From: Marsupella aquatica
Lineage: Eukaryota > Plantae > Marchantiophyta
Direction of reading: 5' to 3'
Assembly (NCBI GenBank): GCA_973895155.1
Contig: OZ316899.1
Location: 2,317,573-2,381,572, forward strand
Length of the DNA stretch: 64,000 bases
Every line of letters begins with the position of its first letter. Within the stretch, counting starts at the first letter, position 1. The notes beneath the pieces were generated by a model, which was given only the letters and a program-made list of their open reading frames with translations, did no database searches and was not told the origin of the DNA. Positions 1 through 64,000 of this stretch are shown one piece after another. The position numbers were made by a program, and so were the translations under genes.

Positions 1-19
1 ATGCAGCTTCATTCAACAT

Positions 20-1150
20 ATGGATGTAAATCGGGTGGAATTAAAGCCAGATTCACTTTTTCATCAACCAGTATCCGGGGTGGTGCCTGATGTCTTGGTA
101 AGTCATTTAGTGAAACCTGAAGTAGTTGGTATGCCGAATGATCGAGTTCAGAATCGGGATAAAGTTCTGACTAATATTTACGCAACTACTCGTTCGAAGA
201 AAAAGGAGACCAAGAAGCACGAGCATCAGAAGGTCGCGAAAGCTCCCAAGGATGAAGGGCGCAAGCCATGTAAGGAAGGCCTCGACAAAGAAGACGACCC
301 TGCTTATGACCGATATGACCCAAAATACTTCTTGCCCGACATCTCTTTGGAAGTGAAAGACCATCTGGAAGAGCTAGTTAAGGAGCAAGTGCAATCTCCT
401 AACCCACCAGTAGTAGTCAAAGCTAAAGAGCCACTGAAAAATCCAGGTTATGATATTGTTGAAGATGTCAAGAATCATCCTGCACATATCACCATTGGGG
501 AATTATTACAGGACAATCCGGTTTATAGGCGACAGCTGAGGAGCCTCCTTGCAGGAAAACGGAGGAAGAAGAAGTTACCTTCGGTGGATGTGCTACGAAC
601 AGAGTGGGAGGACAAAGGACCGATGGAAATTGAGGTTCAAATCCAGGGGTGTGTCATTCGGAGAGTTCCTGTGGATGGAGGAGCCAGCGTTAATCTGATT
701 ACACAGTCAGCAGCATTTAATTTGGGTTTCACTAAGTTTGAGCCCACTCCCAAGATTTTGCGCATGGCGGATCAGTCTCGTGTGGTACCCATAGGGAAGC
801 TGACCAGAGTAGAAACTTTGATTGCTGGTGTCCCTTTTCTGTTGGATTATGTGGTTATTAATCCGGAAATACCATCCAGCTTTCCTGTTTTGTTAGGCCG
901 ACCATGGTTGTATAAGGCTCAAGTTCAGGTTAATTGGCAATCTCAAGAGCTTTCATTTGGGAAGCCTAAGGTGACTGTTAGTTGGGTTCCGGAACCACAT
1001 TTTGGAGAAACACAAACAGATGATGGGTACACCTCGGATTTTTCGACCTCTTCGCTAGTCCTGCAGCCATTGGAATTTGAACTGGAGGAAGTTCGTTACT
1101 TGGAAGTTTATCTGTCTGATGCTCCCATAAAACCAACTAGGCCCTCCTGA
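20..1150 (+). CDS. gag C-terminal region plus retropepsin aspartic protease (frame already open at window start)
   Basis: Protease motif VPVDGGASVNLI and the typical C-terminal LDYVVI...VLLGRPWL. Confidence 0.88.
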   Translation: MDVNRVELKPDSLFHQPVSGVVPDVLVSHLVKPEVVGMPNDRVQNRDKVLTNIYATTRSKKKETKKHEHQKVAKAPKDEGRKPCKEGLDKEDDPAYDRYDPKYFLPDISLEVKDHLEELVKEQVQSPNPPVVVKAKEPLKNPGYDIVEDVKNHPAHITIGELLQDNPVYRRQLRSLLAGKRRKKKLPSVDVLRTEWEDKGPMEIEVQIQGCVIRRVPVDGGASVNLITQSAAFNLGFTKFEPTPKILRMADQSRVVPIGKLTRVETLIAGVPFLLDYVVINPEIPSSFPVLLGRPWLYKAQVQVNWQSQELSFGKPKVTVSWVPEPHFGETQTDDGYTSDFSTSSLVLQPLEFELEEVRYLEVYLSDAPIKPTRPS

Positions 1151-1156
1151 CAATTA
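1148..1156 (+). other. candidate stop-codon readthrough signal TGA-CAA-TTA between PR and RT
   Basis: In-frame TGA followed by CAATTA, matching the stop-CARYYA consensus. The upstream and downstream ORFs share a frame with no other stop between them. Confidence 0.6.
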
Positions 1157-1171
1157 ACTTCATCATCGGAA

Positions 1172-4123
1172 GTGGGCCCAGCAGCAGACGAACCTCCTAA
1201 TACTGAGGCTAATAGGGATTTACACCATGATATGGGAATGTCAGCTACCCTTGAGCCATTTGCACCAGAAGTATCCAAACTTGGACTTCAGCCGGCAAAC
1301 CTCACGGATGGAATTGTGGATCCAAAAGCTTGTCAGAAAATCGAAATTGAGCCAGGCAAGTTTTTGAATATTGGTAAGCATATCGAAGGAGAGCTACGGG
1401 AACAGTATATCAGTTTATTAACCCAGTATAAAGATGTCTTTGCCTGGAGTCATTCTGATTTAAAAGGTATCCATCCACATTTGGGCGAACATCGTATTGA
1501 CCTTATGGAAGGAGCAGTACCTGTCCGACAGAGACAGTACCGTTTGAATCCCAAATATTCCATCCTGGTTAAAGACGAGTTGGACAAGCTCACGACTGCT
1601 GGATTTATCTACCCGGTCTTGAGTAGTGAATGGGTCTCACCAATTGTCATTGTCCCCAAAAAGCCGGGACCCGATGGTAAAACGAAAATTCGCGTTTGTC
1701 AAGACTTCCGGAAGTTGAATGCTGCCACTCGGAAAGATCATTATCCTTTGCCATTTATTGATCTGGTACTTGATTCAGTGGCCTTGCATGAGTTATACAG
1801 TTTTTTAGATGGGTACTCTGGTTATAACCAGGTGTCCATTCGGAAGGAGGATCGCGACAAGACTACGTTCACCACCGACTGGGGTACATATGCATTTACC
1901 ATGATGCCTTTTGGGCTGTGTAATGCCCCGGGTACTTTTCAGCGCATTATGATGATTATTTTTCAAGAATATTTGCGGCATTTCATGGAGATTTTTATTG
2001 ACGACTTTTGTGTTTACGGGTCAGCGGCTGAACACCTCGTCCATTTGGAGAAGACATTTCAGAAGTGTAGAGAGGCTCAGTTGTGTCTTCATCCAGAAAA
2101 GTGCTTTATTGGTATGAAGGAGGGAATTTTGTTAGGCCATGTTATTTCACAACGCGGCATTGAGGTTGATACAGAGAAGGTTAGAGTAATTATGGAGTTG
2201 CAACCACCGACCGATTTAAAGCAGCTTCGTGCTTTTCTGGGACATGTGGGGTATTATCGTCGGTTCATTTATAAACATGCTAATATTGCCTTACCCTTAA
2301 CCCAACTGTTAAAAAGTGATGTGGAATATACATGGAATGAGGAGCGGCAGCAAGCATTCCAGTTGCTCAAGGATCGGTTAATCTCTGCACCTATTTTGTC
2401 ACCCCCAGATTGGACTAAGAAGTTTCATGTCTTCATTGACTCTTCTGCGTTCTGCATTGGAGCTAATCTCAGTCAGAAGGATGTGGAAAACCGTGACCAT
2501 CCAATTTACTATGCCAGCCGCCAAATGAGTGCAGCCGAGAAAAACTACTCCGTCACTGAACGGGAAGCTTTGGCCATCGTCTTTGCGTGTAAGAAATTTC
2601 GTCACTATTTGTTGGGGTATCAGGTTACTTTTCACACTGATCATAATTCCTTAAAATATTTGGTTAACCAAGTGGATCTCTCAGGACGAGTAGCCCGCTG
2701 GGTTTTACTACTCCAAGAATTTGATTATGAAGTTCATGTCCGACCTGGCAAACATCATGAGAATGCAGACTTCCTATCTCGGTTACCTGGTCCGGAGAAT
2801 CAGCATAATCTCTCCGATGAATTTCCTGACGAGCATTTGTGGCACATTGAAGGGGAGTCTTCTCGATATTTTAATATTGTGCACATGCTGCTTCATGGAA
2901 CGTTCCCTGAAGGCTTTAATGCGGAAGAACGAGCTGTCTTTGCTCATAAGGTGGGTCCCTATACCATTATTCGGGGCACTTTGTTTAAACAAGGTCCTGA
3001 TCAACAATTGCGACGTTGTCTAGAGGATAGGGAACTTCCCCAAGTAATTGAAGCTTTACATTCAGGAGAAACCGGTGGGCATTATGCTGTGAATACCACA
3101 GTTAAGAAAATTTTGGATGCTGGATACTGGTGGCCTACTATGCATCGAGATACTTACAATTTTATTAAGACCTGTGATCCCTGTCAAAGGATCGGGAAGC
3201 CCACTGCTAGTTCCAAATGGCCTCTTACGCCTATCCTTCCGTTGGCACCATTTGAGAAATGGGGGATTGATTTTATTGGCCCAATTTCTCCAGCAGCTCG
3301 GAAAAGCCGAAGCAAATATATTATTCTGGCCACTGATTATGCCACCAAATGGGTAGAGGCGAAAGCTACTCGCAAGAATGATGCTATAACCGCAGCTGCA
3401 TTTCTCTTTGAGCACATTATCACCCGGTTTGGTTGTCCTTTGGAGTTGGTAAGCGATAGGGGTTTGCATTTTCTTAACTCAACTATTGAGTTAATCACTG
3501 ACCTTTATCTTATCAAGCATCGCAAAACTACTCCTTACAACCCCCGAGCTAATGGCTTAACCGAGAGAGCTAATGGCATTATGGGCAAGATTCTGAATAA
3601 AATGGTAGAATCTCACAAGACAGATTGGGATGTGAAGCTCCATTCTGCATTATGGGCTTACCGCACCGCTGAGAAGATTACAACTCTTCACACCCCCTTC
3701 TATCTGACCTATGGCCTGAATAGTATTATTCCAATAGAATTTTCGTTACCAACGGAACGTATCTTGGTACCACACCGACTCTCTCCTTCAGATAGTCTCT
3801 CACATCGGTTTTCCAATATTGTTAAATTAGAAGAAGTTAGACTTTTAGCATTAGACCATACAGTCACCATTCAGAACCAGCGTAAACTTGCTTATGATAA
3901 GAAGCTGCGCGTAGTGCAGTTAGATGTTGGTGATTTAGCATTAGTCTTTGATTCTCGTTATATGCTATTTCCTGGGAAACTTCATACTCATTGGATTGGT
4001 CCTTACCGAGTTACACACATCTGGGATAATGGTTCAGTTTCATTGACTACCTTAGATGGTCACCCACTTAACACTAGAATCAATGGGTTTAGGATTAAAC
4101 GGTACTATGAGTCTTCCATTTAG
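1172..4123 (+). CDS. pol: pol: reverse transcriptase, RNase H and integrase; intact, frame open from 1151
   Basis: RT motifs (RVCQDFRKLN, LDGYSGYNQ, MPFGLCNAP, FIDDF), RNase H (FIDSS...EREALAIV...TDH), integrase HHCC (H..ETGGH...CDPC), core (WGIDF, VSDRG, NGLTER) and GPY (WIGPY). Confidence 0.97.
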   Translation: MGPAADEPPNTEANRDLHHDMGMSATLEPFAPEVSKLGLQPANLTDGIVDPKACQKIEIEPGKFLNIGKHIEGELREQYISLLTQYKDVFAWSHSDLKGIHPHLGEHRIDLMEGAVPVRQRQYRLNPKYSILVKDELDKLTTAGFIYPVLSSEWVSPIVIVPKKPGPDGKTKIRVCQDFRKLNAATRKDHYPLPFIDLVLDSVALHELYSFLDGYSGYNQVSIRKEDRDKTTFTTDWGTYAFTMMPFGLCNAPGTFQRIMMIIFQEYLRHFMEIFIDDFCVYGSAAEHLVHLEKTFQKCREAQLCLHPEKCFIGMKEGILLGHVISQRGIEVDTEKVRVIMELQPPTDLKQLRAFLGHVGYYRRFIYKHANIALPLTQLLKSDVEYTWNEERQQAFQLLKDRLISAPILSPPDWTKKFHVFIDSSAFCIGANLSQKDVENRDHPIYYASRQMSAAEKNYSVTEREALAIVFACKKFRHYLLGYQVTFHTDHNSLKYLVNQVDLSGRVARWVLLLQEFDYEVHVRPGKHHENADFLSRLPGPENQHNLSDEFPDEHLWHIEGESSRYFNIVHMLLHGTFPEGFNAEERAVFAHKVGPYTIIRGTLFKQGPDQQLRRCLEDRELPQVIEALHSGETGGHYAVNTTVKKILDAGYWWPTMHRDTYNFIKTCDPCQRIGKPTASSKWPLTPILPLAPFEKWGIDFIGPISPAARKSRSKYIILATDYATKWVEAKATRKNDAITAAAFLFEHIITRFGCPLELVSDRGLHFLNSTIELITDLYLIKHRKTTPYNPRANGLTERANGIMGKILNKMVESHKTDWDVKLHSALWAYRTAEKITTLHTPFYLTYGLNSIIPIEFSLPTERILVPHRLSPSDSLSHRFSNIVKLEEVRLLALDHTVTIQNQRKLAYDKKLRVVQLDVGDLALVFDSRYMLFPGKLHTHWIGPYRVTHIWDNGSVSLTTLDGHPLNTRINGFRIKRYYESSI

Positions 4124-4145
4124 AATTCCACCTGGGACAGGTTGC

Positions 4146-4161
4146 AATTTAAGTGGAGGGC
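4146..4161 (+). promoter_or_regulatory. internal copy of the polypurine tract
   Basis: AATTTAAGTGGAGGGC is identical to 7629-7644, and both copies are preceded by GGGACA. Confidence 0.7.
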
Positions 4162-4506
4162 GGTAGTTATACTTAGTTAGAATTAGTGACCCTCCCTAGT
4201 AAGTATTCGGCATATTTTTTTAATTTTTTTTAGTTACTTTCAGTTTTTACATTGGACGCTGTGAAAAGCGTCCATTGTAACTCGACGCTGGGGAAGCGTC
4301 CACTTAGTTTACAAAGGACGTTGTGCAGAGGTCCGCTTTTGTATTAGTTCAGTTGCATGAGACGCTGTGAGCCGATGACTAGGCATCTTGTACAATGGCG
4401 GATTGCGACAGCTCAACGGGACGCTGAGGAGTAAGCAGTCGCGCTTCGCCCTAGTTCACTATGGAACACGATTCTCACTGAGCTTACGGAGCTAACAAGT
4501 CACGCG

Positions 4507-7080
4507 ATGGCGGAGACTGAGCTGACGACGCGACCAATACTCGCAGACATTCCATCGAATGCAGTGCATAGGCGGCAGTTGAAGACGGCTCTGGCAAAAA
4601 TGGGCTTGAAGAAGCTGCTTCAACTTCCTTGGAAGATTTGCGAATTCAGCCTTATCGATCAAGGTGTCTGGGACGCTGAAGAAAGGATTGGTGTGCGCTC
4701 GCGTCCCAGTGTTTGGACTGAAGCGCTCATAGCGAAGGTCTATTCGACGCCGATGGAGGGCGAGGATTTACAGAGGGTTGATTGTGAGCCTCGGGTTTAT
4801 GTAGAATCCTTCTTCGCTCCAGGATCTTTCAAGAGGCGGAATGGATGGCTAGCGGCGGACTGCTTAGATAATTCTCTGCAGCGTCTATTTCGATTTCTGG
4901 CACCAATTTTCTACCCAGAAAGCCAGACGCGCATCACTCTTTCGTTCGCTGCAACGGTGATCTGTTCATTAGAACAGACGCAGTCTATCAATTGGACGAA
5001 GGTTTTGCACCGAGTAATTCATACTCAGGTCAAAAATTTTCGTAGCAGGCTGAAAACGGGGAAAATAAGGTGTACCTACTTGGCCCCTTATTTAGCTCAC
5101 ATTTACCATAAGTATGACTGTCTGCTTGTCTTGGAAAAAGATTTTTATCGCAACAATCAGAGAGCATCTACCGGTGAAGCAAATTATATGCCTGAAGTAC
5201 GAGAAGTCCGAGCCAATTCCACAGTGGTAGAGCTATGTGCAATACTCGACTGTGAGGAACCTGAACTGGTGGGTGAAGTTCGGAAATTGAAAGAGACAAG
5301 AGCATCAGCTGAAGGGAGTGACGATCCGATTCTTCACCAACCAAGAGAGGCTCAAGTTGCCGAAGATGTTCCTTCAGCAATGCCAACAGGGTTGGAGCAT
5401 TCTATGTCACCTCGACTCTCGTGTTCACCTTGTGCTGCCGAGCCTATTTATGATGTTGATCAGGATAATTCTGCTTCTCGGATGAATGTTGAAGATGAGG
5501 TGAGGGTGGATGAAGAAGGTTTTTCAGGGGAACCTCTTCAACATTCTACTGCTGAGGACGAGTATGATGGATTTACTTCTACCCCTGTTTTGGTTCCCAT
5601 AGAGGCAAATAGTGATGCTTTGCAGGCTTTACAGGAGTATGATTCGTCCGACTCTCTTAGTTCTAGCCCAAATATAGGTGAAATCCCTCTGGTCCAGGAG
5701 TCAGAAATATTAAGCTCAGAAATTGTGAAGCTGGTTAAAGTTGATTCGGAGGATGCAATTGTGGATATAGACGAAGTAGGTGAACCAGTGACTTCTCCCC
5801 AATCTGTCGCAAGATACCCTGCCTGGTCTACACCTGGTTCACTCATATCGATTCCTTTGGATATAACTAAGGAATTAGATGAGGCAATAGCCGCGATAGG
5901 AGCTCCTTCATTTCCGCCTGTAAAATGGGTTTCTCCTGAAGATGAGTTGATTGAAGGAGGCTCTGCTGGTTTTCCGAGTCGCAATCAGGTATCTGGTAAT
6001 ATGGGTATATCTGTACCCATATTGGTACCCGAGACACCCGCTTCGACAACCAGCTCAGCACTAGTTTCATTGGCTACAAACGAGGATAAAAACATTCGGG
6101 AGGAGTTTTCAGTGACGTATACTCGAAAATCTTGGAAACGGTTGCGCCATGCTATCAGTCGACAGATCTTTCCTGAAGCATCTTCCCAGGATTTTGAACA
6201 GGGAGAAGCACCTGTCGGAACAGACGAGCTACCCCTTCCTGTACTTTTGACAGATCGAACTAACCAGGAAGTCTCTTTACCTAGCGATAATTTTAAAGAA
6301 GAACTTCCTGTTTTAGTACCAATGCATCCCATTGCAGATCAACCAGCTACTGTTGCAAGAGAAGAATTTGAACCACTGGAGCCCGAACCTTCTGCTCCTT
6401 CGTCTCCTGTTACATTGCCAATTCGACCAGTTAAGGAGTCAGTGATTCCTTCCGCTATGCCAGATGTAATTTTCCGTTGGATAGGAGCACCAAGTGATGG
6501 AGAAGAAGACGAAGACCCTCGCATTATCAGAGTACCTCCTCGACTTCGGCATACAGTGGATTTGCCACCCCGAAATCCTATCCCTAATTTGGCTTCAATT
6601 CACAGGTGGGAGAAGAAACATTTTCGAGTAGCTTTTCGACATCTGGAGATGGAGAGCATTTTGCAGCAGCAGCAGATTTTGCCAATGACATCCCATCCGA
6701 GGATTCGTAGTTTGATTCGCACATATGAACCTGGGAAGGCGGTTCCTCCCATTGATAAGGACAGACGACATAAGTTTTCGGAGTTCGAAATTTGGTGTTG
6801 GGTGTATATGCTTCGACGAGCTCAAGCTCCATTTCCGCCCCTTGTGCCGGAAATTCCATGGCCCTATCCATACTATGTTTGGGTTTGTCCTGGTGGGTTT
6901 GCTATTCCAATTAAATATGAGAAGAAGCTTGTTAAGCTAAGGGAGCAGTTGATTACAAAACAATGTATGCTACCGGCTTCCCAAGGGTTCAAGTCGCTTA
7001 GGTGTTTAGCGTTCCTACCTATTATTCCTTCTTATCCGGATGTGATTATTCAAGGTGTTTTATCTAGGACACAGATTTGA
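4507..7080 (+). CDS. extra 3' ORF (857 aa) at the 'env-like' position: N-terminal plant-transposon accessory domain plus long acidic/Pro-rich region
   Basis: Long uninterrupted ORF between pol and the PPT. Its N-terminus (GLKKLLQLPW...WTEALIAKVY...RNGWLAADC...INW) resembles four other ORFs in the window. Confidence 0.8.
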   Translation: MAETELTTRPILADIPSNAVHRRQLKTALAKMGLKKLLQLPWKICEFSLIDQGVWDAEERIGVRSRPSVWTEALIAKVYSTPMEGEDLQRVDCEPRVYVESFFAPGSFKRRNGWLAADCLDNSLQRLFRFLAPIFYPESQTRITLSFAATVICSLEQTQSINWTKVLHRVIHTQVKNFRSRLKTGKIRCTYLAPYLAHIYHKYDCLLVLEKDFYRNNQRASTGEANYMPEVREVRANSTVVELCAILDCEEPELVGEVRKLKETRASAEGSDDPILHQPREAQVAEDVPSAMPTGLEHSMSPRLSCSPCAAEPIYDVDQDNSASRMNVEDEVRVDEEGFSGEPLQHSTAEDEYDGFTSTPVLVPIEANSDALQALQEYDSSDSLSSSPNIGEIPLVQESEILSSEIVKLVKVDSEDAIVDIDEVGEPVTSPQSVARYPAWSTPGSLISIPLDITKELDEAIAAIGAPSFPPVKWVSPEDELIEGGSAGFPSRNQVSGNMGISVPILVPETPASTTSSALVSLATNEDKNIREEFSVTYTRKSWKRLRHAISRQIFPEASSQDFEQGEAPVGTDELPLPVLLTDRTNQEVSLPSDNFKEELPVLVPMHPIADQPATVAREEFEPLEPEPSAPSSPVTLPIRPVKESVIPSAMPDVIFRWIGAPSDGEEDEDPRIIRVPPRLRHTVDLPPRNPIPNLASIHRWEKKHFRVAFRHLEMESILQQQQILPMTSHPRIRSLIRTYEPGKAVPPIDKDRRHKFSEFEIWCWVYMLRRAQAPFPPLVPEIPWPYPYYVWVCPGGFAIPIKYEKKLVKLREQLITKQCMLPASQGFKSLRCLAFLPIIPSYPDVIIQGVLSRTQI

Positions 7081-7092
7081 AGGACACCATTT

Positions 7093-7569
7093 ATGAGAGA
7101 TATCAAACGGTGTTGTCATTTATATGTATATAAGCCGTTACTTTTGCAGCATCCTGCAATTGTTTCCTTCTTTCTCCTTCGAATTGATATTTATCTGCTC
7201 ATGTGGGACATCAAAGCTACTATGGATTGTTGGAATTCTTTACCCCGTGCTTTCCAACATTCCTTTGAAGGCAAGATCAAACTGGGAGGACATGCTATTC
7301 AACACTTTGTTATTGATCCAGGCTCTCGAATTAATTTCCTCTCCCACAGACTGTGCCAGCAATTTGTTCATCAAGAAGTACAACCGATATCTGCTCAGAT
7401 ATCAATCGATGGACGAATCATTAATCTTTGGGGAAGAGTTAAAGGAGTCCCAATACAGATCGGAGAAGAATTCCATGACCTCGATTTTTATATTCTGGAT
7501 TCGGATATCTCCCAACTCCCGTCAATGATTTTGAGCACTACTTGGATTATTAAGCCAGAATATTATTAA
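7093..7569 (+). CDS. second, divergent retropepsin-like domain
   Basis: FVIDPGSRINFLS...LDFYILD...MILSTTWI parallels the element's own protease. It is in frame with ORF 4507-7080 across a single TGA (7078-7080). Confidence 0.6.
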   Translation: MRDIKRCCHLYVYKPLLLQHPAIVSFFLLRIDIYLLMWDIKATMDCWNSLPRAFQHSFEGKIKLGGHAIQHFVIDPGSRINFLSHRLCQQFVHQEVQPISAQISIDGRIINLWGRVKGVPIQIGEEFHDLDFYILDSDISQLPSMILSTTWIIKPEYY

Positions 7570-7628
7570 TGAAGAACATGTCACTCGCTTCTGATTCAAT
7601 TCGGTCATGTCTTGTGGGGACACGGCGA

Positions 7629-7644
7629 AATTTAAGTGGAGGGC
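7629..7644 (+). promoter_or_regulatory. 3' polypurine tract
   Basis: Purine-rich tract 2 nt before the TG start of the LTR. Confidence 0.75.
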
Positions 7645-7646
7645 TA

Positions 7647-9196
7647 TGTGGTATGGGTGTCCCTGCAATTTTTTCTGGAAACTTGTTTATTTTTAGCATA
7701 TCACAAGATTTACTTACACTTTAGACACCTTCCGGCCAACATTTACTTGTTCTGGACACTTATAGAAATATTTGACATCTCCGGCTTTCCTGACGATTCC
7801 TAGTGTACTTTGCCCGACGCTGTGACCAGCGCCCGTTTCTTTTACTCAAGACGCTGCGGAAGCGTCCAACCTCCTCATGACGCTTTTGGCAGTGCCCGAC
7901 CGCCACCAAGACTCTATGAGGATTTCGACCGACCGCCACCAAGACTCTATGAGGATTTCGACCGACCGCCACCAAGACTCTATGAGGATTTCGACCGACC
8001 GCCACCAAGACTCTATGAGGATTTCGACCGACGCTGTGGAAAGCGTCAGCTTCAACACACGACGCTGTGAGCAGCGTCCACCCTAGTATTGACGCTGTGA
8101 GCAGTGTGAGCAGCGTCCGTTGGTTTTACTTAAGACGCTTCTAGCAGCGTCCAGATTCTCCCGACGCTTCTAGCAGCGTCCGCTCAACACTTAGTTTTTG
8201 AAGTAGATTACTAGTAAAGTAGTATTCTACCACCCTTGTTGAAGTACTTATGCTGTGCTTCTCCCTTGTTTAGTTTTAAGCTTGGAAAGGCACGACTGTT
8301 CTTACCTCCTCCATTTTAGGATTCCAGCACTTATAAGACAGAGTAGAATGCTCATTTGAAGTAGAGAGAAATAGAGTTAATACTGTATTCAGAATTGAGT
8401 CTTCTGAATAGTTTTCTCCTCCTTCCATTGTAACAAGGCATGCTGTGAGTGTTTTGTATGGAAGTAAAGCTATATTGATTGAAGTTAAGATTGAATTCAA
8501 GAGATTCCTGTGGTGATTGAATTCAGTTGCAGATTTCTGAAACTCGTATTGAATTCACTGCTAGGCTTGCTTGCAGAGTCGGGATTCGCTAGCCAATTCA
8601 AGAATAGTTAATGATAAATGAGAAGTAAATTCTGATTCTCAGAGTAGTTAGTACTGTTGCTTTGATTCTGGAATATGGTTTAGAGTTTGACTGAATTGCG
8701 TATCGCTGATGTCAAACCATGTTGACGGCATTTTAAATCATATCATTCATTTGCAATCAGAAAGCTTCTGCTTCATCAGATTGAGAATTCCATTATCATT
8801 AACCTTTGTGTTTTGAAGAGTGAGATGGATGAATTATGAGATAGATTTCATGTCTATACTGAGCCCAAATCCTTTCTGAAGGAGTGGCAGTAGCTTGTAG
8901 TCTCTAAATCCTTACTCATTTCTTCTCTAATTCATAAATCAGAAGTTCAGTTACTTTGTTGTTTGTTTATTCGATTTTTTTTATTGAGAAGTGAAGTCAA
9001 CATAGAGCTCAAGACTCTAAATCACTCGGAGTGATAAAAGTTATACAATTCATTCTGAAATCTGTTCTTAAAGGGATCGAAACCCTGGTTTTAGGTGAGG
9101 AGAGTCACTTTTGATACTTAGCACTATACGACATGCCATTCCAAGCATAAGGAGAAATCTCCCTGATGCTCAGTCTCCCTTGTGCTATTACCAACA
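7647..9196 (+). repeat. 3' LTR (~1.55 kb) of the gypsy element
   Basis: Follows the PPT and has TGTGGTA...TTACCAACA imperfect inverted termini; LINE sequence resumes just after. The TSD cannot be checked because the 5' LTR is outside the window. Confidence 0.75.
7897..8030. repeat. 33-bp tandem repeat, 4 copies, inside the LTR
   Basis: Unit CGACCGACCGCCACCAAGACTCTATGAGGATTT is read directly from the sequence. Confidence 0.95.
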
Positions 9197-9215
9197 TAAT
9201 CTCCTGGACTTTGTT

Positions 9216-12200
9216 CTAAACCTGGTCCCTATGTCTTTGAAAGTGAACAATCCTAAAGTCATTTCTATAGTTTAATCTTAGCCATTCAGTGTTCAGCCAA
9301 TCCCTTGCTCTTAAGTTGCAGTCTGTCATACTTCCTACCCTGAGGGAAACGTCTGCTGACAGCAAACAGGTTGGAAACAGTTTCTGAAAGCACAAGTTTA
9401 AAATCAAAAGCACGCTTATTCAGTTTTTTGAAAACCTGTTCATTCCATGCTAGCCAGAGAGCCCACAATAGCTGATATGTGAGAAATAGTCTAGCAGTGT
9501 GGGTATGTGCTCGTCCGACGGAAGCCTCCAGTAGATCCAAAAGACTGTGTCCATAACTGAACAAAAAGCCCTGTCCCACTTCAAGCCCAAAACTCCAGCA
9601 TGTGGACACAAATGGACAATGAAAGAAAAGGTGGGGGATCATCTCCAGGTGTTCCAAGCAAAAAGAGCAGATCCCCGGGTCCGCCCCGATGGTAAGAGCT
9701 TGAGAGCCCGTGAAGAGACCTCCCACAATTATTCTCCAGATGAAAGTTTTAGCCCTTGTAGAAAGATCAGATCACCATAGATTTGCCCAACATTTCATCC
9801 ATTGTGTCTCTGTGTACTCTGAGCCCCATATCCTGTTCCATCTTTGATAATCAGCCCCTTTTGGCCTCAGCATCTGGTAAATGTGATGATTGGGTATTTT
9901 AAAATACGTTGAAGACCTCTGATCATCAGCCCAACGCCACAATCTCGCACCTGGTTTGTATCCCCAGTCACAGTTGGCTTGGTCCCGTATCTTTTGAAGA
10001 CGGAGCTTGCTGCGGTCCCGGTAAGCCAGGTCAAACCCACGTAGTCTGTGCCACCTTTCTGCTAAAGATCTCCAGGAGTGGGTTGCCTCATCCCACAGGT
10101 CCATAATAGCCTTAATTCCAAGCTCCCCAAGTAGCTCCGTAGTAATTTCCATATGGTCCTGCAACTAGGACTGTACAGCGGAGAGCATCCCCAATGCTCC
10201 AACGACCAGGAAATCCAACAGCCCCGGGGACAAAACATAGATGCGCCCGCAGAGAGACCCAGGCCTTCCATAGGCCACCTGAGTAAGGCATCCCTCCGCC
10301 ATTGCGCAGAGAGCACAAAAGTAACTTGTCTTTGACTGTGTAACCGTTCCTTCTAATCGTTCAAAAATTCTGCCACCCCACCAGATTTAGATTTGCCAAA
10401 AAGAGACAAGTCCATTCTGAAGCCGAGGAGTCAAGAGCTTTCGTGATCCACTGGGTTAATAGCGCCTCTGAATGGCATCTGAAGTCATGAAATCCAAGTC
10501 CCCCTTCCACCTTGGGTCGCGCCATCTTGGCCCACGCAACCAGGGGAGCTTCTTCTTCTGCTCAGTGCCCACAAGGTTGATACCCCACGAGAAATCCCTA
10601 CACAGAGCAATCATCTTTCACTCTAGTTTGTTGGAGGCTTTCATAAACATCACATGGTATATAGGGATTGCAAGCAGCACATGTTTGATGAGCAGTGTTC
10701 TACTAGTAAATGAAAGCATCTTGCTCGACCATGAAGCTAGACGAGAGGCAATTTTATCTAAACAGAAACTATGGATATGCTCCATCTGCAGCCCAATACC
10801 AAAAGGGGCACCAAGGTATTTGAGTACTTCTCCTTCTCTACTTATCTTACATCCTGTTTCCATGAGCCAGGCTGGTACTTCCTTCATAGCCAATGGGACA
10901 ATATTCAATTTGTGCAGATTCAACTTGGCCCCCGAGGCATTCTCGTAGCAACTGAGAGCCACAATGGTGTCTGCAAACCTCCCTGGATCCGTCGGGATAA
11001 ACATGCCAACATCGTCCGCAAAGAGCCTATAACATACTGTCATCCACTCAGAAATTTTAATACCAGTGAGTCTATGTCCAGCCAGCTCGGCATCCAGGAA
11101 ATCCATGAGAGGCTCGGTCAAGATCACAAAAACAAGTGGAGAGAGAGGACATCCTTGTCAAACTCCTCGCCTGAGCTCAATAGCCCTGCTCAGCCTCCCG
11201 TTGACGTAAACCTGGGAAGAAGCATTAGTCAGCAAAGCATGCACCAGCTTGGTGAACCATCCACTGAACCCCAGGAGTCTCATAGTTTCCCACAGATACT
11301 CGTGGTCAACTCTATTGAAGGCTTTCTCAAAATCTAATTTGAGAAAAAGAGTCTCCACCTGCCGACTGTTCACCCATTCTTGTATCAGCCATGCGAGCAA
11401 GATATTTTTGAGTATGTTTCTACCCCGGATGAAGCCAGTTTGCTGAGTGCTAATGAATCGGGGTAGAAGTTTTTTGATTCTTAAAGCCACAATCTTTGCC
11501 AAAATCTTGTATGCCGTGTTCAGCATAGTTAAGGGTCTCCAGTCCTTGAGAAAGTGCTTGTCCGCTTTTATAGGAATGAATTTGATCAAACCATCTTTAG
11601 TCTCTGCTGCCACTTCCCCTGTTAACCAAAAGTAATGTATCATGCTCATGAAATCCGCCTTCATAAAATGCCAGCAGCTTTTGTATACCTCTGCTGTTAA
11701 TCCATCAATTCCGGGAGACTTATCCGAAGGGAGATGTCCAATCACATCCTCTACTTCCTTTAGAGTAGGGAGCGCCTCCATCTGCGTGAGTTCACCAGTT
11801 GTGAATGCGTGCCTTATATTCTTCAGAAGTCTGTCTCTGCCCTACGATTTATGAGCCGTTTTGCCGGTGAGGGGGGAGCGGGAGCATAGAGCTCCATGCA
11901 AAACCGCTCCACTTCTTCCAGTATCTCCTGCCCGTTTGTCACCGTTGTACCCTCCTCCCTTTCTAGGACCCTCATAGCTTCTTGTTCTTGTTTGGCCTTG
12001 ACGGTTGCAAAAAAGAACTTAGTAGATTCCTCCCCCTTGCCCAGCCATTTCACTCTCGCCATTTTCCTACATTGGTATGCTTCTTCAAATTCGGCTGCAT
12101 GTAGCTTGTCTTCTAACAGGAAAAGATCGAGAGCGTCTACCTCAGAGTAGTCCTCTACTATAGTGCTTTAAAGCCCTGACTTCCTCCCTTAGGAAGTGCA

Positions 12201-12260
12201 TCTCTTCAGCTGCTTGTTGTGGAGTAGCTTGTATCTCCATATATTGTTTTCTCAAGCTTT
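9216..12260 (-). pseudogene. decayed L1-like LINE ORF2 (RT plus C-terminal zf-RVT-like region), 5' part lost
   Basis: Fragments carry KSPGIDG, WRPLTMLNTAYKILAK, KLDFEKAF, LFADD, KYLG and CSFC...HLFFHC; several stops and frameshifts. The left boundary is approximate. Confidence 0.92.
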
Positions 12261-12279
12261 TGCTTGCTCTGGAAACTCT

Positions 12280-12767
12280 GGTCCAGGTGTGTTGGGACAA
12301 GCTTTAGGACAAGCTACGCTAATTGGGCTATGAGCATGTCCTAGGGTCAAGGCGGTCAGTTGGTGATGGATAGGTACGAGGGGGAACCCGGGCCGCACCC
12401 AAGGAAGGAGTTGTTCTGGACAAACAATGGGCGTGGGTTCTGGTTTCGGCTTATGGCATCGGGAGGATCTATTGCTGACCTATTTACCAGTGTCTGTTGA
12501 GCTTGAGTTAGGATGCTAGACTTGGCGAGTTCTAGATCCTAAAGGGTTACTTACCAAGGTGCTTGGTTGCTTGTGCAGACAATGAGGACCATGAGTAGCG
12601 ATCATGTTGGAGAGCAAGTGCGGCTTCCTATGGGAGAGGCCGCTGGCGGTGCAAAGGGCACTAGGGTGCTTGCTCAAGGTATTCCGTGGAGGCATTCGGG
12701 CACCAGGGGCACTTAAATAGGCGTGAGTGCTGGGATTGGTGAGGGCGCTGGGTAGCTAGGTCCACCA
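12280..12767 (+). repeat. 5' LTR remnant (3' portion only)
   Basis: Diverged direct repeat of ~30515-30992; ends GGTCCACCA just before the PBS. Confidence 0.85.
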
Positions 12768-12771
12768 CTTG

Positions 12772-12783
12772 TGGTATCAGAGC
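12772..12783 (+). promoter_or_regulatory. primer binding site, tRNA-iMet
   Basis: TGGTATCAGAGC. Confidence 0.92.
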
Positions 12784-13117
12784 GATTGTTGGTATAGACA
12801 CCGGGCCGGGGTTGTGCTAAGTCAGAATCCAAACATCTTAACGGTTTTTTGGGGGGACTTAGTGCTTCAATGTGCCCAGCGGGTTGACTGCGGGCAGATT
12901 CGGTCGTTGGGAACATGGCTAAAACACTCAATCAAAGAGTGGCAAACAGGCTCCCCCCGCCAAGGGGAGAGCCCAAGTTCAAGATGAACAGAAGGAGGAT
13001 GGGTCAACTTCCCTAGACAAACGTTACAAGCAGGATGACAAAGACGTGACGGCCGAACCGTCAACCGCCATGGCAAATACGTCAAGTGCATAGCGTCATT
13101 GACTTAAAGGGAAGGAG

Positions 13118-16061
13118 GTGGCCAATCCTTCAAAGGATGGGTCGGAAAATGACGGCTCCGACACGGATGGAAGGAATGATAATGCTGAAGCTGAATTGGA
13201 GGAAGAGGGTCAGGACCCAGAGGAGGAACTGATCCCAGCCTTGAGAGGGTTGGATGCGGAACCAGAGGATGATGTCAAGCAGGACGTCATTGTGGATAAT
13301 TTGACCAAGCAGAACCAGGGAAATGCGGGTGATGCCTCAGTCCCAAGAGGTCATGGTGCTCGCAAGACACTGGGAGTGTCACCAAAATCCACAACAGAAC
13401 CTCAGGACAGGCGGCCCGCAAAGGAAAGGCGGTTGGATGATCGTCCTCATACAACCCGCAAGGGCCCAACCGCTGATGACGGTTTGGGTCCGTTGACTCA
13501 AGACCAACGACTCATTTATGAGCAATTGGAACACAACAAGGGGGCCCAGATTAAGTACTTACTTAGTCTAGGTAGTCAGAGTGCAACGCGTCTCGAGGGG
13601 GGAATGGTAGTTGGACGGAGTATGTTCCAAGTGAACCAGCTACTGACTCCTCCAACTTACGATGGGGCCTACAAACAAAGTGGACAAAAGTTCTAGAGTT
13701 GGCTCTCCACAATGGAGATTCATCTCCAAGCGTGCATTGAGCGTTCCATTTGGGCTACCACAACCGCTCCTTACCTGAAGGACTATGCCTTGACTTGGTA
13801 CAAGTCATGGAAGAAGTTGCGAGAGGACTCCTCCTTGCCATTAACTTGGGAAAACCTGGTTGAGGGACTCCGTGCTCATGTCACCACTAAGTACCCGCAG
13901 CGGCACGCTTAGAAATGTGTAACGGAGATGAGCTTCAGGGGTTATAACCAAAAGTTCATCACTTATTACCAGAACCAATTGGCGTGTATCTGGGCGGGGC
14001 AAGAGACCCTACGTACACAGCTTCACAACTTTATAGTGAAGCTCCCGTCGTTGCTCAGGGAAAAGTTGCAGGAAAAGCATCACGCGTTCAAAACGCTTTC
14101 TGACGCCTTTGACAAGGCCACTACATTGGTGAATAACCGGCCGGACTTGGCGAAGGTGGGTGGCAAGGGATCCAAGGGGGGAGTTGGGAAAGCTAAAGGT
14201 CCCGGGAATAAGCGTAAGCAACCTGAGGGGGCGAGGGCCGGTGGTTCGGATCCCCAGCCCCAGAATGGAGAAGCTAAGCAAAACCGGAAGGCCAGAAACT
14301 TCAAGAAAGGAATCTCATCGGCGCAGAAAGCAAAGAAATAGGCACTCATGGAGTAGAGGCGGGCTGAAGGTTTGTGCTTCACTTGTGGTGCCATGTGCCA
14401 TCAAAGTAAGGATTGTTCCACAAAAGGTGGCAAGCCAAGCGGAGATGGAGGGTAGAAGAGCATTAAGGTAAGTATCGCTCTAACCAAACCCTTAGTAGCT
14501 GACAAGGTCCTTGTATGGGATGTTCCTGCCAGAGAGAAGGTATTGTTGCAAGAGAAGATACCTAAAGTTAAGACAATGGATCCTGAAAGACTGATTTTGT
14601 GAATGTCACTTCTAACGGTAATCTGGATGTTGCATTGGTGGATACAGGCGCGACCACCTGCTTCATAAGTGGGCAGGCGGCGGCATGTCTTGGGGTGGAT
14701 GTGCAAGAGTTGCTACAACCGTTAGTATGCAAGTTTGCCAATGACACAAAGGGGATAGTGTCGAGAGTGGTACATAGACTTTGAGTAGAGGTCATAGGCG
14801 AACAACAAAATTTTGTTAGTCAGGAGATGTTCTACGTTCTAGACGGTCTAGCCGTAGACTTCATTTTGTCGGTAGGTTATCTCAGAAAGCACAATGTTAC
14901 CTTGAAACTGGGGGATGAAGTGCTCCATTTTCCCAATAAGGGCAATGAGCCCATTGCTGTACACGAAGTTACCAAAAATAAAGAAAGATTTCTCAAAGTA
15001 ACTAAAGTGTCGTGGTTGTCTCCGTGTGTATCGGCGAAGCAATGGTGGAAAGACTTCAAGGGTGGACATGGATGTTTCTTCTTTCATCTCCACCTAGTTA
15101 AGGAGGCTGCTTTGTAGCCAATGGTCAAGTCAGCTAAGGTTAGGCCGGACTGCGGTTGAATTCCTAACATTGTAGAGGAATTCAATGACGTGCTCTCGCA
15201 AAAGCTACCTAAAGGTTTACCCGAGCGGAGAGAAGTGGATCACCAAGTTGAGTTGGAGCCAGGTTTGGCTCCTCAGGCTAAAGCTCCTTATTGTTTGAAC
15301 CTGAACGAGCAAATGATGTTGAAGAACGTCTTGGAAGAGTTGATTGACCAAGGGTTCATTTGTCCTAGTAAGAGTCCTTATGGGGCGCCCGCGCTGTTTG
15401 TGTCCAAAAAGGATGGTACTTTGAGATTGTGCACAGATTATCGGGCCCTCAATAAGCAGACGGTAAAGAACAAGTACCCGTTACCTCATATGGATGACCT
15501 CGTTGATTGCCTCTCGGGGGCTAGGAACTTTTCAAAAGTGGACTTGCGGTCTGGGTAGACGACATCCTAATCTACTTGAAAACGTTGGAGGAACATGAGC
15601 AATTGCTCAGAGAAGTGTTCTCTCACCTTCGTAAGGCTCGTCTTGCTAAACCTAGCAAGTGCGAGTTTGCGATGAACAAGATTCAGTTCCTCAGCCATAC
15701 CTTTACCCCGGAAGGGATTACGCCTAGTCAGGACAAGCTTAAGGAGATCAAAGAATGGGAGCGCCCGTCCAATGTAAGGCAGGTTAGAGCCTTCTTAGGA
15801 TTTACGGGGTTCTATCAGAGATACACGAAAGACTATGTGAGGATTGCAAGGCCCCTAAACCCGCTAACATTGAAAAACAAAGTGTTTGCATGGACACAAG
15901 ATTGCGACTTAGCATTCCTAGAACTTAAGCGGCTAATGATAACGCCGCCGGTTCTAAAGTTACCTGAGATGCGGAAGCCGTTCGAGATTTGGATAGACGC
16001 AAGTGATTATGCCATTGGCGCTTATCTTCACCAAGATGGGCGTCCTGTGGCCTTTGAGTCA
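13118..16061 (+). pseudogene. chromovirus gag-PR-RT-RH (N-part), multiple stops and an RT deletion
   Basis: CCHC knuckle CFTCGAMCHQSKDC (~14377-14418), protease [27 protein letters not shown] runs directly into DDILIY at ~15555, and RNase H WIDASDYAIG...VAFES is cut at 16061. Confidence 0.9.
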
Positions 16062-16913
16062 GGTGGAAAGCATGATTGAGGGGTACCAAAATGTGCAAAA
16101 AGGACTGGGATTCTGGGATGGCAGTCCTTGCAATTCTTGGCACATGAATGGTTGAGATGACAAGGATCTTGAGCCGCCAAGGACGTTTTGAACTCACTTT
16201 GAGACAAAACGTACTTAAGACTTAATAATGACATTGGTGGGGCCAGGACATTATGAGGACTCCAAACGCGCGGAGTTCTCTGCCAATTTGAATCCCTTGA
16301 GAAGAGAAGTGCGGCCAACGCGAGAGTTGTACAGTTGTCCACAAAACTTCCCGCTCACAGAAAGCTTGGGTCGCCCATTTCTCACTTGCACTTGTTTCAC
16401 TTGGGCGGAGCTCTATCCGCCCATTTCTCACTCAAGTTTCACCTGGGTGGAGCTCTATCCACAGAGCGTATGTGGTAATGGGGGTTTGAGCATTGTGGAT
16501 TTGCCAATTGATAGAGGATTGCTGCTTGACGGGTTGTTGATTGCTGCGCATTGGGGGATTGGTCATTGCTGTGGATCGGGGATCGTGGATTGCTGCGCAT
16601 TGGGGGATCATTGATTGCTGGGCATTGGCGGATTGCGAGCTACTTAATTGCGGTGGAGGATTACTGCTTGTTACTAGTTGGTTGCTGCTCGATGGAAACT
16701 ACTCGGTGAGTTGCAAAGCAGACATCAGAGGGGACTTAATTTTGTTATCGTGGCTAGAAGGTATAGCTCAAACTTCAAATTTATGTATATTCCTATATAG
16801 GCTATCGCTCCGTGTAGTTTAGTCCACCCTGTGAGGCGTACCTTTACATATTGTGGGCAGAGGTCTTATTGAGTGTTTAGTCATAGTTTTTTTGTTTATT
16901 CAGGAAGAGTTCG

Positions 16914-17978
16914 ATGGATACCACTTCTCCATTGACAGTTGATGGAGGGGTGGATGTCAAGTCGATACAGCGAGTATCCAATGTCCTGGCGAAAGCTGAG
17001 ACAGGCATCACGAAGGAAAACACCAAAGCTCAACTGCCAAGAGTAGCTAAGAAAGTGAAAGGCCAGAGCTCTGATGTAACTTGGTCTCCGACCGAGTTCT
17101 ACAAGGATGCAGCCTGGTTTGCTACAAACTTTGGTCTCCCCAATGAGGGTGAAACTCCGCACAAGATTTTAGATCTCACCGAGGAATAGTTGAGTGCGTG
17201 CTTTGGTGAGGTAACAAGGAATGGCTATAAGCTAAGTACTTGCACGGGTATTCCTCTTGATGAGATTTTAGCACTGTCTCAAGTGGTGGACGGGTATGAG
17301 AAGCCTGTTAATGGAATTCTATCTCATACGTTTGTCAAAGGTGCCTATGCTGAGCGGGTGCTTCATAGAAAGGTAAATTGGGCAGCTTATGCATCGACAA
17401 AACTGAAGGGTCAGGTAACTCAGTGGTCACGAGATGGGAAAGGTAGGCCTGATGGCCCTCCTTGTGTTAGAAAGCCTCAACTGTATTCAGCTCCAAAGTC
17501 TTCGTCAGAGACTAAACCCGTCGTCTGTGACGGACAGTTAGCACTTTTTGAGAGCCCTAAAAGTGTCGTGCCCAAGGAGCTTGGCAGTTGCAGCTTGACT
17601 AAGGTTAGGACAGTACCTCCTCCCACACCTATTCTATGTGTTTGTCCATCCGAGAAGAGACAGATTCCCTTGAAAGTGAAGAACGTTCTGGTATCTGCCA
17701 TAGAAGTCGAGATATCTAAAATGAGGGGTCAGCTCGTGTCTGTGAACAAGAGGTTCGACAAGGTCCATTCTACCATGGACAAACTGAAGGTAATTCAGTT
17801 GGGACGTGATGATGTGGAGAGCTCATTACAGCAAGAGATTGAGAACCTACGACTTCAAGAAGATAAAATCTCCAACGAAATTGATGCAGAAGAAATTGCA
17901 GTGGAAGAACTAACGATCGACATTGAGTTGGAATCCAACAAGCAGGGTGAAGGAGAGGCGATTGAAGAGGTACTTTGA
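16914..17978 (+). pseudogene. cargo ORF: plant-transposon accessory domain plus coiled coil, one in-frame TAG (17187-17189)
   Basis: FGLPNEG...TRNGYKLSTC...VNWAAYA matches the motif pattern of ORFs at 4507, 32465, 37852 and 57493. Confidence 0.65.
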
Positions 17979-18094
17979 GATTTCCTCCTTCATCTTGCTA
18001 GGATCATGTCCTTTCTCTATTCAGGACCCGTTTGTTTGCGGTTGTGGACTTCAATGTGGGCTTTAGGCGATGGACCTTGTGGCAAGAGATGTGA

Positions 18095-18739
18095 TTGTTT
18101 GAAATGTTGATATTGCAAGTTAACAATGACTTGTTGGCCTTGATGGGGACAACGCTGAGAACTCACGAGAGTACAGTCATCCAGCTTTCTAGCCTTTTGG
18201 AAGCCACCCGACGGGATTTGCATAGTGTGAAGGCAAGATTACAGAGAAAACAAGAGTATGACGAGAGTGTGCCTAAAATGATGTCCCGGATGTTTGACTT
18301 ATCTAACAAGTTAACAGCAAAACGCCGAAAGATTGAATCTAATTTGAAGCATCAGGAAGTAGAGCTTGCGATTGTGGCAGACGTTTTATGCAACCCATGT
18401 CCTGCAGTGATGCCACGTTATACCCTTACGTCCACTGAAACAAGTTTTAGCAGAGTTTCTGTATCAAGTTGTCCAATTTGTTGCAATGGATACCATTGCT
18501 ACAATTGGATCCCAGCATCATGTGGGCACACATATCATCCTGCATGTTTGTTTACTTATATTCATTCATGTACGGGCGGCCCACAATGCAAGGCATGCGG
18601 GGCAATTTTCAGTAATGACTGGTTACAAACCTGGGGTTTAGATGATGAGCAAGGCTACAAAGAGGGCACTCATATAGCCCTAGAGCATCATCCAATGGCC
18701 ATGGAAGTGGAGGACCTATATGGGAAGAACTGTAGGTGA
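18095..18739 (+). CDS. cargo ORF/exon: coiled coil plus RING-H2 zinc finger (E3-ligase-like)
   Basis: C-x2-C-x13-C-x-H-x2-H-x2-C-x13-C-x2-C (CPIC...CGHTYHPAC...CKAC). Confidence 0.82.
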   Translation: MFEMLILQVNNDLLALMGTTLRTHESTVIQLSSLLEATRRDLHSVKARLQRKQEYDESVPKMMSRMFDLSNKLTAKRRKIESNLKHQEVELAIVADVLCNPCPAVMPRYTLTSTETSFSRVSVSSCPICCNGYHCYNWIPASCGHTYHPACLFTYIHSCTGGPQCKACGAIFSNDWLQTWGLDDEQGYKEGTHIALEHHPMAMEVEDLYGKNCR

Positions 18740-18965
18740 TTGGCCCAGAGGCGACAGTTGGTGAACAATATGGTCTCAATCGAAGGAAAGGTATCCACAC
18801 TGATCTGCACTTTAATTGCTAGTTGGCTTTCAATTGATGAATTTGCAATCTTTGGAGATGGATGGGTTACGAATGGATGTTGAGCACTGTTCACTGTGTA
18901 CTGCTTCTTATGGAACATGGTCTGCTGTTGTGGAGCAGGATTTGCAAGAGATTGTTGAGTGATGC

Positions 18966-19340
18966 TTGGCTTCTATAACACCTTCTTCCACGGTTGAGGA
19001 TGCAGCTATTGAGGATTGCGGTGGTGAAGACAGATCATCCAAGATGGTCATGTTGTCACCAAAGGTTGAGGATGAGGATTCAGGGAAAAAACGGAAGTGT
19101 GATGTAGATTCTAGCAGGAAGGTGAAATTAATACCGTTGTTGAGTGCTAAGCCTGGTCAACATGTGCTAACGCCTAGTGCCACTCTCCCATTTTCCCCAA
19201 AGGCAGATGTCACCTTTAAGACATACTCTTCACTGAAGACTCCAAGCCCTTATGGACCGACAATACCTCCACCAAATTGCAATGGTGTAGATGCTAGGCC
19301 AAAGAAGAAGCTTTACAATATGCCTCGGATAACGTTTTAA
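18966..19340 (+). CDS. cargo ORF/exon, low complexity with NLS-like KKRK motifs, function unknown
   Basis: ORF only; it may be a further exon of the RING gene. Confidence 0.3.
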   Translation: MASITPSSTVEDAAIEDCGGEDRSSKMVMLSPKVEDEDSGKKRKCDVDSSRKVKLIPLLSAKPGQHVLTPSATLPFSPKADVTFKTYSSLKTPSPYGPTIPPPNCNGVDARPKKKLYNMPRITF

Positions 19341-19724
19341 GTCGTACATTCTGTGGCTGTTGAAGATGTGGTGTGCATTTTGCAATGCGCATACCGTGAT
19401 TTTCATGCCTTTTGTGTTTAAAACTTCCTCTATGCTCTTTGGCAGCTTCGAAAGACCAGCCGCAAATCATATTTTTGAGCAATTCTCAGTTTCTCACTGG
19501 TAAGTCTTCACTAAACCCTCTATTGGCAAATGTCATGTGCAAATGATGAGGAACCTTTAGCAAAGTCTTGTTGGTAATAGCACAGTCACTCTCTAATCCG
19601 AGTAATCTTAGATGAGGGGTCTGGTCCTTTTTGAAAGGAGTGTACACAGGAGCGAGTCTTGTACAGTCCTTTTACACTTAGTTCATGACTTGTGTCAATT
19701 AAACGAGTTCTGAAATCTGCTCTG

Positions 19725-20350
19725 TCAAGGACTGTGAGCCCTTGTCAACCATTTTTTACCTCTTAGTTGTTCTTCTTTGTTAAGGACTGGGTGGCCTTCG
19801 TGAAGGAGTGGGTGTCAGTTTTCAAGGAGTCCATGTCCATTGTGAAAGGAGTCTGACCCCTTTTCCAAGGAGTCTATTTCCTTTTCCAAGGAGTTCAGGT
19901 CCTTCTGAAGCAAGTGCATGTCCTTGGTCAAGGAGTGTCACTCCTTTGTTAAGGAGTGCATGTCCTTTTTAAAGGACTGATGGTCCTTGACAAAGGAGCA
20001 CTAGTCCTTTGAAAGGACAGTTGGTCCTTGACAAAGGAGCAATAGTCCTTTTGAAAGGACTTTTGGTCCTTGTAAAAGGAGTGTTACTCATTTCCAAAGG
20101 ACTGTTCATTTAGGAGTGTTTGTCCTTTGGAAAGGAGTGCGTGTCCTTCTTAAAGTAGTAGACATCTTCGAAAAAGGAGTTGAACAGGGAGTGCATGTCC
20201 TTAGAGAAGGAGTGATTCTCCTTTTTGAGGAGTGGGTGTGATTCAAGTAATTTCTCCCTTCTGCAAACAAGTCCTTTCCTTGGTCAAGTCCCGGGTCAAG
20301 TAGAGATGTGCTTTGTAGTATCTGGATCTTGACTGTGTCCTTAAGGAGTG
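19725..20350. repeat. array of ~21-bp palindromic units AAGGA(C/G)-N5-(C/G)TCCTT
   Basis: Units start at 19930, 19951, 19972, 19993, 20013, 20034 and 20055, with degenerate copies on both sides. Confidence 0.9.
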
Positions 20351-20354
20351 AACT

Positions 20355-21155
20355 GTGAATGTGCCATTCAGTACTTCCATGATAGCATACGTGCAGCATA
20401 AGATTTTAGCAGTTTCTAAATACTTAGCCTCTCTGTTTGATTTGCTGCAGATGGCCAAGAATGAGAAGTTTGTCACCCTCCATCTGGCCAAGATTGAATC
20501 CATGTGGGGACTTTGTGCTGGCTCTTATGTTTATGAAGGTTGTTCAAACCTGTTGAGTGATGGTAGACCCTGTGCTTTGGGCAAGCACAAGCAAAAATTG
20601 AGAAGGCAAGATGCAAACTCCCCAATGGGACCCCATTCACGAGGCAGAACCACACATGAGTGTTGTGTTGATGGGGCTGGTACACAGATGTACTGCTTTG
20701 CTGTGCAGATTGGCGATGAAGTGATTCAATTTAATGAAGAGAATGGGGAGAAGCTAATGGGTGTGTCTGGTAAAGTTTTTAAGGACGAGCTTGATGGCTA
20801 CCCTGACAAGATCAGGAGTGCATGTACTCAAGTAATGAGTACATTGTGGACTATTACTTATGTGAAAGACAAAGATGCCTGTCGAGCACTTGCTGTGGCT
20901 AGGTCTTTACAGTCAACTAGTGTTATTAAATGTGAGCCTAAAGTAGGACCTAGCCTCCCTGAGCCACATAGTAGTGTACATGTGATCATACCAAAGGAAG
21001 ACAACAATCCTAAGTTTTTGAACTCGCTCAGCCGTAGTGACACTACTCCGGTGAAAGCCCACTTGGGGCCGCTCAGTAGACTTAAGGATGCATGTGTGAA
21101 TTTTGGAGGGGAGCTATTTGAGTCCCTGAAATCTATGAAGATCACCTACGAGTAG
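20355..21155 (+). CDS. cargo ORF resembling the RPA70 C-terminal (Zn-ribbon/OB-fold) domain
   Basis: YVYEGC...C...MYCFAVQIGD...FNEENGEKLMGVSG resembles the RPA1-C pattern Y.AC..C..Y.L...I.D......F.E.AE.LLG.SA. Judged by eye only. Confidence 0.5.
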   Translation: MNVPFSTSMIAYVQHKILAVSKYLASLFDLLQMAKNEKFVTLHLAKIESMWGLCAGSYVYEGCSNLLSDGRPCALGKHKQKLRRQDANSPMGPHSRGRTTHECCVDGAGTQMYCFAVQIGDEVIQFNEENGEKLMGVSGKVFKDELDGYPDKIRSACTQVMSTLWTITYVKDKDACRALAVARSLQSTSVIKCEPKVGPSLPEPHSSVHVIIPKEDNNPKFLNSLSRSDTTPVKAHLGPLSRLKDACVNFGGELFESLKSMKITYE

Positions 21156-22489
21156 TATAGTGAAGTAGTTAGACAAAGTTGGAACCAATTACACTTGGAT
21201 GTTTACTCCAATCTTTGTAAACTAAGACTCAAGAGCAATCATGAATATATTTTGAAGCGCATATATTTTTCCCCACTCAAATGACTTTCCTGTGGGACAT
21301 AAGTACTACCTTTTAGTAGCGGCTATTGAAGTAAGTTAGACAGTTTAACTCCACCTTGGGATGCGCTTGACTTAAAACCTCCACCTTCTAGTATACTGTG
21401 GGACATAGGTTGCATTTTTACTCTTGTAGTGGTAAGTAAATATTCAACTCCATCCCATCCCCGCAGGGCACATATAATGGATGACAACTCCAGCCTCCTT
21501 TCTCAGGGTTGTAGGTTTTGAGTTCTCTTAGGTTGGACTTTTCCAATATGAAATCTCTACTGTACATTGTCCTGCTCTTTCTGGATCTGGAACAGGTAGA
21601 CAATGAGAATACCATTCTTAGAGCTGGGAAGTGGTCCCATTTGGAAGCGCATCAAACTCTTCCTTAGTCCTTATGAACTAGTCAGGGATAGTTGATCCAA
21701 AAACATTTTGGGAAATTGGGAGTCTTGAATGGGAAGGACTGTAGCTATGTTCTAGACAGTAAATACACAAACTCAAACATGAAGTCCAGATGATTGAAAT
21801 TAATACATTCAAGTGATATAGCCAAATAGACACGCCACTTGAGACTTCTCGGTTGAAAACTAAGCTTGACAAGAGATGGGCCAATTAAAATGAACTTTAT
21901 TGTGCACAAGGGATTTATTACAAAACAGGTGCATGTTACTGCACATATATAGTGATTACTAACAAGAGACCTTTACTAAGTAATATTCAATGCTACCTTT
22001 CACTAGTGATATCCAATGCCTGCTTAGCCTTTATTGTATACTAACTGAGGACTATCCACTGATATGGTTTAACCTTCAGTGGATAGTCCTCAGTTAGTAT
22101 ACAATCATATCAGTGGATAGTCCTCAGTTAGTCCACCTTCAGGGAGCTCAAAGTCCTGTGGAACAACAATCCACATAAATATTAGTGACAGAAATAGTCA
22201 AGCTCACGCAGGGAAGAACAGTTCAGCAGATAGACTTTAGCCAACCTACTGTAGCAACTGTAATGTACATATATAAGTAAGACGGATTTTGGTCTTTTTA
22301 GCAAGAAGTACATGGCTATAATATCTCCTAGGGCTCTAACTCTAGACTCAGGAAAACCCTGAGGACAGTTGTTTAGGACATAAGGCCAGACTGGGTACTG
22401 GGAATTCAGGACTAAGGATTGACAAAAGTTTGCTAATTCAGGACTTGGGCCAGAGGACTCATTGAGTAGGGATGGCAGATTGAGGACTC

Positions 22490-22960
22490 AATCAGGGTGG
22501 AGGACTGATGACTCAGGGTAGAGGACTGAGGACTAACGATGGAGGACTGAAGGCTCCGGGAAAAGGACTAAGGACTCAAAATGAAGGACTGAGGATTTGG
22601 GGTAGAGGACTGAGGACTCGGGCACGGGACTGAGGACTAGGGATAAGGACTGAGGACTGAGGGTTTAGGACTGAGGACTAGGGATAAGGACTGAGGACTG
22701 AGGGTTTAGGACTGAGGACTTAGGACTGAGGCAGAGGACTCAGACTGAGGACTCAGGGAAAAGGACTGAGGACTCAGGGAAGAAACCGAGGACTCATGGC
22801 AAAGACTAAGGACTGAAGCCAACGGATTGAGGACTCCGGACGTTCGGACTGAGGACTCTGGACGGAGGAACTGAGGACTAGTGACCGAGGACTAAGGACC
22901 AGCAACTGATAACTGAGGACTAGAGACAAAAGACAAAGGACTTCAAATGGAGAATAGAGG
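22490..22960. repeat. dense degenerate tandem array of AGGACT(G/C/A) units
   Basis: Dozens of GAGGACT copies on the plus strand, just downstream of the transposase stop. Confidence 0.92.
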
Positions 22961-23013
22961 ACTGGTGATGGAGAAAAAATGGTGAACACACCTCAGTATC
23001 CTCCTTCATATTG

Positions 23014-26000
23014 CTAGGAACCCAAGGATGCATATATTGCTGCCAGAGTCTCGGGCTCAACGGTGTACATTCTATATCGTCCCTTTCCTGCCTCACATGG
23101 AGTGAGACCAAATCTAAGGTGAACTACTGTCTCAGCATGGGCATAGCTCACGCCAGCTAGATCGTTCACCACAAATTTGTTATCTCGCCCTGGGACCTGT
23201 TGAAACCACACTGCCCTCAAAGCTAAATCACCCTCGTTAAATTCCTCTCCATACGAGTCCTTGAAACTCTTCTTCACGGTGTGCAAAGTCTGCTCACATT
23301 GAAGAATGTAGAAGTCCACATTCCACTTGTTACCTATCTCAGCCTTCACTGCAAAGAAGTCACCTTGTTGAACCAATTTGGCCAGCAGCCCATCCTCCCA
23401 TTGGTACAGTCCTTCCCCCACTCCCATTTCTTCCACATCAGTTCTCACGTCACTTGGCAGGACTCCTTTCACCATTACGAGCTTAAACTGTCCAGCCCAA
23501 CTTATATTCTCACATTGCAAAGGTTCATCATCTAAGCAATGAGGACAAAAACAACAAAGTTCTCTGACTTGAAGGAGAGTTGATAGGCGGTTACTAAATC
23601 CATCAAAGCAGTGTAAGGATCGGGAACCTAGGATAGGATCACAGTCCCATTTCTTCTTGCGATTGACAGCTCCCATTGGAATCTCCCAAAACAGGCGTCG
23701 AACAAGTTGGATGTCTCCATACTCCTTTTCTTGGCCCATAGCAAATTTGTCCTTGCAGAACAAAACCACATCATGGGCATTCTCCAATCGATGTCCATGG
23801 ATTCCCTTCAGCTGTTCTCTCTCAATCCCTTGCTTTATGTGGCCTCCAAGGGCATCCTAAAAGCACACACCATAGTACTCATCTCAGGAAATGAAACTTG
23901 GATGATGAATGAATATAGAACAACAAATTTACTATAGGGAACTTCAGCTTAAAACACAATCTGGAATGAGCGGATGTACATGTAAAGTAATATTGCAACT
24001 TACAGCGACACCTTTTCCGTGCCCTGAAGCATGGAAATACCACTTCATTCGTGCACCAAATCTTTTGTAGTATCTGGATACATAATAAAAAGGTCTGCAA
24101 GCCTTGAACTGTGAAGCAGCCCCATCTGACCAGACCCAATGTTGCTCAAACTGAATTCCTTCCTCCCTCATCCACTGGTTATGAGCATCCATGCAATGTT
24201 GGACGAAGAGAGTGTCGTGACAATTGTCATCACTGATATAAAAATGATAATGTGCAATAATGTCTCGACCACCCTCCTCATCCAATGCCATCCGAACCGT
24301 ACTTCCAACAGCAGCCTCCAGAGATTCCACACAATCTTCTCTATGCCTATAAGTGACATGAATCAACAAAGTGACCTGTCTATTATCCCAGTGTTGACTT
24401 TGTATCTCATTTTGGATTTTGAACGTGTAATTTTCAGAGAAATCAATAGATGACACTATAGTTCCTCTAGGGAAAGTTTTCAAACAAACTTTGAATTGTT
24501 CTGACTGCCAACGTGCTCTGAAATTATGCACAATGAATGTCTTCATTGTATTCAAAACCTGACTCTTGAATTCACCCATTGAAGTTCTCTTAAACACCAT
24601 TCTCAACCATTTTGACTTTTTTGTAGCACTCTCGTCTGTTCCTTTTTTCTTCTCTCTCTTTTGCTGGGCTTTCTCATCTAACTCCAAATACTGAAATGTC
24701 TCCCACTCAATAAATTGCTTGTCACCTGGATCTAACTCAGATGTACACCAATCCAACTTGTTGACACCACAATTCTTACAGGAACCCATGATACATTTCT
24801 TTCCATGCCACTGCTTCCCCTCAGCTCTTGGACAAAGAGCTCCATCTATCCAGCCCCGTACAGATGTTATTGTTGTTCTAGAAGCTACACAACTCTGCAA
24901 AGGAGCATCAACTGATGTGCAAATGGGGCAATCACAAGAGCAATGCTTACTGTGTTCATGCTTCCTGAATTTGTTGATTGCCTCCTTCAAGAGGTCCATT
25001 TCAACATGTTGCTTACAGCAACAAATGTTTCTGTCTTTCATAGGACGAACGTAGTAAGGCTTCATATACTGAAAAGACCTGAAGCCTATATTAACTCCAT
25101 TCTCGTCTCTGCTGCAAAACTCCTGGAATTTTAGAAAAAACTCCACCTGAAAAAGATGCAAGCCTTGCTTCAAAACATATTCAATCATTGTAAACAAAGA
25201 TGCAGTAGAGTTCAAATTGCTTACTGATGAACATGAAAGCTCCTGTACCCTATTGTAAACCCTATTTGAATGTCATTGATAATGACAAATTAACAAAATC
25301 TAACCTGGGTATCCTCCAGCCAATGCACCCCATGCTCCTCGTACACATTTATACTCAATCTTAGTCTAGCCTTGTCCTTGGCGCAAGGAGAGATTCGAGT
25401 ATTTGATTCCCAAAACTTTTCCACAATTCTTTGGACTTCAGCTGAAATTTTGTCGCTTCTCACTTTCCTTTCCCCCATTGGAAACCTTATCAAACAATCG
25501 GAATCTATGGACTTCCTCCTTCTTGAAGCTTTATATATGATTTGCCGTTTGATACCCAAAGCCCCAGCCACTAAAGTCTGATACCTATTCACTACTGTGG
25601 CCTGGCCTGCCAATGCAACTGTCAAGATCTGCTTTGCACCTAGATGGTCTTTCTGCTTTGCAGTCTTCACTTTTTGCAAGCAATTCTTTAGGTCAGCAAT
25701 TGCAGCAAGTATTGCTACATCTCTCCGACGAGTCCCAAAAACTGCAGGGAGGTACTTCTTCAAGGAAGGATGGAGCATAAACTTAGTGAAAAATAGCTTC
25801 CTTGCAGACAAATTAAATTTGTCCAATCTACTCAGGATGGATGTCACCGCCACAGACACCTGAGACTGAACACTTCGTGTTCTCCTATTGGAATTCAATT
25901 CGTCTTCTAAATCACCAGCAGACCCACATTGCCAAGCCTCTGTGCGTGTATTACCCTTTTTCTTCTAGTATGTTGCTCGCTTCCTTTGAGCATCTCGTGC

Positions 26001-26342
26001 TCTAAATTCTGTTGAAGCAGAGGATTGATAGTTTGCTTGCCTCGAAGCTGAACTCTCCCGCTGCAGCTCTGAAGTTTGGCCATGCATGCTCTCACCGAGA
26101 AGTTGCCCATCTAAGGACCAAAGACGTGCTTCTTGACGCCCTATGCGATTGCAGAGAGTTTGTCTTCTTTGTGTCAATTTGTCACATTGTAATTGTGTAG
26201 ACTGTAGGATGCTAGTAGCTTGTGTACTTGCATTCACTATGATGTCGGCAGCCTCTTGGGAAGCCTCCGCACGAATTCTACTCGCTTCATTCTCAGCAGA
26301 TGAAATCATTTGCTGGCATTTGTTTCGCGCATCTTCCAACAA
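23014..26342 (-). pseudogene. spliced DDE transposase, Sola2-like; introns 25147-25304 and 23857-24003; one premature TAG at 25965-25967
   Basis: Motifs IDFSENY..EIQSQHW..QVTL and WSDGAASQFK. GT-AG splicing joins WLEDTQ|VEFFLKF and HGKGVA|DALGGHIK in frame. The C-terminal part has GSRSLH...RELCCFCPHC. Confidence 0.8.
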
Positions 26343-27295
26343 ACCCTATCCAGCCACATCGTTACTATTACCACCATGTGCAATCGATTGTCCATCGGTG
26401 ATCCGTTGCTGCCTATTACAATAGGACTTGCGTCTGCTAAGGTTTCGCCTTTCTGATCTCTCTCTTGCTAGGGCATCGTGGACTTCAGCAAGACTGGCCA
26501 TCCGATGTCAGGCACCGCATCAAGTACTAGACAAAACTTGGGAGGTATTGAGCGGGATGCGGAGCATCTGAGCATTCAGATTCTACCTGATACTAGGCCA
26601 ATACTTCTAAACTTGCCTACCCATTTGATCCTGTGAGCACCATGGCAAAGCTCAACAATCGCCCAAGGTCCACCAACGCTTCAATCACAGTGCTCCTCCT
26701 ATGGGCAATCTCCGAGATGCATTGTTGTAAATCAAACGTCCACGATGAATCATCAACTCCCGATCCAAAGCTTCAACTATCCAACTATGCCCCATCCCCA
26801 ACAACTCAGCTCTCACATTGCGTGTGTATGGCGCAAGCTCCTTCGATGAGTAATCGACCACCATAGCCATCCCTAACCCCTAAGCCCTTCGCTGTTGGTG
26901 CGTGCCCGTCCCAAGACAATTCAAGCCACTTGTGCTTAGAACAAAATCCGCGATCAATTTCAAACATCGACTATGAGTCCTTGTATTCAAACACACTGCG
27001 AGCCGCAACTTGCTCTATTCAATGTCACGGGATCCAAGGAGAACATTTATACGTCGTCCTTGCTAAAGTCCAAGATAGGAATTACGCATCTAGACTGTAC
27101 TTCAACCGGTCCAAATGAATACTTAATGCATTTTTGATTGATATTCAAATCCAGTCTTTGATTTGGTCCTTCTACATCTTGGCCCTTGAGTGTAACACCC
27201 CCCAATTTATTGCAAAAATCATGAGGACTCACTCCTTTTGGTGGAGACTTTGGAGATCCTTTTTATGTACCCCTCAATCATGCTTTCCACCGTCA

Positions 27296-29088
27296 TGTAA
27301 GTTGGAAAATCATTGGATCACACTTGAAAGGGAAATGTATGTTGTGATCTATGCGTTGAAGAAGTGGGAGATTTACCTTAAGAACGGTCCCAAAGTGGTA
27401 ATCCACACAGATAGCTTGCCCGTCGGGTACTTCAATTCTAAGCCAAGGCTGAACCCCAAGGAAATGCGCTGGCAGATGTTCTTGGCGGATTTTGATTTTG
27501 AACTCCGTCACGTTCCTGGGAAGACAAACACGGCAGCTAATGCGTTATTGCGTAAGGACCATCATCGTGTCAATGGGATCCCGATGCTCGAATCCGAATG
27601 GCCAAAGGTTCTGGCTGCGGCGTATGGGGATGACAGGTTAGCTAAGGAATTGCAACGCAATGGGGGTAGCCAAGGCAAGGTAAGGCACGTGTCATTGCGA
27701 TTGGATCCGACGCATAATGTTCAGTTATGGCGATACAAGCAGAGGCGTGTGTACATACCAGAGTCTCTAAGGTTAGAGGTTCTGCAAAAGTACCACAACT
27801 CGCCTTGGGGAGGGCATGGAGGACAAGCTGCTACGTCTTGCAGCATGTCGCGAGATATGTATTGACCGGACATGAAGCAATCGGTCCTTTGCCAAGTGCA
27901 AAGTTGTTACTTGTGCCAAAAGAACCAAAAGGTCTATAGGGCAAAAGGAGGACTTCTGCAACCCTTATGGGTAGCTGCGGCTCCATGGGAGTTTATCTCC
28001 ATGGACTTCATTGTTGGGTTACTTGAGTCCCACGGTAGTAACTCCATCTTAACAATTGTGGATCGTTTTTCCAAGATGGCGTATTTCTTGCCTACTATGA
28101 AAATGATTTCGGCCCGAGAGGTTGCCGGTCTAGTATTTGACAATGTCTTCCGACAATGGGGATTGTCATTGCATATCCTATCCGATCGCAATACCAAGTT
28201 CACGGGCCATTTTTGGAAGGCGTTGTTCCGATTCTCTGGAATGGACCTGACTAGGGGATCAGCGTATTATCATGAGACGGATGGCCAAATGGAATGGGTG
28301 AATGGTATTGTGGAGGACTACTTGCGTCATTTTGTGACGGCCAATCAAAAGGATTGGGCAAAGCACTTAACAATGGCCAAGTTTAGGTATTACTTGACAA
28401 GCATTTGGCAACAAAGTTTGTGCCATTTGTGTTGGCCACAGGGAGGATGCCAAGGGTGCCCTCTTGGTTTATAAATCCGGAAGCTTGGTGGACGGAAAGC
28501 AAGGTTTCTTCTGTAGACGATTTTATTTGAGAGGGGCGCCTAGTTGTGGAAGCGGCTACCAAGGGTATGACCCTTGCCCAAAGTCGGTACAAGGAGCAAG
28601 GGGATAAATATTGATGCTAGGTAAGCTTTGAAATTGGGGAGAGCGTCTGGTTGCAATTGAGACCTGAACAATACCACGGGAACATAAGTAGGAAGCTGGC
28701 TCCCAGATATGCAGGGCCCTATTGTATCATATGATGGGCCCACAAGAATAATCCGGTTTTGATGGTGTTGGAGACACCCAAGGAAATGGGCGTGGGCAAA
28801 AGCTACCATGTTAGCCGGCTCAAGAAGTTTGTCAAAGACAATGATCCCAACCGGGATCAGGTCTTGCGTTCGGACGCCATGATGGTGGAGGACGCTGAGG
28901 AGTCTGAGGTGGAGGCAATTATGGACCATCGTTACAAACACAAGTTGGGAAGGCAAATCTTAGAGTATTTGGTGAAGTGGGCTGGCTATGATCAGGCCGA
29001 GAGTACTTGGGAACCAAAAGAAAATTTGGGTAATGCCTCAAAGATCCTTGGAAGCTATTGTAAGCAAAGCGGCCTACCGCCGTTGTGA
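27296..29088 (+). pseudogene. chromovirus RH (C-part), integrase and chromodomain
   Basis: EREMYVVIYALKKW..HTD, HNSPWGGH..CYLC, ISMDFIVGL, LSDR, and chromodomain VEAIMDHR...YLVKWAGYDQAESTWEPKENL; stops and frameshifts present. Confidence 0.92.
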
Positions 29089-29500
29089 CCTGGTATAGGC
29101 TTTGTGAGTTGTATCCTAGTTTCACTCCTCTCGGCCTCTTAAGGATATAGTCGGATTGCATTGGTGCTAGAGGTTGTTGGGCGGCCAATTTGTTTTTTTC
29201 GAGTGGAAGTAGATGGTGCCCGCCTTACATCTGTGGGCAGGCTGGTTCAAACCAAAGGGGAATACCCTAAGGTGAGAACAATGGGTCCTACGAGTTTGGA
29301 GTTAGCTTACCCGATTGGACTAGCATCCTACTTGGATAAGTGGGATAGGTTGGAATTTCCTAAGTCTGGAATGCGCATACCAACCTGGTTTGCATCAGCC
29401 TTATGAGCAAACCATTTGTTACCTCCTAAAATTTTGAAGGCCCAAGGTGGTCTAGGCATGTTGGAACGTTTACTGAGGTCACGCGGACGTGACCATTTTT

Positions 29501-29514
29501 AAGGGGGGGGGGGG
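29501..29514 (+). promoter_or_regulatory. polypurine tract of the chromovirus
   Basis: AAGGGGGGGGGGGG immediately before TG. Confidence 0.8.
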
Positions 29515-30992
29515 TGCAAGTCGCAGAACTTGACTACCTTAACACTTAGCTCCGGCGTTGCTGACTCCGACGCCAAGCTCCCTTATGGTCCAGGCCCGGA
29601 TAGGCCATCCGGGGAGGACTTAGCATGGGGAGACTTGTGCGCAACGAGACGTGGCGCTAGCAAAGGCAAGGAGCCAAGCTGGTGACACACACTAAGAACT
29701 TGGACTAGCTGAGAGCTGCTCGGGTCAAGGGGAAATGGGCCGGGCTCAAGGATGACCGTCCGGGCCTCCGGATGGACTTTGAGTTCTGAGGGCTTGGGAG
29801 TGAGCTCCTCTTGGGCCCAAAGCCAATGGAGTTGACGCCATAGACAACGGACGCTTGGGGCGCAAGTTATGGCCCGATCCGGTTTGGGCCGATCGGGGGG
29901 CCCCAAGCGATGATGAGACCTGAGGACCTAGGCATGAGCACTGGGTCAGCCCAATCACAACGGGCTAAGGCACTCCGCTTGCGGATGCCTAACGAGAAAG
30001 TTAGGGGCGTTGCCAGTTGGTGGCGCGTCCATTATGCGCGATAGGATCCGGGTTGGGGGCCAAATATTTAGGGACCAAAGCTGGTCCGGGGGTGGCAGGT
30101 CTCCAGAAGCATATATGAGGGGAGTGGTGTCTCCCTGGGGGTAAGGGGGGGCCGAAGTCGTGAGCCGCGACAGTCGTGACACTATGGAAAATTGTCAAAT
30201 GGAAATAGCAATATCTTCCCAATGGGAAGTCCGTTGGAGGACTTCTTAGGTGCGTGGGAAAGCTCTCAACAAGGGATACGCCCTCCTGAGCTCAACTGGG
30301 TCTAGGGGCACCATGGGTTCTTGGGGTTTGTTGGGTGTTAACTCGCCCGCTTGCCAAATCCTGCCAAACAGCATCCAAGCCGCGTTTAGTCTCCCAAGGG
30401 AGCTTGCGTTGGGGAGGCAAGGCCAAGTAGGTGTGGAGGTTGAGTTCCAAGAGGGTTTGGCCCCTAGACCATCAGTGAGGAAAATCGGGAGTTGGTTGCT
30501 AGAGTCGGGGCCATTCTGGTCCCGACGTGTTGGGAGAAGCTTTAGGACAAGCTACGCTAATTGGGCCATGAGCATGTCCTGGGGTCAAGGCGGTCAGTTG
30601 GTGATGGATAGGTCAGTTGGCCGTGCCCAAGGAAGGAGCTGTTCTGGATGAACAGTGGACGTGGGTTCTGGTTCTGGCTTATGGCATCGGGAGGACCTAT
30701 CGCTAACCTATTTACCAATGTCTATTGAGCTTGAGTTAGGATGCTAGACTTGGTGAGTTCTAGATCTTGAAGGGTTACTTACCGAGGTGCTTGGTTGCTT
30801 GTGCAGACAATGAGGACCGTTGAGTAGCGGTCGTGTTGGAGAGCAAGTGCGGCTATGTATGGGAGGGGCCGCTGGCGGTGCAAGGGGCACTAGGGGGCTT
30901 GCTCAAGGTATTCCGTGGAGGCATTTGGGCACCAAGGGCACTTAGGCGTGAGTGCTGGGATTGGTGAGGGCGCTGGGTGGCTAGGTCCACCA
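29515..30992 (+). repeat. chromovirus 3' LTR (~1.48 kb)
   Basis: TG start after the PPT, TATA-like CATATATG at ~30110, and a 3' part matching 12280-12767 that ends GGTCCACCA. Confidence 0.82.
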
Positions 30993-31882
30993 CTATTCTC
31001 CAAGATTCCATCTGGCCCTACCTAAAACATTTGTTCTTCTTCCATTGTGCGGCTTATAATCCCCTTTGCAAAAATTCCTTACTTCCTACTTCCTACTTGG
31101 CGAGGTTCTCTGACGCACTATCTTGCTCTACCGGCAAGTCTATTTATCCCATCGGGCGGTCTTTTTTGCAGCATAATTCATATTTGCCAAACCTCTATGT
31201 GGTGGATTAAGGACTTCCTTGGTCATTGAGTGTCATTTACTTTTCATCCCAAGTCATTCTTGGTGGGGGTCTCCGAGATTTTGAGATGGATTCTCATCAA
31301 CTTTTACCTAGAATCCTAGTCGGCGAGGGGCTTTGACATGCTGTCACACTATCTGGCAAGCCTCTCTATGGTGGATTAGGGACACTTGGGGCCCACCTAA
31401 CACTTCCTTGCTCAGAGTGTCATTTAGTTTTTACCCTAAATATTCTTGGCGGGGTCTCCAAGATGGGCTTGGGTCATTTGGGGCAACAGTATTTGTACTC
31501 GGTGAGTGTCTCCAAATTGGTTTTGGTTCTCTTGTTGCCCACGAATTATTGTGATGCCTAGCCAGGAATCATTAGGCCAGTTTAATTAGTAAAATCAGGA
31601 GTGTACCCTAGGAAACACCTTAGTATAGTAACAAAAATAGGGAAATATAAACAATTAAGGGTGACTATAGAACCCGAGCCAAGGCTGAAAGTAAGGATGT
31701 CGGGGGAAACACGATTAGGGTTAGGGAGCGCTAAGTACCGGTGGCTACTAACGGGAAGGAAGACCAGCCAAGGGGGGGGGGCAAGGATCGAGCGCAAGGA
31801 CTGGCGGCTCATTTGCAAACACAAGCCAAGTGAATGACTACGGGAGGCCAACTGCCGTCCGCTGCTCAGGCAAGCACTCGGG

Positions 31883-34800
31883 GTGGAAGCAGATACCGAC
31901 GATCAACTCAAGAGGGGTATGAGCAATGTCAATCAAGCTGCTCATTTTTGGGGATGCCTGTTAGAACAGGCAACTGAGTACATTGGGACCTACCAGGATG
32001 AAGAATCAGAGAGAGCGGCTCGAGAATGGCAGGAGCTCGCTCGGCTGTGGGAGCTACAGAAGTCTGCTTTCTTAGGAGGAAAACTCATTACAGCTGAATT
32101 CTTGTGGACGCCTACTGTCGACAAACTTGACGATCTTCTGTTTTGTGAGAACAAGATAGTTGGCATCCGAGAGGCCATCAACCACTGCAATGACATACAC
32201 TGGGAGTTGAAGGGTAGCACAGAGGGGTGGACGAAGGCAACCGTGCTAGGAGAAACATCCACGGCAGCCGCTATGAAGAGGAAAGGGAACAACAACAAAG
32301 AAGCCACCCCTGCGAAAAGAACAAGGTCGGCGGCACCCAGGAAACCAGCAGAGCAGGGAAGCAGGAGGCAGGCGGAAGCCGAAGAGGAGGAGGTCAACCC
32401 CGTCAATGCCGTTCCAACAAGAGATGACACCTAGAAAGGCTGGGCGGCGACCCTCCCCGAGGAGGTGCAATTACACTTTGTGAGGGAAGATGATGCATGC
32501 TTTACGGCTATGCAGACTCGGAAATACCAGGGCTTCATGGCTGGATCCGGCTTGGAAGCATTCGTAAAGTTACCATGGCTAAAGCCGGAAGTACCGGATT
32601 CAGACTTACTGGAATTCGTGGGATCATGGGAGCCCAAGACCAATTCCACAAGGGTACGGCGTATGGGAAGGATTTCTATCTCACTCCATGGGTGATTGCC
32701 GAAGTGTTTGGCTTGCCAATGGGCAATAAGACCAAAGTAGATACCAGGAAGACCTTGCCAGACAAGGAGTTCCGGTCGTTTCCAGGGCCATCAACAAGGA
32801 ATGGCTTCTTCCAAAACACCTGCACCAACCCGCACATAGGAGAAATGATCAATTTCTTGCGGGTGACCATGCATTGTAACTTGCCGAGGGCAGAGATCGG
32901 CAAGGCACAGGTCTATCTGGCGGAGAGGCCAGACCCAAGCCAAGACTACAACGGGTACCTCCTCACCCAACTAAAGAAGATCTTGAAGGAGGAATAGCTG
33001 GTGATTGGCATGGGAAGCGTGTCCCGGCTTGGTTATCACATGTTGATGTTGTGCCGGTATGCCCGAAGCCAGATATTTGCCCCGATACTGCCCCTATAGG
33101 CAAGAGCACCAGAGGAGGTTCCGGAACCAAGGCCGGCAACAGAGAAACCGACCCAGCCCGACAGTCCTACAATTGAGCAGGTGTTTAGGCCGAGGAAGGA
33201 GGACTTGCCGATGCAGCAACCAGGCATGCAGAATCTGCTGAAATTGCTGGAGAAGGAAAGGAGAACGGCAGCGGCAACGGGGCCAGTACAGAATATTGCT
33301 TCCGAGGTCAGCCTTAGCCAACTTACCAAGGAAAACCCCTTTACCGGAGCCAAGGAGAGAAGGAGGCCGGAACACGAGTCGAGAGTCTGAATGTATGTAG
33401 GAGCTTCAAGTCCCGAAGCCGAGGAGAAGCAGCCCGAGGCCCCTGGTCACGACAGGGAGAAGATGAGAGGAACCAGGACCTGTGATCTGTGGGGTTGTGT
33501 TCACGGCAGGACTAGGACAGCAGCGGGGGGAGCCGATAGAACAAGCCAAGGAGGAGGCGGTAGAAGGCTACGACAATGATGACTCCGGCTACAGGTCGGA
33601 CCATCATGTTCTAGGAATAAGGACCTGTGGCAGGTTCATCCCCACTCTTCCAAGAGTAGTTTGAGGGGACCCAACCCAGCAGAGCAGCCCCGAGTCTCCC
33701 CCACCAGATGTCGCTCCCCCAAGTTTTGACGACATAAAACAGACGGCAGAGGAGTTTCAGGAACGACGTAGGGAGGAAGAGGAGGCAGCCCTCGCAAGGG
33801 AGAAGGATTTACCAGGAGGAGAATGGTCAGAGGACAGCCGGTGGCTTGCAGGAAAATGAAGCAGCCCGCCAGCCACGATAGAAGAAATTCGCAAGGCTGC
33901 CTGGGAACAAAGGCCGCGGTGGATGATGCCAATGACTTCTGCTCACTCCGCCTATGCTAAAGAACGAGCCATGGAGTACGGGGAGATGTGTGGGGAACTT
34001 GCGCTTGGCATCTTTGGGGAGGAGTTGGAGCAGGGACCTTTTTTGCAGAGGGAAATGTTGGAGAAGCACCGATTAGAAGAAGCGGTGACTTTGGAAAGAA
34101 GCAAGAAGGACGAGGTCATCCGTCGGCTTAGGGCAAAGGAAGCCAAGGTAGAAGACCTGAAGGCGTCCAAGAAAGCCCAAGATGAGCTGCGGATTAAGTG
34201 GCATGAGCTCAACATCATGCAGGGGCAATTGGATACCGTGCAGTCTGATAATCAGATTATCAAGGATAAACTGACTCGGACCCAATGTGATCTGGCCGAT
34301 TCGATCAAGGAGAAGGAGAAGTGGAAGCAAGAGCTGAGAGACGCAGAGGAGGCCCACATAGCAGCCAATAATTGGGCCATGGCAGAGACTCAGAAGGGAA
34401 AGGGCGCTGAAGGGGGAACTCAAGGATATCCGCGGAGCCCTTGAGCAGAAGGAGGCCGAGTTAGGGAAATCCTATTAGGCAATTATCGTGTGCTACGACA
34501 GGAGCTCGCATCCATGACGGCCAGCTTCAAGGCCGACCTCCACGAGAAAGACGACCAGCTCGACCAGACTTATGCCAAGATGAATAAAATGGAGTCTGAG
34601 GTCGTTACAGAGCTCGACAAGGAGCTGAGAGCAACCCAGGAGGAGAGGGCAACCTTAAAGGAGGAATTAGAGAAAGCCCAGAAGGAGCGGGAGGAGGCGG
34701 CAAGGACCTGGATGAATTACAGGAGGAGTTGGAGGAAAACACGCGAAAGATGGAAAACTTACAGCGGCAAGCCGACAACCAAACGGAGCGACTGAAGAAA

Positions 34801-35138
34801 CAGGCCGCAATATTTAAGTGCTTGGCTTCCTCAGGACCAACTCCAATTGGGGCAACCAAGTTACCTAGTGTAGTACTGGCCGCACAATTACTATTGTCCA
34901 TTGTACTATGGCGGCGGCTGAGTAAAAGTTTGTTATGGCACCTCACGCTTGGATGAGACAATCGTGCTCAATCAAGCAATGGCGGCTAACGCTCCTTGAA
35001 AATTCTCACGGCCGAGCTCCTCTAGGATCCCCCATTAGAAGCCAGACGGTGGCACGACAGTCCATTTGCCACTTTGCGCCTTGTCATTATTTGGATATCG
35101 TCAGTTTGCTCTTGCACAACAACTACACTCTCAATTGA
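31883..35138 (+). pseudogene. decayed accessory gene: plant-transposon domain plus long coiled coil, same architecture as 57493-59310
   Basis: GLEAFVKLPW...EF.../ LTPWVIAEVFGLP...TRNGFFQNTC, followed by Glu/Lys-rich heptad fragments; several stops and frameshifts. Confidence 0.65.
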
Positions 35139-35362
35139 GCTTGCTTTAATCGAAGAAAACCAAAGGATAAGTACGCATTATGGCAAGATTTAGTCAGAGC
35201 GACGCACCGAGGCAAGTGGAGTTCTTCACAAGAGATTGCGTACCCATGGCACTACAAGAGTAAGGGAGCAAGGAACGCAGACTCCAAAGGTTAGTATGAC
35301 CGTTATAGCCCTTGGATTCTGGACCTTGGTTGGGGGAAGTAGGCTGTGCGCCCCTTTAAAGG

Positions 35363-37591
35363 TGTCACACATGGATGTTAGTTAATTTTGGAGCTTATTA
35401 AGACTTATAGTTACCTCTTTGTGTGTAATTTTAGTGTAGTTGAAGGCTTTAGCATTGGTCTACTTTGAACCTAGAAGATTGAATGAGAAGTTAATAGGTA
35501 TAGTTTTAAGGTAGAGTAGTCTTTTGTGACATTTTAATCAAATCTTTGTAGGTCATGAAAAACTCTGATTTTTTGGTGAGTAGATAGAGTTTTAGATAGA
35601 GAAGTCTACCCTACAAATTTTAGGCAAACGAATGTGTGGTTAGGAAGTTAGGATCATTACCATCTCGCGAGTTAACACTTTGGCTCTTTAACACTTGGAA
35701 TAATTTTCTATTTTTTGTGATTTTATACTATATTGACATCTTTCAGTATTTTATTGGTAGACTTAGATTAGTCCAAGAAGTCTGAAAATTTGCCACAGGG
35801 TAGATTATATGTAGTAGAAGGCACTGGAAACATTTTGGTGCAAACAGAGTTCAAGTTAGATTTAAAAAAAATCACAAAGAATAGGTGTCTAATAGTTTTG
35901 CCGCGGAACCGCTAGGCCGCTAAGTCGTTTAGCCGTTTTGTCGCGTGTTGATCAGGAGGGTACTCTTGAGTGAAAATGGGGTAATCAAATATAGTTGGAA
36001 AATAGATGACTGGGGTAATCTAAAATTTGGACAGGGTAAGCTAAAGTCGAGGAGGGTACTCTAAAATCAACTAGGGTACTCTAATGTGGACGAGGGTAAT
36101 CATATACACACGGGAAGTGGCACCTAGGGTAATCTAAATTGCCCAAGATATTATATTATGTTGGGATACTCTAAAAACATAGAGGGTATTCAACAGAAGG
36201 AAAGAAAAGGAAAAGAGTAATCAAAGGAGTAAAGAAAATTTAGAGAATTATTTAGTCGGTGATCAGCCTGATTGAGGCATGGAATTAGGTAGGAATGAGT
36301 ACTCCATCAACAATTGTTTGATGAAATATGGTGGATTAGGTGGTCATCAGCTGCAGGCAACAAAGTGAAGCAATCGTGGCCTGGAAAGACAAGTTGAATT
36401 GGAGAGGCAATGTCAAATTACAAGTCGTCGAAGTTGAAATTCACGGAAAATGAATGGTAGGAAAAATAAGCAACACCAAATATTTTCTGGAGCCACATTT
36501 ACTTGACCAAATTGGCTAAAATTTGGTGTGAAGATAGAAGGGAAGTAGGCGCACATTCTGGAAAAGTATGAGCACCAACCAAGGTCTGGTTGGTGAGAAA
36601 AAAATCAGATGCTGGAGGGGGGTATGCAGCTCTTTATCTTTTGCTGCAAATCGAATTCCACATAGTCATCACACGAATGCGGCTATGGTCCATTGATTGG
36701 TGAAAAGATGGTGATTGTGATTAGTTGGGATTGTGAAACACATGAGGAAGAAAGTGGGAGGTTGGAAAGGAAGGTCAAAATGGAGTTGGGAGTTCCAATC
36801 GTAAGTCGCCGATACTGAGCTTTAAAGGGATCGAGTACCTGGATACCTTGTGCTCAAGCCGGTTGATTTCCTAGATGTTTGATATGCTTTTTGTGGTGTG
36901 TTGCTATTCATCTTTGGTGTCCCATTGGCCAGAGTTACCCCTAGGAGTGACACTCTACTTTCTAGAGTCGGGAGGTGATTTTTGACCAGGGGAGCTGCTA
37001 AAGTCTTATGCTTGAGATTGTGTTGTAGTCGGGACCTATGGGCTCAGCCCCTAGTTCCATTCTACAAACCAATTGATGGTAAGAATAGCAGCATAACAAC
37101 GACAGAACTTATGGGGTACCCAATAGGGTTTTTCTCAGTGATCCGTTGGTTTGTTGTCGGAACATAAGATCAACTAAAAGCTGTGGTGTGACTTCAGGTT
37201 CTCCCTGGTCTGGGCAGTACACCTTGGCATCATATTGGCGATTCCTTATGAAGCCTTGGTGCCTCTAGTTGTGAGATTTTTAGTAGGGGCTTGCTTGCAG
37301 GTTTTCTCTAGCTACCCTACTTGAAGCATATTAGTAAAATCCGCACTCTCATAGGGAGGGAGTCCTTGTGAAGAGTTAGGTTGTTTTTGTCATTGTAGTC
37401 TATTGTTTTGAAGTGGAGAAAGCTCTCCAGCCTCTTGGAAGATAGAGGTGAGGTTTTGTTGGTTCTAAAGAGTATTTCCATCTGTCCTCCGCTTGCGGTC
37501 CCACCCTAAGCTCTCCCATGGGAACGAACTGGTAGAGATAGCAATATCTTTGCTTGGGTTGTGTGCTACCCATGAGTTACCCTTCACAACA
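35363..37591. repeat. possible solo LTR (~2.2 kb)
   Basis: TGTCAC...CACAACA termini, noncoding, and a 3' end similar to that of LTR 7647-9196 (TGTGCTA..CAACA). No TSD was found. Confidence 0.35.
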
Positions 37592-37851
37592 TAGGCGCTA
37601 AGCTCTCAAAGACTTACTGGTACTCATGTCCCAAGAAGGCCAACTACAAACAAAGGTACACAAAATTGGTGATTAAGTAGCATAGATTAACTGTGAGAAG
37701 GTTGCGCTCACCAAGGACTCCAGCTACAACAACTTACAAGACTACATTACCAAGCTATATATCAACAAACAAGGATTCAGGTCGATAGTTGAGACAATCC
37801 TTGTAGTCCTTGCAAAGTACTTTAAGCTTCAGGGCTGCCAAAAGCTAACTC

Positions 37852-38528
37852 ATGTCTATTGAACTCTGGATTCAGGATAAGGAGTACACGTCCCAACACT
37901 TCAAACCGGAGGGCAAAACAGACAATAGGTACAAGCAAGGTTCATGTACCAACTTGGCCTGTATGGAGTGTTTGAACTTCAAACGGACTACCCTGCACAT
38001 GATTGAACCTCACTCCAAGATCTCCCTTTGCACAATTATGTAGGTGGAGCATTGCAAATGGTGGAACTGGGCCCAGTTCTTTAGCCACCGGTTCTTGGGA
38101 GAGCTTAAGTGGGCTAAGTTGGGCCTGCCTATTGGTGGAAAGACCTACCTGGGAAGTTATATTGCAATCATCCTAGGTTGGTATGAACAACGACGCAAGG
38201 TCCAAGGGAAGAATATGGCCACCTTGGCCTTAGCAGACGCCAACCCCGCCCCCAATAGTGGTGCAAGTGCCCTGGCCACCACTGCTTGGGTAAACCCCAA
38301 CCCCACTCCATCCAACTTGCTCCCTCGTCATCTACTCCATTCGGAACCACTGTGAGCAATGGACTACCACAACCAACCCCTGTTGTTGAGCCCCCGTTGC
38401 CCCCAACGCAACCACCTCCAATCCCTTTGCCGCCTGAGAAACCCATTCCTTCTCCGGTGCGGACTATGGAGGAAGCAGCTGCCCCAGTTGTGGATGCACG
38501 TTTGCCCAAGACTGTGGAGGAGTACTGA
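37852..38528 (+). pseudogene. fragment homologous to ORF 57493-59310
   Basis: LNFKRTTLHMIEPHSKIS / WNWAQFF...IGGKTYLGSYIAIILGWY versus LEFQRYALHMMEPRGEIS / RKWASYF...IGGKAYFASHIEIILEWY. Confidence 0.75.
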
Positions 38529-41303
38529 GTAGTTCTCGGTACCTTAGCTCACAACCTGGTCCAAAAGTTTAGTCAGGACCTGTCAGGATATATTGGGCAA
38601 CAAGTTGCTACTTACTTCCCACCGGCCTTTTTTATGGTAGACCATCACATGTAGTATCATATTAGGGACATAAATTAACACTTAAGGTCCAAAACACGGT
38701 ATTCGATCCCATGGAAGAACATGTAAGGAATGATTTTCTATTGTTTAACACTTATGAATGACTAAGGTAACAAAAACACATATTTGAGCCTTTTACTATG
38801 GTTGCTCAGCAAGGCATAGATTTGAATGTTTGCTTAACATTGTAAATAAAATAATAAAATGGAATCAATTAACAAAACACAATGAAAATTTTGAGGTATG
38901 GTGAGGGAGTTAAGAAACAACCAAGGTCACTCCTCAACATAACTTCATTTGATGTGATTTAGGTGGTATATCCGTAAGAGCATTTTTGGAAAGGATTACG
39001 GTACTAGGATGATCACTAAAATGCCGTCAACATGTCTCAACTTTTCCTTCCAAGGTACTTAGTGGAGACTAGTAATCAGTCATTTCTGTATCCAATCGGT
39101 ACTTTGTGTCACGAACAAGAGACACCATCATCATCAAATTTGAAGTCATAAGTCATTGGAAATTAATCTTCCTTAGCATCCCATGCTCAAGCAAGGTCAT
39201 GCCAACAACTATGCATCAAGAACTTTTAGAATTATGTAGATCTCACCAATTAAGGAATCTACTTCTACACATTCCAAAGATTTGACATCAGTCTTACAAA
39301 GTTTTACTTCTTTGCTTTGCATTTTGAAATATCCAAATGCAAGGAAGGGAGAAGAAATTCTTTGCATTAAGTCACTCTGAAGCCCCTTGTGCTGCAATCT
39401 GCAACAACAGGTTTACATAATTTAGCTTTTAACTACATTGCCACTAAAGATGTGGCAAATTACAATACTGCCACTATTTTTAATATATATATAATATTGC
39501 CACCCTTTTCGTATGTGGTTCCTTGGGACTACTCGAGTTAACCCACGGTTGATATATCTCACCCTCATAGGCTGAATAATCCGTCAGGTCTGTTAATGGT
39601 GAAGTTTTCGTCCAATGTTCAGCCAGACTCTCCCTCCCGGAGTGCGCAAGACTGTTGTTCATGCATAGTCTGCAGTTTGGCAAGACATTTCAACACAGCA
39701 TAGAAATTAGTGGGAATCACCCTAGCAGACTTCGAATAAGCATGGCTGCAAGCAGAATGTTCATGGTCGGGTTGGAATGAAGGATGAGTGCAAAGTCACT
39801 ACGCACAGGCCCTGAGTGTCATCGCCAGCTGTTTTAGTCCCGGGATTTAGTAATGATGCTTCAATCCTTCTTGCTGCCTTGCAATCGCACCCTAGAGAAC
39901 AAAAAATGTGTCTACATTTTGCTCTGTCAAAAATGCTGCTGACTAGCTAAATCGCACATTCATCACGTGTTTAGTGGAAGGAAGCAGGCCAAAGTGGTTA
40001 GGCGAGTGAAGTTTAGTGATCGCGAGCTGAAGATGGATCATAGTGAGGACACAGATACCTGCAGTTGCATTTGAAGCCGTTATGAGAAAATTGGCTATGC
40101 CCTGGATGTCTTCAAGGCTAAGGTATTAAACTATCCCGTACTATAATGGCATTGATGCAAGGTCTTTGGTAGGTCCCTTCTCGATAGGCAATCTTAGTGT
40201 TTCAGTACGTAGGCAACATTCACATTCCAACATCAAAACTAATATTGTCGACACGAACACTACATGAGTTCAGTTCCGGCCTTCTTCAGTCTGATTGGAA
40301 GCCTTTGTCTTTTGCGGAAGTGGGAACGGAAGCATTACCCCAGCACTCTATTGCACACAAAAGTTGACTTGGAAATGTTTTCAGTCATTTCCACAGCTCA
40401 ACATCGACTCTGCTAGTGTACCTATCTCAACTTAGTACCCCTTAAATTCAGTTCCCTGACTTTGGAGATTGAGTTGGGAGATTCCTTGCTCCGATAATGT
40501 TCTATACACTGAGGACATCTGTTTGAGCATTTTATCTTTCCTATCAGATTTCTCAAGGCATCAGTTTATTATCACTAGTACATTTTTGCTCATTTTCCGA
40601 TGCTCCCGCTGAAACATGAAACAGGCGTCCGATGGCCGGAGTTACGCAAACTTTTGTTTACAAAAGTATCGGAACTTGCGATCCCCACAGCTTCGGAAAC
40701 CCTTTGTCTGATTCCCAAAACATCGGACATCATTTGCGATACTCCTAATATAGGAACATATCCGATGTCTTGACTATCGGACCCCTCTTCTAAAAATTGT
40801 TACTAAGTTTCCGATCCCTGAAGTATCGCATTCAATGTCCAATTTAGTAAAGAACGGAAATATTGCGATGAAAAATGTATTGCTTAGTGCTTCCGATGGG
40901 TTGGGTATCGCAAATGTTTTCCAAAGTAGTGTTTATCACAAATAATTCTGATGCTACACGTATCGGAAATGGAGTCCGAAAGGGTTTAAATCGGATAACT
41001 GTGGTTTGAGGTCAAGATTTGAACAAGGAGGTCTTCCGATGGGCTTCCGTTGTTTTAAGCATGGGAAATGGTATCGGGAATAAATGGACGTGACTCAAAT
41101 GCATATATTACTTAGGTATTGCAATTTGGATTGTGTCAAGGGACTATATACAGCTGTATCCAAAATTATATCCAACCAATGAATCTTTGGGCACGTGTGA
41201 AATGACATGACAAAATGTATATACTATCCATGAAGATAAAACATATAGGGGTTTTACCTAGGTCGCATCTATTGTAATGAGGGGTCCAAATCCTCTACTA
41301 CAA

Positions 41304-44300
41304 CTACACTTGGCTTGTCTTGAACAATGGATCATGAGCGAGGGATGTAAGGCATAACAATAGACCACTCTGGGTCATTTGGATAAGGAAGATAGAAAGA
41401 TTGCTCCAAATGATGGGAAATGCAAATGGATCTGAGGTTCTCCAATTGGAACTAATGACACTAGTTGCACTGGTCTTCAATCGTGTTAACCCACATGCAT
41501 CTTCCTCACAGGTCCGATTATGGCCAACAAGATTCATCCGAAACCATTTGCACTTGAACACCACCTCCTCCAAGGTTGTATGGGCATGATAATTTACGAT
41601 AAGAATCTCCACTATCTTCCCATAGTGGGCCACAGTTGAACGTATTGGATTTCGGTCAGAAGTGCTACTTTGTGACTCTTGGGTGAACCACCCCATCACC
41701 CCACAATCTCGTGTTGCTGCTCTCTTCATATCAAGATGTTGGATTCAAAAATGCCTCCCCTTTGACCACATGGCTGTTTGAGTCGTGACCGTGAGTAATG
41801 GACCATGAACAAGGGTGCGCATGTCATTGGTGACCTTCGGAAAGTGCAAAACACTCTCACCCTGACCCAACAAGGCATCAATCTCTGTCAACTTCTCCTT
41901 CATATATGGGAGAAACTTGGGGAAGAGGCGTGGCCGACGACTATTACTCTTCTCCTCCTCATAAAATGCAGTCCACTCCCTTGCAATCTCTGGTGAGTTA
42001 TACAACATGAATGTGGTGAGTTGCAGACGTTCAGCAGAGCCTAGTAGTCGTTCTCCCTTTGCTCCAGTGAGTTTATCCTCCTCATAATCTGCCTCTCGTG
42101 CTGACTCATCTATCCAAACCCCTTGGAGCATTTGGATCAAGTGCTCGATCAAGTGTAGCCACAATGTTCGTACAATAGAACATACTCTCTGCTCCAAGGT
42201 GACGTTCGGCAATGCTACCTTCCACCCTAGCACGGTTTGATACATATGATTTCATGACTCCCATGAATCGCTCTACCCAATACATCCAACAACAATGTAC
42301 TGGGCCTGCAATGGCTACTTCACGCACTAGATGTACAAGAAAATGAACTTGACCATCAAAGAAGGAAGGAGGGAGTGCTCGCTCCAACTTGCACACAACC
42401 TCCACTCCAAATACCTCCATGGCAGCAATCTCTCCCTCGTTGACCTCCTTTTGACAAACCCATCTCAACAATCTACCCAATGACCAAAGTGCATCCCGAA
42501 GATCCTCGCTGCCCAATCCAATAAGAGCAACTGGAATAACGTGCTGCAATAGACGATGATAATCGTGGGTCTTCAAGAAAGTTGGCCATTTTGGAGAGTC
42601 ATCTCCACCAAATGCCTTGCAAAGATTGGCACCATACCCTGTAGGAAACCGCATTGACCCTATCCGCTTGCGAAACTCTATTCGCTCACTCCTTTTGAAA
42701 ACCCATGGGGGATGGATAGTAAGGGGAGGGTCAGGGTCCATAGATGGCCAAAAACCATGTAGGCCATGCATCCCCATCTCCTCACAACTCTCCCTCCAAT
42801 TGTTGTTTTTCTCTCCATATAGATGGCGGATCAATGACCTCCCAACATTCCCCTCAATATGCATAGGGTCCAATAGATGATTTATTGGCATGTGTTCCCA
42901 ATATGGAAGTTGTGCCAATGCAGACAAACGGGTCATGCCACATCTAGCCAAGGGTAATGGGTCATCTGGATCAGTCACCCTCTCCCATACCTCCTTCCAA
43001 TATATTGGGTCCTTTGGTAAAGGCTGAGGTCTTGTGTCTGGCTGGCCCTCATCCGTGTCATACAAAAATGGATCATACCTCCAGTCATGCCCCTCAGGAA
43101 GATACTTTGTGTGACCAATGTAAACTATCTTCCGCAGGGTGGTAGACTTTGGGCGCGCCACTCCCTCCAAGTCTGGTCCACAAGTCGGGCAAGCACGATA
43201 TCCAGAAGTTTGCAAGCCAGAAATATATCCAAACCCTTCACAAACAATGGTCACAAATTAAAACCCATTAAGTTTTGAAACCAAACCAAAGGGAACAAAA
43301 TAAACAGAATGATATATATATATATGGGTAGCTGCACAAGCCATACTTAATTTATAAAGAGTTGGGTACTTGGAAGATCATGCATGGTCCACATAAGAAT
43401 GGCTTTGAGCTGAAACTCACGGGGTAAGCCCCCTGCATGCACTCGACCATCATAGCAATCCACTCCCCCCCAAAGTTTTTGTAGCTCCTCAATCAACGAT
43501 TGCAAGTATACATCAATCTTCTTCACTTGCTTAGGGCCAGGAATAATCATAGATAGGAGCAAATGACCCTTCTTCATGGCCATCCATGGTGGGATGTTGT
43601 AGTTAGTGAGGACTACTGGCCATACAGAGTATGGTTTGGCCTTGCCAGCCAGTGCAAATGGGCTAATGCCGTCTGATGCCAAACCAAGGCAAACATGACG
43701 AGGGTCAGTCTTGAACTCACCCCAACGCTCTTCCACAAATCTGTTTGCAGGAGAGTCAACCATCATGCGCATGGTTGGATCCTGAGTAGTGTCTGAACGG
43801 TGTTGGGAATGCCATACCATATACTTAGCCAACTCTGCGCATCGAAACTGGTGACGCAAACGAGGAATAAGGGGAAAGTACCTCATAACCTCTTGAGGTA
43901 CTCTTCCTGTCAACATATCCTCACGATATCTTGGTGCGTTGCACATAGGACATGTAAGAGCATTTGAGTGCTCCTTCCTGAACAAAACACAATCATTCAC
44001 ACAAGCATGTATGACCTCATACTTGAGGCCTATGGACTTCAACACTTTCTTTGCCTCTTTCCATGATGCTGGCAAGTTGTTCCCCTCTGGTAACATACGA
44101 TCATGCAATGTCCTGAAAATATCATCAAGAAGCAAGTTGCTTGCTCCATGTCTTTGCTGCAAGTTCAGTAATAACATGATTGCTGAAAGACAAGATAATC
44201 TAGACCCCTCAAAAAGACGAGTCCATGCATGCTCTTGAGCCTCCTCCCACTGGTGCGAGTGTGGATTCCGTGAAGGAGTATGCCTATGAGGAGGAGGTAA

Positions 44301-44483
44301 GTCAATGTCCTCCCTGTCACCCGGGTCATGATCACCCCGGGGATCACCCTCATCTGCATCCATGAATTGGTGCATCAACTCATCCATAGCCCGGTCCTCA
44401 TCCACTCTTTCTTGGGTAGCATTAGGTAGTTCATGTGGAAGGTCCATATCCTCAAAAGGTTGACCCCCTTGCCTACCATCCAT
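41304..44483 (-). CDS. CACTA TnpD-type transposase (Transposase_21 with DUF4218- and DUF4216-like regions), spliced, probably partly frameshifted
   Basis: IHACVNDC, YFPLIPRL, DPRHVCLGLASDGISPF, WPVVLTNYNIPPW, MHDLP, CPTC, LDPMHIEGNV, KTHDYH, FFDGQVH..VHL...GPV...WMYWVERFM and YGKIVEI...FKCKWF. Confidence 0.93.
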
Positions 44484-44720
44484 GGCCTGAGGAGATGTTG
44501 TCGCACAGCTCGTGATAATACCTCAATATCTGGCTGAACAAATGCATTCTATCATACACAAAAGAAAACAATGAGAATGATATAAGTCCAGGTCTCTCAA
44601 CCAACAATTGAGACATCCATATATGAATGAGTCAAAAGACTCCATAGCTCTTGAAACCAATTAGAGAATGACTCAAATAATATTTTTATAAAAGTGAACA
44701 TATACACATGTTTGTATGTG

Positions 44721-45623
44721 CTATGAAGGACGACCACGTATGGCCATCTTAGGCGCGTTCCAATCATAGTCACAAAAGAGTTCCTCACCAGCCCTAATAG
44801 TCCTAATGGCTATAGTCATAACATGGTCATCCATATGCTTGACATAGTAAGGTGGTGGCGGTGCCCCCAAAATCTGAACCCACTCTACATTTGGTTGAAG
44901 TCCTCGTCCTCTCCCTTTGGTACTATTGATATACCCAGCAATGTTATCACATCGCATAGGATCACCATCAATCATCCTACAATGCCAAGGCCTCTTGAGG
45001 ACCTCATCCGGATCAAAATCCATTTGCAATGCATACACTCCCCATGATGGTTGTTGCCGCAAAATAATGTTCCAATTCTTGGCAGTGTATATAGGGCCAA
45101 TGTAAGGAAATAAGTGTTCCCCATCATAACCTCTTCGCCATGGCTTTGGATGGACCACAATGTCCTCCAAAGCAAATAACCCAAATCCTACATCAACACC
45201 AAGCGAAGATGACTGCACTATCCAATGACGGCCCCATATCTCTATAGGGGCATTAGTGGGTATGCCTTGAGGGATTTTGAATATCTCAGACGAGAAGTCC
45301 TTCACAAGAGGCAACGCCTTTCCAGTGAGATATGAAAATCCCAACCTACCCTCCACTACCACATAACCCTCACCTGGCTTCATCATAGGCGGACCTACCA
45401 AGTTTGGGTCTTGAGACTCACGAGTGCCCAATGGTTTGTAATGTCTCCTATGCCTATGGGAGCGTGGGCGGGTGCGTAAAACCCTAGATGGAGGTACCTC
45501 CAGGTCACCTTGCTCAATGTCCTCCACCCTTGCTACAGGTACACTCCCGCCCTCACCATTGGGGCGCGGGGCAGGAGGAGGGGGTGTAGATGTTGATGCA
45601 AGCATCCGTCTTGCACTAGCCAT
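44721..45623 (-). CDS. SET-domain protein (putative lysine methyltransferase) carried by the CACTA element
   Basis: GFGLFALEDI ... FPYIGPIY ... YALQM ... MIDGDP..DNIAGYINS ... PNV ... AIRTIRAGEELFCDY. All SET blocks are in order in an intact 300-aa ORF; there is no post-SET Cys cluster. Confidence 0.9.
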   Translation of the reverse strand: MASARRMLASTSTPPPPAPRPNGEGGSVPVARVEDIEQGDLEVPPSRVLRTRPRSHRHRRHYKPLGTRESQDPNLVGPPMMKPGEGYVVVEGRLGFSYLTGKALPLVKDFSSEIFKIPQGIPTNAPIEIWGRHWIVQSSSLGVDVGFGLFALEDIVVHPKPWRRGYDGEHLFPYIGPIYTAKNWNIILRQQPSWGVYALQMDFDPDEVLKRPWHCRMIDGDPMRCDNIAGYINSTKGRGRGLQPNVEWVQILGAPPPPYYVKHMDDHVMTIAIRTIRAGEELFCDYDWNAPKMAIRGRPS

Positions 45624-45779
45624 AGCTCTTTAGAGATCAATGGAGGAGGGGGCCTACGGGGCACCTATTCATTCAAAAAAAATCCAAAATTAATAAATAT
45701 ATGATGATAGTGGCCATGATTGTAAGTGGAAAATTATGTTTCCTTCAAAATGTGTGGGGTGAGAGTATGGGGTGCATAC

Positions 45780-46018
45780 CTGGCGAGCTGAATGTCCTGG
45801 TAAATCAGTTGGTGTTGCCCATAATTCTCAATATGCTCAATACACTCCCAAGCTTGACGAACCACCATTCCCTTACATCGCACACACCAACATGGAATGG
45901 GGCCTAGAGGAGGAGGAGGATGATGCGGCCTCGGAGGGGGGGGGGGGGGAGGAATGTCCCCCTCAGAAGATGATGAGTCTGAGTCAGAATCTGACTCGGA
46001 ACTCCCAGAATTTGACAT
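45780..46018 (-). CDS. 5' exon with a CACTA transposase-associated-domain-like motif
   Basis: IPCWCVRCKG...WECIEHIENYG resembles CPC..C.......HL...G. An acceptor AG lies just before the ATG (46018) and a donor AG|GTATG at 45780/45779. Confidence 0.6.
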
Positions 46019-46950
46019 CTGCCCATCAATGTGAAAATGAATCACATGTCAAAAATCTTTCCCACCCATATTAAGTACCCTAAATACAATATGTCAAGAT
46101 TGGAACCTAGTTTACACTAAGCAAATAATTAAAAATAATGACTGTGCATCTTACCTAAATGATATCCGCGCTGAACAATGCCTACTAGGATCTTGGCCTT
46201 AGAATATATGCTAAGACAATATCCAAAATGTCTGCACAATTAAAGGAATACCATCAGAATTTATCTATACATATGTCCCCATAGAATCATATCCACTATA
46301 TATTGTGGCCATCAATGAAAAAAGTTTAGCCAAATATATACTTAAAGTGCTCACCTCCAAATGATAAAGGGAGTACATCATACCTTTCGGATGCACGGCC
46401 TATCGCGATGCATAATGCATTGCAAAAATGCACCTACAAAAATACAAACAAAGAGAACGACCCAACCCTCCGCAAAAAAATACTGCACAATACACGCACA
46501 TGAGGTTAACTTTGTTTGGCCCCCAAAATTAAATCCACATACAAGGTGGAAAAATTTGTCAAAACTTTTAATGTGAGTGGATCAATGATCATACCATTCA
46601 ACCCCAAAAGTATGTTGTCATAAGGGGGACATTACCGCACCTATAACCGACTTTTATTCAAGAACCCCACCGCCCAAACAAAATCCGGCTACTCAACCAG
46701 GCCTACAATTACAATGCAAGTTTTCACATCAACTAAACTTACATTTCCTTACCACATCCCCAGCCCCCCCATTGACTAACTTATTATAAATCCATCCTTA
46801 AAGGCATAAAAAATAACGGACAAGCTAAGTCCAATCATATTGGAAGAGGGGTCCGATACTTTAAGCATCGCTATTTCCGATCCCGTTTTTGATAGTTGAA
46901 GTATCGGATGTTCCGATTCTTAAAAAGTCGGATGGAGGGCACAATAGGGT

Positions 46951-49866
46951 TTGGTACTTTTCCTGACTAAAGTACGAATGTCTTTGTATTGGGCTTGGTT
47001 TCGGATGCAACTTGGGAGGAGCTGCCGAGTGAACACAAAGCGGAGGAGCACGCATTGGAGGTTGAGGCTATGGAGGGGAATGGCACGGATGGGGGGGGGA
47101 GGAGACAAAGCAGCCAGGGTGGGTGGAGATGGAGCAGGGCCGTCGCAACAGATCTCGGACATTATGGCAGAGATTTTCAAGAGGCAAGCAGGCCTGTCTG
47201 CTGAAGCTGCGGCCATAGCAGCTCAATTGACCCAGGGCCTGATTGACGAATCCAGGCAATCTGCCATAAGTGAAGTAGAGAAGGCTTTCATGGAGAGGCT
47301 AGAGAAAGGAAAGGAGAAAAAAAGAAAGAGGAAGGAGGAGAGGAAAGGCAGGCCAGTGGAGGCCCTCTCACCACAAGAAAGAGAGAAGAGGCTTAGAAAG
47401 GAGGCTCGAGCTGCAGAGAGGGCAAGGATTGAGGAAGAGAGGCTATGAGCAGAGGAAAGGGCCAAACGGCCAAAATTGTTCATTAATAAGGGAGGAGCTC
47501 CGATGACAAAGAGCTACAATTTGTTCAGAAGTCAGCTAGGGCAGGTGTTGAGGGCAAATTTCAGCCCCTTAGACTACTGGGGAAGAAGAAAGAAGAGGAG
47601 AAATTTCAAGCAAGGGAGCAAGTGAAGGAGCGATTCTGTAATGGCTGTTTCCTGGATGATCGATGGCTGAATAAGAAGATCTCACGTTCACTTGCAGATA
47701 GACGTAATAATGTGAGAGAAAAGATGAGGAAGTACCTAGCAGATTGTAAGGAGGAGGCAGAGGTGATCAGGCAGAGAGATCCCCCAAATGAGATACCAGC
47801 TAATGCCTGGTCTGCTTGGATTGATGCTGAGCTACAGGTTCGTGCTTGGCAAGCGAGACGTCACTGGCAGGCTGAGCTCGATGAGGCAGAGAAGAGGGTC
47901 CTTTCAGGACAGACTATTGACATCCCCCTCCTGCAGCAAAACTTAATGGAATGGGAGGCCAAATTAGCACTGCTTGGAGACCCTCCACTTTACATTCAAA
48001 ATGCAATTGAGAGGGTGGAGAAGAGGCCTACAGTTACTCACCGAATGGGGCAGGGTGGAGCGCATTGTCTCAAAGCAGAGTTTGTGAGTCCTCTGCTCCC
48101 CTCCTCCTTGCTCGCCTCCTTGCTGAATTTGCACCTCGAAATTGGGTCCTCCCTCTCCCTGATCACCTCAGGCACAACCTTGGCTATGCCTGCATAAGTC
48201 CTCCCAGACCTCCCCTCTTATCCCTGTGCGTTTGTTATCAAGCATGTATCGCAAGTTTTGATGTGTCCTTATTTTTTTCTGTTTCCGATTCTATTCCGAT
48301 TGCTGAAGAGTCGGAAATGGAGTGGGACTCTCTCTTATGGGTTTTGGACGCAAGGCTTCCGATTATGGTCTGATTACCTGAGAATCGGACCCTGAATCGG
48401 ACCTTAGGTTTTGGGGTTTAGGGTGGAGGGGTCCGATTAGGGAAGCATCAGAAAATTCAAATTTTTGAATATTTGACTGTTTTAGGCCACGCCGGGGGGG
48501 TTTGCTTTTTTTAAGGAGTGTCGGGCTTAGGTTGTTGTTGCTTTTTGCGATAGTTAGGCCACGATAATAAGGGAGTATTTTATATAGGTAGAGTGGGTAG
48601 TGATACCCATGAGTTGAAAGGGATGTGGGGGTGTTAGGGAATTTTTCTAAGTAATGTGTGGGGCTAGGTAGGGATTATTATTCATTAAGTAATGTGGGGG
48701 ATCTGGTAGGGATTAACTTTTAAAATAATGTATTTCAAGTAATGGGGGGTTTCAATTTTATTCTCATTTGCTGGGGAGGGGGGTTAATTATTATCTTGAG
48801 TATGGTGCAGGAGTGAGAGCATGGACGCCCAATTTTGCCGCCTGAGAGAGAGTTGGCTAAGAAATTTGGAACGTGGGCTCTAAAGCTTCACATGCAGGAC
48901 GAGTTGGGGTCGGTAAGTATATGCACAATTGAAAACCATATTTCTAACCTTTGAATGCAACATGGTTATAATCACTCCCTTGTAGGTCATTTGCAACACT
49001 AACACTTGGGTTGATGGTTGCTTACATGTATGTAGGAGTCAAATGAGGAGTCGGAGGGTTTGGACTCAGCCGAGGAGGGTTCGGGGGCCTCAGATTCAGA
49101 GTCTGAGGCTGAGGCTGAGGAGGGGAGTGTGGCACCCACCCCTGTTCGCTTGATTGGCGGCGCATCCCGAGGGACTCAAGGTAGTCATTCCAGACGGAGG
49201 ACTGGTGGTGATGTAGGTGGCCGTAGAGCAGCAGGAGGTAGTGGGGGTACTACAGCTGCTGGAGGTGGTGTTGGGACAGGTGGTAGTGGGCGCCGAGGAG
49301 GTTTTGATCGATCTGCAGGTGCTGGTGGGCGGGGTAGTACTAGGGCCCATAGTGGTTCTCACAGGCCCAGGTCTGGTGGGGGGGTTGGTAGTGGGCCCCA
49401 TGGTGGTTCTCACCGCCATTCAGGGGTTGTTGGCGGGAATGGTTCTCGCCGTTCACGGGCTAGTGGTGGAGGGGCAAGTGGGGGTGGGAGCACTGCTCGT
49501 GGTCATTCAGGGGCCAACAGGGTGAGTGGGACTGCAGTTGGTGGCATTGGTGATGGGACTCCATCTCATCAGTCAGGGGCTAGTGGAGGTGCAGGGTCTC
49601 ACCACTCTGCAGCCCAAGGGGGTAGTGGAAGTGCATCATTTCATACTTGCTCCGATGCTAGGGGTGTTGCAGTGCCTTCTCATGACTTAGAAGGTGATGT
49701 TGGTGACGTTGGTACCGCGATAGCTCCAAGCACCACAGCTGCAACTGGATCTCATGCTGTCATTGATAGGGTCCTAGGGTTAGTGCCAGATGCCACTACC
49801 CGACCAGAGAGTTATCGCCCTTGTGCCAAGAAGAGGAAGGGACGACATGCACCAACATATGGATAG
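46951..49866 (+). CDS. divergently oriented multi-exon CACTA TnpA/Transposase_24-like gene (exons ~46951-47448, 47622-48090, 49060-49866)
   Basis: RRNNVREKM...PPNEIPANAWSAW...THRMGQGGAHCLKAEF|GT; Gly-rich last exon. The exon structure is tentative. Confidence 0.5.
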
Positions 49867-50956
49867 GCCAGGTAGCTTAGCATAGGACCATTTGTAGGTA
49901 GGCCGCGATGCCATGCAGGTTGAGATGGATTATACACTTGTACATGTAAGGGTTGTACTTTCCATGCTAGAGGAAGCCATCCTCTTTTGTATATATAATG
50001 GCAGGGGTTTTCCCCCTTTTGAGTCTCACTACCATTCTTGCTACCCATGCTCACTTCCATGCATCCCAACATTGTAACCCCCACACCCCCAAAATTAATA
50101 ATCAGAAATTTTACCCCATCAATTATCCGATACTCCTCCGATCTTAAAACTATCGAAATGTCCGATTCTCTAAAACTCGGAATTTGCCATCCCCAGAGAA
50201 TCGATCTTTCCGATACCCTCGGTTACGGTCTTTCCGATACTTCTACTAACGGTATTTCCGATATTTCTAACGATGGTATTTTTGATCCTCTTATTTACGG
50301 TCTTTGCGTAACCTTTTGGTATGCAATATGCGATATTCAGAGTTACCCAAATTTTGATTCTTTACGTATCATAAGTGTATTGGAAACACTCAGCTTTTGG
50401 GCCGCCTCCCCTCTTCCATTTACGATTTTATTAACATCGGATGGCTGTTTTTCCGTTATTGTCGAGTACGCAAAGTGCGTTAATTTTAGTATCGCAAACT
50501 CCAATTATCTTCCGATTGTCGTTATTCGATGGGTTGAGTATCGGAATTTGCGATACTTTTAGAGTCGGATGAGATGTTTTTCTTGGCAACATTTTACAAA
50601 GGGATCCGAAGGTGTTCGTATCGGAAATTGGCCTCATAATGTACTAGTGTATTTGCTCTGAAGTGCCTGGATTTTTTTATTTATTTTTTTCACCCCATTG
50701 CCTAGTATCTGGTATGCTCTCGACCCCACGCCTATCCATATATAGCCAGAAATTTTATCTTTCCTGTTTGAGCATATTCTCTGTGCACTGAGGACATCTG
50801 TTTCAGCATTTTTGTTATAGTTTTTTTTTGGGGGGGGGAGGGGACTACGCCAAAATGGATGCTTCGATCCCATCTGTTTATATAGGCCTGACTTGTGACA
50901 TCCTTTTTTTGTGTGTATGCAGAGGATAAATTTTTTGGGTGTAACATACTATAGTC

Positions 50957-53004
50957 ATGGTTGTTGCTTCTTTAAAGAAAGGTGAGACATTTGAGTGTTG
51001 GGATGATGTCAAGATGGCAATTGTCAGGCACGGGGTGGCAACAGAATGGGTTATTAAACTTACAAAAAGGACAGACTATGTTTTCTTGGGAAATGCAAAA
51101 TGTGGTGGCATGAAAACCCTACCCAGAAATGTCAGTGGTCCATTCGAGTCATTATGAGCTCCAAGACGGAAACTATTACCATTACGCAATTGAATGATCA
51201 CCATACTTGTTGTGCAGCAGATCATTACATTAGGCAAATGCATAACTCATCTGACTACTTGGCTACTTTGATCTTTGACATTTTAATTAAAAACAGACAA
51301 ACCAGAGCTTGCTCTTTGAGGGACACTGCCCAGGCTATTTGGCATCTAGATGTTAGGTATCACACAACACATATAGCCAAGAAAAAGGCTCTTGTCCGAC
51401 TAGATGGTGATGAGAAGGAGTCCTTCCATCTCATTCCTAGTCATTGTCACCACATTTTACAAAGGGATCCAGGGGCTGTGGCGAACTACACGGCACCAAA
51501 TGGATCCTTTGAAACTCTCTTTGTGTGTCCTTCAGCATCTCGAAAGGCTTATCCACACTATAGGCCGCTCGTTGCTTTAGATGGCACTCACACCAAGTCA
51601 GCATATCCTCAGATGTTATTGGTAGCCATAGTGTTAGATGCTAATAACACTGTTTTGATTCTGGCTTATTGCATGGTTCCGTCAGAAAATGAACAATTTT
51701 GGATGAGATTTCTGAAGTGCTTGCATGATGCAATCCCATAATTGTCTCGTAGTTGTACAATTTTTATTTCAGATAGAGAGAAGGGACTGGAGAATGTTGT
51801 GGATGAGGTCTTCCCACTAGCATTCCATGCTTTTTGCACATGGCACTTGGGAAAAAAATTGCAAGACCACTCCAACAAGGCAGCAAGGAAAGCATTTGAT
51901 GGGCTGGTGTATGCTGCCAACGAGGATCAGTACTTGCGGAGGCTAGACCGCATTGAACATGAGCACCCATCAGCATTTGAGTACATTGTGAACACTGCTG
52001 ATCCATCTCATTACTCAAGAGCATTTATGCCCTATCCCAGGTCATACTTCATACACCCTACCCATTGATGCATTAGTCATTCAACTCCTCTGAAGAGAAA
52101 TTCAGTGTTTTGTTTTGATGTTGTTATTGGCATTGTCATTATTAGGTGGGGCCACGAGATATCCCAGCAAGCTGAGAGCACAAATCGAGCACTGAAGGCT
52201 AAGCGACAAGAAGTGGCCTTCAAACAATCCAATCTGATATGGGATTACATGATGAAGCACTACTATGAGAAGAGGGCGCTTGTAGAGTCTTTAAGTACAC
52301 CATTTCCTCCAAACATCATGGCAATACTGAGGGATCGACATGAGGAAGGTCTTCAACTTGTTGTAGACCCATCAAGCCCTACGGAAGTCAGAATTACAGA
52401 TTCGAGTGGCAGGCATTTCCTGGTCAGTTTGGAGCCACTGAAGGAATGTTCGTGTGGTGATTGGCAGGATGTAGTCATGCTTGGAGAGCATTACCAGATT
52501 GCATCTTTGCCATTACAATTTTGTTTCACCATTTTATTTTGTGGATTCATTCAAACAGACGTACAGTAGTAGCCTCCTGCAATTTTGAAGGATGATCTAC
52601 ACCCTGATTCATGGTGTGGCCCACCTTTGAAGAGGCGGAAGCAAGGACGTCCAACTGAGAAACCAAGGATGAGATTCCCAGAGGAGGATGGGGTCCGATT
52701 GCCCAGGACCTGTGGTTTTTGCAAGGAAAGGGGCCATGACAAGAGAACTTGCCAGCTTAAGAAGGATCAACTTGGACATGGGCAGGAGAACTTGGACAGA
52801 ACTCACACTTGTGGTGAGGAGTTTGAAGACATATCAGATTCTGGCAATGGAGATGACAATGATGACATTGTGGATATAAACCAGTCAGCACCATTCATGG
52901 AGGACGACAATGAAAGCGGCCCATCTTTAACTTGCCCTTTCAAAATGGGTTCATTTAGTACCTTTCTAGCCAGTTGTTTTGAAGGATTTTGCTTACAGTC
53001 ATAA
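50957..53004 (+). pseudogene. MuDR/MULE transposase; frameshift near 51120, TAA at 51739-51741, intron 52041-52145
   Basis: GETF..W, HTC, VALDGTH, AYCMVPSEN..W, FISDREKGL, FCTWHL, SWIM CSCGDWQ and knuckle CGFCKERGHDKRTC. Confidence 0.92.
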
Positions 53005-53699
53005 ACATATTTTGGACTGGCAAGATACATTTTGTTCAGAGTGATTGTGAACATGGGTTCTTATGTGGCCCTGGTGTTGTTTGCTTTTGGCAATGAATGT
53101 GACAATGAATGATAAAATTCTTGCCAATCTCACTACTTTGTACACCCTGGGGACTTCACACTTACGCTTTATTTGTATTGACTCTGATGATGGATGATGG
53201 ACTCCTATGTGTAAGGTGTGGGCAGTTTTTGATCTGGACGTTCACTCTAAACATGAAAACAAAACAACGAACAATTTGCTTGCCTTCATTCCATAAACTT
53301 TCATACAATACCTAAGCATAACTACATTGCAAAGGCAATGCAGCAAATGAAAGTCGACCATATGGAAAAATAGAGGCACACAAAGATCTGTTCAGGGATG
53401 TGTTGTGTATTACAGAACTCTAAAAACAGACTCTTGCACTTTCATTATATGAACAACGTTGTAAATACGTACACAAACAACAAAAGTGTTTGGGGTTTCA
53501 TTGAAAAAGACCAAGCATAGTACATTACAATAGTCAAAATAGTCTTGGAGGCAGCGAAGCAAGTGTAAGAACAAAAGTTTGCCTCGAAAGTCTGATGTTT
53601 GTGCGGCTACAAACTACCTGAGCTATATATGCGGCCAGAGATATTCTTCTAACACCACTATAGTATGAGAATGACGAAGCTTGTAAGGTAGGCTACAAT

Positions 53700-54450
53700 C
53701 TACTTCTCGTACACCTTAAAGCTTCCTGGCTGCTCATGGAAATAATGCACGGCTAGTAGGTTGGAAATAGTGGATTTCCAATCTTTGACATTCTGAGGCA
53801 CCCACTTATGAATGCCAAACACAACAAAACCTTTCTTGCCAGTGATAGTCTCCAGGTAGAACAATTCAGTGACAAGCAGACAGTCAGGCTCCTCTTGGAA
53901 ACAGTAGCAAAGGTCACCATCTCTGAAGACCTTCCCTTCTCCTAAAATCTCGGTTGGATTTCCGATCTGGATCTTCTGCTGTTGGCCAATTTTGCAATCC
54001 TCAAACCGGAAAGTGAATGCCCGCCCAATGTTGTCGCTCTCCTCCACTGCCCAAAACTCAAATGGAGTAGGACATACCGAGGCCCTGGTCATGTCAACCC
54101 GTGTGGACTGAACAAGCTTCCAATTCCATTTTGGATTGGCAACAAAGGTGTGATACTCTACTATGTAATCTTTCATAGCTTGTGATGTAAAACAACAAGG
54201 TTCTATGGAATTGCCCACTGGAAATCTGAAAGAGAAGCACAGAGAAATAATGGTTAAGAAAAATTCCATAGTATTTGAACTTAGTGCACATTGTACAGAA
54301 AACCAGTTGCAGAGAAAAACAGAGGCACCATACACGAATAATGTGTCCAATACTTCAATGAATTTAAGCTAGCTGCATAAGCTAATGCAAGAGTTTACAT
54401 ACCTATCCCATTGAGGCCTGAAGGCAGGATCGATCCGTTTACGCAATGAT
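53700..54450 (-). pseudogene. MULE second (accessory) gene, convergent with the transposase; upstream exon split by the solo-LTR insertion
   Basis: Removing 54451-60418 restores ...KDTVESLRKRIDPAFRPQWDR, and intron 54226-54402 (GT-AG) then joins it to FPVGNSIEPCC... Confidence 0.6.
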
Positions 54451-54917
54451 TGTGACGCCGCCGGTACGGCGAGTAATGAGTAATTCAGTCTGGGCCGCGC
54501 TTAGCATGCGCGTTAGGGGTATCTTAGGCCGCTATTATGAGCATAACGACAGTATTTAGGTAACCATTATGAGTAGGAAATCATTAGTCAATAAGGGGAA
54601 TTCATGTTCGGACTAGCGGCGTGTCGCCATTCGCACGCCCGGGTTGCGAGCGTGGAGGGGCCCCTCCCTCGGGTCCGTATAACAAACTTAGGGAAGCGGC
54701 CACTGACACGCGCTGACTCAGACCGGCGGAGTGGCCGGTACACTACAAGCGTGAACGGTTCAGCCTATAGGCAACGAGGAGACGTCGGGGGATCGACAAG
54801 CCCTCAAGGTAGAAAAAGGGAGCCGACCCTTTGTAGCACACCAGTCCATCAGTCCATGCGCCAGCTTTGACCCCAGCTCTCTCGTTCGCTCTTAGTCGCC
54901 ACTGCTATCTCCTCTGA

Positions 54918-55355
54918 ATGTCGCACACGATCCTCTCCAGTTCGGCCATTCAATTCTGGACGCAGTTCCTATCTACCGGAAGACACTTGGCCAACTCATT
55001 GAAACATGCCAACCCGCACCGACACAAAATCGAGCGCGAGTACGAGAGAGCCATCCGCCTACCAGGACGACACCACTATATCCTTAACTTTGACTACCCG
55101 TCTCAGAGCGAGCTTTACCAACCAGTAGAGGTATTTGGGTACTTCTTCAACGGAGACAAATATATCGGTTTCTGGGAAGCATTGCTTCGGCTTCCAGACG
55201 AGGTCTTCAATATCCCGAGTACGATCGACTTGCAACGACATCACTTCGACCACATCCCTACTCAGGTTCGGGCTATCATCAACAGCGAGTCCAGCACTAC
55301 CCGTTCGACAAGGTCGTCTGCACTTGCTTCGGAGAACTTCTACCAGCACCTGTAG
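54918..55355 (+). CDS. ORF of unknown function inside the solo-LTR-like unit (frame continues after TAG into a Pro/Gln-rich stretch)
   Basis: 145-aa ORF with a globular-looking composition, in frame with 55362-55586. Confidence 0.4.
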   Translation: MSHTILSSSAIQFWTQFLSTGRHLANSLKHANPHRHKIEREYERAIRLPGRHHYILNFDYPSQSELYQPVEVFGYFFNGDKYIGFWEALLRLPDEVFNIPSTIDLQRHHFDHIPTQVRAIINSESSTTRSTRSSALASENFYQHL

Positions 55356-56691
55356 AGCTTCATGGGAACTAGACCCTCAACCGCCGGCGCCGGCCTAGTC
55401 GACCCCATACCCGTACCCGCACCAACGCAGACTCAGGCTCAGGCTCAAGCTCAGCTTCAGTCTCAGTCTCAGCCTCAGCCTAGGCAACCCCCACCGCCGA
55501 TCGCCCCGCCAGTACAAGTATGCTCCGTCATCAATAGTGGTGGCCCTCCCACCACGTGCCCGTCCAAACTCGTTTCTCAGCCTTGAAACAAGTCGAACCT
55601 TGCACTAACACGGAATGTTGGGGCAAGTTCTCCCCGACTATACTCCTTGTCGTTAGCGACCCCTCCCATACAAAGCCGCACTTGCCCTCGTCAGCACAAC
55701 CGTCGCTCAACGGTCTTTGCTATCTGCACAAGCAACCAACCAACCGGTAAGAACTTGTCTTGATCTCGGAACTCCCAAGACCATTGTCTTGCCTCAAGCT
55801 CAACAGTCGTTAGTAAGTAGGTCAGCGGATAGAGCCTCCCAGGCCCACATGGCCTTGCCATAAGCTGAAACTAAGGTCGACATCACTGTTCGTCCAGAAC
55901 AGTCTATCTACTGGATGTCGCCCAAGATTCCCCACTTTCTACCCGTCAATGGCTGACCGCCCTGCCTCCAGGACATGCCCATGGCCCAAACTCAGTTTGT
56001 CACAAACTAGTAGTAACACGCCGGGACCATTCAGTTTCTAGATCTTAGCCACCTCTCTGCGAAACCGGGTTCCGCTCAACCTCTCACCATGCATCGGGAC
56101 CAGATCTCAATGGCAGCCCCCAGAGTCTACTTGGTTCTACCTCTCCAACATCAGGTCCCCGTGGGAACCAAATGCGGTTTGGTCACTGTTCGACTTCGGA
56201 TCGGCAAGAGGGACTCCCCCCATTGCAAGCCTCAAAACCAAAATCATCCAATGCACAATCAGAGAGCACCATGAGGTAGCTTTCTTCATTAGATTTCCAA
56301 CAAGCCCAAGAACTCCTCCAACGGAGATCCGGTCGTCGAGTTATGTTTGTTTCCGCTTCAAAACTCGAAACGACGTATCTTCGTTGATCGCGACCAGCTC
56401 GAGCTCAAACTTGAGAGGACCACTCCCCTCATATATGCTTCTGGGGACCTGCCACCCCCGGACCAGATTTGGTCCCCTATCTTTGGCCCCCTACCCAAGG
56501 GTCCGTGGGCCCCGCCACTTAGCTCGAAACGAAGATAATTGAAAACCTTCTGTAACTTGGCCTCGAGCGCAAATTGTGGCATAAGGGGCTAAAAGTTACG
56601 GCCCTAACCCCGCTCTGGTCCAGGCAACCCCCCCGGTCCAGGCAACCCCCTCTTGGTCCATCGATGCGCGGCGACTCTAATCGAGTCTAAA

Positions 56692-57311
56692 TCGGCCATA
56701 ATTTTTGGCCCCTAGGTCCGTTGGCCAAAACATATGCGGCCCCATGATCGGGCTCATGTGGGGCTTCTCAGGCCCCTATGGTGATCCGTTGGAAAAATAG
56801 TTCATTTTTCCGTGATCGGCAACGGGCCCAAACTACAAGTATGCGGCTTGAGTCGGCCATAACTTTTGGCCCCTGGGTCCGTTGGCCAAGAAATATGCGG
56901 CCCCATGATCGGGCTCATGTAGGGCTTCTTGGGCCCCTATGGTGATCCGTTGGAAAAATAGTTCATTTTTCCATGATCGGCAACGGGCCCAAACTACAAG
57001 CATGCGGCTTGAGTCGGCCATAACTTTTGGCCCCTGGGTCCGTTGGCTGAGAAATATGCGGCCCCATGATCGGGCTCATGTGGGGCTTCTCGGGCCCCTA
57101 TGGTGATCCGTTGGAAAATAGTTCATTTTTCCATGATCGGCAACGGGCCCAAACTACAAGCATGCGGCTTGAGTCGGCCATAACTTTTGGCCCCTGGGTC
57201 CGTTGGCCAAGAAATATGCGGCCCCATGATCGGGCTCATGTGGGGCTTCTTGGGCCCCTATGGTGATCCGTCAGAAAAATAGTTCATATTTCCGTGATCG
57301 GCAATGGGCCC
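56692..57311. repeat. ~161-bp tandem repeat, ~3.8 copies
   Basis: ATATGCGGCCCCATGATCGG recurs at 56732, 56893, 57054 and 57214. Confidence 0.95.
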
Positions 57312-57492
57312 AATAAAGTTAATTGGAGCGCGCTTTTCTCAAGTCTTGTCCTTGCTCTTACTAGCCTCCTCTTTGTTAGTTGCATCCCTAATGGCCATGA
57401 TGGTAGCAAATCTAAGAGGGGCTCAACGCTGGAGTTAGGCAACGCCGGAGCAATTACGAGTAGGTGAAAGTTGTATTCGCGACTTCAACGTT

Positions 57493-59310
57493 GTGGACCT
57501 TAGCGACGACGACGAGGCTACCCCACCCTTTCTCAGGCGGCCCAGAGGAGCAAACACTCAGGGGGCCGACACTACATCGTCCCCTTCCCATGCTCGGACC
57601 CAAGGAGCGGCTCCAGCAGACAACACGGTGACCGTGGCCGCCCCGGGCCCAATACTAACGGCGGTAGTACTACCTATGCCCGATCGAGAGGATGGGGAGG
57701 TGTCACACTCCCCGAGCCAGTCACGGGGGAAGAAGAGGAAGGAACCCGACGCTGCATCCGGGTTACCATTGGCCACGGTAGCCGTGACAATGCACCGCAT
57801 GGGGGAAAACGTGCATAAAAACATCCTCCATCCCAAGCATGCGGTGTACCTGAAGACTCAGGGATTCGAGCACCTCGCCTCTCTCCCCTGGAACACCTGC
57901 AGGTACGTTGGGGAGGACATGACGGAATTCGTCAAGAATTATGATGACGCACGTCAACATACTCGGCTGCGGGGAAGGAATATATCCCTCACGGAAGAAC
58001 GGCTCACGATGATCTTCGGGTTACCAAAAGGTGACCATCGAGTCGAATCACGGGCTCCCGGGGGCAAGGGAGCCAAGTACCAATCCTCGAGTTTTCCCTT
58101 AGAGGGAGCAGTGGACAACGGGTTCGTGATGAGGACCTGCCTCATCCCCAAGATAGCTGAGCGACTGGAGTTCCAAAGGTACGCCCTCCACATGATGGAA
58201 CCTCGGGGTGAGATCTCCGCTGCCCAGGTTATTCAGGTCGAGAACTATCGACCTAGGAAGTGGGCGTCGTACTTCGCTAAGAAATTCCATGAAGAGATGG
58301 AGCGGCGAAGAAAGACACTATACATTGGCGGGAAGGCGTATTTCGCTAGCCACATCGAGATCATTCTCGAGTGGTACGCTCGGTTTGATCGACAAACCCT
58401 TCCCCGTGTCAACGTTACAAAGCTGGTCCCAGCTAGGTGGGTTTTTCCGGCCTTGGGGAGACGGCCCCAACCCGAGGCCCAAAGTCCAGCGGACACGCAG
58501 GCTTCACCCACCCCACCTCCACAAGTAGCTGTAGTCGTAACCGAGGAGGTACCGGATGGGTCGGTAAACGCAACCGTAGATGCGAACCAACAGGCCGGGC
58601 CAAGTGCAAAAGTCGGTATAGCAGAAGCCTTACTCGAGCCCGGGTCTCCCAAAGACCCACCGGTGGCTATTCCGGAGAACCGGACATTGCTACAGGAGGG
58701 CACTCCAACCCCTTCCAACACTACGTCCCCAGGGCTGGATGTCACTGCCCCGGCCCCCGCGCGTGTTGACGTCTGCCCGTGCCCAACTCCGGACAGGCAC
58801 AACCTGGACCACCCGGAACTCTTCGTACCGGGTATATTTCTGAACGGGCTTCTGGGAGATTTCTCTCATCAAATTGCCCGGGATACCGGGGAGTTCATGG
58901 CCCGGAAGGTGGCCTGTTTCTTCAATCAGGAGTTGGTTGCCGCAGTAAAGGCAGGTAGGGCCCAGTTAGAGGCCCTTCAGAGGATAGAGCGGTACCGGGT
59001 GGAGTCCGTATACTTAAAGAACGAAGTTGCGGCTCAAGAGGCTGAGCTTCTGCAACTACGACCCAAGGTTGCAGCCGCCGATGAGTTGTTAGCAAAGGCG
59101 CACGCCCTTACCGCTCTAGCCAAACAGGCCAAAGCTGGGAATGAGGCCAAGATTGCACGACTCCGGAACCAGATTGACAGTTTGAAGAATCAAACTATCA
59201 TCTGGCAGAAAGACCTGGAGGAGGCCGAAGAACGGGCCCAGCGGGACACTGCGGAGATAGCCACGCTACAGGCCGAAGTGGCGCGGCTCCAAACCGAAGT
59301 CGAGAAGTAG
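57493..59310 (+). CDS. intact 605-aa accessory ORF (plant-transposon domain plus C-terminal coiled coil) inside the solo-LTR-like unit
   Basis: Uninterrupted ORF (GTG start call) with QGFEHLASLPW...EF...LTEERLTMIFGLP...DNGFVMRTC...KWASYF. Confidence 0.8.
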   Translation: MDLSDDDEATPPFLRRPRGANTQGADTTSSPSHARTQGAAPADNTVTVAAPGPILTAVVLPMPDREDGEVSHSPSQSRGKKRKEPDAASGLPLATVAVTMHRMGENVHKNILHPKHAVYLKTQGFEHLASLPWNTCRYVGEDMTEFVKNYDDARQHTRLRGRNISLTEERLTMIFGLPKGDHRVESRAPGGKGAKYQSSSFPLEGAVDNGFVMRTCLIPKIAERLEFQRYALHMMEPRGEISAAQVIQVENYRPRKWASYFAKKFHEEMERRRKTLYIGGKAYFASHIEIILEWYARFDRQTLPRVNVTKLVPARWVFPALGRRPQPEAQSPADTQASPTPPPQVAVVVTEEVPDGSVNATVDANQQAGPSAKVGIAEALLEPGSPKDPPVAIPENRTLLQEGTPTPSNTTSPGLDVTAPAPARVDVCPCPTPDRHNLDHPELFVPGIFLNGLLGDFSHQIARDTGEFMARKVACFFNQELVAAVKAGRAQLEALQRIERYRVESVYLKNEVAAQEAELLQLRPKVAAADELLAKAHALTALAKQAKAGNEAKIARLRNQIDSLKNQTIIWQKDLEEAEERAQRDTAEIATLQAEVARLQTEVEK

Positions 59311-60715
59311 GACCAACTAGCGGGCAAGCTGACGAGCGACGCCCAGCAGCTGGAGGAGGCATGCCAGGAGGCAGCGGAGGAGACGGACGCGGCAAAGTGA
59401 GAGAACGAATCTCTGCCGGACCAGGTCCAGCTCCTCAAGGCGGACAACGACAGACTTCGTAAGCAGCGGGATGGCCGCTCCCACTCGGGCGGCTCTGGCA
59501 AGCGTGCCCAGGCATTAGCGGCAGAGTAGGAATAGAATAGGGTTAGGAATAGCTAAGTCAGGCAATTGGGACAGGCACCTGTCTTAGTTACAGTAGCACT
59601 GCCATGTTGTCCAGCCTGCGTAGATTAGGATCTTCTAATAAGACACAGCCGTTTTTCGGCCTGACAGACAGCTTAGTTAGGACCTAAGTCAGCGAATCTT
59701 CGGACGGGAGGGCACCCCGTTCCTCGGCCCTTAGTATTTAGTGCACCCCTCGGTAGAGGCAGGGGGTTTTTAGTCTCAGAGTTGGACATCCGTGGTATGT
59801 GCGGGGAGTACCGACCTCTGGGAGTGAAAGAGTACCAAGGGGAGGGGGTAGGACTAAGCTCGCCGGGCGAGTGCGGAGCCGGGCTCCATTGTAGTGTACA
59901 CCCTCGGCCTTGAACCTGTTCATTTTGGAGCTGTCGGGTCAACCAAGTGTACGCATATGTCCCCTATGTAGTAAAATCTTTTCCCATTATTTCCTTCGTG
60001 TAAATTGAGATTGTATGCTTGTGCGCGTGTATGTGTGTGGGAATCTCGTGTATAGGTGACAACGCCGGGTCGAACGTACTACCCAAGTCGTGCACGGGGT
60101 GCAGCTTGCGGGTATGTGGTTGCGAGTACGGGTTGAGGACCTGTATCATTGAATCCGGATGGAAGGCGGACAACACAAAGGCTTAGAAGTCCTTAAGCCG
60201 GGGTCGATCCTGCTATCGACTAAGGTACGTTCCGGCGGCGAAACACAAACCATACCTAGGAGGTGTCCGTATCTAACAATAGGCGCACTTAGCGCTAGTT
60301 TACGTGAATTAGGTGCATTACGTGCCTCCCTCCCTGCCCGAACCCTCATATTTACGAAGGATGTGCCCGTCTAAGCTGAAGCCCGAGTTAAGGCCAAAGC
60401 CAACAACGTGACAATGATTCCACTGTGTCTTTCAGTGGGTTGTAATTTGTGACTTTGGCAAGCTTGCCACAAACATTGGAAGACGTAGCAGCCATTTTGG
60501 ATGTGCTACGTACAAAGTGCACATGACATGAACATGAGTCACTAATACCACAATGTACCAAGGGTAAGCAAGTCTCATCGTAGAGTTCCTGAAGTCCTCA
60601 GCCTCACAATTCAGGAACTACATCATTCAAGACCAAAAATGTTGCATTGATGGTTGGATGGAGGTGCTATCCAACCTCTGTTGCATGACTGTCAAAGTCT
60701 AATGCAGAAATTTAT

Positions 60716-60908
60716 TCCGTAGAGGCAGCTCCGTTGCACAAAAAATTAATTCCGTAGAGGCAGCTCCGTTGCGCAAATAATCGATGGAGCAGAGGCAGCT
60801 CCGTTGCACAAAGAATTAATTCCGCAGAGGCAGCTCCGTTGCGCAAATAATCGATGGAGCAGAGGCAGCTCCGTTGCATAAATAATTGATGGAGCAAAGG
60901 CAGCTTTG
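60716..60908. repeat. 35-bp tandem repeat with dimeric (70-bp) higher-order structure
   Basis: Core AGAGGCAGCTCCGTTGC at 60721, 60756, 60791, 60826 and 60861 (degenerate at 60896), with two alternating 18-bp linkers. Confidence 0.95.
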
Positions 60909-62962
60909 TTTCGCCTGGAAAACAAAGCTTCAAAGGTCATGGTCAATTCCAGTCAGAGTGATAGGTTTCCAGAGCATTGACTTATAAGGAGTGGGGGCAG
61001 GAGTATGAATATGAACCAGCTATTGTGTGGTCCAAGGAGTCGTGGCAAATGAGTTCACAAAATAAAATGAACGAGAAAGCAATGTGCACGGTACTGAGCA
61101 AACTGGCGATTGCATCGTTTGAGCTATGTGACACTAATGTAAACCCTATGACCACCAATTTTTGTAGGATTTCAAGTCACAAAATGAGAAACCAAGTTGT
61201 GAAAAAGTCATCCACAATGTACAAGCAAAGTAATGCACAGGTTTACCTGGCGGGGGGACTCGCTGTCACAGTCCGGATGGCTCAAACTCTATTGCCCAGA
61301 TTGCTCGCGCTCAAGTCCACTACCCAGAGTGGTCGAACTCGATCCACTGCCCAGATTGCTTGAACTCCACTGCGCAACTAACGTTGGAGTGCACAAACAA
61401 ACTTTTCCGCACAAAGGATACTGCCCAGGTTGTGTTGAAAGGTCGACTTGGAGGGTAGTTTAAAATTGACGTGGTTTATGGTGAGCTTGTATTCGGGGGA
61501 CGGAACATTCAAACGGAATGCACCAGCACTCAACAGGTGTCCACCGCGGGATGGAACTTGACCCATGGTTACCCTTCCTCTCTCTATGGTTACGTGGATA
61601 CGAAAAGGGTGGCAGTATTATAAATACTCTAAAAACAGTGGCAGTATTGTAATTTGCCACATCTTTGGTGGCAATGTAGTTAAAAGTTGTTACATAATTT
61701 CCTCTCTCTAATAGTGACAGAAATTTGATTGTGTTTGCTGGGCTCAAATTCTTGCACTTCACAGAGTTGGGCAGAGCTGAACTGGGAACTGGCGGAGCTG
61801 CAAAACTAGTAACGAGGTTTGCAGTGATTGAGATTGATTATAGTGGGATTATCGATTGAAGGAGTGGAATTTTTTGGATCTCTCCCAGATAGAGAGGTGT
61901 TTTACTTATAGGGAAATCTTTTCCAGATAAGTAACGACTTGCTAATGGTTTTACGGGCTGGTTGATTAGGTTTAGGGTTGAATAGGCTTTAAGCACTTGG
62001 GTGCGTGCTCGGAAGAACTTTGTCGCGGGGATTAACACTAAAAGAAAGAAGCACTTACACATACACTTTTTATTAGTTAAACCAGTTTGGAGAGATCAGG
62101 AACGACACATTAACGTATGAGGTAGAGGAGGAATTTTTTGCATAGTACTATAGCACGGGAGCTGCGACGCTATTTACCTTGTGAGACAGATCATATATGG
62201 ACGCAGGAGCTGCTCGGTGTTTCTTGGGATTGCAAGTGTGCAATCTCACTTTGCGGATTTTTTACTTTGATTGCTCAAGGGCTAAGAATTTTTGAAGTAG
62301 AGAAGGACAAAATAAGTGGGCTGAGGATGGATTGAGGTGAGATTGGAGGGAAGAGGAACGGGAACCGGGGAGTCATATGGTTGGACCTCACGGAGGAGAG
62401 GATAGAAGGACTATGATGGAGAATGGGATGTTTGGCTAAACATAAATTGCATTTGGAGAATTGAGGAAGAAACGGAAGTAGAGCGAGAAGAAGAGGGAGC
62501 AGGAAGTGAGGATCAAGAGTGGGCTCAAAGGATAGCAGGAGATTGTGAATGTGTCAGTGAGAAGGGAAGGTTGAGGTCACTCGGCCTTTGGTTTGGAAAC
62601 ACGGGATCTGTTGCAAAGCAGGAAGCTGTTTGGAGACCGGACATGCAAGCTAGCAAAAGGCAGGAAGGGGACAAAGGAGAGAGGACAAGTAACGTGCTAA
62701 TGCAAGGGGGAGAAGTAAGGTTGGAAGACGTGAATAAGGGGATTGGAGGGACTATTAACATTGCTGCTGCGTGGAGTGAGGATGGCTCGATTGAGCTATG
62801 GGACTCTTCGCTACTGATTGTAGATTCACAGATGGAGGAGACTAGAGTGATAGTCATTGCCACACCACGGCGCCGTAAGGGGGGTAGTGTGAGCTTGGAA
62901 ACCTCTTTGGGTGGGCAAATGCGGATTTAGTTACAGGGATCGGGGGCAGGGGGCTAAAGAGA

Positions 62963-64000
62963 ATGATGGAAGGAATATTGAGGGTAGTGTCCTGGAATGT
63001 CTGTGGGCTCTGCGAACCAAATCGGAAAAATGTTGTGAAAAACTGGATTGCAGCTAGGAGGGAACGAATAGATGCATTGGCCCTGCAAGAAATTAAGGCG
63101 GATAAGTTCATACTTGATATGGCCATGAGAGTAATTCTGCCAATGTACCAATGTGTTGCATGGACACCTGAGGAAGGTTGGGGAGGCACGGCATTACTAA
63201 TACATCCGAATTACAGGCTGGTCACGTTCGGGGTGGTGGATAGGGGGCGAGCAGTATGGGCGATTGTAGAGTATCAGGACTGCAAATTTGGAATCCTGAG
63301 TGTTTACGCACCGAATTCTGCTTGCCTTAGAGCCATTTTGTGGCATGAGCTTAAAATGCATCTGCCTCAGGAAAACTGGATTGTATGCGGGGACTTTAAC
63401 ATGACCAAAATAAGGGAGGACTCCACTGGTGATTCGCCCATGATTAAGGGAAGAGAAGCAGAGTTTTGGCAATTTCTGAAAGTTAGATTCAATCTGGTGG
63501 ATACATTGCTAATCAAGGGCGAGGTACCAGGGGCGCGCTACACCTGGAGAAGGAGCAGGATGGGGTCTTTGGTCCAATCAAGATTGGATCGATTTTATCT
63601 TAGTGCAAACGGTGACTGGATTTATAAACTGGTTGATTTGGTGCTTGTTTCCTGGGCACATCTTTCACGTCCCAAGATGGATGGTGGACTGGGGCTCAAG
63701 GATTTCCGAAGTCACTTGGATGCGCTGTTATCAAAATGGTTTACCTGTGCAATGGATTACCCGAATACGGAATGGGCCAGAATGTTTGCAGAAAATCTTA
63801 ATCGGATTGGTTGGACTAACTATAAAGTGGTGCGGAGGAATGGATATACCTTCCGTCTTGGGGGGGTCACTTCCGCGGAAGTGACCCATCACGTGCGAAG
63901 AAGTATAGGCCCTTTTAATTGGGTTGGGCGGAAGACTTCCAAAGATTTGTGGAAGAACAATAGGGGTTGTTTTATTATCTCGTCAACTTTTAAGAACTAT
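62963..64000 (+). CDS. L1-like LINE ORF2: APE endonuclease fused in frame to the post-RT C-terminal region; open to the window end and therefore absent from the ORF track
   Basis: SWNVCGL, LQEIK, SVYAPN, CGDFN, YTW, SRLDRFY, then directly VSWAHLSRPKMDGGLGL. Translated by hand; no stop in 346 codons. Confidence 0.88.
   Translation, partial: MMEGILRVVSWNVCGLCEPNRKNVVKNWIAARRERIDALALQEIKADKFILDMAMRVILPMYQCVAWTPEEGWGGTALLIHPNYRLVTFGVVDRGRAVWAIVEYQDCKFGILSVYAPNSACLRAILWHELKMHLPQENWIVCGDFNMTKIREDSTGDSPMIKGREAEFWQFLKVRFNLVDTLLIKGEVPGARYTWRRSRMGSLVQSRLDRFYLSANGDWIYKLVDLVLVSWAHLSRPKMDGGLGLKDFRSHLDALLSKWFTCAMDYPNTEWARMFAENLNRIGWTNYKVVRRNGYTFRLGGVTSAEVTHHVRRSIGPFNWVGRKTSKDLWKNNRGCFIISSTFKNY

Follow-up and report, generated by a model that had tools for sequence, protein, structure and literature searches.

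Sola is a superfamily of DNA transposons that reportedly goes back to Bao et al. 2009. It is, to our knowledge, among the least studied transposon superfamilies, and we are aware of neither a solved structure nor a functional assay. Multi-gene transposons with obligatory second proteins are familiar from plants, namely, En/Spm (TnpA and TnpD), PIF/Harbinger (ORF1 and a transposase), and MuDR (mudrA and mudrB). Sola elements have already been counted in fern genomes, in RepeatMasker-style tallies, while a literature search for Sola in liverworts, Marchantia, or bryophytes yielded no description. Large multi-gene Sola2 elements carrying Fanzor occur in dictyostelids (PMC3627910), and a 4-bp target site duplication (TSD) is a stated feature of Sola2 (PMC3627910). 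The two published Sola2 transposases used here for comparison, Sola2_DFa-2 and Sola2_PPa-1 of Dictyostelium and Polysphondylium (PMC3627910, additional file 3), display in this order the blocks K-N-R-T-x-x-C, DFKEN, (F/L)S-x-V-L-N-H-C, W(S/C)D(G/N)A-x-HFK, and YHGKS-x-x-D, with the variant ..V-I-H in the third block of DFa-2 (PMC3627910).

The window, that is, the whole 64-kb stretch of DNA that was analyzed, harbors at positions 16062 to 27291 an 11.2-kb cut-and-paste DNA transposon that is bounded by terminal inverted repeats (TIRs) and nested within a retrotransposon. With a probability of about 0.8, we regard it as a copy of a high-copy, three-gene liverwort DNA transposon family that falls into Sola2, a group within the Sola superfamily. 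A sequence-only reading of the locus had already described a large cargo-bearing lineage of a superfamily little described in land plants. The element and its architecture proved real, but Sola has been tallied in ferns and multi-gene Sola2 elements with Fanzor are known from dictyostelids.

The boundaries of the element were as first read. The left TIR (16062 to 16091, plus strand) starts with GGTGG and pairs with the right TIR (27262 to 27291, minus strand) over 30 nt at 93%, the first 25 bp being perfect (16062 to 16086 versus 27267 to 27291). These were the only two TIR matches in the 64-kb window, where 0 were expected by chance. Matching copies of the TSD, GTCA, flank the element at 16058 to 16061 and 27292 to 27295, and in silico excision of the element together with one GTCA restored an open host frame (..VAFESCKLENHW..). 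The insertion split the host RNase H without a frameshift: the left flank covers positions 2 to 37 of the Pfam RT_RNaseH profile, and the right flank resumes at positions 44 to 105. Downstream of the latter lie Integrase_H2C2, rve, and a Chromo domain (28759 to 29088), and the host is therefore a chromodomain Ty3/gypsy element. The precise insertion into a chromovirus RNase H that the sequence-only reading had proposed was thus borne out.

The transposase gene lies on the minus strand and comprises about 1,060 codons interrupted by two GT..AG introns. Exon 1 (25305 to 26501) encodes an N-terminal coiled coil and a helix-turn-helix-like region and contains two in-frame TAG codons, at 26348 to 26346 and at 25967 to 25965, the second of which is replaced by a Trp codon in contigs of runs X1, X2, and X4. 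Intron 1 (25147 to 25304; GTTAGA..CAG, 158 nt) has a counterpart at the same position in metagenome contig L006. Exon 2 (24004 to 25146) encodes a Cys-rich region followed by the motifs carrying the first and second Asp (DFSENY and WSDGAASQFK) and ends with HGKGVA. Intron 2 (23857 to 24003; GTAAGT..TAG, 147 nt) was placed by comparison with homologues, and exon 3 (23014 to 23856) encodes the third catalytic Asp (DALGG) and a C-terminal domain that is BAH-like in the family model. Both introns are in phase, and splicing rejoins HGKGVA|DALGGHIK, a stretch that is uninterrupted in homologues lacking this intron. All elements of the spliced transposase that had been read from the letters, including GHGKG..DALGG, were thus recovered. 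Support for the introns consists of comparison and a single NCBI gene model; no spliced joints were seen in the contigs examined, which come from runs of unrecorded kind, retain the introns, and resemble DNA.

The transposase belongs to a large family, for which a cutoff of E ≤ 1e-3 gave 12,835 cluster representatives. Its relatives include proteins from bivalves as well as from a sea urchin and a nemertean, in keeping with Sola2. In the structural model of the family (pLDDT 79), D212, D303, and D345 are located on an RNase H-like core, which in structure comparison matched retroviral integrases, IstA, and Mos1 at Z 8 to 9. The model also shows a beta-rich C-terminal domain. In this region (residues about 455 to 617 of the family model), at least seven different BAH proteins were matched at Z scores of 5.9 to 6.3, in the middling range and without a Pfam BAH match, and the polybromo BAH domain was matched with a Foldseek probability of 0.92 to 0.95. 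The C-terminal domain of the transposase is thus possibly BAH-like, as judged from the predicted model.

We then compared the family with the published Sola2 transposases by reading the motifs and counting the spacing from the supplement of that paper. The published Sola2 blocks coincide with invariant or near-invariant residues of the family alignment. The distances from the first to the second and from the second to the third Asp are 87 and 43 residues in DFa-2, 91 and 42 in the family, and 106 and 41 in the window. Motif order and Asp spacing with respect to the two published transposases thus favor the Sola2 match, which the sequence-only reading had proposed. Pfam scans of all ORFs of the element and of 20 homologues gave no family above threshold. 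Such a lack of a Pfam model is consistent with Sola2, as Sola has been reported without one.

On the opposite strand, the element encodes two further proteins. Gene A was reconstructed from two plus-strand exons separated by a presumed GT..AG intron (17947 to 18119), giving a joined model of 550 codons. Exon A (16914 to 17946) encodes a conserved N-domain (CFGE..RNGYKL..VNWAAYA) and the start of a coiled coil, and carries an in-frame TAG at 17187 to 17189, where the Calypogeia copy has Met. Exon B (18120 to 18739), supported by single-ORF homologues in L006 and L007, encodes the coiled coil and a RING-H2 finger. We considered the stop at 18737 to 18739 as a nonsense mutation but rejected this possibility because single-ORF homologues terminate similarly far past the RING. 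The RING-H2 finger that had been noticed at first reading was verified by its ligand spacing, C-x2-C-x13-C-x-H-x2-H-x2-C-x13-C-x2-C, which a regular expression located at 18470 to 18598 (residues 462 to 504 of the joined model). This C3H2C3 spacing is kept in L001, P0258, and L007, and a variant spacing is found in L006. Pfam RING models matched the stretch below threshold only (E 0.0015 to 0.2). In protein A, a coiled coil and a RING-H2 finger thus follow an N-domain that is novel, and on metagenome contigs, its single-ORF homologues adjoin transposases that are about 40% identical. A coding segment that contains a KKRK motif (18966 to 19340, plus strand) is also conserved. It represents a small ORF of its own or else, as in model P0258 of Calypogeia, the third exon of gene A.

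Gene B (20451 to 21155, plus strand) is intact and encodes a protein of 234 amino acids. Its model matched RPA70 DBD-C at Z 10 to 11.2, with a root mean square deviation of 2.3 to 3.0 Å over 108 to 122 aligned residues (residues 37 to 186), although the confidence of this model is low (pLDDT 49 overall, about 70 to 80 in part of the barrel). The matches were human, Ustilago, and yeast RPA70 chains and Teb1 OB-C, and the top Foldseek matches were the same. The conserved Cys and His residues of protein B sit at the position of the zinc ribbon. At the sequence level, protein B had no Pfam match to a known RPA family (e.g., Rep_fac-A_C), and its profile found no match among PDB sequences. More generally, searches of PDB sequences with single sequences and profiles returned nothing or coiled-coil matches only, and ESM Atlas searches with protein B and with the N-domain of protein A gave scores of 0.6 to 0.7 and no lead. 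Protein B is therefore predicted to share the RPA70 DBD-C-type fold without sequence-level membership in that family, and the RPA-like OB fold suggested at first reading gains support from the structure comparison. The dN/dS ratio of gene B is about 0.19 to 0.36.

The noncoding parts of the element contain short repeats. Within the element, AAGGA[CG]T motifs reach about 7 times the density found elsewhere in the window, and their positions are conserved. One palindrome-forming array (AAGGA[CG]T / A[CG]TCCTT) lies just upstream of gene B (19500 to 20300), at a position conserved in the Calypogeia copies, and a motif search revealed a second where the 3' ends of gene B and of the transposase gene face each other (22500 to 23000). 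These putative sites are probably bound by proteins or regulatory. In addition, a repeat search identified perfect 30-nt inverted repeats between the two convergent genes, which form a palindromic structure about 100 nt long (22033 to 22132).

Calypogeia fissa was found to contain three full-length copies (L001, L003, and L005) with the gene order and orientation seen in the window. In L001 (9302 to 20127; TSD AGTT) and L005 (5607 to 17065; TSD AAAC), the whole 10.8- to 11.5-kb unit lies between homologous TIRs and 4-bp TSDs, so that the TSD measures 4 bp in three insertions, that of the window included. TIRs were searched for but not found for L003 and for the Riccia locus L002. The latter contains the transposase and a homologue of gene B and ends too early for protein A. 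Genes A and B accompany the transposase, on the opposite strand, in every full-length copy, and order and orientation are the same even though the proteins are only 35 to 50% identical. Both tests that the sequence-only reading had set for its own refutation turned out in its favor, other copies sharing the TSD length and the opposite-strand genes. Copy 1 of L001 is itself nested inside another copy. Word depth was high in Logan contigs from the runs of three organisms, which points to a high-copy family.

These copies also bear on two other ways of reading the locus. That the 11 kb might be a composite of two unrelated nested elements, with the TIR pair belonging to only one of them, is suggested by the internal arrays and the palindromic structure between the gene blocks, as well as by the nesting known in the family. 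However, we looked for an internal TIR or TSD pair and found none, and the recurrence of the whole unit in L001 and L005 makes a composite extremely improbable. The plus-strand ORFs could also be captured host genes of the Pack type that play no role in transposition; indeed, the sequence-only reading had called them some 5 kb of cargo. Sola2 elements can capture foreign genes such as Fanzor1, one metagenome relative (n = 1) carries an unrelated NIF-type phosphatase gene, and RING and OB folds are common as host domains. Against this stand the conserved order and orientation in the window and all full-length Calypogeia copies at such low identity, the dN/dS ratio of gene B below 0.4, and the recurrence of protein A beside distant transposases. 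Moreover, the sole homologues in 5.8 billion proteins are linked to elements (Calypogeia, JGI, and Logan), including two JGI homologues on 5,530-bp contigs. We thus hold capture to be quite improbable: the genes are present as described, but they are conserved element genes under purifying selection rather than captured passengers. On the basis of these sequence comparisons, A and B are conserved, element-encoded partners of the transposase that would act as transposition cofactors.

The remaining alternative concerns the Sola2 assignment itself. The transposase might represent a separate DDD/DDE superfamily, either unnamed or related to Zator/ISAzo13, whose likeness to Sola2 is confined to short motifs. 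Protein-language-model and shape searches led near DUF7869 clusters and, more weakly, to bacterial ISAzo13 transposases (PF07592, a family linked to Zator), and the composition of the TSDs as well as the 25-bp ends starting with GGTGG are unlike those of dictyostelid Sola2. The sequence at the ends of Sola2 elements varies from family to family. Direct HMM scans did not confirm the DUF7869 and ISAzo13 leads, no family protein reaching PF25273 or PF07592, and we kept them as a weak rival only. The 4-bp TSD in three insertions, the six colinear motifs, and the distance of 41 to 43 residues from the second to the third Asp, the latter two matching published Sola2 transposases, also speak against a separate superfamily, which we consider improbable. 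Zator has a 3-bp TSD.

In the family transposase, the conserved Asp residues occupy the places of the catalytic residues of an RNase H-like core. The transposase would bind the GGTGG.. inverted ends and excise the element. Reinsertion would involve 4-bp staggered cuts in the target, which would account for the 4-bp duplications. Protein B would probably bind single-stranded DNA at excision or repair intermediates, and protein A would probably serve as a dimeric scaffold or as an E3 ligase. In the window copy, the reading frame of the transposase is broken by two stops and that of protein A by a third, none of which the sequence-only reading had noted, and this copy is therefore probably non-autonomous. 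It would be unable to supply transposase or protein A itself and could be moved only with proteins of intact copies.

A more speculative proposal, which we consider unlikely, is that a deep Sola2 clade of liverworts and other eukaryotes depends on a dimeric RING-H2 E3-like protein, that the liverwort elements add a private RPA-like single-stranded-DNA binder, and that a BAH-like histone reader steers insertion to chromatin such as repeat-rich heterochromatin. Behind the chromatin-targeting part stand the settings of two copies: that of the window is inserted in a chromovirus, and one from Calypogeia is nested in a copy of its own family. If true, the element would be a cut-and-paste transposon that is directed to chromatin and brings along cofactors of its own for ubiquitin and single-stranded DNA.

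Together with its Calypogeia relatives, the locus offers a replicated architecture in which a transposase is joined by two conserved partner genes and by internal arrays of a short motif, and thereby a concrete system for studying what Sola2 transposition needs. Ordinary biochemistry could be applied to the RING-H2/coiled-coil protein, to the RPA70C-like OB protein, and to the possible BAH-like domain. As for annotation, ORFs of the element have been called liverwort host genes, some of them fused (P0258), and are due for masking as transposable element genes.

Compared with known systems, protein B resembles RPA70, Teb1 OB-C, and the C-terminal OB of CTC1 in its predicted RPA70 DBD-C-type fold and conserved Cys and His residues, but at about 230 amino acids it is small and, unlike RPA70, stands alone with no other RPA domains. 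RPA-like genes are also carried by plant Helitrons, whereas protein B is found in a cut-and-paste rather than a rolling-circle element. With Zator/ISAzo13 (PF07592), the transposase shares an RNase H-like, DDE-type core of weak shape likeness (TM score 0.47 to 0.49 by the hit), but HMM scans gave no match and the element has a TSD of 4 bp. As in En/Spm, PIF/Harbinger, and MuDR, conserved partners are encoded by the element, and by analogy, the short internal or subterminal arrays could be binding sites. The transposase, however, is of another superfamily, the partners are of the RING-H2 and RPA-type OB rather than the Myb-like or TnpA type, and dependence on them is putative here.

The closest likeness is to Sola2_DFa-2 and Sola2_PPa-1 (PMC3627910), with which the element shares TIR boundaries, a 4-bp TSD, and a transposase that lacks a Pfam model and displays the colinear motifs DFxEN, SD..H...V.H, WSDGA..FK, and HGK...D at near-identical spacing. 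Like dictyostelid Sola2 elements, it is large (10 to 15 kb) and has room for extra genes (PMC3627910). It differs from them in its ends (GGTGG with 25-bp TIRs versus TIRs of 12 to 22 bp [PMC3627910]) and in its TSDs (GTCA, AGTT, and AAAC versus AT-rich AWWT). The liverwort transposase is also extended at its N-terminus by a coiled-coil/HTH region and is encoded with two introns, and the extra genes of this liverwort-hosted element encode RING/coiled-coil and RPA70C-like OB proteins in place of Fanzor1.

The 25-mer GGTGGAAAGCATGATTGAGGGGTAC occurred exactly twice within the 64-kb window, at 16062-16086 (+) and 27267-27291 (-), and not once in shuffled sequence, and GTCA adjoined the element at both ends as a target-site duplication (TSD). 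Removing the element together with one GTCA left the host reading frame uninterrupted. The Pfam RT_RNaseH profile stopped at position 37 in the left flank and picked up at position 44 in the right flank, where it was followed by an integrase zinc-binding domain, the rve core and a chromodomain; the host is thus a chromodomain Ty3/gypsy element, into which the insertion was precise. These data bear out the perfect 25-bp terminal inverted repeats, the 4-bp TSD and the insertion into a chromovirus RNase H proposed by the sequence-only reading. The host itself (12000-16061 and 27292-29100) has its own ORFs broken into several pieces and is therefore an old copy.

Transposase homologues aligned along the minus strand between about 26477 and 23014. 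In the homologue-based model, the start ATG and exon 1 lie at 26501-25305, exon 2 at 25146-24004 and exon 3 at 23856-23014, separated by introns of 158 nt (25304-25147, GT..AG) and 147 nt (24003-23857, GTAAGT..AG), all on the minus strand. The spliced model comprises 1,060 codons with both junctions in phase, and the second junction rejoins HGKGVA to DALGG, a stretch unbroken in metagenomic homologues without that intron. The position of intron 1 is shared by an intron in metagenome contig L006. Comparison thus upheld the two GT-AG introns recognized earlier. Since the contigs of the sequencing runs look like DNA and showed no spliced joints, the introns are predicted, by comparison with homologues. 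Exon 1 carries two in-frame TAG codons, 52 and 179. Codon 179 is Trp in contigs of three of four runs and in the Calypogeia protein, indicating that this stop is a private mutation of the window copy. The window copy is in a defective state. Near-identical words from 22900-26650 were present in 10 runs (X1-X10, assembled as Logan contigs), from three organisms and air metagenomes; the matching contigs were short with very high word depth, as expected of a high-copy family with many variants.

On the plus strand, removing a phase-consistent GT..AG intron joins gene A exons 16914-17946 and 18120-18739 into a frame of 550 codons, interrupted by a single TAG (17187-17189). Protein A consists of a conserved N-domain, a coiled coil and a RING-H2 pattern. 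Sequence and atlas-type searches revealed no known relatives of the N-domain outside element homologues. The RING-H2 noted earlier was present as a pattern, but Pfam RING models matched it below threshold only. Metagenome contigs with a transposase ~40% identical encode, on the opposite strand, a single-ORF protein of the same N-domain, coiled-coil and RING arrangement, which supports the joined model and shows that the association of protein A with this transposase clade is old.

Gene B (20451-21155, +) is intact in the window and encodes 234 aa with conserved Cys/His residues. Its homologues were all element linked; four came from Calypogeia and the other four were unnamed proteins from JGI or Logan. 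Between copies, dN/dS was ~0.19 to 0.36. Neither a Pfam scan nor a profile search of PDB sequences matched protein B to RPA families. In a structure model that was weak overall (pLDDT 49), its barrel resembled RPA70 DBD-C, Teb1 OB-C and archaeal RPA (Z 10 to 11.2; rmsd 2.3 to 3.0 A), so that the RPA-like OB fold suggested earlier was recovered in predicted structure. The Calypogeia gene model P0258 is protein A fused to the second half of gene B, a fusion that would break the OB fold. An 819-aa Riccia model (L002, 21522-23286) overlaps the gene B homologue and may be a similar fusion; both are probably transposon genes misannotated as host genes.

Three Calypogeia fissa loci (L001, L003 and L005) carried the same plus-strand ORFs, in the same order and orientation as in the window and convergent with the transposase, with 35 to 50% amino acid identity; at the DNA level, only the coding parts, the termini and the internal arrays were similar. 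Two copies had recognizable ends and likewise a 4-bp TSD, AGTT in L001 (9302-20127) and AAAC in L005 (5607-17065). In Riccia, a gene B homologue lies downstream of the transposase. Judged from this recurrence, the plus-strand ORFs are not the cargo that had been proposed; they are conserved partner genes of the transposase and are under purifying selection. In L001 (9302-20301), the insertion site of the full copy is ~170 bp from the end of another member of the family, and AGTT likewise follows that end. A fourth Calypogeia locus (L004, 6022-19232) has copies with genes A and B and no transposase, probably deletion derivatives.

The motif AAGGA[CG]T/A[CG]TCCTT was ~7-fold denser in the element than elsewhere in the window, with arrays upstream of gene B (19500-20300) and between the convergent 3' ends (22500-23000), and at equivalent positions in all four Calypogeia loci. 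In distant metagenomic relatives the arrays are built from different short palindromic motifs, namely TGGTAGCTACCA (L006) and TCAAGGAA (metagenome contig L007). Between the convergent genes, at 22033-22132, perfect 30-nt inverted repeats make up a palindrome of ~100 nt. The C-terminal ~160 residues of the transposase structure model P0019 (~455-617, homologous to window 23014-23500 on the minus strand) matched many BAH domains with a Z of about 6 (EBS, DNMT1 BAH1, ORC1, AIPP3, MTA1 and polybromo), a lead toward a BAH-like domain. If true, this cut-and-paste transposase would carry a chromatin reader, which would point to targeted insertion.

The element would move by cut-and-paste with 4-bp staggered target cuts, the arrays possibly serving as binding or regulatory sites. 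Protein B may bind single-stranded DNA at transposition or repair intermediates, and protein A could be a dimeric scaffold or an E3 ligase. The window copy would presumably be movable only with proteins from intact copies.

No Pfam family matched any member of the transposase family, and Sola transposases have none in the literature either. A profile search (E<=1e-3) retrieved 12,835 cluster representatives, the named organisms being Calypogeia, a nemertean, sea urchins and a scallop. Sola2 is known to occur in bivalves. Two transposases classed as Sola2 by Bao and Jurka (supplement of PMC3627910) share, in the same order, blocks invariant or nearly so in our family alignment: K-N-R-T-x-x-C, DFKEN, (F/L)S-x-V-L-N-H-C (then ..V-I-H in DFa-2), W(S/C)D(G/N)A-x-HFK and YHGKS-x-x-D. 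The catalytic Asp residues are spaced by 87 and 43 residues in Sola2_DFa-2, 91 and 42 in the family alignment and 106 and 41 in the window transposase. In the AlphaFold family model (pLDDT 79), D212, D303 and D345 lie on an RNase H-like core similar to retroviral integrases, IstA and Mos1 (Z 8 to 9); the transposase is of the DDD type. Membership in Sola2 is likely (probability about 0.8 to 0.85), as judged by motif blocks against two published sequences rather than by a Repbase profile.

Sola2, including large elements with extra genes, is already known, and Sola has been tallied in fern genomes; in the searched literature, Repbase not being covered, neither Sola2 from liverworts nor an architecture combining a transposase with genes A and B was described. 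Block order, Asp spacing and the 4-bp TSD, a Sola2 hallmark (PMC3627910), agree with the Sola2 match proposed earlier, whereas dictyostelid Sola2 elements have other termini and a different TSD composition. The metagenomic relative L006 differs in its extra gene, an NIF/FCP1-like phosphatase (5602-7152, minus strand) located between the transposase and the protein A homologue, while that of the liverwort elements is gene B.

What the first reader, a model, noticed from the sequence alone, without database searches (positions are those of the whole stretch)
44721..46018. CACTA transposon encoding its own SET-domain methyltransferase-like protein inside the transposase transcription unit
Seen: an intact 300-aa ORF with all SET blocks (GxGLFA, IDG..N.A.YIN, GEEL..DY with the terminal Tyr). 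It lies within a CACTA element bounded by TIRs and a TSD, on the transposase strand, between a transposase-associated-domain-like exon (46018-45780) and the Transposase_21 exon (44483). It is a minimal SET with no pre- or post-SET Cys clusters, and NHS reads NST. Known: stand-alone SET enzymes (viral vSET for H3K27, SETD8/PR-Set7) modify histones; En/Spm makes several proteins by alternative splicing; some plant TEs encode anti-silencing proteins (VANDAL VANC). Inference: this element may write histone marks on itself or on targets, or a SET-transposase fusion isoform may exist. The obvious splice (45780 to 45664) hits TGA just before the SET ATG, so a fusion is not demonstrated in this copy.
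Basis: partly seen in the sequence, partly recalled or inferred. Interest (0 to 1): 0.92.

Follow-up and report, generated by a model that had tools for sequence, protein, structure and literature searches.

The report
Liverwort CACTA transposon with SET exon
A 10-kb cut-and-paste (CACTA) transposon, probably from a liverwort, carries a SET-type protein methyltransferase exon inside its transposase gene; the arrangement is kept across distant liverworts, but this copy is a decayed one.

Summary
A 10,077-bp CACTA element (exact 12-bp TIRs, TSD TAT) carries a 300-aa ORF with a real SET domain. The ORF lies on the transposase strand, between a zinc-finger first exon and the Transposase_21 exon.

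It is not a one-off capture. The order exon 1, SET, transposase recurs in all 13 related loci fetched. Named members come only from Calypogeia fissa and Riccia sorocarpa. SET identity (38-64%) falls together with transposase identity, and SET dN/dS is about 0.15-0.34.

In relatives, exon 1 ends in phase 0. Both the SET exon and the transposase exon open exactly at phase-0 acceptors. The SET exon always stops just after the domain. I infer alternative splicing: one DNA-targeting N-terminus joined either to SET or to the transposase. No RNA evidence was obtained.

The window copy is degenerate, with four frameshifting indels and one nonsense codon. The SET "ATG" is only brought into frame by a 16-bp deletion.

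Enzyme activity and substrate are untested. The NH motif reads NS in every member aligned.

SET genes on transposons are already known (HarbingerS, oomycete MuDR, Helitrons, Plavaka). This is a new variant. The scan noted two further copies in this genome (s1-328966, s1-328975).

The parts
40573..50649 (-). Whole CACTA/EnSpm element, 10,077 bp. The transposase unit lies on the minus strand.
   Evidence: Bounded by exact TIRs and a 3-bp TSD. All GTATCGGA repeats in the window lie inside it.
40573..40584 (+). Left terminal inverted repeat CACTAGTACATT, preceded by TSD TAT (40570-40572).
50638..50649 (-). Right terminal inverted repeat CACTAGTACATT, followed by TSD TAT (50650-50652).
40600..41080 (.). 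Left subterminal repeat zone (GTATCGGA / TCGCAA-type motifs).
50110..50630 (.). Right subterminal repeat zone.
46840..46910 (.). Internal cluster of the same repeat motif, between the two divergent genes (putative bidirectional promoter or binding site).
   Evidence: (I6, I24). L001 has a comparable internal motif at 8739-8766 (I3).
45780..46018 (-). Exon 1: acidic/Ser-rich and Pro-rich stretch, then a C-x-C-x2-C...H...G-x-H zinc-finger-like core (Transpos_assoc-like). Donor GT at 45779-45778. This copy lacks 1 base at 45807/45808, which shifts the frame.
   Evidence: hhalign against angiosperm CACTA transposase N-termini gives 86% probability.
45665..45779 (-). Intron between exon 1 and the SET exon (GT...AG).
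   Evidence: The acceptor (a)atag|GTG is conserved in L001 and L008, and in equivalent form in L002.
44721..45664 (-). SET exon: linker, SET domain and stop (44721-44723). The 300-aa ORF of the finding is 44721-45623. This copy has a 16-bp deletion at 45615/45616 relative to other copies.
43360..44548 (-). First transposase-specific exon (Transposase_21 N-part). The frame opens right after the acceptor ...gatag| at 44549. This copy lacks 1 base at 44489/44490. The 3' end is approximate.
41304..43245 (-). Remaining transposase coding region (Transposase_21 C-part, DUF4218 and C-terminal part). It is broken here by a 1-bp insertion near 42116-42118 and an in-frame TGA at 41745-41747.
   Evidence: The same region is one continuous 648-aa ORF in L002.
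46951..49866 (+). Second, divergently oriented element gene, seen as ORF pieces 46951-47448, 47622-48197 and 49060-49866. Function unknown.
   Evidence: conserved in L001, L008, L012. No Pfam hit. Weak atlas lead to Transposase_24.

Best explanation
SHOWN: this is a member of a liverwort lineage of CACTA/EnSpm transposons. Its transposase transcription unit contains an extra coding exon for a divergent SET-domain protein.

INFERRED from comparative anatomy: one shared first exon is spliced to either of two downstream exons.
- The first exon encodes a Transpos_assoc-like zinc-finger module, the usual N-terminus of CACTA transposases.
- Spliced to the SET exon, which ends in a stop, it gives a zinc-finger-SET protein of about 400 aa.
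- Spliced past the SET exon to the transposase exons, it gives a canonical transposase of about 1,100 aa.
- The two products would therefore share a targeting module but carry different effectors: a lysine methyltransferase or a DDE nuclease.

INFERRED function: the SET isoform is brought to the element's own GTATCGGA-type repeats, at both ends and in the internal promoter. There it methylates a chromatin protein. The most likely purpose is to counter host silencing of the element.

SHOWN for this copy: it is a dead copy. It has frameshifts in exon 1, in the SET linker, at the start of the transposase exon and inside the transposase, plus one nonsense codon. Its 300-aa SET ORF is a remnant that happens to start at an out-of-frame ATG.
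For: Element:
- Exact TIRs, TSD and subterminal repeats.
- Transposase_21 and DUF4218.

SET:
- Pfam hit above its threshold.
- Foldseek probability 1.00 to LegAS4, MLL1, SETD8, NSD1 and EZH2 SET domains.
- The most conserved blocks across 38 family members are GxGLFA, LFPY.G.VY, IDGDP.R..NIAGYINS, PNVEW and RTIRAG.EL...Y.

Lineage property rather than accident:
- Same gene order in L001-L013.
- Named members come only from Calypogeia fissa and Riccia sorocarpa.
- SET identity tracks transposase identity.
- NG86 dN/dS is 0.15-0.34 for SET and 0.10-0.15 for the transposase exon.

Splicing model:
- The exon 1 donor is in phase 0.
- The SET frame opens exactly at a conserved acceptor.
- The transposase frame also opens exactly at an acceptor. 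Conserved coding sequence N(Q/A)FVQPD..VLSRA.RQH lies upstream of the start Met used in the window and L008, and L001 has no Met at that position.
- The SET stop falls 1-13 codons after the last conserved SET residues in all 9 lineages examined. There is no phase-0 donor before it in 6 of 9.
- L011 encodes the zinc finger and SET in one ORF.
- The C. fissa model P0001 and the Riccia model P0019 join exon 1 to SET.
- Angiosperm CACTA transposases carry PF13963 at the N-terminus. The exon 1 profile matches those N-termini at hhalign probability 86%, E 4.9e-6.

Decay of this copy: differences from other copies in four sequencing runs, checked against relatives.
Against: - No transcript evidence. 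The four runs found behave like genomic DNA, with no GT..AG joints, so both splice choices are inferred.
- No liverwort protein model with exon 1 joined directly to the transposase was recovered.
- Exon 1 is below Pfam's Transpos_assoc threshold (12.7-13.5 bits against 27.7).
- The His of the SET NH motif is Ser in every family member aligned, so catalysis is not assured.
- The fold neighbours include writers of H3K4, H3K9, H3K27, H3K36 and H4K20 marks at similar scores. Neither the substrate nor the direction of the effect can be read from structure.
- Some Riccia gene models join SET pieces to the transposase (P0058, P0075), so other isoforms are not excluded.
Confidence: 0.6

Rival explanations
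1. The SET isoform is a self-limiting repressor. It shares the transposase's DNA-binding N-terminus, so it competes for the element's binding sites. It may also lay down a repressive mark (H3K9, H3K27 or H4K20 methylation) on its own copies, keeping copy number tolerable for the host.
For: The anatomy is the same as in the main model: a shared first exon with alternative effectors. Repressors that share an N-terminus with the transposase are known from established knowledge of the P element 66-kDa repressor. SUV39H1, EZH1/2 and KMT5A are among the structural neighbours.
Against: H3K4 and H3K36 writers (LegAS4, MLL1, NSD1) score at least as well. Other transposon-borne chromatin factors are read as anti-silencing (VANC, TET/JBP; PMC12730594). 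Nothing here tells the direction of the effect.
Confidence: 0.17
2. The SET protein acts on a non-histone substrate, such as the transposase itself or a host silencing factor, or it works as a non-catalytic binding module.
For: The NH motif reads NS in every family member aligned. There are no pre- or post-SET Cys regions. A profile search finds no significant sequence match to any solved SET enzyme (E about 0.6), so the clade is very divergent.
Against: The most conserved residues are the classic SAM-binding and catalytic blocks, including the Tyr of EL..DY. That argues for retained catalysis.
Confidence: 0.15
3. The SET ORF is a passively carried fragment of a host gene (a transduplicate or Pack-CACTA cargo) with no function for the element.
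For: CACTA elements are known to capture host fragments (established knowledge). The window copy's SET gene is itself broken at its 5' end.
Against: The position and splice phase are the same across lineages with SET identity down to 38%. Those lineages include both main liverwort classes. dN/dS is 0.15-0.34. The frame is open in every lineage examined. No close host SET relative appears among 1.84 billion representatives: only 133 clusters reach E<=1e-3. The lengths and names seen for about 20 of them show mostly fragments and liverwort models, some also carrying Transposase_21.
Confidence: 0.04
4. SET and transposase are independent genes with their own promoters that merely sit next to each other. 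Exon 1 belongs only to the SET gene.
For: In the window and L008 an ATG lies near the start of the transposase exon. No spliced exon 1-transposase product was found.
Against: The transposase frame opens exactly at a conserved acceptor. Conserved codons precede the Met, and L001 has no Met at the start position used in the window and L008. Canonical CACTA transposases need the N-terminal Transpos_assoc module, and in these elements only exon 1 supplies one.
Confidence: 0.15

Closest known systems
Transposon-borne SET genes: HarbingerS, oomycete MuDR, Helitron captures, red-alga Plavaka PAG2
   Same: A SET-domain gene is carried inside a DNA transposon as an accessory function. Sources: PMC12730594, citing Kojima & Jurka 2014; bioRxiv 10.1101/2025.02.11.637652. 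Plavaka belongs to the same broad CMC(T) group as EnSpm/CACTA.
   Different: Here the host element is a canonical plant-type CACTA/EnSpm (Transposase_21, DUF4218, CACTA TIRs, 3-bp TSD), and the only named species with homologues are liverworts. The SET is an exon inside the transposase unit and is fused to the transposase's own N-terminal zinc-finger exon, not a separate accessory gene. PAG2 also has a DNA methylase domain, which is absent here. Sequence relatedness to those SETs could not be tested.
Maize En/Spm: TnpA and TnpD from one transcription unit
   Same: A CACTA element that makes different proteins from one pre-mRNA by alternative splicing. One product (TnpA) binds the subterminal repeats and influences the element's epigenetic state (established knowledge). 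The present element also has subterminal repeats, plus a copy of them at the internal promoter.
   Different: The alternative product here carries an enzymatic SET domain and shares the transposase's N-terminus. Splicing is inferred here, not demonstrated. A second, divergently oriented gene may be the real TnpA counterpart (weak lead only).
VANDAL VANC and KDZ/Plavaka TET/JBP genes (transposon-encoded epigenetic modifiers)
   Same: An element-encoded factor is thought to act on the element's own chromatin to escape silencing (PMC12730594).
   Different: The chemistry differs: protein lysine methylation rather than DNA demethylation or oxidation. No functional data exist for the SET.
SETMAR (primate SET-mariner fusion)
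   Same: A SET domain and a transposase-derived DNA-binding module occur in one polypeptide (PMC9062482).
   Different: SETMAR is a single-copy domesticated host gene, formed when a transposon landed next to a host SET gene. Here the fusion is encoded by mobile, multi-copy elements.
Minimal stand-alone SET enzymes (SETD8/KMT5A, viral SET proteins)
   Same: A compact SET core without Cys-rich pre- or post-SET regions. SETD8 and giant-virus or phaeovirus SET proteins are among the best fold matches.
   Different: Identity is only about 20%. The NH motif reads NS. An extra conserved beta-rich region of about 45 residues precedes the core. No family-level relationship is detectable by sequence.

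Membership tests
CACTA / EnSpm DNA transposon | Terminal inverted repeats beginning 5'-CACTA | tested here: met
   CACTAGTACATT lies exactly at 40573-40584 (+) and 50638-50649 (-), the only exact copies in 64 kb.
CACTA / EnSpm DNA transposon | 3-bp target-site duplication | tested here: met
   TAT at 40570-40572 and 50650-50652.
CACTA / EnSpm DNA transposon | TNP2-type transposase (Transposase_21, DUF4218) | tested here: met
   PF02992 at 128.7 bits and PF13960 at 98.6 bits. About 28% identity to ~1,100-aa angiosperm CACTA transposases.
CACTA / EnSpm DNA transposon | Subterminal repeat arrays | tested here: met
   GTATCGGA occurs 9 times, all inside the element, against 0.82 expected.
SET-domain fold family (PF00856) | Profile match above the curated threshold | tested here: met
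   33.6 bits against 22.4, profile positions 1-104 of 105.
SET-domain fold family (PF00856) | SET fold | tested here: met
   AlphaFold model with residues 85-290 mostly at pLDDT 70-95. Foldseek probability 1.00, with TM by target about 0.6 to the MLL1 and SETD8 SET domains.
Catalytically active histone-lysine methyltransferase | GxG SAM-binding motif and Tyr of the EL..DY motif | tested here: met
   GFGLFA and GEELFCDY. The Gly residues are invariant or nearly so, and the Tyr is kept in at least 80% of 38 members.
Catalytically active histone-lysine methyltransferase | Asn-His of the NH(S/C) motif | tested here: not met
   Reads AGYINS(T). Asn is kept and His is replaced by Ser in every member aligned. 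It is therefore not filed as a proven enzyme.
Catalytically active histone-lysine methyltransferase | SAM-dependent methyl transfer to a histone lysine | not testable with these tools
   Needs a biochemical assay.
Transposon-borne SET accessory genes (HarbingerS and others) | SET coding sequence inside the element's ends and retained among copies and species | tested here: met
   Inside the TIRs. Same position in 13 loci. dN/dS 0.15-0.34.
Transposon-borne SET accessory genes (HarbingerS and others) | Common descent with the HarbingerS, MuDR or Plavaka SETs | not tested
   No sequences of those families were available in the tools.
En/Spm-type alternative splicing | One shared 5' exon joined to alternative downstream coding exons in mRNA | tested here: inconclusive
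   Donor and both acceptors are in phase 0 and conserved. No RNA reads were obtained.
Transposase-associated domain (PF13963) | Profile match for exon 1 | tested here: inconclusive
   Pfam gives 12.7-13.5 bits against a cut-off of 27.7, but in register in two members. hhalign against angiosperm transposase N-termini gives probability 86%, E 4.9e-6, over the C.C..C...H...G core.

The most novel reading that the evidence does not exclude
A mobile element uses alternative 3' exon choice to place two different effectors on one sequence-specific targeting module. One effector is a DDE nuclease for transposition. The other is a lysine methyltransferase that writes a chromatin mark on the element's own ends and promoter. 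This would be a self-addressed chromatin writer, possibly anti-silencing. It is kept in both main liverwort classes, which suggests, but does not prove, an ancient origin.
Probability: 0.35. Interest if true: 0.85.

Novelty: new variant of a known kind. Interest (0 to 1): 0.62.

Why it matters
Transposon-encoded chromatin enzymes are rare, and almost none has been tested for function.

This lineage gives a compact case that can be tested directly. A SET enzyme is physically coupled to the transposase's own targeting domain. The arrangement is kept under selection in both liverwort classes, and liverwort transposons carry unusual chromatin marks.

If the SET isoform marks its own element, it would show how a DNA transposon can edit histone marks at its own copies. 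It would also provide a natural, sequence-targeted histone writer.

There is a practical point too. Several proteins named "SET domain-containing protein" in the Riccia and Calypogeia annotations are transposon genes, not host chromatin regulators.

Tried and rejected
- RNA evidence. The four runs that hold the sequence behave like genomic DNA: very high unitig depth, many variant short contigs and no GT..AG joints. No isoform could be read.
- Search for an annotated or assembled protein joining exon 1 directly to the transposase. None of the liverwort hits carries the zinc finger.
- Sequence search of solved structures with the protein and with the family profile. Nothing was significant. Only structure-based search places it.
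- Assigning the SET to a known KMT subfamily by fold. LegAS4, MLL1, SETD8, NSD1, EZH and SUV39 all score alike at about 20% identity. No assignment was made.
- In-frame SET-to-transposase splice. There is no phase-0 donor near the SET stop in 6 of 9 lineages, so it is rejected as a conserved isoform. The Riccia gene models that make this join (P0058, P0075) are treated as predictions.
- One-off capture of a host gene. Rejected on synteny, selection and the absence of a close host relative.
- YN00 dN/dS failed because synonymous sites are saturated. Only NG86 values are given, and several pairs have an undefined dS.
- Ends of the C. fissa element (L001). An ACTACTACAT inverted pair lies 10.1 kb apart, but the outermost base and the TSD do not match cleanly. 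Left unresolved.
- Function of the second gene. No Pfam hit, and only a weak atlas lead to Transposase_24.
Full report
**1. What is in the window**

- It matches Pfam SET (PF00856) over the whole profile, at 33.6 bits against a curated cut-off of 22.4.
- On the same strand downstream lie Transposase_21 (43347-44483, 128.7 bits) and Transposase_21/DUF4218 (42106-43254).
- Upstream lies a short exon (46018-45780) with an acidic/Ser-rich stretch, a Pro-rich stretch and a C-x-C-x2-C...H...G-x-H motif.

The element's ends are unambiguous.
- CACTAGTACATT occurs exactly twice in 64 kb, in inverted orientation, at 40573-40584 and 50638-50649.
- Each copy is flanked by TAT.
- The octamer GTATCGGA occurs nine times in the window, all inside the element, against 0.82 expected. 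The copies sit at both ends and in a small internal cluster at 46852-46908.

So this is a 10,077-bp CACTA/EnSpm element. A second gene is read divergently on the plus strand (46951-49866).

**2. The SET is a property of the lineage, not of this copy**

The protein search found 12 relatives. The best is an annotated protein of the liverwort Calypogeia fissa at 64% identity. I fetched the DNA around nine relatives, giving 13 loci.
- Every locus with enough sequence shows the same order on one strand: zinc-finger exon, SET, Transposase_21, DUF4218.
- Where the contig reaches far enough, the divergent second gene lies upstream as well.
- SET identity to the window falls together with identity of the first transposase exon:

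| Locus | SET identity | Transposase identity |
|---|---|---|
| L001 | 64% | 72% |
| L008 | 57% | 73% |
| L002 | 52% | 58% |
| L007 | 49% | 55% |
| L005 | 46% | 55% |
| L012, L013 | 38-39% | about 39-60% (per-segment) |

This pattern fits one old acquisition followed by co-divergence.

An exhaustive profile search of 1.84 billion representatives found only 133 clusters at E<=1e-3.
- I looked up about 20 of them. All that carry a species name come from Riccia sorocarpa (Marchantiopsida) or C. fissa (Jungermanniopsida).
- Several of those gene models also contain Transposase_21.
- No canonical host SET family appeared among the clusters I examined.

Pairwise NG86 dN/dS is 0.15-0.34 for the SET exon and 0.10-0.15 for the transposase exon. 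Synonymous sites are saturated, so these values are rough.

The scan's own notes list two more SET-CACTA copies about 2 Mb and 1.5 Mb away in this genome (s1-328966 and s1-328975). I did not check them. The very high, fragmented unitig depth in four sequencing runs also points to a multi-copy family.

**3. The protein**

With the 13-sequence alignment, AlphaFold gives a confident core: residues 85-290 are mostly at pLDDT 70-95. The first 80 residues are disordered.
- Foldseek places the core in the SET fold with probability 1.00. The best matches are LegAS4, MLL1, SETD8, NSD1 and EZH2, at about 20% identity and TM by target about 0.6 for the minimal SET domains.
- AlphaFold DB and viral libraries give only generic SET proteins.
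- By sequence alone, no solved SET enzyme is significantly matched. Only the GxG and EL..DY blocks align, to EZH1/2 and SETD8. The clade is therefore very divergent and cannot be assigned to a substrate class.
- Across 38 members the best-conserved blocks are those that form the cofactor and catalytic site in known SETs: GxGLFA, LFPY.G.VY, IDGDP.R..NIAGYINS, PNVEW and RTIRAG.EL...Y.
- The His of the NH motif is Ser in every member aligned. I therefore do not file it as a proven enzyme.

**4. Gene structure read from comparison**

In L001, L002, L005, L006 and L008, exon 1 ends at a GT donor after a complete codon (...SA(R/Q)Q| or ...SS(G/R)Q|).
- The SET reading frame opens exactly after a conserved acceptor, (a)atag|GTG. 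The TAG of the acceptor is the last in-frame stop.
- The frame runs to a stop 1-13 codons after the last conserved SET residues in all nine lineages.
- In L011 there is no intron, and the zinc finger and SET form one 423-aa ORF.
- The C. fissa model P0001 and the Riccia model P0019 join exon 1 to SET.

The transposase frame also opens exactly after a pyrimidine-rich ...tag| acceptor, in phase 0.
- Conserved codons, N(Q/A)FVQPD..VLSRA.RQH, lie upstream of the start Met used in the window and L008. L001 has no Met at that position.
- That exon therefore cannot start a protein by itself.

Angiosperm CACTA transposases of about 1,100 aa start with the Transposase-associated domain PF13963.
- A profile of the liverwort exon 1 matches a profile of those N-termini over the C.C..C...H...G core (hhalign probability 86%, E 4.9e-6).
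- Pfam alone stays below threshold.

The simplest reading is one promoter and one first exon with two alternative acceptors. The products would be zinc-finger-SET or zinc-finger-transposase.

An in-frame SET-to-transposase junction is not conserved. No phase-0 donor lies near the SET stop in 6 of 9 lineages.

All of this is inference from conserved splice phase. No RNA reads were obtained.

**5. State of this copy**

I compared the window with contigs of four runs and with the relatives. The window copy has five disabling lesions:

| Position | Lesion | Consequence |
|---|---|---|
| 45807/45808 | lacks 1 base | exon 1 shifts just after ...YGQHQ |
| 45615/45616 | lacks 16 bases, between two GGCTAG repeats | see below |
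| 44489/44490 | lacks 1 base, 59 nt into the transposase exon | shifts the frame |
| about 42116-42118 | 1 extra base | splits a region that is one ORF in L002 |
| 41745-41747 | in-frame TGA where other copies read CGA | premature stop |

In copies that carry the 16 bases, the linker reads ...SKELWLDTFLASARRMLAS... This is collinear with the C. fissa protein, P0002, P0008 and P0011.

The ATG at 45623 overlaps the Leu-Trp codons of the ancestral frame and is in frame with SET only because of the 16-bp deletion. The "intact 300-aa ORF" is thus the open remnant of a longer, now broken, gene.

**6. How it most likely works**

Shown: there is a conserved, selected SET exon inside the transposase unit, fused in relatives to the transposase's N-terminal zinc-finger module.

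Inferred (about 0.6): alternative acceptor choice gives two proteins with the same targeting module.

Inferred further (about 0.35-0.4): the SET isoform is recruited to the element's own repeat motifs. These lie at both ends and in the internal divergent promoter, and a similar internal motif exists in C. fissa. There it methylates a chromatin protein to counter silencing.

Rivals are:
- a self-limiting repressor that writes a repressive mark;
- a non-histone or non-catalytic role;
- independent promoters for the two genes.

Passive cargo is very unlikely.

**7. Comparison with what is known**

SET genes on transposons are documented for HarbingerS and oomycete MuDR (PMC12730594, citing Kojima & Jurka 2014). 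They are also documented for Helitrons and for red-alga Plavaka PAG2 (bioRxiv 10.1101/2025.02.11.637652).

Four full-text searches found no paper on a SET exon in EnSpm/CACTA elements of bryophytes. Repbase itself could not be searched.

The kind of thing is known. The new features are the host superfamily, the liverwort distribution, and the embedding of SET as an alternative exon sharing the transposase's N-terminus. I rate it a new variant of a known kind, with interest about 0.6.

Noticed in passing
window 46840-46910; L001 8739-8766: Copies of the subterminal repeat motif (GTATCGGA / TCCGATAC) also sit in the spacer between the two divergent element genes, in the window and in the C. fissa element. 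This may be a binding site that links the ends to the promoter.
   Followed up: partly
window 46951-49866 (+): This is the second element gene, read divergently. The pieces at 46951-47448 and 47622-48197 are conserved in L001, L008 and L012. The piece at 49060-49866 is an extremely Gly/Ser/Arg-rich 268-aa ORF. There is no Pfam hit, and a protein-atlas search with its L012 counterpart gives only a weak lead to Transposase_24 (TnpA-like).
   Followed up: partly
window 40507-40533 and 50786-50812: A nearly identical motif of about 27 nt (cactgaggacatctgttt[g/c]agcatttt) lies just outside both ends of the element, beyond the TSD. The CACTA element seems to have inserted into or next to another repeat.
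   Followed up: no
window 30561-30873 and 55655-55989: Three adjacent inverted-repeat pairs (35-56 nt, 77-91% complementary) lie about 25 kb apart and bracket the CACTA element and its neighbours (I1-I3). They may be the ends of a larger element, or two copies of another repeat in opposite orientation.
   Followed up: no
window 41745-41747: The nonsense codon in the transposase is TGA where other copies have CGA. This is a C-to-T change at a CpG, the kind expected from deamination of methylated cytosine in a silenced copy.
   Followed up: partly
P0019, P0023, P0037, P0058, P0075 (Riccia sorocarpa); P0001 (Calypogeia fissa): Public annotations list these transposon products as host proteins ('SET domain-containing protein', 'unnamed protein product'). 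Some models splice pieces of SET to the transposase. Counts of SET-domain genes in liverwort genomes are probably inflated by this family.
   Followed up: partly
P0072 / P0144 (Calypogeia fissa, about 503 aa): A more distant member of the SET clade (E 1e-18) has a different, Cys-rich N-terminal region and no recognisable transposase part. It could be a domesticated copy or belong to another element family.
   Followed up: no
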